A stretch of 64,000 nucleotides of DNA. Origin: Lophium mytilinum (lineage: Eukaryota). Position numbers and translations under genes: made by a program. The notes under the pieces are model-generated. The model worked only from the letters and a program-made list of their open reading frames with translations. It made no database searches and was not told the DNA's origin. This document shows positions 1 through 64,000 of the stretch, in pieces. The DNA lies in NCBI GenBank assembly GCA_010093605.1, contig MU004192.1:566882-630881 (forward strand), in the 5' to 3' direction. Numbering within the stretch: the first letter of the stretch is position 1; each line of letters starts with the position of its first letter.

Positions 1-1159
1 GTCGGCGCGCTCGTTGTTATCAGGAGAAGAAGGATGGCGTGGACGTCGGCACCCTCGCCGGAAGAAGGGCCAGAGGAGGGGTGTGGCGGGTTGCTGTAAG
101 GAGGGTTGAATGAAGTGGGATTGGTTCTTTTTTTTTTGCGCACTGCTGTATATGTTGTTTGTTCTTTCTTCGCTGACCTTTGAGCAAGACGATTATCTGC
201 ACCAAGCAAGGAATTTGATTGCTATCCATGAAGAATCTGCATTCGGTCATCAGTGGAAGTGGGCTGAAAACCGGTATCTCGCGCTAAAGTCCTCGTCCGT
301 AGTCTTTCCACATCACTAACTAAACCCACCGACAAAAACATCCAATGCACACTTACATCAATCAAAAAAGTCTAGTTTAAATCTAGCAGCCATACATAAG
401 CGTATAGTCCTGGTATTCAAAACCCCCCACATCTAGACAGGCTGCAGCCGCCTTTCGGCCGACTCTCCGTCACTCATCCACCAGAAATATCGGCAGGACC
501 TCGCCCCCGATTCATCGCGGTTCATCATTCATGTCTCCCCCTGCTCTCCCGCTTCCTCTCGCGGTTCCATACAAACGATCTGCGAATAGTTACTCGCTCC
601 CACAACCCAAAAACCCGCTACATCCCTCAAGCATATAGGGAACCAAAAGCTGCCCGTCCAACCCCCCCACCCTCGTCGCCCTCACCCCTTCACCAAAACC
701 GAGGTGGTGGGCGGCGGCGGCCTCCACGCAGCCCTGATGCATTTTGGGAATTCTCCAATCTCCATCCTCCAACCCGGGAACCGATGGAATACGTGCATCC
801 AGCCATCTTCAGCATGTTTCTGATTTCCGAAAATGCGCCGGTTATGGGTTCCACCCACATGAAAAAGAAGCGAAACAAAACCAAACAAACACCGGTGTTG
901 AAAACCCCTTGAGAAACGAACACAAAAAACACCTGACCCTTTGAAAGAAAAAAACACCGTCCATGCGCCCGTGTAATGGTAGATGATTGAAGAAAACCCT
1001 CCAAAAAAAAGAAAACCCCGGGTAAGTAAAGGGTAGGTAGGTGACCTCGCAGATACAGGATCCCGGACACGATCCAACGCCGAAGAAAAAAGATGCCCAC
1101 CGCTCAGCGGACCGTTGCTAAAAACCAGCTTTTTGTAGTTTCACGTCCCCCGCCCCCCA

Positions 1160-4100
1160 TCAGCGTTGACAGAACAGCTCAATCTCGCCCAACTGCCCCG
1201 CCATGATCTGATCCCGCTGCTGCTCCTTCCACGTCTCAAACGCCGTCTGCACGTCCTCGTCCGACTGGATGCTAACATAGTCGTCCTCGTCCAGGTACTT
1301 CAGCTTGACCTGGCCCGCGCTGAGCGACACATTCGTCGACCGCTGCAGCTTCGCGTCGATACGGTCCTTCAGCGACTGGAAACTGATGTTCGTGCTCACG
1401 ACCAGCGTCATCGTGCTGCCCGCGGACGGGCAGTGCACCTTGACTTTGAGCTGCGACGGGATTTGCACGTCCTGCGACTGCGGCAGGGGCGGTGACATCG
1501 TTCGAGAATCCACAGAGGCTGGCGTCATGGTCCGGTCAAACGATGAGGCAGGTGTCATGGTCCTGGCTATTGGGACGTGCCGCGGGTCATAGCGGTTGGA
1601 GCCATTCGAAGAGTCCATCTCTGTTTGCGAACGTGGTTGCTGTGGGAAGCGTTCTCGTGCAAGATTCGGCGATTGTGTGGCGGTCCGTTGCGGCATACTA
1701 TTGGGCGAGTTGTTCTGGCTTCGGTTCACGATTCCAGGTGTATACGCGTAATGAGTCGGGAACGGTGGAACTTCCGGCACTGGAGGCTGTTGGCCATTCT
1801 GGCGTTGGCTTTGCCTGAGAGGGTTGTGAATATCAGGACTGCTCGCTGACCTCATCCTATTCTGCGCTATGACCGTGCTGTGCTGTGAGCCTGCATTCGG
1901 AGGTAATGAGGGTCGCTGCATAGCATTGGCACGGCCTCCGGGGTAGACACCTGGGGTCATGGATCCCTCCCGAGACATTTGCCGTGCCATTGCTGGAGCT
2001 GTGAAGCGGTTGCCCTCTTCCCCATGCCATGCATTGGGGGGCGCCTGTTGACGAGGGAACGGGAACATGCCGGCCGATGATGAACTTGTTCGAGACGATA
2101 TCGGGGAGTCAACAGTGGGCGAGAAGAATGATTCTGGGTGCGTTCCAGGTGTAGTGGCACCGGCGAGCTGCTGAGTTCGAAGGGTTAGCGCAGGTTGGGA
2201 GCCATAGCCCATTGGGAACCTAGGTGGAGGTACCCTCGGATCTGTCTCTGTCATTGGGGGACCGCTATCACCAGTTGTTGACCTGGACCGCAAGCTGACA
2301 CTGGAACCATTGGACCTGATGGCATAGCCTTCTTGAGTGGCTGGAGTAGCAGCGCCCTGGTCCTCGGGTTCTTCTTCGTCATCCTCTTCCTCTTCTGCGT
2401 AAGGGTTTACGAGGTCGGGCTGGTTCTGCATAAACGTGAATTCAGTCGCAGAAGCGCTTGCGTTGGTCTTGCTGCTGGTCCTAGCGTGGTCTCTCCATAC
2501 TCGCCGCTGCCCATCAACCTGAGCAGCCCACTTCTTCATAGTTTCTTCGGACTGAAACCTGATGACAAAATTCTCGATGCCAGGATCACCCTTCCAGAAG
2601 ATCTGGCAGGTGTACGAGCCTTGTACGAGGCGTCAGTCTGCGAATTACTTGAGGAAGATTGGTCTGTGCATACCTGGTTTTGATATCGAGATGGTTTCTG
2701 TAACGTTTTGCATGAAGATCCGACCTTTCAATTGCAGCTTGGCTTTCCCTCTGCCATTTGTCAACGACTTGTTCGTAATACGGTTCTTCTGCTTGTTAGG
2801 ATTTTGTTCCTTGCAGCAAAGAAGGATCATCTCGAAAAGGTATATCTTGTACTATAATCGCAGGTCAGCGCAGCTTTGGTGTTAAGAGTTGTATGACAGT
2901 ACCTCTCGTTCCTCATTTTTTGTGCTTATACTCTCGCCCTTGAGCACGGTGAAGGTTCCGTAAAGCAATAGTTCTCCAAAGCCTTCAATACGATGGCCCT
3001 TCCAGTCCTCGACAAGAGTCCTGAGCTCTTCAACCGCCTCAAGCCGCTCTTCACGGTCGATAGCTGCATTTGTCCGCTGGAGCACTGATGATGCTGCTTC
3101 TATACCGTTCGAGATATCCTGTTTCCGAGAGTCATCGAGGTCACCTTTGTCCCTCAATTCCTGTTGATGTGAGTAAGTGGAAAGAAGAGTCTGAGGTACA
3201 ACGTACCTTGAGCAGCAGGGGGTATTTGGCTAGTCGCTGGAAAGGCTTCAGAAGAAAAGATGTTAGAACAGTGCTCGACTCAACCATCTGACGCAGTTCG
3301 TCCGAACCACCCGTGTCTTTCAGTTTGACAAACTCTCGAGTAGCCGTATCCTCGCATTTCTTCTGATTTGCAATATACGGCTCATACACCTTGAAAGCGT
3401 CTTTGTACAGAACGAACAACTTTCCCCAGTTCTGTTCTTCCTCGGGCTGTGCGTTTGTTTGTTCCACTCGAATGAGGAACCGTCGTTGGAAGTCTAGCAG
3501 GGCGTTCAGATTTAGAAAGATGTCGTGAATACAATCACCAGTGACAATTCCTCGCCTCTCAACTTCCGTCTTGAAAGCCTGCAGCAGCTCAAGATGCTGC
3601 ACGTATGTTCGCTCGGTCTTGACCATCTCATCCACGATATGTTGCCGCTGGGTGCGCTTTACGCCCGGTGCGTTTGATTCATCGAACCGCTCTTCCTCCT
3701 CGCTTATCACCTTGCACTGGACCAGGATGTCGAGAACCCGGTTAACCACTTTGGCGACCTAGCAGAGTGTCAGTTTGAGCAGGACGAATGGCTTTGGGAT
3801 CCTGTGGGGAACACCTTTGGAGTAAAATTTACGAAGAAAATTTCTTCTTACCTTTACAAATCCGGTTGTGTCGTCGCCGTACAGGTCGGTAATGATGAAG
3901 CACTCAGCTGCCGGAAACTTGAACTCGTTCATGCAAGCTTGGATGAACTTGAAGGTGGCAGCTTGTGGCCGTTTCTTTTCCGGAATCCTGCCTTCGTCCA
4001 CCATCAACGGGTTTTCCGGGTTCAAGGCATTGTAGATGTCCATCAAAGGATAGCCCCTTCGGAAGGTCCGCCAGAGGATAGTAACCGGGTCTGTGTCATC

Positions 4101-4496
4101 GTCGGCATCGGCAGTCTCGTCCACCAGCCAGTGCCCGAACCCGGGAACCTTCCTCAGACGGGTCTGCAAGTTGAGGCAGATCTGGAAGAGCGAGGTATCC
4201 TTGTCGGCCCGCCGGTTGAGGACATTGTCGGAGGCCTCAATGGGACCGCCATTGTTCACGGGCGTCGCGCTCGGGAAGGGGGCGTTGAAGAGGGTCGAGG
4301 TCGAGGTGGCCGCGCTGGACTGGGTGTCGCGGGCGGTGCTGTGGGACCAGTTGGAGTACTGGCTGGCATAGCTCTGGTGGCTTTGGGTATGCATGAGGGG
4401 TGACGGGCCGCTGGCCGAGTTCAAGCGGGAGTGCGTCGTGGGCGCAGCGTGAGAGGTGTGAGCGCGCGCAAGTCCAGAATGCAGGGCGACCTCCAT
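1160..4496 (-). CDS. CDC24: Rho guanine nucleotide exchange factor Cdc24/Scd1 (CH-like, DH, PH, PB1 domains), multi-exon
   Basis: Joined ORFs 3759-4496 (CDC24 CH-like: DPVTILWRTFRRGYPL...FIITDLYGDDTTGFVKV), 3141-3749 (DH: EMVKTERTYVQHLE...LLKPFQRLAKYPLLLK), 2882-3157 and 2645-2830 (PH: VEDWKGH...LQLKGRIF) and 1160-2539 (PB1: LKVKV...LKYLDEDDYVSIQSDEDV). GT-AG introns lie between them. Confidence 0.95.
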
Positions 4497-6037
4497 CCTA
4501 GCAGTTCATCCTCCGTCGCTGTTCACGACAGAGCTGGGGACGTGGTGGCGCCCTGGGGTCCTGGGGTCCTGGACAGCGCTTCGAGGGCGGTCGGGGAGCG
4601 GGTCCGGCGCTGGCACTTGCTGGGCTGCGAGGGAGCGTGCTGGGGGGTCGCGGCGCGGGATGCGGTGAGGAGAGAGTCGCAGCAGCGGGAGTCGTTCAGG
4701 GCGTTGAAGAGGCTTGGAGAGCAGCAGTGGTGGGGATAGAGGTGGTATAGTGGAGGCTGTCGGCGATTAGGGGGACGTTTCAAATCCTCGTTCGCGCGCT
4801 AGTGTCGGCGTGGCCCCCAGAAATCCTGCCACCACTGGGTACTTGGGCTCCCTGCAGCGAAGTCACAGCTCGTGATGCAGCCGCCCAAAGAGTGCTAAGT
4901 GTGCTTGACTTCTACGGCCCTAAAGGCAGCCTCCCCGCCGCGTGATATCATCAGCTGCCCGCGCGCTCGACGCTTCGCCGGGCAGCAAGCAAGAAGCGCG
5001 GACGGCTCGCCATCCCCACAAAAACAACGTGGACGGACCCCCCCTCTCCCCCTTCTCCTCCCAAAGTAGTATCAAGGTTAAAGGCCCGGTCTCAGGGTCC
5101 CCAGCACACGCCTAGCATGACTGTTCAACCCGCGGTCGAGCGTGCGAGCTACGGCCGACGGAAAAGACGTCAAACCACGGACCGCGTCCACGGCTTCAGC
5201 GACTCCGCTGCCGAATGCCCTCATATGCCGTGGTGGCTGCAGCCTCGACGGGCGGTGGCAGTGGTTCTTTGTTTGGGCCGCACAAAAACTGGGCTGCTGC
5301 AGACGCCGCCAAGTTTCACCGCACACCGAGTCCATTGCGGCTCTGGGCGACAGCATCAGAACGGGCACACAGTCACAGCGAGAACTCCGAGAGGGAGAGT
5401 CTGATCTGCCTGGTGTTGCGCTCTGGAGCATGGGGTGACATCTTGATAATCGCTCAGGGCGGCAGATCATCGTCGCGAAGGCCTCTTCAGAGAACCTACA
5501 GTGGCAAGCGTCGTTCACTCGAAACATGCAGAAAACTCAGATATGCAGGGCGCTCGCGTGCTGCTGCTGCGAGCCTATATGCTCCGCGAGTAGATGCCTT
5601 GTTGACTATCAAGCATCCGACTAACGCGGGCTATCTTCAGCATGAAGCTTGAGCGACTCATGGGGTCTGGGTCACGTGCCGAACCATTGTTCTCCGGCAT
5701 CCGAAATTTTGAAGCTAGACAACTGCCGATAGCTACATGACGTCTGAAAGGCCTCCAGTATTTGGCTTGAACCTAGCGATCCGCAATAGAGTTTGAAACT
5801 CAATGGATGTCTTACTCTAACACAAAGGTGCCAATCATTTCAGGCATCTTTCCGAAGCAGAGGTCGGCGAGTTCGGCGCTAGTGCAGCACTACGCCGTTA
5901 GTCTAGATCTGGGCACACGATTTTATCGTACCATCCGGGGTAGATTGTTGCTGTAGTTAGGAGTACATCCGATAGGTAGGCGATGAAGATCAACCTCTAG
6001 CTGTTTCTTGCTAGCTCCGATATCTCAACATCAAGCT

Positions 6038-7111
6038 TCACATCCGGTCTGAAACTTTATATGAGCCCATAGGGACTCCCAAAGCAGTGGTAAATGAGGA
6101 TGTACAGCCTCTTGTGATCATTCTCGTCATCATCGCCTCAGCAAATAGGCTTTCCCACACCATCCTCCTTCGGCTCATACGCCGGCAGACTCCCCATCTC
6201 CTGCCTCCACCGCTCCCTCCTCGTCTCCACCGTAAGCACCACAAACAAACTAGCCGCCAGCGCTCCATGAAAGCATGGGCTTCGCGATCCGCGCTCACAA
6301 GCTGCGGAACCACCTGCTGGAAGTCCAGGTACGCGAGCCTTGCATCCAATGACCGCGGATCCGCCTGTTCGCCCGTTGGACGTCCGGTAGGGTCCAGGCC
6401 CCACGCTGGCCGCTTTGCATAGATGATACTGCGCTGCTCCGCGAGTTGCTCGAGCGTGCGCCACGACTCGTCCGCGTAAAGGAACGCAAGGGGTATCTTG
6501 GTCGTCGAGCTGTCGCTGACGTTTCGGCGGCGGTGGTAGAGGCCGTAGCAGTCGCCGATATCACCAATTGAGCTCTGATCACCGTAGCTGAGGGACTTTT
6601 GCTCGCCTTTGCTCGTGAGAACTGCGACGCATCGTACGCCAGGGACATCGAGGTTCAGCTTTGGCTGGATTTCTGCGGTGCAGGCCGGGCTGTAGACGCC
6701 TGTAACAGGATGCCGCCGTGTCACGACTAGTATGTTGAACTCGTCGGTCGAAGTCGTGCTCGGGGTGGTGTTGAGGGCATAGTATGGTGCACCTTGCGCC
6801 GGTCCGAGGGTTAGGCGTTCGGCGATAGGCTGGATGTGCGTGAGGGTGGCGCGGAAGAGGTTCAGTACAAGCATAGGATTCTCTACTGGTATGGGCCCGG
6901 CATACTCGCCCGCTGCGATGGCATGGAAGTATTCAAGGTCGCGGTTCAGAGAAGGAGTGGCATACGTGTCGCGGGTGACCAGCGCGCGAGGGGTTGGTAG
7001 GGCAGAGTTGGGGACGTAAGGAGGCGGAACGGAATTAGCAGCGAACGCGCCGGTACGTTGAGGGGCGGTGCTTGTGGGCGTGATCGTGGTTTTTGACTTG
7101 CGGATGGGCAT
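6038..7111 (-). CDS. Hypothetical protein; C-terminus uncertain (possible frameshift near 6265)
   Basis: Long ORF, probable ATG at 7111 (MPIRKSK). The overlapping frame 6138-6464 gives a more protein-like ending (ALAASLFVVLTVETRRERWRQE). No family recognised. Confidence 0.55.
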   Translation of the reverse strand: MPIRKSKTTITPTSTAPQRTGAFAANSVPPPYVPNSALPTPRALVTRDTYATPSLNRDLEYFHAIAAGEYAGPIPVENPMLVLNLFRATLTHIQPIAERLTLGPAQGAPYYALNTTPSTTSTDEFNILVVTRRHPVTGVYSPACTAEIQPKLNLDVPGVRCVAVLTSKGEQKSLSYGDQSSIGDIGDCYGLYHRRRNVSDSSTTKIPLAFLYADESWRTLEQLAEQRSIIYAKRPAWGLDPTGRPTGEQADPRSLDARLAYLDFQQVVPQLVSADREAHAFMERWRLVCLWCLRWRRGGSGGGRRWGVCRRMSRRRMVWESLFAEAMMTRMITRGCTSSFTTALGVPMGSYKVSDRM

Positions 7112-8345
7112 CTCGGAAATATGGAAGCCCCTTGGGGCACGTGTACTGTTTATAGACGCTGAATGAAAAGGGTGTGAAAGACAGGAGAGTTTTGCAGATG
7201 AAGCGTGTTGAATCAAGTTGCGAGTAATGGAAGAAGAGATTCGGGCAGACCAAGACTACGAGAAGTGAGGGGTGAGAACAGAAATCACACCAATGACGGC
7301 CAGCTAGGACGACGAGGGTGAGTGCATACCACATGGCTAGGTCGATATCTTTCCATTGGCTGATTGCTTCTGGAGAACAAAAGCCCAAGGGCGCCTCGAG
7401 AGCTTGATGGCGCAGCACTCGAAGTGTGTACCGAGAACGTCCTTCTCAGCTGAAGCCCATTTTCAATGGTGGCTTTGGTGTTGAGTCTTGATAGGGGAAC
7501 TTGAAACGAGAAATTCAAGGTTAACAATTGGCGCTAAGGGCGTATGGGAATAGCGTCATGTAGAGAGCCAACTTCATGCCACACATGCAAGCCCTCCTCT
7601 CTACGATCATCAAGGAACTATGACCTCCCACGAACATTGTTGAAGTATTGGTTGCCCAGGATCAATGAGGGTAACTGTCAAGTTTGGGGCCAGCACCGAG
7701 AAATACAGCCTCATGGAACCACGGGCATTTTCAATGTTCGCGACTCATGCAAAAGGCTCAGAGAAGCCACTTTGAGACCCAGACAAACCCCACGCAAGGC
7801 TGAGAAAGAGGCTTGCGAAACTTCGGTCTTATTGGTCTCAAATGCCCGATTCCGACAGCTTCGCGTGACCAGGATGTCGAGAGATACTTGCAGAAGTGTG
7901 CCTCGTATGGCTAACCACTCACAGGCGTCTGAGGACCCAGAACGACGCCAAAGATGCAATACAAGCGTTTAGAGGCGCATTGAATGTTGTTCTCGCCATT
8001 CACAAGAGACCACCGAGGCTCAGGGCTGAGCTTCATACTCAGCCCGACCAGTTCGCATCTATATCATAATGTCTCCTATTTCCCGCGCCTAGCAGCTCCA
8101 GCCTTACCCCTCCATGTATCGCGCTTTTTGATTCCCATACAGCAGTAATGTAGGCGAGGGAGGAGATTCCTATTAGTGCCGCTGGACCCGATGGCTACCA
8201 TGCCACTATAGATTACCCTCTTCGTGCCGCTACCGGACAGTAGATTTCCTAAAACCACTGGCACTATCCTCAAGCTTCTTTAAGCTGTGCGCACGCTCTT
8301 ACGAGTCGCCTCGGAGTGTTTTTCCTATTGTAATAGCTCAATAGC

Positions 8346-11300
8346 ATGACCTAGAAAGCTGATTGTGTTTGCAGCCGAATATGGCCGCCGAGGAGCTGAT
8401 GGGCAGTCCGCAAGCGTACCGTCTAGTGGGATGCCTGGCGGGGACATACGAGTGAGACTTAGCTATGCTCCGGAAGAGCAGAACAGCGTCCAAGTCGGAG
8501 GGGAAGGCACCCTTAACGGTCTCAGATGGGAAGTAAGACGGGATCAAAACCTCTTTCTGAATGTCAAGGGAGGTGATGGCGGTAATGGGGGCCGAGGAGA
8601 GAATGGGCAGCAAGGCGGCCAAGGTTCAAGAGGACGTGATGCCACGAAGCACTGGGATGCAACGGTCAGTACTTTAGAAGCCTCAAGTCTACGTAAGCGA
8701 ACGCAATATTTGTAGCCCGGAGGACCAGGTGCGCCTGGGGGAAAGTATGCATACATCACCTTTCTAAACCACCCGATAGACTCTTACAGATTTGCAGTGG
8801 TGGTTACGGAACCGACGGCGCCAATGGCGCGGATGCCGGGAACATGTTTATAACTGTAGCAGAAGACGATCTCGACACTTTGTCTTCAGTATTCTGGGAA
8901 CTGAACGGCGGCAAGGGTGGCCTTAGTGGTACTCATGGGCAGCCCGGTGAGGTGGAATTGGCGGCCAAGGAGGCCTTGGAGGCAGATGGTAAGCTACTGA
9001 GCTTCTTCCACATCTGACACTAACATTCTTTGCAGGGATGAACGCAACGGCGACCATACAAGAACTATAACCCGAGAAAACGCTGCTTCCGGCTCTCAAG
9101 GCCCACCTGGGATGCTTCCTGCTACCTACCTCTCGGGCGGACAAAGTGGAAGGACGGGGTCTTCCCAAGTCAGGGTGATCAAGCGAGACTTAACGGAGGC
9201 AACATGTCCCAAGCGATACATGCTAAAGGTTGTGAGCTTCGATGTAGTGGACGAGAACGAAGACACTATTAACGAACCTGGAGAGCACATCTATATTCGA
9301 AATCTTATCGTCGAAAACTTTGGTACAGTTTACCCTCTATACCGTCACGAGCTTCAAACGCTAAAAGTCGTGCAGGTGGAATGCCCTCGCCGAAATACAA
9401 CCCTATCAAGATTGCTGTTCATGGGTCGGATTGGCTTGAGCCCGTAACAGCCACGTTCCTGCCCGAAGAAATTCAAGTGGGAGCACGCGTGAAGGTTCCG
9501 GGAGAAATCAAGGCTCTGATCAAGAACGAAACGGCCAAGAGAGCACCCAGCTCGGATCTTTTCATAAATCACGAGGTTTCTCTAATCGCGTCATTTGAAC
9601 GTTTGGAAAGAGCTCTGCCTGAATTCCATGTAGGAGGCGGAGCTCCCATTCAAATCCAGTATCCGCTTCAATTGTCACCTCCAAGACATCTTGACTGCGT
9701 GGCAAAGGGAGATAACGTCAGGTTCTTATGGACAGTGAGTAGGGTTATATGCTCAATCATGCCTATACTGACAAGTGATCTAGCTGAAAAATATCTCCAC
9801 AAAGCCATATGGAGTCCAGACACAACATGGACGCTACGCAGCTACACGGCTGACTGATCCTGATAGCGTCTTCAACCTGAAATATGCTAGCGGAGAGAGT
9901 TCTGCAGACGATGTGATCGATGAGCTTCTTCCCGGCGCAGAGGTCCCCATTGACCAGGACTTGATGGTTTCCAGCTCCGCTATGGAGTACAGCGACAGTG
10001 TCCTCACGCTCGATCTAATGCTCTCCGACCCCTCGAAGGTTCAGAAAGGCACGCCATCGGTTCTTTCAGCCCGATCAGTGATGACACATTTTTTCAAAAT
10101 GCAGATCTCCGGCAAATACCAATACAATCCCAGATCAAGGTGCTTGCTGGTGGTCAACTCTGGAACGCCCAATAAGGCCATCCACCAGATCATCAAGTTC
10201 ATTCGGACAGGGCTCCAACTCGAAGTGGATATATACAACATCAGCTTGACTGGATCTTTCACCGACCCGGAGACCAGTACTGATGTGCTTAGCCGATACG
10301 AGGGCAAGAGCATCATCGTCTACGGAAGTTCTCTCCCATATTTCCGTGCGGGTAATAGAAATCCATGGGATTTTATGGATGCCTGGGAAGTGTGCCGGCT
10401 TGCAAAGGCCGGGACAAACTTCCTCTTTGCGAGTGCTGCAGACTCCAACAGCCTTCACCAGTGGGGCTCAGTATTGGCCTTCCCAACTTTAAGCACCGCT
10501 ATGCCATCAAACATCAATGCTGAAAATCTTGCAAGCTTGCTCGAAAATCTCAAACTTGGCAAACTGGCTCCGGACAATGCGCATACATACCATAAATTCA
10601 CGGTGAAGATGAATCCGGCCTTTGGCTGTTTCAGCAATCTAGAGAGTACTTTGCTGAAGAACTCGCACGCTGCTGCAAATAAACTCAACAAAACGTATCC
10701 GCTTCGTAGATTCGTGGCTAGACCGGATCTTATAACTGATAAGAGAAAGTCTTCCGGGTCTGTCATCGTCTCAGAAGGGTTGTCGAAATCCGCCAACATC
10801 CTAGTGTCAAAACTTCCACATCCTGAGCTTGAGTGGATTACAGAGTATCACATGTATACAGTTGTTTCGTGTTTACCGTTCAGCGATCAAGCACGCATTT
10901 TCTGGAACCTTGTCGGCCAGTGGGACAAGCAAGGGCTCCCATCCACGACAGTCTACAATGGACTTCCGCATCTTCTGGAATCCAGGCCTATCGACCATCC
11001 GGTGTATGCCATTAACGAAAGGGTATGACAACCTTCCGAGCTCAATTCAACCTATTGCCACGCAAAAGCTAATGTTTCAATCTTAGGTTTTCACCGCGAT
11101 CTGCATGTCGATCGAATCCAAGATTAGCACAGAAATCACCAGATACTGTGACAAACCGTCATGGCCTTCTCCAATATCCGCCACCGAAGTGCTGGCCCAT
11201 CTCCCACATCTCTCTCAACTCTTCTCAACAACGCCTCTATCTACCCTTCTATCCTCGACCGACCGCTCTGAGTTTCTCGTTAGCACGCTAGGTACGATAT

Positions 11301-12073
11301 CCGGAGCACTCCAGCCCATCGGCTTCAGTCAGGGCTGGAACAACATCTTCGGCATCAAGATTCGCAAAAAGCAGGTCCGATCCCAAGCCACCCAATCGAT
11401 GAATCTTGCCCTCAGCCGCGTCTTCGCCCCTGCCGCCCTCTCCGCCATCCAGAAATCGATCCAGGCAGCAGCCAAACGCACGAAGCAGGCTATCAAGAAG
11501 TCCAAGCAACCAGACAACAGCCTCAACCTGGTCTTACGCTCAAAGTTCGACGCCTTCACCAACACGACTGGTGCGGTGCCAGACGACTTGACAGAGGGCA
11601 CGCCAGCGAACTACACGCTCTCGAAGGGCTGGTCGAGGGACGAATTGCTGGCGCATCGGCAGACTCATGCTGGACGGCTTAACAAGATAGTTGCGGACGC
11701 GGCACACAGCAAGAGCGTTATTGCTGAGCATCTCAATCCCGAGGATGAAGATGAGGATGAAGGCGACGTTTGGCGTACTGATGTGGTAACTCCGACTCAG
11801 ACAGGAGCCGCATACCATGAGAAGGCCCAGCAGGCGTTCGTGGAACAGGCTATAGCGCAGTCCTCTACCATGCTATCGCCAACGTCGCCAGTGGAGATGC
11901 CGACCCCTTCCTTCAGCCCAGTCTCTCCGGCGACGCCAGCTGAGATGCCGAGCTATGGCCCAGATAAGATCAGCACCGTCGTCACTGTTGCGCCTGCTGA
12001 GCTTCCGGCTGCGCAGAACGAGAAGCTTGCCGCGCTGCCTGTGGTGATGGCTGTGGAGCTTCAAGCAGACTGA
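8346..12073 (+). pseudogene. Multi-exon gene with Gly-rich (GGxGGxG, collagen-like) N-terminus and a large unknown C-terminal region; apparent frameshifts
   Basis: Exons join through canonical introns (GGDGGNGGRGENGQQGGQG; PGGPGAPGG; GGYGTDGANGADAG; DVVDENEDTINEPGE, then ORFs 9381, 9913 and 11105). ATG 8346 is followed by an immediate stop and is 1 nt out of frame with the ORF. A 1-nt loss near 8950 breaks the Gly repeat. Confidence 0.6.
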
Positions 12074-12299
12074 TATAACTGGTCCGAGCGGTTCAAATGC
12101 AGAGTCTAGGGTGGGAGACCAAGTCCGTATCCTCAAATATATGGATTTTTGTACTTATGCCTACCCTTTTATGTTTCATACTCAGCTTACGCGTTTTCCC
12201 TTTCTCGAGTTGCAACAGGTCAGCATCTTGACAAGCAGCACATCCTGCCATATGACGTTCCATTCGTTCTGAATCGACTTTGAGCATGTAGCTTGATTT

Positions 12300-12780
12300 C
12301 GTAGCCAATCAAACTCGGAAATTCTGGGTTCGAGAACAACTCGAAGCACCCCCGCTACCGTTTACACCTTGATCTTGTATTCTAGAGCATGCCGGAGGTA
12401 GCTCAATAGGCTAAGTTAGTATACAGAATAATAAGTGCACTCAATACAACTACACTGTAGTGGAATTTAGATCTAAATACTTAAGGAAAAGTGCACTGGT
12501 CTCATTTACGACGTGTTGCACTTTCCATCCTATTCTTAAGATTTAGGGTAAGCTTGAGATGGCTTGACGGGGTATCACGGTGTGCAATATAGCGATAGAC
12601 TTGGTGTAATCTACACTGCGGCGGAATTTAGTTATTCAGAACCGAGTGAAAGTGCACTGCTCCGATTTATGAGCTGCTAATCTTTACATTTTTCTCCTAA
12701 GTTTTAAGATATGCTAGAGGTCGCGTAATAGTGTATCAGGGTGTACAGAACGCAATGTCCACTGGGCTAACTTACAATAT
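12300..12780. repeat. Degenerate tandem repeat, ~161-bp period, 2 clear copies plus 1 degraded copy
   Basis: TACACTG at 12451/12612, GTGCAC at 12491/12652 and GTATCA at 12572/12733 are each spaced 161 bp apart. A weaker upstream copy has ATGCCGGAGGT vs ATGCTAGAGGT and TACAGAA shared. Confidence 0.75.
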
Positions 12781-13188
12781 AAAATCTATTACATCCGATC
12801 TTAAACCTTTATATTATGCTAGAGTCCTTCTAACAGTACCATTACACCCGCAAACCATTCACGCAAATCACCTAATCACCGAGCACAGAACTTATAAAAT
12901 ATAATTTTCATTGAGTGCGCTATGCAAGCCACCTCAATGGAGCAACAAGCCTATCAAAACTGCATCCCGCAGTGGCCAATTCCTAAACACCATGCCAAAG
13001 GAAAAGGAGAAACAGAGACCCAAGAACCAGAAAAAGTAACCACGCCTAGTACACCATTTTGTACAATTCAAGACCCCACCGAGCCCAGCTAACCGCCTCA
13101 TAATGTAACGAACGCCATAACAATTCGTCCTCTCAATCGCTTCATAATGCCCCGAAAACGCCAGTCCCAAGTCATACTATTGGTACCC

Positions 13189-16100
13189 TCAGTTGCGTTT
13201 GTTCAAAGTAGGAGCCGGCGATGGGTGGTAAGTCCAGTGCCCGTCCCGGAAAAGCCTCTCTCGGGCCTCCCTGTCCCGCTTCTTCTCGGATGTGGTGATC
13301 TCGTCGTTCGTCCAGCGCGCGCTGCTGGTGCGCTTCCTGAACTTCTCGTGCCTCTCCGGGTGGTCCTTGAAGATCTTCTCCATGTTCAAGGGCTGGATAG
13401 GCCCGAAGATCGTCTCCGGATCGATAAGCTGCTGGGCTTTCAGGAGTTCCTGAAGCTGGGGGGTGTTGGCCCAGTCCGGCCTCACGAAGCCGTTGTCATC
13501 GTCATCGTCTTCGGAGTCGGTGAAGCAGTCCGGAAGCTCGATCTCGTTACCCGGGTTGAAAGAGCTTGGGGAAGACTTGGTCGTGCTTGGTGCCGGTGCG
13601 AGCATGCCACGAACAGGCGTCTTGTAGTTCTGTCCATAGTGGTTGGTGTTCGCAGGTGGATTCGGAGCCTCAGCGAAGGGAATCTTGCCGTTTGCAAACC
13701 TCGCCATCTCGCCTGTCTGGCTCGATTTCATCTGCTGCTGGGAATAGGCATGGCCAGTGGCAGTCTTAAGCATTGTGGAAGTTTGTTGGGGCGCCTGCAT
13801 GTAGCCGCTGGGGAACCTGTTGGCTGCATCCTTGCGCATGTTCGAGTGTCGAATCGGAGGCGCTTTCACCGATGGCATTTGCTGCTCGTACTCGTCTTCT
13901 TCGTCAACCGTCTTGCGGCGCTTGCCGTCCTGCTGCTGATATGATGGTCCAGCGCGCTGTATCGCTGGTCGTTGGACGGGCTCATCATCTTCGGGCCGGA
14001 AGATCCGCTTCGGTGGTTTCGCTGGGTTGATCGGAGGGACTGGACGGCTTTGATCCTGAATGGTTTGCATTCGGGAAACGGACTTTGCAGCACCAAGATC
14101 TGCCCGAGGGTGAGGCTGAGCTTGTGCTTTCTCCTGCTGCAGAGCATTGGTCTGGATTGTTAGCAGCTGAGCGTATGTAGAGTGGTGATTAGAACCTACC
14201 AAGTTGTTTGGGCCAGGTCTGCTCGCAGGACGAGCTGCCTGCTGGCGCTCCGCCTGCTGGCGCTCCGCCTGCTGGCGTTCTGCTTGTTGGCGCTCCTGCC
14301 TTTCTAGCCTCTCTTGGTGCTTTTGCTTCGCTTCCGCAATAGCCTTCAGCGTTGCCTTCGTCCGCTCTTGATCCGCCAGCCTCGCAGCCTTTTGTTCCGT
14401 GAGTTCCTTCTCAGCTCGCTCCTTCTCGTCCGCTGCGGCCTTCTGGGCAGCCCTCGCTTTCTTGAAGACCAATTCGCGTTGTTCAGCGGCTTTTCGCTCT
14501 TTCTCGATTTTCTCGTCCTCGGCCTTTTGAGCTCGTTTCTGCTCCAATTCTCGGCGCTTTTGCTCCTTTTCTGCAGCCTTCCGCTCTTCCTCCTTCTTTT
14601 TGTTGGCTGCAGCCATCAAAGCACGATTCATTCGGGGAGGTGGATGACTGGATGATGCAGAGCGGTTGAGGGTCTCTGCACTTGCCTTGTTTGCAATCTC
14701 TGGCTGCTTCGGCTGAGCTTGCGCAGCCTGGGCTGCAGGCTGTCCGAACCGACTTCCAGTCAGATTGACTCGGATGACTGGTGGCTTAGCCTTCGGGAGC
14801 GTGTCTTTGCTTGCTGCCTTAAGTAAACGTTTTGGCTCCCTTAGTTTCTGACCTCCAGTGGGCAGATTGCTCTTTGGGGCTGCTGGCGGAGGCATCCTAT
14901 GGGAGGAAGTGGGCCTCTCGTCTTCAGCAGCAGTTCCGTCGACTTTGCCTGCAGTTCCAGGCCTAGGCAATGCTGGCTGAGGCTCCTTCGCGGTCGCCTT
15001 GGCCTTCTGGAACTGAGTAGCCGCTTTCTGGCGTTCCTTCTCCCGGATCTTCTCGAGACTTTCGTCAGCTCGCTGCTTGTCCATGGCTTCTCGCGTCTCC
15101 TGTTCTTTCCGCTTCTCTTCACGCTCGGTCGAGCTTCTGGTCCTCCGGCCTTCGTCCTTGCTATCTCTAGAAACGGGTCGATCGTCTAGCTGACCAGGCT
15201 GTGTTCGTTTCTTCGGGCTGAAAATGCTCTCGAATGAGGCTTTAGGAGCAAGCTGACGTTGGGGGCTTTGATTTAACGCGTCCAGCTTCGCCTGAGCGCT
15301 GGCTGCACTCGATCCAATGAACTTCTCCTTTGCCGCTCTGATTGCAGCGTAGAGCTTCGATTTGGAAGCACTGACGGGTCCATCCGGGAATTTCTTCCCC
15401 GTTGGAGAACCGGGAGGAGTATTTGTCTCGAGGACCGTTGAGAGGTCGACCGGGTTTGAGACCGTGATAGCCTTCTCGAGTCCCAGTGCGTTTCCAGCAC
15501 TGGGCTTGTTGGGAGAAGAGATGGAGGATGCGGAGGCTGATTTATTGTGACCAAACATACCGAAGACCTTGTGTGGGGACTTGGTAGGAGACTTGATGTC
15601 GTCGTAGGTGAGTCCACTCTTCCTCTTGACTTCTCCATATCGCTGTTCAACTACGTCAGCAGAATGACTTTTGAAAAGTTGGGGCCTGGCTTCTTGATCA
15701 ATTTCACTAACAGGTAGAATAGGCGCAAGCTTTTCTTTGAAAAGTTGCGACTTAGACTTCCTGGCAGGTTCCTTGACCGGAAGGATAGGCGCAATCCAGT
15801 CTTCGTCGTCGTCCGTGGCATCACCCATGTCAATGTCGCGGGTAGCTGTCGTGGTTTCCGGGGCATGTGGGACAACCGCTTTCGGCTTTTCGGTTTCCTC
15901 AGATGGAAGTTGCGGATAAGCAGGCTGGGAAGACGGGTTAGTCTGAGAAGCAGACTTCGAAGAGTCTCGCTCCTTCGACTGTCCCAGCATATTGATACGA
16001 TCATGCAGGCGTTGAGTGGATGTCTTGTTGTGAATCTTGGTGGTTTCGGATTGGAAGCGTGGGAGATCTGGTCTCTGAATGACATCGACGTCCATAACGT

Positions 16101-17413
16101 CCTCGTTGTGATCGTCGTGGTCGTCATGGTTGTCATGATCCTCCACAGGTGGAACGTACTGTGATCCCCCAAGGCTTTTGCCTCCGGTAAACCGCCCCAT
16201 CTGGCTACCTCGAGACTTTGTCGGTTCGACGTGGCTTGTTCGGGAGGTGCGATTGCCCATGCTCTTCTTAGTCACGAGTGGTTCGCGTGCTGGGAGCGAC
16301 GCAAATGTCAAGCTGCTCTTGCGAACGAGAGGCTTGACAGGGCTGGAGCCATCTGATGGCGATCGCACTTCGTCCAGGTCCATCTGGCTTTGGTTGTCTT
16401 CCGTGCCGTTGAGAACTGACGACCATTTGGAGTTGGAGGCGGTTTCAACAGACGCGCTGTATTGATCATCGATAGCTCTATTATTCGCGTCGGGCTCGTC
16501 GATCATCATGGACTGATCGGGCATTACATTAAGATCGTCATCGACAGCCTTCCAGTTGCCAGTGTTGCTAGAGTCCTGGCTGGGCGCGTTCTTGTTTTCG
16601 AACACCTCATGAGCTGAGACGAAGGACTCATCGGTTGTGCGTCGTTCGCCATCTGAGAAAACATGCATGTCATGTTGAGTAGGTTGTGTAGATTGGGTTG
16701 CTTGTTGTGTGAAAATTTGAGTCGAGTCCTGAGTCTCTGGCTCCGTTTCTTGGGTGGACTGAGCTGCAGGCTGACTCCAATCGAACGACTTTGCGGCCAA
16801 AGGCGCGCGATCGTTCACCACCTCATCTTCGCTGACACCGTGATATCCTGAGTCGACCGTTTTAATGAGACGGATGGGGCTTGGTTTTGCGGATACATAA
16901 GATTGGGGCGCGGGGGAGGGGTTTTGGTTCTCCTGGTCTTCAGCGACCTTGAACTGAGCAACGTTCTTGTAGAACTGGGTTTTCTTCGCGGGGCTGAGCG
17001 CAGACTGAACATTTGGTGCGAATATGTCGCTGAGAGGCTGCGAGCTGTTAGTTGATACGTCCAATACGTGAATTGGGTGACTGGTATTTACCTGGCGGGC
17101 CTCGAGGGGATTCTTCTTCCGGGCTGTTCGCGGTGTCTTTCCACGTAGCTTTCCGGGTGTTTTGAATATGTCGGCAACGTTACTACTATCGCGCGTCAGT
17201 ACTTGATAGATCTAGACTCGGGGACGCGTCGACTTACACTCCATCGTGGCGGAAGACGTCGGCCATGTGCTCGTTGAGCCATTCCAGCTCATTGCGCACA
17301 GAGTATCCAAATTCTTCGACTTCCAAGTCTACGAGCTGGTTCGCCTGATGGCGCTCGCTGAGTAGCCACTGCGCAGAGCCCACAGAGGGGACCTTAGACC
17401 GGATTCCGGCCAT
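13189..17413 (-). CDS. Inner centromere protein (INCENP/Sli15/Pic1-like), chromosomal passenger complex subunit
   Basis: C-terminal IN-box (ELPDCFTDSED...PDWA...LKAQQLIDPETIFG...LNMEKIF...KFRKRTSSARW), long K/E/R-rich SAH/coiled coil, and N-terminal exon MAGIRSK...SVRNELEWLNEHMADVF from ATG 17413. Introns near 17190-17235, 17045-17090 and 14155-14200. Confidence 0.9.
14236..14300 (-). repeat. 15-bp coding repeat (AERQQ)n within INCENP
   Basis: GCCTGCTGGCGCTCC-like units repeat on the + strand. The protein reads ERQQAERQQAERQQAERQQA. Confidence 0.85.
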
Positions 17414-18650
17414 GGTGACGGGTTGTGGGAGGGTTTTTGGCGGGCGGAAAACGCGTCGTTCGTGCTGCTGAACCAAAAGAGCAAACCGGGATCCAATGCG
17501 GGGGTTTAGCTGCGGTGCATCTCGGGAATGGGGGTGGTGGCTGCCAGTTCGCGAAGATGGGTGTGGGCGGTGGTGAGGGACTGTTGTGAAGGCGAGACGG
17601 GTTTGTTTGTGATGGCTTCCCGTGCCAAGCCTAAGGTCCCTGCGCCGTACTAACCACTTCAATTCACCTGCTAACCCTCTTTACTTTGCACACTAATTCT
17701 GCTTCGCCTTCAGACGAGAAGTTGGGATATGAATATACGATACAAGCGAAAGAGTGGAGTTCCTGGAGTGTAATGAAGACTTTCAGAGCAGAAATCATGT
17801 GGTGGGATTGGGTGCTGTGAATATCGTCTCGTGTTCTTACAATACACTACTGAGGGGCGTTCCATGTGCTATTTGAGACTCGAAAGAGGTGAGGATATCT
17901 TGAGAACATGCGTTTAGTTGGAAGGCTATTCAATCTCATGATGCCGCTACTGGGGGGCGGTGCTTCAAGGAGTTTGACATAGAACTATGAAGGCTCGAAT
18001 TGATGTTTGCACTTTCTAAGAGCACTCGCACCACGGTGACTATCTGGACATCTCTGTACCTCTCATGGCTATCCCTTCGTTACCGGCTTACTACTTCACC
18101 ACACCCCCATTTGCACTCGGACCCCCTTCCACCGTAGCTCCTTCGGAACCAGCTACCGGATCTTTTTGCTCTCTTCTACTAACATCAGCAAACCCATATC
18201 TATCATTCACATCGACTAAACTCATCCGGACGACCCATTTGCAGCCGAGCTGCCCATTTTACAGCGCTCCAAATGCCGATCATTAGTGCAACACGGATGA
18301 TAGATACCGATCTATGCACTTACGCATTTAGTAATTGCCCAAAACATCGAGCTTCTCTTTCATCCGGAATGCCGAACGTACATACTATGAGGCTCTTCAC
18401 GCAGCGATAAATGAAGCGTACTTGTATCTATGATGAGGCGTTGCACCTGTACAATCCATTATGCGACATAGAAGCGAGTCGAATGGGTTGTGCTAGCGGA
18501 GCTCTCATCACACAAAAGCGTCTTTCAACAAAAGCAATTCCCATTCAATAAACCATGATCATGATATTGTTGTGATGGTGTGACTGACGTAGCTCAAGCA
18601 AATCCAACTATGCTTCATATACTAAAAGCGTGAAACCTGAGCCCTCATAT

Positions 18651-20626
18651 TCACCCCGAGCGAGGCTTCTTCGCCTTCCCATTCTTCCTAAACTCCCTCT
18701 TCGCCTTCTTCGCCGCCGGCGGGCTAATGCTAATAGGCGTCGGCGTCGGGTCCGGACCGTTAAGGGCAGTATTATACGTCGCATTCGAAGGCAACTCCTC
18801 CAACTGTATCGTCCCATTGCCCTCCCTATAACTGCTCGTAGGCGTGCCGACAGTCTTATACTTAGGCGTGACCTTGTGCTCGCCGGTCGCGATATCCTTC
18901 TGCGCCATCGCTCGCTCAAAGATAGTGAGTGCGGCGAGCGGTTGGTAGAACGGCACTTCGTGTCCGGACTCGAAGATCCTAACGAAGCTGAAGAGGCCGC
19001 TCTGCCTGACCTGGCCGTGCACGATGTCGTCGGGGGTTGTGAGGTTGACGAAGCCGGCGCTGGAGTAGCCGGGGGCGCAGATTTCTTCGGCTACGACTTG
19101 ACCGCCGAGCCAGTTGCAGTTGAAGTCCCTGGAGAGGTTAGCTTAGGTCGGGTGGAGATGGTTAGGAGGACTCACGCGTCTCCGAAGTACATCATCACTT
19201 GCACGCCTTGCTTGAGAAGCTTTTGCACGGCCTCGATAGTGCCAGATTCCCTGTCGTCATCACCGGTGGTTCCGAATGCTGTCGAGACAGTGACGGAACT
19301 GTCCGAGAAATTCTGGAAAGCACCGATAGCCTTTTGCACTTCTGGCGTGTTGAGATAGGCGACGTAGTAATTATACGGGAACGGATCCGTGTTCAAAAAT
19401 CGCATATCATACTCGTCCCGATCGGCGTAAAGATCGTACAGGTATTCGACTGCAAGGTAGCAGAAGTTGTCAGCAGCGCTGCAGACGTCGTTTTCGCCAG
19501 TGGCGTAACAATGCTTGGTTTGATCAACGCAGTTGCCTGGACCGTACAGGTTGTTGTACCACTCTGCTTTGACGCTGGCGTTATATGGATCGTAATCATA
19601 GGTGTTTCCAGGGAAGACGGTGTAGTTGTAGTACGCTTGGTATTGGATCAAGGGGTCGTACCACCCGTTTCCGATCAACACGTTCTCTAGCTTGATCTTG
19701 TGAGCGCCGGGAATATTCTTCGCGTTCTGTTGCTCAATGTATTCTACAGAATGTCAGCGTGAACTCAAACTCCATGTGGTTTCAAATGCCAAGGCATCCA
19801 AATCCCTCACTACTCACCATTGAAGACGGGGCCGTAATGACCGCCATAGCTCTCGGTCGTGAAAGAGAATCCGTGACGAGAGTACTGAGGAAATGCACCC
19901 ATGAACCCTTGCAGGGTCTTCCACATACTCGGAGCTGCACCTTGGGTGGTGTTCGCTGTCAATGTTGGATCCGGTTTGGAATATGTGCCGCAAGTCTCAT
20001 AGCCCTGAGCATATTCGGGGCAGGTAGTGTCCGGTAGCTGGATGATCTGTCCATTGTTGTCTTTGTACCCAGGAATTGGGATAGAATAAGAGAAGCCGAC
20101 TTGGGTAGGGTGGTCGATGAAGAGCATGTTACTCGCGTTAGACCACGAGTATGGGTTATTGTAGGGAGATCCATCGGCATCGATCCCACAAGGACCAAGT
20201 TCTTGGAAGAGACCAATCATTGAAGAAGATCCAGGGCCTCCGTTGATCCATACCGTGAGCGGCGCTGTAGCTGGATCCTCGTTGCGTGATTCGAAAAACC
20301 ACCTTCGTATGGTTAGCTTATACTAGGGAGATATATCGACACTTCAAAACTTGAAGATTGACGCTTTTGCTGGTGAAGCACTCGAGTTTGGAGGAGCAAG
20401 TTGCTTACCAGAACACGTGCTCGTTCTCGGCTATGTCTGCGTAGCCAGAGTAGCTCTTGACATTGGGATCCAATTCACAGATCCCAGCTGGCACCTCTTT
20501 GTATCGCACATTGATATCCGCATATCCCTTCTTGGTGATCAAGTCCGTGGGTGCTGGGACGAATTGTCCAACGACGACAGAAGCCACGCTGAAGCACAGC
20601 AGGCCAGGGGAGAGTAGCGAGAGCAT
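18651..20626 (-). CDS. Secreted serine carboxypeptidase (peptidase S10, carboxypeptidase S1-like), multi-exon
   Basis: Signal peptide, SYSGY, WINGGPGSSSMIGLFQELGPC, NPYSW, catalytic TESYGG, IGNGWYDP, YFGDAD, and catalytic His in SGHEVPFYQP. Confidence 0.95.
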
Positions 20627-22030
20627 CTTATTGACTAGACAGCTCTGCAGGATTCAGAGAGGTTCTAGACGACTCAAAAAAGGCTCCGAAGAGAATCACG
20701 ATCAATTGAAATCACTCTAGCCTCAGAGGTAGCTTCAGAAGTTCAATTGAATGGATCTGAGAGCTGATGACGAAAAATCTCACGGCGGGGAGGGGAGATT
20801 TCATAGCTTTTGAGCCAGGCAGCCAGGGTAGCTTCGCAGCTCGGCTTGATAAGTGCTCCCAACCTTACCTTCCCTGTCTGGCAAAGCCCGCCATCGTGGT
20901 ACGAGCCTGTCTTGCCCTACCTAGGTGTTTGCCACGGGGAACCTGGGAAGAGCCGGTCATCGCCGGCTCGTCAGTAGTTGCCTGCAAGATAAAGTCCAAT
21001 AGGCTCGTTCTTCTAAGCCATTTGAAGGTTGTTTATGAGGTGCTGGGGCGGGTACCTACGATCCGGCACATCTAGTCCCACGAATCCTACACTGTGGATA
21101 CGAACACCGTGTGTAACAAACCTCGTGGTACTGCTTGTGCAGATCAAAACAGCGGTAAGACCGAATCGACACGCGAGATCTATGGCACAGATGAAACAGA
21201 GGTGAATAGAGAGCATCAATGAAGCTCTCGAAACTGTGATCATAGCACCGCTTCGTCTGAAGCCCGCACCGGTGCCCCACGGAGGCCGGGGCACAGAGGG
21301 AACAAGCGTTGACAAGGCACCCTAGGGAAAGCTTGGGGCCCGGCGATGGCACAAGGTCTTTAGACAATCGCAGAATCAGGCACAGCGTTTCAAAGTAGCG
21401 AAAAGCAAAGTAAGACGATCCTTGACGTGTCTCACTGAACAGCAGAAGAAGTAGACCGCGCATAAGTTCCCTCTCTTCTCTTCATTGACGGCTAGAAATG
21501 AATTGACAAGTCCCTTGAGGCCCCACAGTCTTCGCAAGCTGCTCATGCCGTCATCATAAGCAATCAGGCCCTGATAGTAAGGTAGTTGTCCATAGCTGCC
21601 AACGAGCTAGGGTTCATCGGGCAGGTGGATCGCTCCAGGTACCGGACAAGGCCTTTCTTCCGAAGCTCGGCTGTCCGCAATCAAGATGCTGGTGATGTGA
21701 TCGATTTCGCCCAGAAAGGCAGATAAACATCGCGCATCGGTGGGGTAGAGAAGAGAGCTTCGATGGTTGGTGATGGAGAGAAGCTTTGAGGAAGCACGCT
21801 AAGGGCGGGATTTCAGCCGCCATCCGTGGATACTCCAACGCTATCGGATATTCACCATTAGCATGCCATTCTTGAGAAGCATCCTGGAAGAGACGTGATC
21901 ACCACCATGGCCGCCAAGGACTTGTCTCGTTGCTTGCCACTATGGATGCCTTGGTTCCATCGCTCCTCTAGACGTCCGCTCCCGCCCTGACAGCTTGTTT
22001 GATCGCAAAGGCACAACAATCACCACCATC

Positions 22031-22765
22031 ATGCCTCTGGAGCTCCTCGAGGCGGTACCAGCCGACAGCGAGGCTATTGCCCTCCTCTTTGCTCTCTCCT
22101 GGACGTCTCCATTCACTCGCCTCCAATTCGGTAACGTCGATACGGATGAGCTAGCGCGCGACATGGCACCGCGGATTGCCGACCACATTAAGAAACCGGG
22201 GATGAAATTCATCGTGACGAAGGACCAAGGGAGTGGAGAGATCGCCAGTGTCGCGCAATGGTCTGTTCCTTTAGATGACCGTCCGGACGAGCCTGAGGTA
22301 AAGGAAGCGGCTGAGGACGAGACAGAGCGCCAGGAGCTAGAGGACGAAGCCTATAGGAAGAAACTACCGGAGAACTCAAACAAGGATTTGATCATGGAGT
22401 TTACGCTCGGGACGAGGAAGCTGAGAAAGGATGCCTTGGGGGAGCAGAAGTGCTACTGTGAGTCTGGGCAATCATTAGACCAATTGGATTGATACTGACG
22501 GACTTTGGTAGTACTTGAGAATCTCGCGACCCATCCCTCCTATCGCGGTCAAGGTCTTGCCTCGAAACTCATAAATTGGGCATTCGTTCGAGCGGACGAG
22601 GAAGGCGTTATTGTATATTTGGATACTGCACGGGATAACAAGGCGCTTCAATTGTATAAGAAGTTAGGGTTCGAGGAAGTTGGCAGCACGACAATTGAGA
22701 GTTTGAGCATCTATGGCGGGGAAGGATTTCATACACACGTTGCTTTAATCAGACACCCCAAGTAG
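22031..22765 (+). CDS. GNAT family N-acetyltransferase (2 exons)
   Basis: ORFs 21995-22492 and 22505-22765 are joined by an intron (gtgagt...ggtag). Acetyl-CoA motif LATHPSYRGQGLAS and LYKKLGF are present. Confidence 0.9.
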
Positions 22766-23273
22766 AGAGACATCGTGATGGCTTAGAATGAGTGTAGGGT
22801 TCGGTTAGCAATATGAAATCCGACTGGTGAGACAGGTATTCTCTTGTCCGCAAAAGCCTTCCTTATTTCAGTCATTCATTCCAACTTCTTAAACATGACC
22901 CCATCATTCCCTCAAAGCTCACGTATTCCGAGGTGCTCTTATCACTACGTCACGTTTACAAGAGAGAGTCGTCCAAATGCATAGGTAATGGTATTGCTAC
23001 CTAGGGGCAGGTCAATTGAATGTCCTCCCAAAGAATATCAGCTCCCGAACGCCTTGTCAATTGAGCCCGTTTCAATTGACATCCATGCCAGGCCATATCC
23101 GTCAGTATTGAAGCCACCACCAGTCAAGGGTATATCGAGGAGAGACGGTAGGGGCTTCCGTGCCAAGCTTCATTGAACCTGCCGAGCCGGTGTCAGATGT
23201 AGAGAGAGACCACAAGTTCAATATAGACGGACAAACCTCATGTCCCCGTCAACTTCCCTGGAAGCGATGCCGT

Positions 23274-23720
23274 TCAATTGCAGTTGCTGTAGCCGCATGT
23301 TCTGCACTGGGTAAGGTTAGCATCTCACTCTCCAGATCTGCACATGAGTATCACTCACGATCTGGTCGGCGCGACAGACCAAGAAGCTGCACGCCGCAGT
23401 CCAGTACTTGTTGTTTGGTTGTTCCTGCACGCACGTCAGTCTCGTTGCGTGCCTCAAGCTTAGAGCACAGCCAGTGCCAGAGTCGAGTGAGATGGACTTA
23501 CAGCGCAGCACTTGATGTAGGCGTTGAAGCAGTCGCCGCAGGTGGCATCGATATGAGCAGGATCACTCAGCGCGTTGATTCCGGTGAGGTCCACATTCAT
23601 CGTGCCGGCGAGGGCTGCACTGAGCTCGGCGCTGGCTGAGTTGGCTGCTGGCTGCGTAGGAACCGCAGAGACCATGACGCCGAGGGCACCGACGACGGCG
23701 AGAAGCATGTTGAACTTCAT
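23274..23720 (-). CDS. Small secreted cysteine-rich protein SSP-A (105 aa, 3 exons)
   Basis: Exons 23720-23502, 23424-23359 and 23306-23274 with phase-0 GT-AG introns. Signal peptide MKFNMLLAVVGALGVMVSA. C-terminus CGDCFNAYIKCCAEQPNNKYWTAACSFLVCRADQICRTCGYSNCN*. Confidence 0.85.
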
Positions 23721-23782
23721 GGTTGATTGTAGGTGTCTGAGTGGAGCTTTGAGGTGTTCTTAGGTTGCTGATTAAGAATAAA

Positions 23783-23866
23783 GATGAGTGTAAGTTGATG
23801 AGTGTAAGTTGATGAGTGTAGGTTGATGAGTGTAGGTTGATGAATGTAGGTTGACGAATGTAGGTT
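23783..23866. repeat. 14-bp minisatellite, 6 copies (GAYGARTGTARGTT)
   Basis: gatgagtgtaagtt x2, gatgagtgtaggtt x2, gatgaatgtaggtt, gacgaatgtaggtt. It lies just upstream of the SSP-A ATG. Confidence 0.95.
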
Positions 23867-24425
23867 GAAGAAGGTGATGATGTCGAGAGAAGGTTGAGGA
23901 GAGAAGGAAAGAGAGTCAGGCGCCTTTTATGTCCAACTTCCAGTGCTCACCGCAAGCGCAGCACCTCCACCGCCTCTTTCCGAAGTGAGAACGTGACCCG
24001 TCGGAAATGATAAGGATCTCACCAAGGGTTGGTAGGATAGTGCTAACGCTCTCCTATGTCCAAATTCCGGGGCACGCCGCAACCCATCAGCCGCCTATAT
24101 CTGATGTGACCTCGCGGGCATGGTAACCCCAGGTAAGTGTCACCCGGGTACGTCAGATCACGTTGCACGCTTGAGATTTCTAAGATGGACATTGAATCAT
24201 CACGACTTCATGGCGAAGTTGATCAGATCATTGATTTTTGGTTCCGATTGATGTCGGTGGCATGAGCTCAGTGGCTTTGCCTGGATATCTCACCACCATA
24301 CCCTATACGAAGAAAAGAAAACTCCATCACCAGAGAAGAAAACTCTCATGTCATTGACCCGCCGCCGGAAATTAGTCCTCGTGAACCCGTTCTATTCCCG
24401 TCGAAATGAGAGGTATTCAAGGGCG

Positions 24426-24768
24426 CTAGCAGTCATGGAAGCCGCATCTGTTGCGGCACTGAGAAAGATTAGTAAAGTAGCGGAGACATCCATGGAACGA
24501 TAGAACACTCACCATAGAGTTCGAGCAGACAGCTTGCTTGCATATCTTGGCGCAGGTGAAGTGGGCGCAAGGCTAGAAGGCAGTAATTAGACTTTGTTTC
24601 ATGGTAGGGAGAGCGGAGTAAACTTACAACAGAGCACGCAAGGAAATCCTCCTGGCAGGCGCTGCACGATGCTTCATCGTCGGTACGCTTCTCGTTGGTG
24701 ACTGGAGCCGCAGTAGCGAGCGCACTGAGGGTGGCGAGAGCGCCGACGATCATGGTAGTGACCTTCAT
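24426..24768 (-). CDS. Small secreted cysteine-rich protein SSP-B (77 aa, 3 exons, 10 Cys)
   Basis: Exons 24768-24628, 24572-24513 and 24458-24426 give MKVTTMIVGALATLSALATAAPVTNEKRTDDEASCSACQEDFLACSVPCAHFTCAKICKQAVCSNSMCRNRCGFHDC*. Signal peptide and a KR (Kex2-type) site are present. Confidence 0.88.
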
Positions 24769-25309
24769 GGTTAATGAGTTTGGGTTTTTGTCTGATGAGT
24801 AGGTGGTTGATTGAAGGAATTGGTGCTGGAGCAGTGTGATGATGAAAGTGGTGCTTGAGAAAGGTGGAGGTGGATGGAAAAAGAAGGGCAGCTGTGGGCA
24901 GATGACAGGTATATGTGCCCACCATCCCACGTGGCTACTCCGGTGGGCTGATACGGCACCGTTAGGGCCTGGCAAGTCAACCAAATGGTAGGAGCGCTCT
25001 CTCAACGGTCCGTGTCTTTCTAAGTGCTTTCGTGAGAAGTTCGAGGAAGTCTCCCCGGACGCCAACAGTAATGAGCGATGAAGATCCGAAGAGCAACGGA
25101 GCAGATGAAAACTTCAGTACAAGTGAAATGGAAGCGAAGAGCTGGTCTAAGGCAAGGTAAAGCAAGGTCTTACTTCCTCTTACTCTATAAGAACCAATTT
25201 CTCTTCAAACTTGAAGCGACCGAAGATAGACACCGTCTTTCCTGCTTCATCTTCTTCAGGCTTCTTTGGACCTGTTGCACCCAAGGCGGCACACACAGAG
25301 CTGTGAAAG

Positions 25310-27052
25310 ATGCCGAGCAAAATCGAGATCGAGTCGCTACGGAGAATCAGAAGGGTGAATGTTCTCAAGTCTGCACATCCGACTCCGAACGAGGAAAAAT
25401 CTGAGGATTCACTGGAGATCTTGGTTCGACCTGAGGAGAGCACTACATATCATGACGGCTTGAAAGCCTTGACTAGGAATGACAAAGCGCTGGACGACGA
25501 ACAGAAAAAAACACTGCAAGGCAAGTTTCTTCCCAATATCAAGCGTTTCACATTTAACCAAATGGATAGAGTCTAGAGCCATGGTCCCTCCGCAGCTCTT
25601 CAGAGCCTACTCCATGAGTGGAAGTCGATCTACCAAGGGGTTCTGCGCGAACACGATCTTCCAACCCCCAACAGATCGACACCAACACCGAGATTGTCGC
25701 GACTCCATATATGACATGAACCAAGGAGAGATTACCGTAATGCTAGGGCATCACCTAGCATGGCACGACCGCAACGATGACGATTTGACGTCTTTCACTA
25801 ACTCCTTCTTGTTCGCGGTTGAGCACGCCCTGGGATCGAGGAACAAGCAGTTCGATTGTCACATCGCGGTGATCGACACAGCTAAAGCCATGACCGTGCC
25901 TACAAGGACATCCGCTGGCGGACAGCCTATCCATATACACCCAGCACTGACAGTCTATGTGGAAGCCAAGGTCGGAGCTTACGCCTTTTGGGGTAACCGC
26001 GATGGCGGGCGTCTGCACCCTCGGAAGTTTACACACGAGTTTGTCACCGTTGGGGTCGTCAAATATACGGAAATCTATCATCACATCTCCATGAACGATC
26101 TTATCAAGAAGGGCCTTTTCAAGATCTATCCTGAGTTCGACATCCCTGAAGGCTTCAAGACAACAGGATTATACACGAGGCTCATCGCTCTTCGCGAGGC
26201 ACTCTATTGCTCTTCTAAGCTAAAGTCGAAAGTCATCCCAGCGGATGTGGAATGTGCTCAAACAACATCCGATTCCCTCGAGGGCGACCTGGGGAACACT
26301 GAATGGGCGGAAGTTTCTCTGACCGTCGGCTTTCAAGAGAATGCTACAGATCCGGTTCCAGAGCAGGACTTGGAGTTTGCCGTGGATGTTTCTAAATCCA
26401 TGGCGATCCTCCAGCCAGGAGAATGTTTAGATGATGTGAAAGCGCCGCTGAACCTGGTGCTAGCCATTCTATCTCTACGATTGCGGGAACGTGGAAGCCC
26501 TCGGCTGATCAATTATATTAGAGTCAACTACGAGCGTACGTAAAAGTATACCTGATCAATGCGTTTTGCTGGACGCTCACTACCTCACCAGGTCAGGACC
26601 TCGAGAGCCTCATCTTCCCTAATATCTCTCATGTCGCAGATAATCTTCCGGAGCAGATACAATATCTCGATCTAATCAGAGACGCATGTGATGCGCTATC
26701 AGTTGAGATGATACCCGACAACATTCTTTCCTACGGCATTGGCATTGCGGGCCACGAGAAATTTCTAGAGGAGGACGAAAGACTCAAGCGTAAGAGGTCG
26801 CATAACCTGTGGAAAAAGAAAGTCGACAAGCCGAAGAAACGGAAAAAGGAGCAGACTTCGGACGAACAGCAGCTGAAACGCCAAAAATCTGACCTGGCTA
26901 CACCGGATCGAGCCGTTCGTTCTTCAGAGCTAGAGATAGAGCAGGTAGTTCAAGACGAAGCTACAAACGAAATGGCCAAAACGCCAACTTCAGAACACGA
27001 CGCTGCAGAGTTGATCGACAAGGCTTCTGAAGGTAATAATGAGAACACATGA
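25310..27052 (+). CDS. Hypothetical protein with ADP-ribosyltransferase-like motif pattern and a basic/acidic C-terminal tail (3 exons)
   Basis: ORFs 25310, 25479-26543 and 26708-27052 join through a GC-AG intron (25521-25570) and a GT-AG intron (~26537-26591). Motifs LFRAYS, HLAW, TSFTNS, IAVIDT, HEFV. NLS-like KRKR...KPKKRKK. Confidence 0.7.
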
Positions 27053-27890
27053 ACTAAATTGGAAAAGTCGTTCTGTCTCCGAGGCATATCTAGCTTCCAG
27101 CAAACGCAGGCGATCCTCAGATCACTCTGCTACTTCACCAAGATGCTTTGCAATTTGCTTAATATTTACATTTGCTTTAGTTTCCCATTTGCTTTATTCT
27201 CAGTCCAATAAACTCTCTAGCTGCACAGGCTGCGGAGTTACTAGAGTGGCACGGGGCTACTACACATTGGATGCCTAAAAATCGTGCGCTATGACTCCTT
27301 TTCTGGCCCCTCGATATGTCTCTGCTGTTACAATATCCCATATCATATTATCTAGATTGAATGCGTCAAGCCGTACAACCGTTTATTGATTGCCATTGGA
27401 GACTTGGCTGTGCCTAAAGGCTGCGCCGCGTAAATATTTCACCGTGGCGCACCCTATGTACAGCCATTTTATCGTTCACGGCTGTAGCCCAGCCGAGCCC
27501 CTCAAATTACCGACCTAACGGAAGTTCACACCCTTGCCTGGATCTGTAATTCTCCGAGTTTTTGTCTCCCAGATTGGGGCGTACAAGTACTACTTTATCG
27601 TCGAAAGCAGAACTAAATGAGTGCTCAGCCCAGTTGGTGAACCTTGTGGTTGGGTTGTGTAACGGGTACCAGCATTCGAGAAGCGTTGCAGAATCATCCC
27701 ATGTACACCCTCAGGAGGCATCAATTCAAGCCGCCAAAACGTTGTGGGATAGTAAATACGAGGTGGTGATTTTTTAAAAGCTCTTCTACTCCTCCCAGTC
27801 TTAGATCTTTTCCTCCAGCAACTAGTTCCATGTCAATTACACTCTCAGTCCCTAGCCCTTCACTTAGAGGTGTTACATTCTGATTTTAGC

Positions 27891-29978
27891 ATGTTACCGC
27901 AACCGAAGTCTCCACCTAGTTACTCCACGCTCACCCCTGAGAGCGACTCCAACTCGAAACCCTCTACTCCACTCGGCCCATTAAACGCCTCAAAAGAATG
28001 CTGCCCATCTCCTAAATCAAGATTTGGGAGTCAAATCTTGGCCTGGACCTCCGCTCTATTTACCATTGCCTTCCTTATCCTCACTGCCGTCTACGCCTCC
28101 CGCGTCACCGCAGCTTCTCATCTCCGCTTTCTTTACTCTTCCAGCTCGAATACCATATTCGTTCTCAGCGTATTATCCGGCCTTACTGGCTCGTTCCTCA
28201 CAGCCACTATTGCATCTTCGTTCGAACGTGTGCAATGGATCCTTATCTCGAGGAAGAGTGGCCTATTACTGAGCAAATACCTGAGTCTTCAAGCGGGAAC
28301 GGGGGTGCTAGGCTTGGTCACGCTGACGGTTGGAGGTGGGCATGCTTGGAGGAGTAAGGTGAGACTGTGGAGTGCGGTGAGGCTGTGTGGCATGGTGGTG
28401 GTTCCCATAGTGGGAATTTTGATCATGAGTGAGTCTGTGTTTCGTATTTCGATCATAGACGAGGTTTCTCAAACCCCTAGCTCGTCTAGAAACAACTCAT
28501 TGGTGTCTCGACTCTGCGAATCAGTCGAAATCACTATCAGAGCTGACAGTTTATTAGGCAATGTGAACACTCGAATGGTATTCGATGTCCTCGAGGAAGC
28601 CCGCGCCTCTCGCGGCTGGGGCATGAGTCTTTACAATGCTTCTCTGGCTAAAAATGTCTCAGCCATCGCCGACCAGCTTGTCCAAGCAGATTTAGCAATG
28701 TTTCTCTCTGAAAGAAGCCGTTCAGTTGACATTACGCCTATGAAACTACGGTCGATTCCTTGCTCTCACTTTCCTGGAACACCAAATACGCAAAACTGCA
28801 GACGCTCCTACTTCGTTCCCGGTGGCGTGGAATTAGCTGCTGCACCAACAGATAACGGGTCGAACCATAACAAGACCGATGTGATTCTGGCAAAGAGCCA
28901 ACGGGGCTACATTTTCGATTTCGTAGAGGGACCTACGATCAACGAAGAGTGGCATTTCGACACAGACACCGACTGTGAAGTGTATGGCTTCCCGTTCGGG
29001 GCGTTCTATCTGTGCCTCAAGAATCCGGCCAACAACACTCTTAATGCCAGTAAGTTCCTTGATATGCAGATGTCAGTCTTCCGAGCTGAACATAACCCCG
29101 CAGGAATCGTCCACTGCCCCAACGACATCTCCACCCTCTCCTCCTGCCACACCAACAAAACCTGGCACGCCCGCCCCGGCTGGACCACCTCCCTAACCAC
29201 CACCTTCCGCGCCGCCGACGTCGCCTACAGCAAAACCAACGGCACCATCCTCTCGCACACCTTCACCTCCCCCGCCCTCGCCGCCCCCGTCTCCGCCCCC
29301 GAAATGCTCGCCGGCTACCGCTCCGCCTTCTCCTCCTTCCCGGACCTCGCCGCCCTCCTAAACCTCTTCGCCGACTCCGCCGCCACAAACCTCTTCTCAC
29401 TGTACGTCTACCCCGCCATGATCTGGGCGAACCTCAAGAGCGTCGAAGCCCTGGGCCCGCAGAACCCGGCCGTCGTCACCCGTGCGCAGGACACGCTGCA
29501 GTGCTTGCTGGCGATTATGCTGTTCTACTGCCAGCCGGCGCTGTTTGCGCGGGCGCTGGCGCAGTATGCGGAGAACGCGACGCTGGGGGAGGCGTTCCCG
29601 GCGCTGAGGGTGTTTGCGCAGGAGCTGGTGAGGGAGAGTCCGCCAGATACGGAGGTTGTTGTGGCGGTGACGCGGTATCAGTTGCAGGTTGGGCGCGCGA
29701 CGTTGGTGGCGTATGTGGTGATTTGTGGGACGGCGTTGGGGGTGTGCTTGGTTGCGCTTGGGTGGGCGGGATGGGTCGAGGGGATGGGGAAGGTGAGGGT
29801 GCCGGAGACGAGCCATTTCCCGGCGTGGGATGAGAGGGTTAGGTGCAGGGTGGAGTCTGTACCGGATGGAAGTGGTGGAGGAGATGGAGAAGGTAGAAGT
29901 ATTGGAAAAGGGTTAATTAGGACTGCGGAAGGGCTGAGAATAGTGCTTGAGAAGGAAAGAGGTGGACAGGAGAAATAG
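27891..29978 (+). CDS. Uncharacterised multi-pass membrane protein with glycosylated Cys-containing lumenal region
   Basis: Long ORF with several N-terminal hydrophobic helices, many N-x-S/T sites and a C-terminal TM helix. Probable in-frame introns (gtgagt ~28429, gtaagt ~29050). Confidence 0.7.
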   Translation: MLPQPKSPPSYSTLTPESDSNSKPSTPLGPLNASKECCPSPKSRFGSQILAWTSALFTIAFLILTAVYASRVTAASHLRFLYSSSSNTIFVLSVLSGLTGSFLTATIASSFERVQWILISRKSGLLLSKYLSLQAGTGVLGLVTLTVGGGHAWRSKVRLWSAVRLCGMVVVPIVGILIMSESVFRISIIDEVSQTPSSSRNNSLVSRLCESVEITIRADSLLGNVNTRMVFDVLEEARASRGWGMSLYNASLAKNVSAIADQLVQADLAMFLSERSRSVDITPMKLRSIPCSHFPGTPNTQNCRRSYFVPGGVELAAAPTDNGSNHNKTDVILAKSQRGYIFDFVEGPTINEEWHFDTDTDCEVYGFPFGAFYLCLKNPANNTLNASKFLDMQMSVFRAEHNPAGIVHCPNDISTLSSCHTNKTWHARPGWTTSLTTTFRAADVAYSKTNGTILSHTFTSPALAAPVSAPEMLAGYRSAFSSFPDLAALLNLFADSAATNLFSLYVYPAMIWANLKSVEALGPQNPAVVTRAQDTLQCLLAIMLFYCQPALFARALAQYAENATLGEAFPALRVFAQELVRESPPDTEVVVAVTRYQLQVGRATLVAYVVICGTALGVCLVALGWAGWVEGMGKVRVPETSHFPAWDERVRCRVESVPDGSGGGDGEGRSIGKGLIRTAEGLRIVLEKERGGQEK

Positions 29979-30362
29979 GGAAAGAGACCGGCATAGTTTA
30001 CTTGAGGATGCTTTGAGACTAAACGTGTACGAATATCTTAAGCAGTCAATTGAAGCTTCGTTATAGGAGTCGGACATCTTTGCTTGATATTAAGATTTAC
30101 TTCGTATCTTTAAGCCGAATTAGGATAACTTCAATGACTCCTATGATGTATCCTTTTTAAGCCCTTTGAAAAAACGTACAAATAAACATGTCGCTTGAGC
30201 AGTCGGTCTGGCATACTCGAACTTACTTTTGATACACAAGGTACTTGATATCCAGTCCAGGTTAGCCCTGCATGAAGTGATCGTCGTCTCCGGCGTCATC
30301 TTCAACAGCTCCACCTCTGAACCAGCTCCAGTTATCCAATACTAATTCGAAACATCACAACA

Positions 30363-31163
30363 ATGTCTTTCCACTACAACAAGATTCTCGTTATCGGCGC
30401 AACATCCGGCATCGGCGAAGCCTACGCCGAAAAGCTCATCCAAGACGGCAAACAAGTAATCGTAGTCGGCCGGCGAAAGGACCGACTGGACCCCTTCGTC
30501 TCCAAGCACGGCAAGGAGCACGTCGAAGCCATCCAATTCGACATCAAACTGCTCAACCAGATCCCAAAGTTCGCTCTGGACGTCACGAGCACGCACCCGG
30601 ACTTGGACTGTGTGCTGCTAAACGCAGGCATACAGCGCGCATTTGACTTCTCGAAACCCGAGACAGTAGATCTTTCAATCTTGGATGAAGAAACGCTCAC
30701 GAATTACACGGCGTTCATCCATTTGACGCTGGCATTTATCCCGCATCTGCAGAAGCAGCCGGGGAATACGAGTTTGATCTATACGTCGTCTGGGCTTGCG
30801 CTTGTTCCGGTTGCGCGGTTCTTGAATTACTCGGCGTCGAAGGCGGCGCTGCACCACTTCTTGCTCTGTCTCCGTGAGCAGCTTGCTGATGGACCGGGAA
30901 GGGTTAAGGTTATTGAGATCTTCCCTCCGGCGGTTCAGACGGAGCTGCACGATAAGAATCACCAGCCCGATATCAAGGGCGGACGGGCGATAGGGATGCC
31001 GTTAGATGAGTTTGTGGAGGAGTCTTGGGCGAAGCTGGTGCGTGGTGACGATCAGATTGCGGTTGGAATGGCAGAGGCTGCTTTCAATGGGTTTGAAGAC
31101 TTGAGGCAGGGTACCTTCTTCAAGATCCACGATATGATCAAGGGGATTCAGCGTCCGACCTAG
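30363..31163 (+). CDS. Short-chain dehydrogenase/reductase (DltE-like)
   Basis: IGATSGIG, NAGIQ, SSGLA, catalytic YSASKAALH and IEIFPPAVQTELH. Intronless. Confidence 0.92.
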   Translation: MSFHYNKILVIGATSGIGEAYAEKLIQDGKQVIVVGRRKDRLDPFVSKHGKEHVEAIQFDIKLLNQIPKFALDVTSTHPDLDCVLLNAGIQRAFDFSKPETVDLSILDEETLTNYTAFIHLTLAFIPHLQKQPGNTSLIYTSSGLALVPVARFLNYSASKAALHHFLLCLREQLADGPGRVKVIEIFPPAVQTELHDKNHQPDIKGGRAIGMPLDEFVEESWAKLVRGDDQIAVGMAEAAFNGFEDLRQGTFFKIHDMIKGIQRPT

Positions 31164-31864
31164 ATGTTTGATGGTGTTGAAAGAGGAGTCGGTTCACCCA
31201 ACTGGCGAGGAAGTTCCTTAAAGCTTGCATTTGCAAGGACGTGCCTTTTCTTCCTCTCCTAACATCTCATGATGTTCTAATGATTACTAAATCTCGTGGG
31301 ACTAAGGATATCAGAGGACTGATATCGAGACGGATACTGGTGATCCTCCGAATGTACTCCGTAGATGAATGTAGTGTCCAATAATATGAACCTCTCAACC
31401 TTGTAATCCAATCAAGAGAGACGGAGTCGTAGTCTAGGCTGATCTTGCATGGAAAACCCTGTACAAGATGCGGCTGAGTATCTGTTTTTCGTGGGTGGTT
31501 GTAAAGTACGTGGACGTCGCCGTCTGGGTAATGCAGCAGTTCATCTAGCAATGGATCCGATTCTCTCTCATATTTCCGATAATGTGTCGAGGGGCCCTTT
31601 ACAGCAGCAAGCAATTGTCCACAGTCGCCGAGTATTTCTTTGTTGATAGATGGCTATCTGTCTCAAAGTGGAGAAACATTTTGCACAACCTCGATGCAGG
31701 GGCGCAGCCAGCAGCGCATCCCAATCTCTCCACCTCCGAAACCGCGTTGACGACGCGCCACCTCTACACTGCCGCAGCCGCACCACCTCCAACCACCTTA
31801 CACTCGCTCTTAGACTCTGTTGCCACCCTACATTGTCCCTCGAATTAACTCCGAAGCTATCAAC

Positions 31865-32652
31865 ATGGCCAACGCATTCAACTCCGCCATAGCCAAGAGG
31901 TCGTTGCGTACTATCCAGACTGTATGAGAACTATCTTTAGCACCCTCTCGGAAAATATCGAGAAGATCCTAACCTTTCTACAGGAGCTAGAGTTCCTTGT
32001 CGACTCTGATGTAATCACCAAAGATCAGTTCACGACTATCGTGAACCAGCTTCCCCTCGAAAACACCCGCGCTCAAAATTCTGCCACCCCAGTCAACTCT
32101 ATGGCCGCCCTCGCCATCCAGCAGCCGCCACAGCAACAGCAGACTCAACAACAACCGCAACACCAAGACGAGAAGAAGCAGAAGATTGGATACTACGCCG
32201 ACAACAACCCAGCGCCGCCCGCGTACCCCGCCGCCCCGCTAGCTCCAGCAGTTCTCACGACCGCTACTGCCCTCTACCAATACAACGCCCAAGATGCGGG
32301 CGACCTGGCTCTCATGCCCAACGACAGCATCGCCGTCACCGAATACATGAACGCTGAATGGTGGAAAGGAAAGAATGAGAGGACCGGCCATGAGGGCATC
32401 TTCCCCAGCAGCTATGTCAAGGCTGTTGAGTCGAAGGGGGCTGCCTACAATGCAGTGCAACCATACCAGCAGCCCCAGCCCTCCAGCTACGGTAATATGC
32501 CCGTGGATGTGAGCCAAGGCGCCGGCGGCCAGCCCGCTCCATCCGGAAAGGGCGCAGAGATGGGAAAGAAGTTTGGAAAAAAGCTAGGCAATGCCGCTGT
32601 TTTCGGCGCTGGCGCGACTATTGGTTCGAACATCGTCAATGGCATTTTCTAG
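31865..32652 (+). CDS. SH3-domain protein, Pin3/Lsb1 family
   Basis: ATG 31865, intron 31922-31983. SH3 motifs ALYQY...DL...EWWKG...GIFPSSYV, a Q-rich linker, and the family-typical C-terminus GKKLGNAAVFGAGATIGSNIVNGIF. Confidence 0.88.
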
Positions 32653-33174
32653 GTTTCCTCATGGAGCTGATGACTTTCCAGTTCATAGCTATCACTACAT
32701 GGTTAGGGCGGCGTTCTTGGGTCGGATTTCTTTGGCTTTCATTCTCTTGCGTCCTTTCTCATAATCAAATACCGAAATGGCATCAACATCTGTGGCAGCT
32801 TTATGCCAAACAACAGTCTATTTCTCCATTCCGTCATCCAATATCACAGACCTCGTTATTCGTGATACAAGGTGGGTCAGAAGACCATTAGCACAGTCCA
32901 TGTCCGAGCGTCATCATCTTTCTCATACGTGGCAGAGTGCATGGACATGTATCGTCGCAGCGTGTCGAACGTCTTCTGGCTCTCGTGAAGCGGTCAACGT
33001 CTTTAGCGCCGAGGATAGCCGTTGACTTGCTGGACTTGTGAAGCGGTGCATCTGGGCGATAATTAATAGTCGCAAGTAATGAAACGCTCCTACAATGTAT
33101 GCACCTACTTCAAACGTCCAAACTGTCAACAAGATTCTCACATCTAAGTAAGGTCTACTTCTGCAGCCCCAACA

Positions 33175-34845
33175 ATGCCTAGTACCATCGATGTCGACAT
33201 TCCAACGTCGACGCTGGATTTCCAGCCCGCGAATGCTCCACAGATCGAGAGGATCAACGTATGGCTGGAAAACAGTCCAAGCCTGACTGGTTCAACTTTC
33301 GGTCCTGAATCACCGCGTTCAATCAACCGCATCAACCAGCGTCAGAACAGATCGTGGCAGGGCTATCAGGAAGATCGAATACAGCAAGTTCAAGATGTCA
33401 GAAGTCCTGGCTTGACCTCGGTGCAGTCGCCTATCAGCAAGACAAGCGACTCTAAAGGATGGACTGACATCGAAACTGGCATAGCTGGAACTAGGAACAC
33501 TACATCAGGGCCGCCCGCTCCTCACACCGAGCGCCGGGTAAGCATGCCAGAGCTCTTATCCATTCAAGTGGCTAGCTAGCTGACGAGATTTCTCAGAGCT
33601 GGAAACACATCCTCGCCGGCATGGCAGTACTCTTCAACTGCTGGGGCGTCAATCTTGCGTACGGTGTCTTCCAAGAATACTACGTGAACTGGATGCTCTG
33701 GGGCATGTCTCAAGGACAAGTGGCCTGGGTCGGCTCCACTCAGCTCGGTTTCATTTTCCTACTTGCCATGCCCGTCGGCAAAGCTTTCGATCTCGGATAT
33801 TTTAGAACTTGCTTCTTTAGCGGTGCAATCCTCCTAGTAGGCGGGCAGCTATCCCTTTCCGCCTGCACGAATTGGCGGGGGATCTTCCTCACACAAGGCG
33901 TGGTGATGGGGGCCGGATCAGGCTTGATGTTCGTGTCAGGCATACTCTACATCAGTAGCTTCTACGGTGACAAGCTAGACATAGTGATGTCGATGATTTC
34001 CCTCGGAGCACCCCTCGGCGGCATCGTATACACGGTCATCGCGCAACAGCTACTTCGGTACAGCACCTTCAAGACCACATGCTGGGTCTTCGGTGGCATA
34101 ATGACCGGGACCATGATACCAGCGTTCTTCGCCTTCCTAGAGAAGCCGAATCAGAAGGGAAAGCCGAAGCAGATCGTCGACTTGGGCATCTTCGGCGAGC
34201 CGGCTTATATGCTCATGTGCTTGGGCATGGCTTTCAGTTTCTGGGGATTGTACATAGGTTTCTATTTCGTAAGTCCCTCATCCCCACCCTTTACCCCTCG
34301 CGTTATCTCCTCGTCTAACACTCCCAAAGATCATCATCTACGCCATCGACGTCCTAAGCATGTACCCCCTCGAAGCCGCGAACTTCCTCACCGCCATGCT
34401 CGGCGTCGGCATCGTCGGCCGCCTCTTCGCCATGGTCATCTCCCGCGACCTCCTCGGGCCCCTGACCACCCTCATCTTCTTCACGGCTATGAGCGCGGCC
34501 GTCGCGAACCTCTGGATGAACGTCGGCAAGAAGTGGGAGCTCTACTTCGTCGGCTGTCTCTACGGACTGGTTTCTGCCGGCGTGCAAGGCCTCTTCATCC
34601 AGACGATATCGGCGTTTATCGAGAAGACGAGCCCCACGCGCGGGTTTAGAATAGGGGTGGTGCTGACGGCGATTGGGATAGGGGCGCTGACGGGCGCGCC
34701 GTTGGGCGGGTGGTTGGCGGGGATTCAGGGGCCGTTTCCGTTTTGCTGGACGCAGGTGTTTGCGGTGGTGGTTATGTATGCGGGGCTTTTCTGTTTTTTG
34801 GGGGCGAGGTATTTGAAGGTTGGGTGGTCGATGGAGCAGATTTAA
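33175..34845 (+). CDS. MFS transporter, monocarboxylate (MCT/Mch) family, 3 exons
   Basis: FNCWGVNLAYGVFQEYY, AWVGSTQ, GKAFDLGY, QGVVMGAGSG, IVGRL and ALTGAPLGG motifs with many TM helices. Confidence 0.9.
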
Positions 34846-35241
34846 GAGGGTGGTTGCTTTGGTTTGGGGAGACAAGCTGCGACAGATCTGGGGTTGTCTT
34901 TTTGCATATGCATATAAATCTATCGGGAGCTTTGGGGAGGTGGCTCTAAGATACTCACACAATTTAGGATTCCGCAAAAGCTCAATGTTATGAGTAGCTT
35001 TGACATATAGGTATCATCTACCTAGCTAAAGCCCAGGGCCTTAAACGATGGCAAACAAGCGTACGCGAGCGCAGAGAATGCATTGAAGCAACCTAACAGT
35101 ACCAAACAAGCGTATACAAGCAGCTTGGAAAGTGTGCGCCTATAGACTGTCCCCTTCTCTCACCCATATCTGAGCACTTCCTTAAGATACCCCAGGGTTC
35201 TAATCGCCAGCAAGAAGTCCTATGTACGAGGTCCTTCCTGA

Positions 35242-38200
35242 TTAGGTGGTAACAGCTCGAAGCTGACCAAGATTCCAGACCTCGAAGTTATCGGGGTTCC
35301 CATTGCGGTCAAATGAGCCATCCCCAGCACCCGATTTCGCGTGGTAGGATCGGTAGTTACTTGCAACATACAGGACAACCCCGAAAGACAGCAGGTGAAC
35401 ACCACGGTCAGCGAGCAGCTGTTGTTCGTCCATGGGCAACTGCATAGTACGCAATTGGAAATATGACTTAAGGTTCGCGCAGTCCAGCAGCCTCAGAGCT
35501 ATGGTAACAATGCGCGCGTCCGATAAGGAGGCTCGTTCCTGGGCCTCATATTCCGTTTCCAACAAGTTCATATACTGTATAGCATTCCTGAGGTCATTGG
35601 CAGTGGGGTTCATTTCATATTCACTCCCTGGATCGAATGCTGTATGGGGGACCGGAGCGTAGGATGGGGAATTGGAGATTTGGTTTGCGATCTGATTTAA
35701 GCCGTCATTCGGGCTTTGGTCGGTCCTACTTTGGAAATTCCACTCTGCTTGTAGACCGTTGGTTGATCCAGCTAGCGGGGCAGCAGTGGGTGGCATATCC
35801 CACTGAGAATTCCCTGTGGAAAGCTGGACGTAATAGAACTCGCAGTACCTTTCCAAAGACAGTGTAAGCGCGTGTTCTTCCAGGTGGTAGGTTAAAGGTA
35901 GCGGATTGCGGACTCTGTGGAAGATGATACGAAATAGAGACTTACAAATCGTCCCATTGAGCTACCCAGCCTAACGGTACCTTGGGAACTGCCTGTATTC
36001 TACTCTTGGGAATGGTTTTCGGAGCGTTCAAAGAAACTTCGTGCTCTTGACTTCGGGGTCCGGGTGATTCTTGTCGTGCCATCACCAGCCTTTTCTTGTT
36101 TTGCCGCTCAAGAAGGAGTAATTGCGCCTGATAGTTTTTCAGTGGAATCCACTCGTCAGCCCAGTCTCGGTTACATTTCATGCAACTGTTTCCGCTCTCG
36201 AACAGGAACTGGGGGCGGCAATAGCAAACTTCGTGTTGCCGAACGTGACAGTCATAACAGCTAAAGCTTTGACCTTCTCCCTCCACAGGAAACCCCATTA
36301 TCACTTCTGTTGCTAGCTCTATCGCCCGCTGGTGGTTGGTACATTCGGAGATAGCTTCTACTGACGCTGCGCTCACGCTGAGCCACCCGGCGACTATCAA
36401 ATATACCTCTAAGCAAAGACGTCGGTGTTTGGAGCTTGGATCCTCTTCTATCGCCAATAAGGCAAGTTCCATAGATAAGGGATCCTGTTCCAGTGATTCA
36501 TTTGGTGAGTCAGTAAGGATAGGCGGAGGCACATTTGGGGCCGATGTTGACTGGCGTGCTGCTACTTCTTCGTGCGTTGATGTTCGAAATGCGCCATCCC
36601 TTTTGGTTCCGAGCAATATACCCTCATTCGTCCCAGATGAATGGTGCTCGTCAGTCCAACTGGAATACTGCGACGCAACGGAAGTCACAGACGACATGGC
36701 ATTGATGATTGATGGCTTTTGCAGGATTCGGGGGAAGGGTGTCCAATTTTCTGAGCCCGTGACAGTGGCCTGCATGTTTGAGGCTGACACTACTCGTCGT
36801 GTTGTTTCGTCTTCAAGGGACGAAGTCGTCCTAGCCGTCCGGCGGATGCTCGGTGGAATCGCAGGTGCGATAACCTTGTGGTTCTCCCTCACGTGTCGTT
36901 GAAGAGCTTTCAGCGAAGCGAAAGTAAGACCATAGTTGCAGTTCGAGTCACTACAAGCAAGTCTTGGGGTATGGCATCGTTCGTGCTGTAGCCGAAGTTC
37001 ATCGCTTGTAAATCCAGTCGTAGATTGAACGCAGCCAGGAAAACGACAAGTAAAAGCTGTTGAGCCATAAGTTGCTTTGAAGAACGTGAGCTCAGCCGGA
37101 GTGAGGCCAGGGAATGTCGTGGAGCGGAGTAAAAGCTGGACTCTCCTTTGGTAGCTGTGTAGGGTGTCACTGAAAGGTGTCGGATCCTTCACAGGCGTCG
37201 CTACGTAGCCTTGAAACTGCAATCAGTAGTGATCACGAGGGAAATATGAGTCGAATCAGCTTTTGGACATACCATCTACGCCATCCTCGGACTCAGACTG
37301 TGGACGGCGTCGATATCGGAGCAGCTGGCGAGCCATTCCGAAGGTCTCGGGCTGTGATTTCAGTAGAGACAAGCGAGCGTCGTCGTCGGCATCTAATCTG
37401 AGTGCTTCATGGTCGTGTGAGTAAGATTGGGTGCCCAGAACACGGCTTTGATATCTTTTATGGAGAGCCACTAGAACGCTGACTTTCTTGTCAAGTATGA
37501 CCGGATTTGATTGGCGCGAGACCTGTCGAGCTTGGGTGTAACATAGTAAGTGCTCCAACCAGTACTCGACAGCGTACAAATGCAAACCATTAAAGCCTTT
37601 GCCAACATTGACGGTACGCTCGTCTTCAGAAATGCGACCATTGATCAAATTGATTCCCTGGAGCATGTAGGTGACGCAAGAGAGCGTCAAATTATACTCC
37701 GCTCTCTCTGTGTGCAAAAATGGTCCACTCGATTCATGCAGGAAGTACCTTTTTAAAGTTAGCAGGGGAAGAATAGGCACAAATTTTCAGAGTAAACTTA
37801 CTCGTGAACCGTGAAGTGAACGAACACGATGGTATTGTCTGGTCCATCTTCAATAAGGGGTCTGCAAAGTTGCAAAACTGTTTCTGGTAGTTTTGTTTTC
37901 TCGCTCAGAATAGTGTTACTGGCGGTGAGTGCTACAGCATCTTGGACCTCATACTTCTTGGGGGCGCGCTTTGCAAAAGTAATCCACTCAAGGATTCGAA
38001 CGGCTTTGTCGTAATTTTGAGGACTGAAAGATTTTATCCGGAGGATGATTCTTTCGTAACTAGGCGTTTGATTAACCCGGGGCCGAGATCGAGAATATGC
38101 AGCTCAGACTCACAGCTCTGTCAGACCGACAGGGAACGCATCGATTGCAGTCCTTAATTCGTTGGCATTGTAAACGTCATCCTCCAAAATATCCAGGACA

Positions 38201-39980
38201 AGTCTGACCCAAAGGAACATTCCTGTTGTGAAGTGTTAGCATTTTCCATATCGGTGGTTTTCTAGGCATAGTAGAGAGCTCATAACCTTTAGATTTGTCT
38301 ACAAGTCGTTTTTCAAAATCTTCCATGGTACTTGTATCGATGTTCAGTTCCCGAAACTTGGTTTGCATCTCTAAGAGCCGTTGTTTGGCAAAGGAGCCAA
38401 TGGCGGCATCAACGGCCGTTGCCTCATCGTTCAGTGAGAGCGAGGGCTTCCTTGACAACACTGCGTTTATATGCCTCACATCCCTACTGACAATGAGGAT
38501 TGGGCAGGATTCGTACGTGACATTAGATGAGAATGCCAGGATATTTTTCAGGACATCTTTCTGTTCCGAATCCTGACATTCATCTAATCCATCAATAATC
38601 ATCCGAGGGCCTTGTATTGAAGCAAGAAGATTTGGAAGTAGACTTGTGAGCGCTTGCGTGGACGGCGTTTGGCCTGTGAGAACGTACTCATCATACACGT
38701 AAGATGATAGGTTCTGGTGACGACGCAATACTTGAATAGCGAAAGACTTTAGTATCCTAGTCGATTGTTTGGACGTAGCGTTCGCGTAGCTACAGAAGTA
38801 GAAAAGTACGCTGGATTGACCGTCTTGTCGAAGGAATTGAATCAGTTTAGAGCAAAGCACACTCTTACCGGAGCCCGGCTTTCCTTTCAGCCACAGTATG
38901 GGCTTGTTTCCTTGTGTTCTCAACCAGTTCTTCACGGGCAATCTACTTAGGATCCACTCAGCCGTGTTTGGGTAACAGGAACCCAAGAGTTGATCAAGCC
39001 GATTCTCCTGTTCGTCTTGTGCGTCTTGGTCGGCGGTTCGATCTCCAAGCCAACTTAGAACGTGACGATACTGGGCCGCGGACATCTCAGTCTCTCGCTT
39101 TTTCGCTTCTCGAGCCGCCCGTTCTCTCCACTCTCTCGCTTCTGCGATTGATAGTGCATTGGCCTCTCGATCGACCAAGTCTGAATGTCGTGCAAGGCTT
39201 TCAAGTATGCATTTGAAGCGGTTATCAAATCTTCCCCATGACGAAAGAAAGAAGCACTTCCATGCTAAGTAGCTGTTAGCCTCGTGTTGCAGTCCGACGA
39301 TCAGTCTACGTACAAGGTTTTCGGAAGAACTCATAGGCACGACAATGGAACTCTAAGATGTCTGCATAAGCTACAGCGAGTACCTGCTGGAATTAAGGGT
39401 TCCCTCGAAAAGCCTGGCTTAAGCGATCGAAACGAGGTAGATTCTCTGCAATCTGGGAATATGCGGAAATGAGTCTTTCAAACGCTGTAGTGAAATCAGA
39501 TGCCAACTGGGGTTATCGATTAGTGAGAAATAGAGGACGACTGCACAGAGGAAGCAGACTAAGAAGATGCGAAGAAGATTGTTGTACCTGTATCATGAGT
39601 TTGATGGGCGCCTGGATGTCAAACGGTTAACTTTTTACTTGACACGGCGAGAATTTCCGTACCCATATCCACGGCAAATAAGGGGTGCCATTACACAAGA
39701 CTTCAACAACTTTAGAATATTTTTCTAGCCCATCTAGCAAAGGCTGTATCCGCTTCATGTTGCGAAGGCACTGCCTAGCCGCAAGTTGCCTTTCGATGTC
39801 TTTCGCGGCGTCTCGCACATCCTGCAGACCGGTCGTTCCGAAGACGTGTACATCATTAGCAGACGACTTTTTGACTGTGCTCTCGAAACCTTGGAATGCC
39901 GATTGAAAGGTCCGCCGAGCTTGTGGTGCGAGTGATGGTTGAGAGGTTGAGGGAGCGGCTGAGTGGACCGAGCTTGCCAT
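35242..39980 (-). pseudogene. NLR-like NACHT protein: N-terminal helical domain, NACHT, winged-helix region, C2H2 fingers, Som1-like helix, WW domain; in-frame TAA in exon 3
   Basis: ATG 39980. N-terminal domain (RNMKRIQPLLDGLEKYSKVVEVLCNGTPYLPWIWAPIK), Walker A GKPGSGKS, Walker B IIDGLDEC, GMFLWVRLV, FVHFTVHEY, CRFPGC..HERCH, CSDSNC..HVRENH, WW motif. Stop at 39393-39395. Confidence 0.85.
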
Positions 39981-40410
39981 GCCGACGCTGTGTCCGAGGT
40001 CGTCGCCGCGGGGATGAGGGAGATCAGCTTGCCTAGGGTACACGTAGGCAGAAATAGCTTGAAGACGCAAAGAAGGGGCTCTTGAGCTGAAGTTAAAGCT
40101 GTTTCTTGTAGATCATTGCGAGAATGCCTCGTCACAGAGGCAACGTCCTTCTGCTGGCAAGGCAGACGCGGGTTTCATGCAGGTGGCATCCGCCTTGTTG
40201 GCGCAGCTTCACCCCAAGCCTCAGCCTCATGGCTTGTGTCCCCAAAAAGAAATCGGGGAGCTGGACTGAACGTTGATTACCTAGGCGGATAACAAAAATG
40301 GGAAGCTGCTCGAGCCGTAGGATATGGAGGGCAAGGTTTGTTGATTTCCCGCAAGATAGTTACCAAGCATAGAGTACTGATCGAGTCGAAAACAGGCTCA
40401 CACCCGAACG

Positions 40411-43400
40411 ATGAGTCTGGATCCCGCTGCTCAAGCAAACCTGCCCATCGAACAGGCACTTCCTGTCCGCCCTGCGAACGATACATTGCTCTGGCAGCTT
40501 TCTGACGCCTCTTACACGGACGAGACTTCCCCTTTCGATGAGTACTCGCAACACCATCCCAAGCGCCGTCGGCTAGACAACAATGATCTTCGTGAGCGTA
40601 GATCAGGAGGTCGGGATACACAATCATGGGCACAAAGAAGGGTAGATCAGCGTAGCTATCCTGTAGCTGTATCTGCCGTGGTTCACTCCTCCGTGGCCTT
40701 TGCTTCCACATGGTCTTGCGTCTCAGAAAACGACTCCAGTCTTCCAGGCTTCAACAATCATGCCTTTGTGCCCGGGAAAGAAAACAGTCAGTTCAATGAC
40801 GTTGAAACGAGCACGGGGTCATACTCCGTTCTTGAAGACCTTGGTTCGGTGTCCCCAATGACACCACAGCGTCCGTCATCCGGAGCCCATCGGATTCAAA
40901 CGCCTATCAATTATGACTATGGGGTACAAGTTCCTTCTAGAAACACTGCCAATTGGGGTGCAAGGTACCCAGGAACCTCATGCCCGGTTTCTTATAATCT
41001 TATTCTATCCCCAGGTCCCGTAGATTCATCTGTCAGTCTCGCTGGGAAGCTTGAACCACCGCCATCATTGCAACCTAACGTCCAAAATGTAGACGATGAC
41101 ATTTGCTATGGCATGGTAAGAGGCTGATTTCCTATTTTCTTATGTCTCAATTCATGTCCGCCATCCTCTACTCTGGGGCTATCGATCAATATGCGTGGTA
41201 GCAAATGCAGATGGCCAGGTTCGTGTATTGTGAGACCCATGGACTGAGAAGCGACCACCCTGTCTTAGATATGGCTAACAACGTCCAAAAGATCGCAAAT
41301 CTCGATGCCAGATTTCCGTCGACCGCGTTGCCAAACAGTTCTTCGTACATTCCTGTCGGAATTTCCGTTGCAGGGCATCCCTACCTGCTTAGAAATCATT
41401 CCGTAGAAGGCCTTCTGGGTCCGCGCGAAGCGCAAATTCTCCAAACCCTCTCGAAGGACGAACAAATCGACCTTGAGCTAGCCATTTCAGCCCAGTCGGA
41501 AAGGTCTACGAAGCATACAGTCAGAGGAGTGGTCCAACGGTCCCTGAAGACAATAATTTACGGCCCTGCAAGCCTATCCGACGAAGTCGGCGAGTTTTTG
41601 CAAGCTTGCAACGTTTACTTGCAAGATCCAATTGGATGTCATCGGAACGTTCGGTATCGTAACCCCCATCGTTTGTCTAGCTTAGACGATGACGGCCCGA
41701 TGACATTTGACTTTCAATCGTCACATACTCAGTTACAACTGACTGACGTTGATGATGAACACGACCTCCTTGAAGCTCTGAACGCTCCGACGAACTTGCC
41801 CGAGACAGAGTCACCTCTACAGCTCGAAACACCTTTACTACAGTAAGACAACTGGACACCCTGTTAGCAGAAGTGATTTGACATTCCAATAGACACCAGA
41901 AACAAGCTTTGCATTTCATGATTTGTCGAGAGCTAGGCTGGTCCCTAAAAGACGCACGCAAAGACGTTTGGACCCAGGAAAATTCAGGCATGTCGACAGT
42001 ATACAGAAACAACATCACTGGTAGAGCGCAAGCACATCCACCGCCCAAGTTTTCCGGTGGTATTCTTGCAGACCCAATGGGACTTGGAAAGTCTTTGACT
42101 GTGATATCGCTCATCGTTAATGATGTTCTGGCATCGCAGAGAGGAGGATTTGGGGTGTTAGATAACTCGGCATCTTGGTCTGACGCTCAGACCACGATGG
42201 ACGCAACACTGCTTGTGGTACCACTCCCCCGTAGGTGACCTTGCTTTCTCATATATTAAAAAGCTCGCTAAACTCCTAGTAATAACCATGTGGGAAGAGC
42301 AATTTCAGAGGTATGAGAACACAACATTCTCCGTGAATAGTTGCTGACTTTCCAGACACTGTAAACAAGGTCTACTAGTTGTCCGGCGGCATCATAGTAC
42401 CAAGCGCCTCAACAATATTCTCCAATTGCAGAGACCTAATGTCGTCATTACAACCTATCAAACCATCGAGTCCGAATGGAGGAAAGGAATGAACTCAGAG
42501 CAGAGCTTAATATTCTCAACTCGTTGGAAGCGACTTGTTCTAGATGAAGGTATTACAACCTGATGACTTCGCCTTCTTCTTTCCTTTGCTGATTTCATAG
42601 CCCACTACGTACGGGACAATAGTACCAATACTTTCAAAGCTGTCTCTTCAATCAACGCGGTTTCACGATGGGCTGTGACCGGAACTCCTCTACAGAATCG
42701 ACTCACGGACATCGCGGCTTTGTTGCAGCTTTTGCGCGTCTACCCCTATGATGATCCAGCATGTTTCAATTCGGACTTCATCGAAACGTGGAAATCGGGG
42801 CAACCTACCGTAGCTCTTGAACGTCTTAAGCTTCTACTTCGGTACACTCTCTTGCGTCGGTCTAAAAGTACCGTCGACCTTCCCTCTCGATCAAACAAGA
42901 TCTCTCTTTTGAGATTCAGCAGCTCAGAACACTCAGTCTATGAGGCATCTAGAACGAAGGTCGTACGTGCACTGCATAATGCCCTACCGTCTCACGGAGC
43001 GATAGCCTCTCAAACGACCTACCTCAACGTTCTCCAGCAGATCCACGACCTCCGCTTAATATGTAATCTGGGAGTCCATCGGCAATCTACTTCTACCCGG
43101 AAATCAAACAAGACCATGATTCGAGAAGGGCTCGAGTGGAATACTGCGACAGCTCAAAAGACCTTTGAGTCTTTGACAGCTGTTGGAGAAGTCTCATGTG
43201 CTCATTGTGGCTTAGACGTTGAAACTGATGAGGCCATGGAGACGGACTCCGTGAACTTGAGACTGGGTGCTCCCTATGGTGCTCATCTGTCTCGATGTCT
43301 CAAAGTGATATGCCCCAGTTGCGTTCAGCAACGTCGGGATTTTTCTAATGGGGCATTCGGATCTATATGTGGCCATAACCCATCTTGTCACTTGGTGCCG

Positions 43401-44204
43401 GTGTCTCGAAGTCCATCCACGAATGGCTCTTCTGGCCGATCAACGCCTTCCAACACAGCTTTTGAGCCACCTCAAGAAGACCTACCGACGAAGATTAGAG
43501 CACTTGTGACAGACTTGCAAAGTCTTTCTCGAGACGTGAAGAGGTGAGACCAAACTTGAAACATGCTCAGATTGCTTAAACTAACACGAAAAGCGTGGTG
43601 TTCTCATACTGGGCTTCCACTCTAGATCTGATCGAACGAGGGCTTGAAACCAACGGTATCCAGTACGTTAGATTCGACGGAAAGCTCTCGCCGGAGGCTC
43701 GCCACCTTGTTTTGGAGAAATTTAGACGCGATGCTAGCATCACGGTCATTCTCATGACCATTACTTGCGCATCAGTCGGGTGAATAGAGAGATATCCGTC
43801 ACATTCAATAGAGGCTGCTAACACTGCCCAGTCTTGATATCACTGCAGCTTCCCGCGCTTATATCATGGAGCCGCAATGGAACCCAACGGTTGAAGAACA
43901 GGCCCTCGCCCGCATCCACCGGATGGGCCAGACCAAGGATGTAACGACGGTCCGTTTCGTTATGGAGGGTTCTTTTGAGCAGGTCCAGGACCCTCTCTGT
44001 GGGTTTGGTGAATGTTTGCTGACACATCGTAGCGTGTGAGGGATATACAACATAAGAAAACGGAGTTGGCGGAGCTCTTGCTATCTGAGAAGCCTTACCA
44101 GGCAGGAAACGGGATTGGAAGGCTTCAGGTGAGTGCTGCCGTCTGACTTTGTCAAGTGTGACTTTACTAAGAGCTGCCAGTACCTCCAATCTTTGCTCAA
44201 ATAA
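40411..44204 (+). CDS. SNF2-family ATPase/helicase (Rad5/Rad16-like), multi-exon, apparently intact
   Basis: HQKQAL, GGILADPMGLGKS, TLLVVP, ITTY, intron-split LVLDE|AH, RWAVTGTPLQN, LRRSK, Cys-rich insert (CAHC...CPSC), VVFSYW, RFDG, G|LDITAASRAYIMEPQWNP...QALARIHRMGQ. Last exon YLQSLLK* ends at 44204. Confidence 0.92.
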
Positions 44205-45216
44205 GGAAAGCATTGTGGGTTGAAGAAAGTGGATGAGAGGCTCTCTAATACGCACTGTATATACGGAGTCCATACCTTAGGCCCTTGCTCACTCTAGGCG
44301 GCGTTCTAAATGCGACTCGACCACTGGACAGCTCTTCCTGCATTTTGGAAGACATTTTAATGCATGCTGTGGTGTAATTTACCAGGGTTATTGGGATTTC
44401 CATGACTCGTGAAGTTTGTACCTGATTTTTTTCCAGATCCTGTCAAACATACATCTAAATCGCCGAATTGATTGGCATTCATTGTCGACCGCGAGTGCAT
44501 CAAGACCGAATGATGCCTCACGGCCAACTCATACTTCATGCATGCAAGGCTTTGCAGGGCGTCCAATCATCATATCGCTAGAATATCCTCCATTGGAAAC
44601 TATAGGTACTAAATTTCGCGTCAAAGGGAGGACTAGAGCCCAACCAAAACGACTCCATGATTTGTCGATGCCCAAAGGCTCGGGGGCCCGTGCGTGAAGT
44701 TAACTCCACCGTCGGCAGAGCCTCGCCTCATCTCACGGATCATCCCTCACCAGTCCTGCCATTTGACTACATCAACAGATCTTGCGAAGGTAATCTGAAC
44801 AGCCTCACGAAAGGCCTTATTGTGGTCGGGAGTGCCTGTATGCAGACGTGGCGTCATGATAGCTACCAATTGTAGCGGCCATCAAGCAATTGAAACAGCT
44901 TCCGCGGCGCCACGCCTGAACATCCTCAATGCCGCTGGCATTTCAGCTACTGGGAGCGAGGCCCAGCATCTGCATTATACTTCGCAATGCAGTAGCACGC
45001 GCATTGCATGCATTCTCTCTTGTGGTGCTGAAGTACCAGTATATTACTTCATGCTCTACTTCCATCTAGTCCCTTCCGTTTACCGCTCACAGGAAGCTCT
45101 GCCAGGACAGTGTTGTAACTTCATTTGGTATCATTGGTCTAGGTCTCTTATCATGGCGCTCATTGGTCTATTTCTTTCACTTTAGCTACCTAGCTTAAGC
45201 GTCCAGTCGTTCCAGG

Positions 45217-47005
45217 ATGGCTAGCTCGGATCAACCCCATCAGACAAAGCGAGTATGGCCAAACACCCAACCGCCCAGTGGGCCTTACTCAGCTTATCAG
45301 CCCTTCGCCAACCACGAACTGCCTCTCCGGCCCAGAGATCGGAAACCGTCGGCCTTGGACATTGTAAAAGCTCAACCGGTATTCAAAAGCTATTTTCAAA
45401 AGTATGGAGCCGAAGAGCTCGTGAAAGGCATGGAACTAGCGAAGAAACCAGACCTCATGCATGTCCTACGCAGATATGGCGCTGAAGAGATTGCTATTGG
45501 CCTGAATTTTGCTGAACATGACACTTCTTCTTTGGACTTCTTCGATGCGTTCAAAGATTTTGAGCATAGCCAGATTTTAGAATGCCACCGTGCCATCAAC
45601 CATAGCAATGGTACGAGCTTTTCCAATAGCAAAGCACGTACGGAGTGTTGATTAGTGCACAGTGCAATTAGGTTACCAACCTCACGACTTGGGGTACACC
45701 TTCTCCTCGTTTCCCAGGAGCTCAACTTCATATCAATTACCTTCCAATCAGCCCCCGAATGTCAGCCTGGGTCCTGACGGATCCACCAGTCACGAGATAT
45801 CGATGCCAATGGAAATATCCACGTCCAATCAGAAGCATTTCCGTCCCCACAAACACGTATCAAACCGTTCATCAGAAGCCGTATACGACTCACCAGCAGC
45901 TTCAACGCCGGCGTCAACTTCTTACAGCCGAATAAATCACAACAGGACTAGTAAGCCAAAGGACTGGGCCTGTACATACTGTGGGAAGGAATTTGCGGAA
46001 GCTGGATACTGTTTGAATCATGAAAAGACCCATCATAATCAGGAAATGAACTGGAGCTGTCCACACTGCCAATGCGACTTTCCAACCAAAAACGGCTGTG
46101 AACGCCACCACAACAAGCATCACGAGGACGAGTCGATCACTTATACGGATTGCAAAATCAGAGGGAAGCCAAGACCAGACTCGAAGCCAAAGACTGCATG
46201 CGCATGTCCCTATTGTGGCCATTTGTTTGAAGGTGCTACTAGCTTTAATGACCGCTGCCTGCATTTAGAGGAAGACCATTACAAAGCCGAACCGAGGATG
46301 AAGAAAAGCAACTTAGATTACTCCAGGATGATTCAAAGCTTACTACGTCGCCGTGAGCTCTTCAGCCGCTGGGCGCAAGCACTAGCTACTCTTAAAGAAA
46401 GCCATACGTTGTCTTGGGATACGGAAGAAGCGAGAAGTCTACTCGAATCTCTTGAAACTGGCAACTTCCACCTAAAAGGTACCATTACACCTCTGCTAGG
46501 GCGTGTTTACGCTTCCGCTATCAAGACTGCGAGAATCCCGAGCCGGTTTCAATACGACAGCTCACACGCAGACGCGCTGTCGAGCTCTGCCATCAATCAG
46601 CCTGTTCACCCTAGGTCTCTTACCTCCGAAGAACGACCGAGGTCTCCAGCTCAGAGCCAAAACCAATTTCCGCAAAGAGGACTGCCGAACAGTGATAGCA
46701 GCGGCTACACAGTCTCTGACATGCGTGCCAACTCGCGGACAAACCCTTCTTCTAACATCGGATTCCATCGTTCACAAATGGATCCCAGGCCGACAAATAC
46801 GCAGCCTGGAAGGATTTCTTACAATACATCAAGCCGCGGTATGTCTTCAACGCACATGCGTTCCGGCCGGCCTGATTCAGACGTCTCCGCTTCCTCGTCA
46901 TTCCGAGCTCCAGGCCATTCTGACAACAATGGCAATACGAACTCGAGCAAACACGACGTCTTCATGGGATTTGATGATCAGAGTACCACATATTACGGAC
47001 TATAG
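45217..47005 (+). CDS. C2H2 zinc-finger protein (putative transcription factor), 2 exons
   Basis: CTYCGKEF..HEKTHH, CPHC..HHNKHH and CACPYC..HLEEDHY, followed by a fungal-type helical segment (YSRMIQSLLRR). Intron ~45611-45662. Confidence 0.8.
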
Positions 47006-48023
47006 ATGCTCGTCCTCGCCTCATCCTAGAAACCTTGGCAACACCTACCGCAATGCTTCATGGCCCTGCTCAGATGAGTTTCGAGGCTTCGGCCATTGAC
47101 CATATCCAGTGGCCTCCCGTCGGACTGCCTCCTATCAGAGTACTTTACTTAACTTAGACATTCTTCTCTGCTCCGTCGGCACGCATGAGTTTCCCCAAAA
47201 AAAATCGTGGCTGTATTATCTACTTCTTTCTCCCACATCTTTCAGTCCACTCAGGCCACCTGTCCTCACCACACAATATCAAAGCACGTCTCAAATATTA
47301 TGTAGATAAGAAAAGTATAAGGTTGCGAGGAAAACCCTTTCTCGGGGTCAAAAACCTCCTATGTAGCCAAACCAAATCCACGAGAATCTTATCCATCTGC
47401 GCATCGACTCCTACTAAGTATCTGTCGGGTTGAACCGCTGCGCCAAAGGAGTGATAAAAAGTGGGAATACATAACTGGGGAAGGGTCTAGATAGCATAGT
47501 CCACAGAAGCCGGGTTTGTGCCTCGCATATACAGAGATATAGCGATACATGCAATAAGATCTTGATTTTAAGAAGTGGAAGGAGGGGATGCCCAAAGGCG
47601 AGGAAGAGAAGAGGGACGTGGGGAGGACGGGTACATATAGGTTTGTGCGCTAAGGGGATGCGTCAGTAGTGGTGAGTGGTAGGTTGGGGTTTCTACCATA
47701 GGTAGGCTCTTGATTACGAGACAAATAGCTGATTTTCATTATATTGCTATACGCATTGGCATAGGTATTAGTGCCGCAGCTGTGGGATTTAGGGCGATTC
47801 TTAATTCTAGTTATAATACGTTTTGGTTGTCGTTCTGAAATATACTGCGTATGGTACGGGTGGTCAAAGCACTTGGTGAATGAACATCGGCGTTCAACAC
47901 TTTTTGGTTCTGCCAAGACCTTCCCCGTTCGAGCACCTGCAGACTGGCTTCGCGCGACTGTCGCATCATCGCGCTCGACACAGCAACATCAACACCTTTC
48001 GCATCATGTAGATTCCTAGAAGT

Positions 48024-49349
48024 ATGCATATGCGCATTCGACTGTTCCGTATCTGGTACAGCACTACTTATACCGTCCTCTTCTTCCTTGCCATCGTCCT
48101 CCTCGCCGTCACCCCCGCCGATACCATCTACCAGTCCATCCGCAGCGATGACATCCAGAAGATATTTGTCGTCGCTGGAGTTTACCTCCTTACCTTCCTT
48201 GTTACGATCCTGATATACTCTACCCGCCTCTATACAAATCGCAGTGCTCTACAAGGCATACCGAAGGCCTACCTCCCGGTCGAAGATGGCGAAGTGGGCA
48301 AACTGATTCGGCGGCTGATTGTGAAGAATCTAAAGAGGAGTTCTATCGTCGCGTGGGATTCGCGCCCAAGGGAACTTGAGGAAGAAGAGCTGGAAGATGC
48401 GACAATGGGTAGCAGGCCACCTACAGCGGAGCGCCAACATACTACATTCAAAAGGAGCAGCCATCTGAATGAAACCACAGTCATACCAGTCTCATCAGCA
48501 TTGCCGGCCTGGGGCGAGATTGCTCATCCTGGGTGGTCCTGCCCTTCGTCGAGTGACCTACCCAATCTGCAGTTCTGGACCGTCATTCCTGAGCTCCCAA
48601 ATCTTATCGAAGCCAAGGCAGTCTCTCTTGCTCCTCCGGACCCTGCCTTCAGCCCGGAACAGCACCCGCAAGATACCTCACCGATACTACCGGATGCGCA
48701 AGTGGTAGCACTTCTTCAGCGCCCTGCAACAATGGGCTTGCGGGACTATCTCTCCAGATTGTCTTCCTTTGGCCTCATCAACCCTCCAAAACTCGGCGAG
48801 AAGTTCCTAACGCAATATGAGTTTGCGAGATTCTCCAACTCGCCGCTGACCGAACAGGAGTTCCGAGAACTCATGGCTGTGTTTGCTGATATCTTGAGCG
48901 GTATGACGGAGCTTGATGCCGAGCTCATCGCCGACATCCAGGCAGGCGATGTCGACTCCGATACTTTCAGTTTCACATCATCGATTTCCACGCAAAGCTC
49001 AACGGGCTCTGCGATACACCATCGCACGCCTCGTGTTCCTGATGAGACGGACTCATACTACACAAGCAGCACTTCGTCAGACCCCGGGCGAAATGAAAGC
49101 CCCGGAACGATTAGAACGGCGCCATCGCGATTCGAAAGGCGAAGTTCTGGAACTCGTCAATTGTCCAGTAGCCCTTCAGCGAGCTCTCTGCACTCTCAGA
49201 GATTTCAGTCTATGTCGCGAAGTCCGTCTTCAGTGATACGAGGATCACCTTCCTTAGCATCACTACGCTCGACACAGTCTGTCATACGATTGTCTCCCAT
49301 ATCGGGCGCCGGAGAGTTGCCATACCATTACGCTTTTAATCGTCCTTGA
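48024..49349 (+). CDS. DLT1: Defect at low temperature protein 1 homolog
   Basis: Two N-terminal TM helices with TPAD, RLYTNRSALQGIPK, IAHPGWS, YEFARFS, and an S-rich tail. Confidence 0.8.
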   Translation: MHMRIRLFRIWYSTTYTVLFFLAIVLLAVTPADTIYQSIRSDDIQKIFVVAGVYLLTFLVTILIYSTRLYTNRSALQGIPKAYLPVEDGEVGKLIRRLIVKNLKRSSIVAWDSRPRELEEEELEDATMGSRPPTAERQHTTFKRSSHLNETTVIPVSSALPAWGEIAHPGWSCPSSSDLPNLQFWTVIPELPNLIEAKAVSLAPPDPAFSPEQHPQDTSPILPDAQVVALLQRPATMGLRDYLSRLSSFGLINPPKLGEKFLTQYEFARFSNSPLTEQEFRELMAVFADILSGMTELDAELIADIQAGDVDSDTFSFTSSISTQSSTGSAIHHRTPRVPDETDSYYTSSTSSDPGRNESPGTIRTAPSRFERRSSGTRQLSSSPSASSLHSQRFQSMSRSPSSVIRGSPSLASLRSTQSVIRLSPISGAGELPYHYAFNRP

Positions 49350-50196
49350 GGGCTCCCTTGGCGTTGATATCATGTTGCCATGATCCATCGCAATAAGGAC
49401 TGCTTTTGACGTCTTATGATTCTTATTAATGTTTAAATATGAAATAGAATTGGATTTGCCACCAACACGATTCTGGGGCTCTCGATTGTTACATCGAAAT
49501 GGGAATTTATGACATGTCAAGGTGATTTCTAGGTGCTTTCACTGCCTGAATGTTATTCATCACGACGACCTGATACTGAGTGCCTCATGTATTACATCAA
49601 GTTGAAGATTTGTCGCTACCTCAGTATGATCCCCAAGCAATTTTCATGGTCTAACTTTTGTTCCTTCTCTTTCTCTCGATTTGAAGGTTCTCAATGTTGA
49701 CATGGATGATGAAAATCTATGGCACACCAGGGAGACCTCCGAGGTGTTCGCACTCTCGGAATTTCATACTTCTCGTCCATCTGATACGGAGACTTCTAAC
49801 CTTCACCTTGCGCTCGAGGTTTAGTAGTGTCTGAAGATGACCTCAGACTATTTTCGCCGCTCTAAACTCATGCTTTTTGAGCGCCTCATATTGACGGTGT
49901 AGTAACGCGTGATCTCTACCCAATAGCGAAGTCGACGTGGTTTTTCCAATCAACATAATGTGCTGGAGCCCTCCTGATGGAGTTAGCTACTTGGTAAGAC
50001 TCCTCACGAAAAGCTCATTCTCGCTTACAACAGACTAACACGCAGAAATAGGAGTCATATTGGGGTTCAATTCCGTCTATTCTACTCCCTTGAGGTATCC
50101 TCCACTTTCTGCAATGGTCGTTAAGCCCAGCAACCCAATTCGTTCTCTGGTATCTCCAGGAGCCCTCCAAAAGCCCAACCAGGTGCGCAAAGCCAC

Positions 50197-51192
50197 TCAA
50201 AGACCATCTTCATCTGCAGTCTCGTAGGCCTCCTCCTCATCCGACGACTCGCGATTCGTGCGGTCTCGGACGAATAGACTCTCCTCATCGCTCTCCTCTT
50301 CTGAAGGCTTCTTAGCCTCCTCATTCACCTTCTTCACCGCCGCTCCCTCCTCGCTGAATTTAGGGTACACCAACTCCTGATCCTTAGACTCGCGCACCTT
50401 TGGACGGTCAAACTCTTCGCCGTCGATGGAGAAGCTGATCGCGGTCCTATTCTCGGCCGCTCGCTGCAGACTGTTGGAGCCCCTTACAAAGCCGTAGACG
50501 GGTGCAGCGGCACGTGCGGATGGTTGAGGCTTAGGCGCAGGCTGGGTTTTGGGCGTCGCTGGCGGTGCTGCCCGCGCAACCTCGCGAATCGGAGGCGTGG
50601 ACTGGGACGGCTTCCGGGCTTTGACAGCAGCTTTGACGTTCCCGGACCCCACAATCTCGTCGAAACGGCTGGGCGTGTGGCCTCTGATCCGCACCCTGTT
50701 ATCGCGTTCCAGGAGATAGTACTCGTAATCCTCGACGGTCGACGGTCTGTTTCGCTCGATGACATGGATAACGGGGAACACCTTGGCGCGGTAATGGGCG
50801 CACAGCAGCTTCGTCATCTTGAAGAGCTTCTCGACGAGATCCTCTCCTCTCTTCCCATGGAAGTATTCACCTGGCTTAGTCAGGTTCTGGATGAGGTCGA
50901 AGAGGAAGCGGACGGTGTACAGGCGGCATTTAACGCGCTCATCGGCGGTGTCGTTGATCTTATCGGCGGAGCCTTTGCGGAGACACATCATGGTTCTGAA
51001 TGCGACCCATGGGGTAAGGTGAGGGTTTCCGGAGTCTTCCATGCATCGGAGGACGAGGAGACACTCGTCGCGGTATTGGGCCCAGGGCGTGAGGAAAGCG
51101 TCTCGTTCGAGGAAGAAGCGGTTTAGGTCGTCTTGGCTTTTGAGGCCGAGGCATTCGAGGAAGCTCTCGACGCGGACGCTGGCGCCGGACAT
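50197..51192 (-). CDS. Hypothetical protein (helical N-terminus, acidic low-complexity tail)
   Basis: 331-aa ATG-initiated ORF with GC3-rich codon bias. No family recognised. Confidence 0.65.
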   Translation of the reverse strand: MSGASVRVESFLECLGLKSQDDLNRFFLERDAFLTPWAQYRDECLLVLRCMEDSGNPHLTPWVAFRTMMCLRKGSADKINDTADERVKCRLYTVRFLFDLIQNLTKPGEYFHGKRGEDLVEKLFKMTKLLCAHYRAKVFPVIHVIERNRPSTVEDYEYYLLERDNRVRIRGHTPSRFDEIVGSGNVKAAVKARKPSQSTPPIREVARAAPPATPKTQPAPKPQPSARAAAPVYGFVRGSNSLQRAAENRTAISFSIDGEEFDRPKVRESKDQELVYPKFSEEGAAVKKVNEEAKKPSEEESDEESLFVRDRTNRESSDEEEAYETADEDGL

Positions 51193-51573
51193 TCTTGATG
51201 TGGTGTGGTTGCTTGTGAGGCCTTGGTTCTCTCGTTAGGGTTCAATCTGTCAGGCTTCGACTCAAGACGACGGCTGGTGGTTGGTGACGAAGACGGAAGA
51301 AAGACGGCAAGTCTGGAGAAGCTGAAATATGAGTCTGTCTAGACGACGACCGAAATGATTTCACCCTCGTCTTCACTTTACGGCTAACCGTGCATCCTAG
51401 CAGCTAATAAAGAGACAGCTGATCAAGCAAGATATCAGTGTCCAATACCGAATCCGGTTAGCGCGCTCAAATTTACCACTTCACTTAATCAAAGGAGGGC
51501 CTTAACCTTTCTAAGACGTCGTCAATCTCTCTGTGCTCCTCTCTCTAGCTTCATTACCACATCTCCACACCTC

Positions 51574-52404
51574 GCAACTGAAGATGAAGCCATCACAACA
51601 CGTAGCTCGCTCAGCGGGTATGGCAAGCCGCCCGCAAACTCCACCACCTATGGGGCCGCCTCCCCCATCCAGGTCGCGCCGCTTGCAGTCACGCGTCACC
51701 AGCTTCAAGACCTCGCTCTTCCACCGGCCTTCTTCAAGGAACCTCCGGCGCGGCAAAGCAGACCAGACCACCACCGCCGCGACGCCTTCGCATGGCTCTG
51801 GTAATCCTCAAGACGTCAACAATACTACCACAGAAGCCGCCAACAGCCCAGCCAGTGAGCTTGCCCCCGACGACTTCTCCTACGCCACCTACGTCGCCCG
51901 CGGCGGCTACCTCCCCGACGGCTCAGGCGGCAAGATCTCAGAGCCCCGTTTCGCGCAGATGAAGACGGAAATCATGCCCTTCAACGCGGATCGCTTCGTT
52001 GCGCTTGTCAATTCTTCGGAGAAACTGAGACAGGGGTTTGACGTAAGCTATACCAATCGCCCTATACATTGGTGAGCTGCTGTGCTAATGTTAGGCAGAG
52101 CGTATATGGAGATATGCCGCCTGACCGTCCTACTGATTCGGAGCTCCTGCGGTTCGTCATGGAGGGGAACCAGGAGTGGAAGGATGAGGTGTTGCAGCGG
52201 TTGACGGGGCAGCTGAGGTCGCATTGGGAGATTTCTGGGGCGCGGATAGCGGCGCTGGGACTGGAGATTGATGCGCTTACGGAGCGGGTTGCGGTGTTGG
52301 AGGGGGTTAGGGAGGGGAGTACGGGGGAGGCTGATGAAGATTCGGTGGAGGCCGAAGATATCAAGCAAGAAGAGGTCGAGGAGGAGACGGGAGAGGCTGT
52401 CTAG
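51574..52404 (+). CDS. Hypothetical protein with C-terminal coiled coil (2 exons)
   Basis: ORFs 51533-52075 and 52069-52404 can be joined by an intron gtaagc(52043)...gctaat...gcag(52098). Start codon uncertain. Confidence 0.6.
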
Positions 52405-53124
52405 GAGTGGCAAGTGTAAGCTGAATGGTGGTTGTAGTTTTAGCTTCTGGTGGAGCTTGTACCAAAAGTGGGTACACCTTGGCACATAACTTGAATAGAA
52501 CAATTGGACTTTGTAACTCTTGGTTGTAAAGATATCTTTGAGGGGAGGGCTCAATTCTAAAGCTGTGTTCCTCACCTTTGACACCTTTGCACCGCGGTTG
52601 GGGGCCCTCCGGATACGGAATTAGGAATCAGATGAGATGTTTGATTCTGAACGTCCCAAACTAGACGTCCACCTTTGACATCGTTTTCTGTCTATCTGAC
52701 AGCGTCAAGGGGCTCACGCATATGTACTTGCGATCTAGGTTCGATTTAGAATCCGAACGTGTTAAATCAATCTAAGCCTGTGGTTCTTGCTGTGTTGTTT
52801 GGCGTGCTTTAGAATAGTAGGCTCGTGGAAATCTGGGTGGGATGCAAAATCATCAACAGCATCAGTTTATAGTAGTTGAGCAGTAAGCCCTTTGTTCGAT
52901 ATTTGAAAATCTATCTCATTTTTGTTCTTACGTTTCGTTCCGAAGCTTGACGCTCCCAGAATAGGGATGACGAAGATCGGCCGGCACGGACGTTCCACGC
53001 TTCTTTCTAGACGACATCTCCACCACTCCTTATGCACGCCCGACTTTCAACGGTGCTATTGTCAATCTGATTCTACTTGCGCCCATATATAATATTGCTT
53101 TACACAATGGTGATTGTATATACG

Positions 53125-54851
53125 ATGGCGAAAACCTCAGAGCCTTACGTCCGCGACTTGGAATTCCGTGGTTTCATCGAGGGTCTCACATTCAAAAGCA
53201 ACGCACAGCCTACTTGCCACTACTTCGGAGGAGTACCATATGCACTTCCTCCAGTGGGCCCGTTCCGATGGAGGAAACCGAGACCGTTACCCTCATGCTA
53301 CCGCTACGGGACAAGAGCTAACCCAGGACGATATACCGGCGGTACCGCACTTTGCCCACAGCCAGGATTTGATAGTGATCTTCCTGACATGACTTTATGG
53401 GACGAGGATTGCTTGCAGTGTAACATTTGGATGCCCGTAGGAGAACCGCCGGCTGGAGGTTTGAGTCCATTTCCAATCACATGATAACATGTATACTGAT
53501 GCTTCTTTTCAGGATGGCCCGTCTTCTTCAATATCCGTAAGCGTTTATTTCATTACAACTACTGTCAAACGACGTGATAGTAACAATTCTAGATGGCGGG
53601 TTCCTTCAATTTGGGAATCCTAATTCAGGCGACCTCTCCGCGATTCTCAGCGAAACTTCAGCAAAGTTCATCTGTGTAATGCCCGCCTATAGACTGAATG
53701 TTTTCGGCTTCCTTGCCTCTGAAGAGTTAGGCCAGAACTTTGATTCTAGCGACATTGTTTCGAATGTCGGTTTCTGGGACATACGGCTCGCGCTCGAGTG
53801 GACGCACAAGAACATTAGCTATTTCGGCGGCGATGCTTCTAATATCACCATCGGCGGATACTCCGCAGGATCTCATGCTACCTTCCACCAACTCGCGTAC
53901 GAATTGGGACTACCAGACTCCAAGGCTATTGCCCGCCGGGCGATTATGTGGTCGAATGGACCTGGTGTTCAACCAAAATCCACCTCCGAGGCACAAGAGC
54001 AATTCGAGGAGCTCTTGACTGCACTGAAAATACCCCTAGGCGTATCACCCACAGAAAAGCTGGCTAGGCTCCGAGCCCTGGACGCACCTACGCTGATAAA
54101 AGCAAGCATGCGAGTAAAGCACCATCAATTCCGCGCCACAACCGACGGCCACTTTGTCCGCCACGGCCTGATGAAAGAGATCGATAACGGGATCTTCGCC
54201 GAACGAATGAAGCGCCGTGGCATCAAACTCCTGATCGGCGAGTGTAAAGATGAGCACTTCATCTATGGCCTCTGGCGGCCACCAAAGAACAGTCTGGAAT
54301 CGCTCTTCAACCGCCTCCAGGCCGACTACCCCATTCGTGCATGCGAAACCCTAGTCAAGTATTACTACCCCGGAGACAAACTCCCCGCTGATTGCAAAGA
54401 CTGGCCGGATGCGTTCGGGCGCATCTACGCGGACATTCAGATTCACATGCTCGAGCGCGGGTTCGTTAACGCGCTTGTGCAGCATGGCGCCGGCGAGTTG
54501 ATATATAGGTATCGGATGGAGTGGCGTGCGAAATGTGTCGATAAGACTTTCCCAAAGGAATGGGGTGTCACTCATGGGGCGGATTATCCGACCTGGATGT
54601 GGGGGAATGGGGAAACTTTGCTGAAGAAGGAGAAGACTCTTGTCAAGAACTCGTTCCATGATCTTTTTGCAAAGTTCTTGAATGGAGAAGAGATGGATTG
54701 GGGCACGACGGACCCGCTGCATATCAGGACTTTGACGCCGAAGGGGACGGTGGTGTGTGGGGAGGATCCGATGCTTGAAAGGGGGTTGGAGGTTTGGCGG
54801 TTATTGCAGAGTGTTGGGGTTACTGGGGACACGATCATGTCGAAGATATAG
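53125..54851 (+). CDS. Type-B carboxylesterase (alpha/beta hydrolase), multi-exon
   Basis: FGGVPYALPP, EDCLQCNIWMP, GGFLQFG, YRLNVFGFL, FGGDASNITIGGYSAG (catalytic Ser), VTHGAD (His). Confidence 0.93.
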
Positions 54852-55164
54852 AGGTAAAAGAAGAGCTTCAGTAAGGTTCCTTCCTACAGACGTAATAGTC
54901 CAAAAGCAAGTAGTGCTGAGATATATAAAAAAAATGCTTCAGGGTATCCCAATATAGGGATAGGTTGACTAAAGCAATGTTTGTGGTAACAAAATCAATG
55001 CAATTCCAAGCGCTCTATTCGTCAATGAGCTTACACTGTCAATGTCAAGTATAGAAAAATGTCGAGCATTGTAAGTTGAGAGACCCTTGGTGTTTTAGGT
55101 CCGAGCTTCATAGGCACATCTCAAGCTTCCCCGGTGGAACCACTGCCATTCTCCCACCATCGCC

Positions 55165-56131
55165 ATGCCTCGAATTAACCTAGCATCACCTACACCATGG
55201 ATTCAAAGCTCCATCCGAGCCTTCTCCCCAGCACGAAGAGGCTTCGTAGCTCCAAAGACGTACGCCTCAATCCCAATTGCACCAAAGCCACCCAATTCTA
55301 ACATATCCCCAGTCTCCTCCCCACAACCACCTACCTCAACTCCAACACCCCCAAAACCGCTCATAGAAGCTTCGCCACAACCCCTCTCCTCCACAAAAAA
55401 GCCGGCAAATCCAACATGTCGCACGCCCGCACCGACTCTGCCCCGCCCGTCACCGAAGCCTCCGCGAACACGCCCACAGACCAGGCCTACGACCTCTCGC
55501 CGCTAGAATCGAACATCCTAAAAGCGATGGAGAAGCTGACGCACGACCTATCGCAGCTGCGGTCCGGAGGGCGGTTCAACCCAGACGTAGTGGAGGGGCT
55601 GCGGGTGCAATTAGGGAAGGGCGACGAAAAAGAAACGGCGAGGGTGAAGGACTTGGCGCAGGTTGTGCCGAAGGGGAGGGTGTTGAATGTTATTGTGGGG
55701 GAGAAGGAGGTAAGTCATTTCTCGGTTTCTTGGGCTGATGTTTTGTGTGGGAATTGCGAGGCTAATTTATGTTGTTTCTGCAGCATATCAAACCTGTTTC
55801 CTCTGCCATAGCAGCGAGTCCGCATAATCTAGTCCCTCAGTCACCGCATCCGGATAGTCCGTTGTCTATTCCTGTCCCTATACCCCCGCCGACGGGTGAG
55901 TCGCGGAAGGCTGCGCTAGAAGCGGCGCATAAGGCTGGAGAGGTAGCAACGACGGCTGTTCAAGATGCGAGGGCGGCGCATCATAAAAAGTTGAGGAAGT
56001 TTCAGGTGGATAAAAGTGTAAGGCCGGATGATTTGCAGAAGGCGACAAAGAAAATGGAAGAAGCGGTCAAGAGGGGGGTTTCGGAGGTGAAGAGAATTGT
56101 GGATGGAGCGAGGAGGGTGTTAGAGCAGTAG
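55165..56131 (+). CDS. RRF1: Mitochondrial ribosome recycling factor, 3 exons
   Basis: Exons 55165-55259, 55313-55709 and 55784-56131 stay in frame. Presequence-like N-terminus, LSQLRSGGRFNP, DLAQVVPK and IPPPTGESR. Confidence 0.85.
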
Positions 56132-56383
56132 GAACGGGTATTATGATGGTCTATATGTTCAAAATGGTGTACTATATATGCGTTCGCATAGCCCTATATT
56201 GGTGTGCATGCGCCCGCGCACAGCCACCACTTGTTTATCAAGCGTAAAGCGGATTACACTGCAGCCTGTTGATGACTTGAACATATAAGCATTGACCCCC
56301 TACCTCATCAGGTAGGGTGACCAGCAACTTCAGAATACGACCTCCTCGTTGATACACAAACTTTACTATCCAAAACAATCAGT

Positions 56384-56914
56384 ATGACTACTTCAGGCAA
56401 CCCATTTTCCCCTGACGCGAGATGCACCATCTGCATGGCACCGGGACTGCCCGACAACAAGCAACCCGCTTCCATATTCCTCTCCGGCAGCATCGAAATG
56501 GGCAAGGCTATCGACTGGCAAACAGCTTTGACCAAAAGGCTCGAACACCTGCCCATCACTATCTTCAACCCGCGCCGCGACGACTGGGACAGCAGCTGGG
56601 AGGAAGACATCACGAACGCTAAATTCAGGGAACAGGTCGACTGGGAGCTGGACCAGATGGCGTTAGCAGATGTCACGGTCGTCTGCTTTGTCGCAGGCAC
56701 TCAGAGTCCGATCAGCCTGATGGAGCTCGGGTTGAATGCGCGTGATGGGAAGGTGGTGGTGTGTTGTCCAAAGGGGTTCTGGAAACGGGGGAATGTGCAG
56801 ATTGTGTGCCATAGATATGGTATACCTGTTGTGGAGACGGTTGAGGAATTGGCTGAGGAAGCCATAAAGAAGTTGGAGAAGAGGATAGCGGATAGGAAGA
56901 GGGCAGAGCTTTGA
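56384..56914 (+). CDS. Nucleoside 2-deoxyribosyltransferase-like protein
   Basis: IFLSGSIEMG, DWQ, IFNPRRDDWD, QVDWELD, SPISLMELGL and CPKGFWKRGNV. Intronless. Confidence 0.85.
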   Translation: MTTSGNPFSPDARCTICMAPGLPDNKQPASIFLSGSIEMGKAIDWQTALTKRLEHLPITIFNPRRDDWDSSWEEDITNAKFREQVDWELDQMALADVTVVCFVAGTQSPISLMELGLNARDGKVVVCCPKGFWKRGNVQIVCHRYGIPVVETVEELAEEAIKKLEKRIADRKRAEL

Positions 56915-57507
56915 GATATCCTGGGTAGCAGTTTGAACGATATCCTCAAGACTCTATCACCTTTCCACCGCTGTGGGGAAAGCATCATCTCATTCTATGA
57001 ATTCATTTCTACGGGGTGTCAGGATTGAGTAAGGCAAGTTCCCATTGAGCGCCTCTTTCAATGACCACTACAGTTTCAGAACTTCAAATCTCCACGATAT
57101 TTCCTAACCATCTTCTCTCAATCTCTCCCATTCTTCCTGACTTCATCCCACTCCTGTCATTGTCCTCCAATCAGAACGTCTCCAATATTATTTCCACAAC
57201 GCGTGATTTAGCGTCCACGGCTCTCGGATTCGACATAGTGGAGACGACTCGCGGGACCCCTCACTTCTACACACTCCTCCCCCACTTTCTTGCATCATGC
57301 AAGCGATGATACATGCATCTTTTGACCGTGCAACCTCGGAGCTTCTGCATAGGGCGTAGGAAAAGCAAGCATTCCCTGAACCGAATCCATTACTTATAAA
57401 CTCACCACGCGCTTCTCCCTAAATATACTCTAATCAATTGCTGGCGTCATCGAACTCGAATCGCATATCTTCTAATAATTCCGAACCCCTTCCTTTCATC
57501 CCCAATC

Positions 57508-58585
57508 ATGGCACCCCCATCCGCAACCAACACAGAGTCCAACGGGTCCTCCACCAAGCCAACAGCCACCGCCCCACACGAGCCCGGCCTGAGCGAAGAA
57601 AAGGCAAAAGAAAAGATCGCCACCTCCCATTGGCCGCGTCCACCAAAGTTCGACGACCCGTACAAGGAGCGCGCATACCTCAAAGGCCGCCTCGCAGCCG
57701 CGTTCCGGATATTCGGGAAATATGGCTTCGACGAGGGCGTCGCGGGACACATCACCATGCGCGTATGCCTCCCCTCAACCCAGCCAAGGTCACGAGACCT
57801 CAACCACATCCTGATACTAACATAAGGACTTCGTGCTAGGATCCCGTAGACCCCGAAACCTTCTGGGTAAATCCCTTCGGCGTCGCCTTCAGCCTCATCA
57901 AAGCCTCGGACCTCATCCTCGTCAGCGAGGAAGGCGAGATCCTCGAGGGCGGGCCGGTTCGCCTGCTCAATACGGCGGCGTATATGATCCATTCCGCGAT
58001 CCACAAAGCGCGGCCGGACGTGAACGCTGCGGCGCATAGTCACAGCATCTATGGACGCAGTTTCTGCTCGCTGGGGAGGAAACTTGATACCATTACGCAG
58101 GACTCGTGCGCTTTTCATGATGTATGTATTGTAGTGGTTAGATGTCTGAGAGCATTTTCTAGATCGAATCATCCTGTTCCCTGAGAAAGAAGAAGGGTGC
58201 TTAAGATTTGGACGCTGATGAAGGCTAGGACCACGTCCTCTACGACTCCTTCAATGGCATCGTCCTCGCTGAGGAAGAGGGCAAGAATATCGCTAAAGCG
58301 CTCGGGAACAACAAGGCTGCGCTGCTGCAGAACCACGGGCTGCTAACCGTCGGCGGGACTGTCGAGGAGACAGTGTTTTGGTTCGTGAGTATGGAGCGGT
58401 GCTGCCATGCGCAACTGATGGCGGATGCTGCCGCAAAGGGGAGGGGTGGCGAGACGGTGAAGATCCATGAGGAGGACGCGAAGTTCACATACGAGGCGAT
58501 TGGCACGCCGAAGGCGGGCTATTTCAGTGCAAAGCCAATGTTTGATGTGATACATAAGGAGACGGGAGGAGATTATTTGGAGTAG
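57508..58585 (+). CDS. Class II aldolase/adducin family protein, 3 exons
   Basis: AAFRIFGKYGFDEGVAGHITMR|DP, FWVNPFG, IHSAIHKARPDV, AHSHS, TQDSCAF and LQNHGLLT. Confidence 0.93.
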
Positions 58586-58727
58586 AGAAGAATTGCTAGC
58601 TCGAGATGGCGGACGCCAAATTAGACCGAAACGATAATTTGCATGCATGCTAGCATAGTTCCCGGGCTTAGTCGATGAGTGAATGCACATTACGAAGAGC
58701 AGTAGGGGGCCTTATTTTTATAGACCA

Positions 58728-58778
58728 TCACGTGACAGTCACGTGCACGTAAAACCGAGAGAATTCCACCTATTTAAA
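58728..58778. promoter_or_regulatory. Tandem E-boxes (TCACGTGA, GTCACGTG) followed by TATA-like TATTTAAA
   Basis: tcacgtgacagtcacgtgcacgt at 58728-58750 and tatttaaa at 58771-58778. No protein-coding gene follows on the + strand. Confidence 0.5.
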
Positions 58779-58859
58779 CCTCTTCCACCGTCAACTTCTC
58801 ACGCTCCGTAGATCCTCTTAATTCTATTAGACACCATTCATAGATTGAGAAGGTGTGCA

Positions 58860-59172
58860 GCTGAATGATGATGATTCGAATCCATCACGTGTTGGAAGAG
58901 TTCAGTGTTGTGTGCTCTCTAAGCTGTAGTAGTGAACGGCACCGCAGCGATCGGAGAGACACATCTTGCTAGCCATGGTCGAATGCGCGAGCGGTGACGT
59001 AGTGAAAATACATTAAAGCAGGGCCTGAGCGTTTGCTGATAGTATATGTTTAAGAAAATTACCTGGCATCCTCAAGTTACAGCGGTGTGGTGCCCCGGCG
59101 AAGTCTTCTAATCTCATCGGGGTGCTCTTGCCTTGCCATCACCGGGGTGGATGTAACCCATGTTTTTTTTTT
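58860..59172 (+). ncRNA. Candidate structured non-coding RNA (C/D-box-like segment plus GC-rich hairpin and T-run); family not identified
   Basis: C-box-like ATGATGA (58865) and D-box-like CTGA (59025), several stem-loops, a T-run near 59163 and upstream promoter motifs. Confidence 0.3.
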
Positions 59173-59808
59173 GCTATCTTGAGTTCGAATCTCGCATGTG
59201 CCAACTTACCCTTTTTCTTATTTTGCATCTTTTATTCTGTATGGCTGTCGGCTCTACCATCGACTCTTTACCGCCTAACACAAGTTGGGCATTGGGCAGG
59301 GGCTCTTCTCCGAGCAAGCTTTGGAATAATGCTGCTTTCGCTTGTGTTGTCCCGTCTGTGTTTGATTCACACCTTTGGGGCTGAAGGTTATTGTCGTCGT
59401 TACATCGTGAGCAGGGTCGAGCTTTACTATTGATAGAGAAAATAGACCTGGATGATGATGAGCAGGATCCGTAAAGTGCTAAGGGGTTCAACGAGCTCTT
59501 TGATATGCAGCCATCAGCAGGAACGATAAGAGGAGAATGTCTTTAGCTAGCAGCCATTGCGAAGGTTTAGAGCGTTGATGGAGTACATACAAACACCTCA
59601 ACGATGAAAAGCTATGCGAACTAGAAAGTTTAAAAAGTTGAAATGTCGTGATATTGGCGCCCTCTGCTAAACAGAAGAAAAACTACGCTTACCAACTACT
59701 AAGAACCTCAGTGAATGCAAGCCAGCCAGTAATGACCTGCTTTCAAGGGGTTGAGCCATGACTAGACTCTTATATGGCTGAACAACGAATGCACCGCTCA
59801 TACTAACG

Positions 59809-60993
59809 CTACCGAAGCAAAACTTCCTGCTCTTCTTTCGAAATACCTAGCAAATATAATATATCAAGCAGGCTTTGCGAGTTGAGTCTTGCTGGCGCCT
59901 CCATTTGCACTCTCGCCTTCGCATTGAAGGCAACTCCCAGTCCTGCTACACTCATCATAGGTAGGTCGTTTGCGCCGTCACCAACAACCAGAACCTGGTC
60001 TAATAACACTCCCTCTTTCATTGCGATATCCAGCACGTGTTGCCTCTTCTTCTCCGCATGCACGATTTCTCCGGTCAATTCGCCCGTCAGCGTTTTCCCG
60101 TCCTCACTCACAACAAGATTGTTCGCATAGAAGTAGTCCAACCCCAACGATCCCGCCAACCAGCCCGTCATTGGCGTAAACCCACCACTCAGCACCACCG
60201 TCTTGTACCCCAACCGCTTCAACGCGCGTACAAGCTCCCCACTCCGACAATTCAGCGTTATCCGCGGCTTCAGTGTTTCCCAAACCGTACTCGGGACCCC
60301 CTTAAGCAGCGCACAACGCTTCCTCAACGACGCCTCAAAGTCCAGCTCGCCATTCATAGCCGCAGCTGTGATCGCAGACACCTGGTCCTCTACACCCAGC
60401 TCCCGCGCTATCTCGTCAATGACCTCCTGCGCAATGAGCGTGGAGTCCATATCAAAGACAGCCAGTCGCTTGTGCCGCCGGTACACGCTATTATACTGAA
60501 ACACAGCCTCGACGTTCCATTCGCGCTCGAACCGCGACACCACCTCGTCGTTGCGCAGGGCATCCAGCGTCAGGAACGAGGACGGAGGCAGCGCGAACGT
60601 GATTTCCATTACCCGGCAGCCTTTTGAGCCGGGGGCGGGCGCATCGAGGCTCCGTGTCTGCACAGAGTTCTCTTGAAAGCCGGGCATCAGCTTGCCGAGA
60701 GTGGCGAGGAAGTCTGTGAGGCAAGACTGCGAGATGTAGGAGCCATAGAGGTGGTCGAGTGGGCTGGGGCCCGGTGTCGGGGGCTCGAGGGGGTAGGAGG
60801 AGAGGTTCTCCGTTGGGATAGCACCGTCGGTCAAGTGGTGGAGAGTCGTGGGTGGGAGGGCGTCTCGTGGGCTGTGGGAGGTGGAATCGGCATGGGCGTG
60901 GGCGTGCTGCGGGGTTGCAGATTTGTAGAAGATTGTCGCGACTATGGAGGCGGAGGGAGAGCTGACGGGTGACGAGAGGTTGGAGTGGGCCAT
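59809..60993 (-). CDS. SER2: Phosphoserine phosphatase (SerB, HAD family)
   Basis: FDMDSTLI, ITAAAMNGELDFEASL, LSGGF, VGDGANDL and AFNAK. Intronless. Confidence 0.95.
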   Translation of the reverse strand: MAHSNLSSPVSSPSASIVATIFYKSATPQHAHAHADSTSHSPRDALPPTTLHHLTDGAIPTENLSSYPLEPPTPGPSPLDHLYGSYISQSCLTDFLATLGKLMPGFQENSVQTRSLDAPAPGSKGCRVMEITFALPPSSFLTLDALRNDEVVSRFEREWNVEAVFQYNSVYRRHKRLAVFDMDSTLIAQEVIDEIARELGVEDQVSAITAAAMNGELDFEASLRKRCALLKGVPSTVWETLKPRITLNCRSGELVRALKRLGYKTVVLSGGFTPMTGWLAGSLGLDYFYANNLVVSEDGKTLTGELTGEIVHAEKKRQHVLDIAMKEGVLLDQVLVVGDGANDLPMMSVAGLGVAFNAKARVQMEAPARLNSQSLLDILYLLGISKEEQEVLLR

Positions 60994-61928
60994 ATCTGCG
61001 TGGGCGGAGGCTGAGGACCTATTTCAGTGTATATCGAAGCTCAATTGATCGAAGGACGTCCGAATAGCGCCGCGGGGTGTCAGGGAGGATAGAAAATTTT
61101 GTGGGGCATGGTGTTGAGTTTCCGCTAAGGCGCGCCAAGGCTGCCAGCATTAACTGCACGGCTGGCATGGCTCCAGAAGATGTTCGACCCGCCGGCGTTC
61201 ATTGTCGAGGCACACAATCTCTGTAGACGCTTACCTGTCACTGCTTGGGTTGCTCTGGCACAGCATTATGATTTGTGGTACGACAATTTTGGCGAAGCTG
61301 AGAGCTCCATGGGCCACCCCAGACTGCCACTACATAGTATACAGCCTAGGAACGGAGCCTGGATTTAGGTCAGACCACTGGGCAGTTTGGAGAAGGGCTC
61401 AAAACACGCGCCACACTACCAGCCACTGGATACCCCGGCCTACCACAGTACAGCAGGTAAACAGTGGCTGGTACCTGCAGCTACTCCGCCTTGCCGAAAT
61501 CATAACATCCCGATTCACTTCGCTGACTTTGCCATTGACGCTGACCGGGAGTTCATCTCGAGACAGAATATGGCCATGTACTCAAATACATCAACAGGTG
61601 AGATTTTGCAGAAATGCATCTTAACCGATGATGTAGAGGGTTAATGCTGGAAATTACGATGACCGCCAGGCATGGCGCTCCACAAGCGCGTTCCTCCGTG
61701 CCTCTTTACTTTTCACCACCTGGGATGAAACACACCCATGTGGGGCTGGCGACGGCACATGTAGTCAAGCTTTCCTCGCGTCTTGGTGCACCGCCCCTCT
61801 TCCTTCAACCTCCTAACCATTGCGGTGGACTCGTTCGCTACCATCGTCTCCTCCACCCCTTAAGACGACGCGTCCACCCTCAATCCCTCTGATCATTCAC
61901 GCGGCGCCACCTCCGACCCTTCGGCATT

Positions 61929-62754
61929 ATGGCCCCTGCGCAGACAACATCATGGAAGAAGACCGTTCTGATCCCGTTCTGGGCGGTTCGCATCTTCCTG
62001 ATGACTTTCATCATCGGAGCCTACGCCTGGGCTCTTGCTGTTATTCGGTCCAGGCACGACATTGAGAACGTTTCTTTAGGCGTCATGATCCTCTTCATGC
62101 TCTTGCTGGTTATCTGCTTGCTCCTGGACATCCTGGCAATTGTCATGTTTGGTAGAAACACCTTGAAACCCGGGGTCTTCCTTCTCTTCAACGTCATTCA
62201 AACCACCTTCTGGACCGTCATCCTCGTCCTTGATATCGTAGCCCTTGCTCGACCAGGCGTCAATCGCGTAGGCATCCTCGGTAGCGCCATTGTCTTGTGA
62301 GTACCCTATACAATTCCAATTTATATAACCCTCGTGAGCATATCTAACGCCTACCAGCCTCTCATTCCTCGGTCTCCTCATCTACGCGCTGGTCATATTC
62401 GTCAGAGACAGGAAGAACCGCAAGCGAGGCCACGGCGAAAGCACGACTGCCAATCCTGCAAGTGTGCCCTTGGTGCAGGCGCAACCGCAACAGTACGGTT
62501 ATACTCAACCGTTACAATACAATCCTACGACGGTTCCTGAGCCTTCACGATACCATCACCCGGAACCCGAGATGATGCCAGCCCCACAATACAAATCATC
62601 TTATCCAACAACGGCCGTCGAGCTCCCTGTAGGATCGGGGGAGTCCGCCGAGTATTACTCAGGCGCTCCAGCCAGGGCTGCGCATGGTCCTCCAGCTGTC
62701 AATCCGTTCTCCGATCCTCAAGCTCCGCCGCCAGCTAAGAATCCTTTCGAGTGA
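61929..62754 (+). CDS. Small ~4-TM (MARVEL-like) membrane protein with Pro/Tyr-rich tail, 2 exons
   Basis: Hydrophobic helices in ORF 61929-62300, intron gtgagt...ccag (~62297-62357), then a tail ending in NPF motifs. Confidence 0.7.
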
Positions 62755-63589
62755 TTGCAGCACGGCAGTGATACGTGCGGTCTCGGGACCGCATAGTGGA
62801 AGCGATACGATGCCGCTCCTGTCCATGTACAATACCAATGAAATGGGAAAGCGGCGTATGGGGTTCAGGGAATTGATGCATTATACCTCCGAGCTGGGAA
62901 CAAGGCAAGAACATTTAGATTCGGGCACGAGACGGTTCAGTTTGCGAGGCTCAAGGGCTCTATACAACAGCTGATATCGAATCGGAATCATGGAAGGCCC
63001 TGTTAAACTAGAGAAACAATTCACGGATTTCTAGAGCAACCTTTTCTTTCCTTGCCTGGTATGTGAATATCGTTCGTCTGTGAAAGTTTGGACAAGCACT
63101 CCTCTCCAACATCTGGCCAGCGCTGATCACTTCGGCGGCGTAGGCTTGCACTTCCGCGAGACTGATTTCAGCCCTATGCGTGTGAAAAGGATGGGTACTC
63201 ACCCATATAGTCACGTGCATTTACTCGCTTAACCTGCTCGCTTAGTCCTGCTAGCGGCTACGCTAGTAGTAAACATATAAATAGTATTCACTTGTCTTGC
63301 CTGTCCTATAGACTCGACACTCTTTCATTTCAACTACAGCCAGACTTGCCTTTCCAAGTAATCACATTTCCAGATAAATGCCACTCCACTTGTCGTGGTA
63401 CCCTTAGATTCGTTGTGTTGGGTCGATCCGACGAGCGATGAATTTATTGATACAAAAGGGGGCAGTCATTGCTTGTGCGTTATCATGATACCGTTTCGGT
63501 CGCCATTTGTGGGTACTTGTGAAGTTGTAGAGACTGTTATGCTGGTAGGTGAAGATCTGGTAAATCAACTCGTCCTTCCTTTCTCACAT

Positions 63590-64000
63590 TCAACCTTTCG
63601 GCACCGGTGGTATCATCTTCAGCTCCGCAAACTCATCCAACACCTTCCGAATCGACTCGGTGGTATCAACCGTGCCGAACCATCCCAGCTTCCGGCTCTT
63701 GTCCATGCTATCACACAGAAAACATCAGTAAAACTCGTCCGTAAAAAGCAAAGAAGTAAGGAAAACGCCAACACACACCTATAATCCGTCTCCACGCCCC
63801 CCAACGCCCCCTCCGTAAACACAAACAACCTCTCCACATCCCACAACTCTCCCCTCGCCAACCCAAACTCTCTCGCCACCTCCCCCCACGCCCTCCCCAC
63901 CCTCTCCGTCTTCGCCCACGCCGTCAACCCCACCCTCCTCTCCTCCCACGCCGCCCCATCCCCCGGCCCCAGCACCGGAATCCCATACCACTCTCCCAAC
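63590..64000 (-). CDS. 3' part of an atypical SDR (PRISE / progesterone 5-beta-reductase / SirQ-like), truncated by window edge
   Basis: WYGI..GP, LTAWAK, AWGEVAREFGL; after an intron, SMDKSRKLGWFGTVDTTESIRKVLDEFAELKMIPP, stop at 63590. Confidence 0.75.

Follow-up and report, generated by a model that had tools for sequence, protein, structure and literature searches.

Rad5 of yeast and HLTF of human are HIRAN-SNF2-RING DNA translocases of damage tolerance, and DNA ends and fork-type structures are established as their substrates. Fungal NLRs that cluster with adjacent effector genes reportedly use an amyloid or N-terminal motif common to both partners for signalling. Plant sensor/helper NLR pairs are described as divergent genes with a shared short promoter, one partner carrying unusual integrated domains (PMC12258605). 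That paper also discusses C-terminal C2H2 fingers in 34 Sordariales NLRs as putative integrated decoys and reports 13 NLR–NLR head-to-head pairs from a search for such pairs; the words SNF2 and helicase are absent from its main text. We found no description of a NACHT–SNF2 pairing in the literature.

We analyzed a window of 64,000 nucleotides from Lophium mytilinum in which a NACHT gene (ATG at 39980, minus strand) and an SNF2 gene (ATG at 40411, plus strand) lie head to head among housekeeping genes (CDC24, INCENP, SDR, MFS). The original prediction for this locus is confirmed in part. The two genes diverge as claimed from an intergenic region of 430 bp, ATG to ATG (39981..40410), and the MFS gene is found on the left (33576-34845), but the DLT1 gene claimed for the right flank is not borne out: the ORFs at 44799-49349 have no Pfam match, and Atlas gave C2H2-like leads only. 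Both genes are transcribed and spliced. A single spliced contig of run X3 has the introns of both genes removed and spans the intergenic region unbroken.

The NACHT (STAND) gene (35242..39980, minus strand) has nine exons by RNA-type contig joints, with introns at plus-strand coordinates 35849-35945, 37210-37272, 37749-37801, 38060-38113, 38223-38286, 39265-39313, 39507-39587 and 39612-39662. Spliced, it measures 4227 nt, or 1408 codons plus a stop, and the public model P0069 (Lophium mytilinum, 1367 aa) maps from 39980 to 35245. Pfam NPHP3_N/NACHT matches the minus-strand ORF 38177-39352, and SNF2-rel_dom and Helicase_C match plus-strand ORFs at 41882-44039; at the level of sequence, the NACHT and SNF2 domain matches are not chance (Pfam E-values 1e-35 to 1e-54). 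The NACHT protein has the architecture DUF7708–NACHT–winged helix–two C2H2 fingers, followed by a variable tail. The N-terminal helical DUF7708 domain (39312..39971, minus strand; family profile positions 10-185) is split by two introns, and the only structural matches of its predicted fold are designed helical proteins. The NACHT/NPHP3_N NTPase (38483..38968, minus strand) carries Walker A GKPGSGKS and Walker B IIDGLDEC. Two C2H2-type zinc fingers (36878..37048, minus strand; CRFPGC...HERCH and CSDSNC...HVRENH) are conserved across the NACHT family. The tail in Lophium holds a WW domain (35791..35980, minus strand; P0069 residues 1156-1185), which spans the intron 35849-35945 and shares one spliced ORF with the NACHT domain; the tails of relatives hold a bromodomain, SET, FHA, Rsc7, QLQ or KIX.

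The spliced ORF contains a sole internal stop, an in-frame TAA at codon 152 (39393..39395, minus strand) inside DUF7708, and the exon that bears it is kept in the run X3 spliced contig. The position is occupied by Glu in the closest relative (Mytilinidion P0167) and mostly by Asp or Glu across the family. The stop is hidden in the published model because a farther acceptor is used there: P0069 skips 39387-39506, which dodges the TAA and drops 40 conserved codons. An earlier reading of the locus had overlooked this codon. The Lophium NACHT half carries a single recent nonsense mutation, and in this genome the module is therefore probably disabled or decaying. Since the frame is broken at codon 152, the Lophium locus demonstrates no working pair. 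The NTPase motifs of the NACHT protein and the ATPase motifs of the SNF2 protein are intact, and the SNF2 half as a whole looks intact.

The SNF2 gene (40411..44204, plus strand) encodes P0001, a protein of 1053 aa. Its public model maps from 40411 to at least 44128, and we place the end provisionally at 44204, as the last seven residues would lie past one further intron. The six coding introns of this model match the run X3 joints listed, and a 5′ UTR intron (40334..40393, plus strand, GT..AG) occurs in run X3 as well as in run X4. ATPase lobe 1 (Pfam SNF2-rel_dom; 41893..43067, plus strand; residues 401-743) carries DPMGLGKS, DEAH and TGTPLQN, and lobe 2 (Helicase_C; 43497..43928, plus strand; residues 887-996) carries QALARIHRMGQ. 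A conserved KRRR motif resembles an NLS.

The protein had been said to have no obvious HIRAN domain. This is accurate for the Pfam HIRAN model which, like the RING model, matches neither this SNF2 nor any of 20 long relatives, but not for the fold of the N-terminal segment. A beta-rich domain (41292..41726, plus strand) holding the IIYGP...YLQDP...RYRNPH motifs has a predicted fold (pLDDT 82) that resembles HIRAN, with a VIA Z of 8.5 against both Rad5 (6l8o; 86 aligned, rmsd 3.0) and HLTF (4xzg; 101/121 aligned, rmsd 3.0). The next unrelated match has Z 6.2, and the Foldseek probability is 0.97-0.99. The segment proposed as a novelty in place of HIRAN is therefore itself HIRAN-like in fold. 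A Cys-rich insertion (43197..43388, plus strand; C-x2-C ... C-x4-C-x2-C ... C-x-H-x3-C) can be aligned with the K. lactis Rad5 RING, but has Lys in place of the RING histidine. The SNF2 protein thus has a divergent Rad5/HLTF architecture, with a degenerate RING at the Rad5 position, and belongs to a separate family that, at E<=1e-10, numbers at least 280 clusters formed at 50% identity.

In the SNF2 tree this family forms its own clade (64/73 rows, support 96), apart from Rad5/Rad16/TTF2-type references; the protein does not group with single-copy repair orthologs. Its nearest homologue outside its own genome shows 51% identity over a 326-aa query exon and 56% over 797 tree columns. The branching order of Dothideomycetes is identical in the NACHT and SNF2 trees. 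In both, metagenome locus L001 stands beside Peltula and metagenome locus L015 forms a long branch.

The best homologues of both genes share one contig in 16 other records from 15 species, drawn from Dothideomycetes, Xylariaceae and the lichen fungus Peltula: Periconia, Amniculicola, Byssothecium, Alternaria dauci, Dothidotthia, Paraphoma (two records), Cucurbitaria, Phaeosphaeriaceae sp., Pyrenochaeta, Peltula and five Xylaria species. In five of these 16 records, both homologues lie on a contig of just 90-244 kb. For 17 of the 52 named-assembly SNF2 matches, a DUF7708-NACHT match comes from the same species on an equal-sized contig. These counts are lower bounds from biased samples, because the NACHT counts come from the best 120 of 592 matches and inclusion in the SNF2 list hinges on 5-residue words in common. 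Direct adjacency is seen in five cases: the window, two pairs of consecutive locus tags (A. dauci 004632/004633 and Peltula 004363/004364), and L001 and L015, two of 80 metagenome loci, where the pair is again head to head with ATGs about 260-430 bp apart. The other 14 cases, on equal-sized contigs, represent linkage rather than adjacency. The layout is conserved, and the check proposed with the original prediction comes out positive, in that SNF2 homologues are remarkably often linked to a NACHT gene of this one family. Other members are found apart. No NACHT gene lies within 10 kb on either side of SNF2 in loci L002 and L004, or within 4.3 kb upstream in L003, and the listed SNF2 and NACHT matches of Trichoderma barbatum, Xylariales sp. 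AK1849 and Xylaria arbuscula are on different-sized contigs. In Mytilinidion the NACHT match is partial (636 aa), with no SNF2 match among the matches listed.

Physical contact between the two proteins was modeled, without custom alignments, for the Periconia SNF2 protein (P0008, residues 64-870) and the DUF7708 region of P0070 (residues 30-220). The complex scored 0.52 (runs 0.52, 0.54, 0.52; best control 0.00), rated ‘weak support’ and falling in a range where, by the tool's own account, predictions are wrong more often than right unless a good prior exists. The pass mark is reached by 51/78 solved complexes and 2/108 mismatched pairs, and passes at <=0.60 include only 5/78 solved complexes and all 4 passing mismatches (of 180). 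At least 51% of contacts agree between runs, with a partner pLDDT of at least 63.

We consider it somewhat probable that this locus represents an old two-gene module of Pezizomycotina whose divergently transcribed genes have been inherited together, and we propose a mechanism for it. Gene 1 encodes a STAND NTPase of a DUF7708-NACHT-winged-helix family with two C2H2 fingers and a lineage-variable tail of nuclear/chromatin type. Gene 2 encodes a DNA translocase from a distinct fungal SNF2 family, with KRRR motif, HIRAN-like domain, SNF2 ATPase and degenerate RING. The NACHT protein may use its zinc fingers and tail to bind some feature of DNA or chromatin and then oligomerise upon nucleotide binding; the DUF7708 helical bundle would recruit or license the HIRAN-SNF2 motor, whose targets would be DNA ends or structures. 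We infer that the proteins bind, that they are nuclear and in which direction they signal. The separate SNF2 clade and the frequent DUF7708-NACHT linkage support a coupled module over an ordinary single-copy repair gene; the earlier interpretation is supported in part. A head-to-head pair in several fungal classes suggests an undescribed two-gene nuclear system.

The module might serve immunity or genome defence, with the NACHT protein as a sensor of non-self or danger, the variable chromatin-type tails as integrated decoys or baits, and the SNF2 protein either as the nucleic-acid effector that attacks foreign or selfish DNA, such as transposons, plasmids and viral intermediates, or as a guarded host target. 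We regard this as a tentative possibility, and the immunity/non-self label of the original prediction is not supported. Both partners evolve fast (about 35-55% identity between orders), Cenococcum, Glonium and Xylaria longipes each have two SNF2 types, X. digitata has two NACHT types, and the NACHT gene is pseudogenised in Lophium and annotated as partial in Mytilinidion. Tails are shuffled among lineages (WW, QLQ, KIX, DUF7896, EVH1_PP4R3, SET, bromodomain+FHA, Rsc7, with Zn2Cys6 and Clr5 added by precomputed lists), and non-canonical C-terminal domains of Sordariales NLRs are discussed as putative decoys in PMC12258605. WD40 repeats like those of classical fungal NLRs occur in some relatives, but ANK, TPR and WD40 repeats are absent from the NACHT partner clade, and the NACHT protein has DUF7708 in place of any canonical fungal NLR death or effector domain. 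The housekeeping neighbourhood without flanking repeats or transposase matches, and a pair that seems vertically inherited within Dothideomycetes, also speak against defence, as does a PADLOC similarity that amounts to a generic SNF2 core and, among PADLOC families, a marginal P-loop match for the NACHT protein (Nhi, E 9.5e-4). The different flanks (L001, L015 and the window share only the two genes with each other) and patchy distribution would fit a pair carried by a mobile element, for example a giant transposon, and traveling as a unit into different neighbourhoods. That is very improbable, given trees that follow taxonomy within Dothideomycetes, ordinary GC content, no terminal or direct repeats around the pair and no transposase or recombinase domain among the scanned larger ORFs of the window.

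A role in transcription or chromatin regulation is unlikely, though it accounts for several features. Here the NACHT protein would be a STAND-type scaffold on DNA, held by its zinc fingers and comparable to bacterial MalT or vertebrate CIITA/NLRC5, and a dedicated SNF2 remodeller would switch a gene set with no sensing of non-self. The two C2H2 fingers do not vary within the family, the tail domains are of kinds known from transcription and chromatin proteins, the SNF2 protein has its NLS-like motif, and a compact promoter shared by two transcribed genes is typical of co-regulated partners. However, HIRAN and a Rad5-type SNF2 suit DNA ends or fork-type substrates rather than nucleosome remodelling, and loss in Lophium and patchy distribution speak against a core regulator. 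We doubt still more that coupling is absent altogether, with the SNF2 protein a diverged Rad5 damage-tolerance paralogue and its neighbour kept by gene-order inertia or a shared promoter. Rad5 is indeed the best solved relative, several family members have no NACHT neighbour, and pairing comes mostly from Dothideomycetes, where some gene order survives. Yet linkage recurs in Xylariaceae (5/5 species with both matches, contigs 94-932 kb) and in Peltula, L001 and the very divergent L015, while all flanking genes differ, and orientation and short gap are retained in 3/3 loci with readable DNA.

Compared with described systems, the gene pair resembles each in part. The SNF2 core matches PADLOC profiles of Zorya ZorD, DISARM DrmD and Dpd DpdE (E 1e-25 to 1e-54), but only in the two ATPase lobes, as any SNF2 protein would, and all accessory genes of Zorya, DISARM and Dpd are absent here. 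Rad5 and HLTF share with the SNF2 protein a HIRAN-type domain followed by an SNF2 ATPase whose lobes are separated by a zinc-binding insertion; Rad5 is its best solved sequence match (E 3.4e-56), and CLKVICPSC in Lophium aligns with CLHTFCEPC of the Rad5 RING. Unlike them, it escapes both Pfam models, has lost the RING histidine, falls in a clade separate from HIRAN+RING references and is linked to a NACHT gene. T-NACHT (TLP1-like) NLRs have the same NPHP3_N/TANC1-like NACHT and winged helix, but the N-terminal DUF7708 falls outside the canonical set of fungal effector domains. As in fungal NLR-effector clusters, an NLR-type gene adjoins that of a presumed downstream partner, yet no motif is shared between the NACHT and SNF2 proteins by BLASTP (best E 3.2), and the partner is a nuclear-type enzyme rather than a membrane-targeting death protein. 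The divergent layout, shared short promoter and unusual integrated domains in one partner recall the plant NLR pairs described in PMC12258605, with the difference that the partner here is an SNF2 ATPase in place of a second NLR.

The two genes of the pair correspond to public protein models that match the window at 100% identity. The SNF2 model P0001 (BU16DRAFT_563473, 1053 aa) maps to the plus strand from 40411 to at least 44128, and the NACHT model P0069 (BU16DRAFT_563472, 1367 aa) maps to the minus strand from 39980 to 35245. Pfam assigns SNF2-rel_dom and Helicase_C to the plus-strand gene and NPHP3_N/NACHT to the minus-strand gene. The start codons of the mapped models are 430 bp apart, in agreement with the original prediction that the genes diverge from a gap of about 430 bp. 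A contig from sequencing run X3 is continuous over window 39662-40333, linking the first exon of the NACHT gene, the intergenic region and the 5' UTR exon of the SNF2 gene. Because this contig is unbroken across the intergenic region, the two transcripts abut or overlap head to head.

The pair is located in a housekeeping region. Its ordinary neighbours in the window are genes for CDC24, INCENP, a short-chain dehydrogenase, an SH3 protein, an MFS transporter, a carboxylesterase and a HAD hydrolase; the CDC24-type gene (1160-4505, minus strand) carries PB1, PH and CDC24 calponin domains, and the INCENP gene lies at 13189-17211 on the same strand. The DLT1 gene proposed for the right flank could not be confirmed, as an ESM Atlas search with that ORF returned C2H2-like leads only. 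To the left of the pair are a DUF7587 ORF (25473-26543, plus strand), which ends about 8.7 kb away, and a 740-aa open frame without a Pfam family (27756-29978, plus strand), which ends about 5.3 kb away. Transport of the pair as cargo of a mobile element is unsupported by the GC content of the window, which is unremarkable, by the window ORFs scanned, or by the repeats around the pair, where nothing was found beyond three short chance-level matches.

We then asked how often the two genes are linked in other fungi. The NACHT family comprises 592 matches at E<=1e-20, and the comparisons use the best 120 of these. Two genes were placed on the same contig from the species name and an equal contig size in the SNF2 and NACHT match lists. 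By this measure, 17 of the 52 SNF2 matches from named assemblies (57 fungal matches minus 5 unnamed) share a contig with a NACHT-family match. The shared contigs are from Lophium (1,829,034 bp), Periconia digitata (3,596,248 bp), Amniculicola (521,659 bp), Byssothecium (519,941 bp), Alternaria dauci (3,445,196 bp), Dothidotthia (1,487,783 bp), two records of Paraphoma (1,255,663 and 1,967,910 bp), Cucurbitaria (6,952,465 bp), Phaeosphaeriaceae sp. (90,223 bp), Pyrenochaeta sp. (748,530 bp), Peltula sp. (185,519 bp), Xylaria longipes (310,299 bp), X. flabelliformis (93,881 bp), X. castorea (243,504 bp), X. digitata (121,288 bp) and X. grammica (932,325 bp). Genomes of such fungi are typically tens of megabases in size, and on this assumption chance co-location on a contig of 90-250 kb is expected in less than about 1% per case. 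The pair has consecutive locus tags in A. dauci and Peltula.

Metagenome loci retrieved with the SNF2 alignment provide a direct view of the arrangement. Most of the 80 loci hold unrelated SNF2 genes, and two, L001 and L015, contain a NACHT-family gene immediately upstream of SNF2 on the opposite strand. The NACHT start codon lies at position 9109 (L001) or 8689 (L015), with the first SNF2 exon about 260-430 bp off; in L001 this exon is placed by a KRRR motif. L001 and L015 have only the two pair genes in common, and both lack the flanking genes of the window; a tblastx comparison of the window flanks with all 80 loci gave 0 matches. Three further members of the SNF2 family had no NACHT gene within 10 kb on each side (L002, L004) or 4.3 kb upstream (L003). 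Taken together, the 17 shared contigs, two of them with consecutive locus tags, and the two head-to-head metagenome loci bear out the predicted recurrence of an adjacent NACHT gene. The linkage is not universal: SNF2 and NACHT matches lie on contigs of unequal size in Trichoderma barbatum, Xylariales sp. AK1849 and X. arbuscula, and among the matches listed Cenococcum has SNF2 without NACHT, and Mytilinidion, Lophiotrema and Pyrenophora have NACHT without SNF2. Alternaria alternata and Glonium tell nothing either way, since the assemblies differ or the contigs are very short.

Gene trees of the two families place the linked genes in corresponding groups. Linked genes occupy three positions in the NACHT tree (123 rows): 11 of the 23 rows of a Dothideomycete clade (support 99), a place beside Peltula, and 5 of the 14 rows of a Xylariaceae clade. 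The SNF2 tree has them in the matching Dothideomycete clade (11 of its 16 rows), in a clade of Xylaria (5 of 6) and in a group of Peltula with L001. For NACHT, L001 groups as sister to Glutinoglossum, near Peltula, and L015 is a long branch in both trees, its SNF2 branching deeply. Both trees give the identical order Periconia / Lophium / Amniculicola / Byssothecium / Dothidotthia / (Cucurbitaria, Pyrenochaeta) / (Phaeosphaeriaceae, Paraphoma, Alternaria). This congruence fits an old pair whose two genes descended vertically together and were lost in places. Matching trees do not prove co-evolution, since both genes also follow the common species history.

The SNF2 protein has an SNF2 ATPase core (SNF2-rel_dom, E 1e-53; Helicase_C, E 4e-17) in which the motifs GLGKS, DEAH, TGTPLQN and RIHRMGQ are all present, and its best solved relative is K. 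lactis Rad5 (6l8n, E 3.4e-56). The absence of a HIRAN domain, as originally predicted, stands at the level of sequence and falls at the level of fold. Pfam HIRAN (PF08797) does not match the protein even at E<=10. An AF2 model of the N-terminal conserved block that contains the IIYGP...LQDP...RYRNPH motifs, built with 20 homologues (pLDDT 82), nevertheless resembles the HIRAN domains of Rad5 (6l8o residues 181-328; VIA Z 8.5, 86 aligned, rmsd 3.0) and human HLTF (4xzg; Z 8.5, 101 of 121 aligned), with the next, unrelated entry at Z 6.2. Foldseek returns the same Rad5 and HLTF entries at the top with probability 0.97-0.99, but with E values of only 6e-3 to 3e-2, and an ESM Atlas search with the domain gave no usable match. 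A HIRAN fold N-terminal to the ATPase is supported by the predicted structure.

An insertion between the ATPase lobes has eight conserved Cys/His positions and aligns in part with the Rad5 RING, with Lys in place of the His ligand; Pfam RING has no match there in P0001. The HIRAN-like fold, the insertion aligned to the Rad5 RING and the ATPase together indicate a Rad5/HLTF architecture that, as modelled, is strongly diverged. Searches with the HIRAN-like block alone recovered 561 clusters (50% identity) at E<=1e-3, of which 280 remain at E<=1e-10. In 20 proteins chosen from the longer matches among 150 listed, an SNF2 domain follows the block in 20/20, and Pfam RING, HIRAN and NACHT are found in 0/20. 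Within a 73-row FastTree, the family forms a 64-row clade (support 96, a local value) apart from a thin reference set of two HIRAN+RING proteins, one rad16 and one TTF2, with no bona fide fungal Rad5. Against this set, the SNF2 gene does not group with the Rad5/Rad16/TTF2-type references, the outcome that would have spoken against the original prediction, and we regard it as a diverged Rad5/HLTF-type enzyme in its own family. Two distinct HIRAN-like SNF2 paralogues per genome were observed in Cenococcum (P0002/P0004), Glonium (P0003/P0007) and Xylaria longipes (P0023/P0048).

Six coding introns of P0001 match listed X3 joints, and a 5'-UTR intron at 40334-40393 is present in X3 and also in X4, a run from a related organism. 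An unbroken X3 piece (40394-41114) keeps 57 nt, or 19 residues ('ARYPG...LSPG'), that P0001 removes from its first coding exon. The spliced SNF2 contigs of X4 are 90-99% alike with identical introns over window 40145-44128, and the source looks like a close relative transcribing the SNF2 gene.

The partner protein contains a NACHT NTPase with Walker A and B motifs (NPHP3_N, E 1e-34; NACHT, E 8e-9) followed by a winged helix. AAA_lid_TANC1 is found in P0069 and GPIID_WHD/HTH_TANC1 in its relatives. The conserved family core begins with DUF7708 and NACHT, continues with a lid and winged helix of TANC1 type and a helical region, and ends in two C2H2 fingers. A Pfam scan detected none of the canonical N-terminal effector domains (HeLo, HET, Goodbye, sesB, PNP_UDP, patatin), only DUF7708, for which a literature search found no paper. 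DUF7708 is modelled as an all-helical bundle (pLDDT 82) with no Foldseek match at E<=0.001; its best VIA matches are designed helical repeats at Z 8-10, inside the stated noise band for helical models. C-terminal ANK, TPR or WD40 repeats were found neither in P0069 nor in the eight partner-clade proteins scanned. The tail is instead variable: WW in Lophium and Xylaria longipes, QLQ in X. flabelliformis, DUF7896+EVH1_PP4R3+KIX in Alternaria gaisen, SET in A. tenuissima, bromodomain+FHA in the family member P0081 and Rsc7/Swp82 in Thelonectria. Precomputed Pfam annotations add Zn2Cys6, Clr5 and WD40 among the matches listed, WD40 being present in a few distant members. Part of these tails could be gene-model fusions; the WW tail of Lophium lies in one spliced ORF with the NACHT core. 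The NACHT partner is a STAND protein with zinc fingers and is probably nuclear.

In Lophium itself, the NACHT reading frame is interrupted. The family profile A2, built from 19 NACHT members, aligns to the window with no profile position missing, the sole exception being a TAA at 39395-39393, flanked by '...AFRGNP' and 'FQQVLAV...'. X3 holds a 15.8-kb contig in which the introns of both genes are spliced out; the run is labelled 'RNA?', a guess, and the spliced joints, not contig depth, are taken as evidence. Its NACHT joints (39610>39662, 39506>39588, 39264>39314 and five more) keep the TAA-bearing exon 39506-39314. X3 has no differing letter, and the same is true of the DNA runs X1 and X2, possible sources of the assembly. 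Spliced at the X3 joints, the window yields 4227 nt, or 1408 codons, with an internal stop at codon 152 only and the other 1407 open. The corresponding residue is Glu in P0167, the NACHT protein of Mytilinidion resinicola and closest relative (88% identical over 584 columns), and of the 81 proteins captured by a simple pattern from the 123 examined, 41 have D there, 16 have E and 14 have A. Given Glu in Mytilinidion and mostly D/E in the family, a single GAA>TAA change is likely behind this stop.

P0069 skips the TAA by using an acceptor at 39387, at the cost of 40 conserved DUF7708 codons lost in frame (window 39387-39587, minus strand), while the X3 contig uses the nearer acceptor at 39507/39506. 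As contigs drop rare forms, a P0069-like isoform may exist; judging from the model, it would miss a conserved part of the DUF7708 helical bundle. We therefore flag P0069 as a public model in which a nonsense mutation is concealed. Judged by its sequence, the NACHT half of the pair in the Lophium genome is a recent pseudogene or null allele. P0167 is annotated as partial (636 aa), and a Mytilinidion SNF2 homologue is absent among the matches listed, which hints at decay of the pair in that lineage.

Whether the two proteins might touch was addressed by one complex prediction job on the Periconia pair, combining SNF2 residues 64-870 (P0008) with DUF7708 residues 30-220 (P0070). The score was 0.52 (runs 0.52, 0.54 and 0.52) against 0.00 for the best control, which the tool rates as 'weak support'. 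At least 51% of contacts recur between runs, partner pLDDT is at least 63, and the prediction was made without our own alignments. Of 78 solved complexes, 51 attain the pass mark, against 2 of 108 mismatched pairs; passes at a score of 0.60 or lower comprise only 5 of these 78 solved complexes and all 4 mismatches that passed (of 180). Given the conserved linkage, the predicted contact nudges the odds upward and is no evidence for binding in cells.

On balance, we lean towards the pair being a functionally coupled sensor or scaffold and DNA motor, whose role may be in defence, in regulation or in repair. A more specific and rather unlikely reading would make it an ancient nuclear surveillance system of filamentous ascomycetes. 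Here an NLR-like STAND sensor would display swapped-in chromatin and transcription domains as baits or readers, and its activation would license a dedicated HIRAN-SNF2 translocase on aberrant or foreign DNA; the system would be a convergent eukaryotic counterpart of bacterial sensor-plus-SNF2 defence, and individual lineages, Lophium among them, would have lost or disabled it.

Fungi have many NOD-like receptors, but a partner or output is known for very few of them. The head-to-head arrangement of a NACHT gene and a Rad5/HLTF-like motor, seen in several ascomycete classes, provides a concrete pair of partners that can be tested, and points toward an output in the nucleus that is directed at DNA, not toward cell death targeted to membranes. 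The analysis also delineates a large SNF2 family, as yet without a name, in which current profile libraries miss the HIRAN and RING parts. If the link is functional, it would tie STAND signalling to replication-fork or DNA-end processing enzymes in eukaryotes.

A literature search for NACHT-SNF2 pairing in fungi found nothing relevant, judged by title or abstract. For Sordariales T-NACHT NLRs, C2H2 fingers at the C-terminus and further unusual domains have been described and discussed as possible integrated decoys, in a study that also looked for head-to-head NLR-NLR pairs and found 13 (PMC12258605); 'SNF2' and 'helicase' do not occur in its main text. A word search of a fungal immunity review (PMC10197012) found no mention of SNF2, helicase, chromatin, zinc finger or nuclear. 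Compared with the bacterial Zorya, DISARM and Dpd systems, the likeness is confined to the motor: the PADLOC ZorD, DpdE and DrmD profiles cover only the ATPase lobes of the SNF2 protein and do not match the NACHT protein, and none of the partner families of these systems was found among the window ORFs scanned. NLR/effector clusters carry a homologous motif in both proteins, whereas P0001 and P0069 share none by BLASTP (best E 3.2). In paired sensor/helper NLRs, both partners are NLRs; here, the partner has neither NACHT nor NB-ARC and is instead an SNF2 ATPase.
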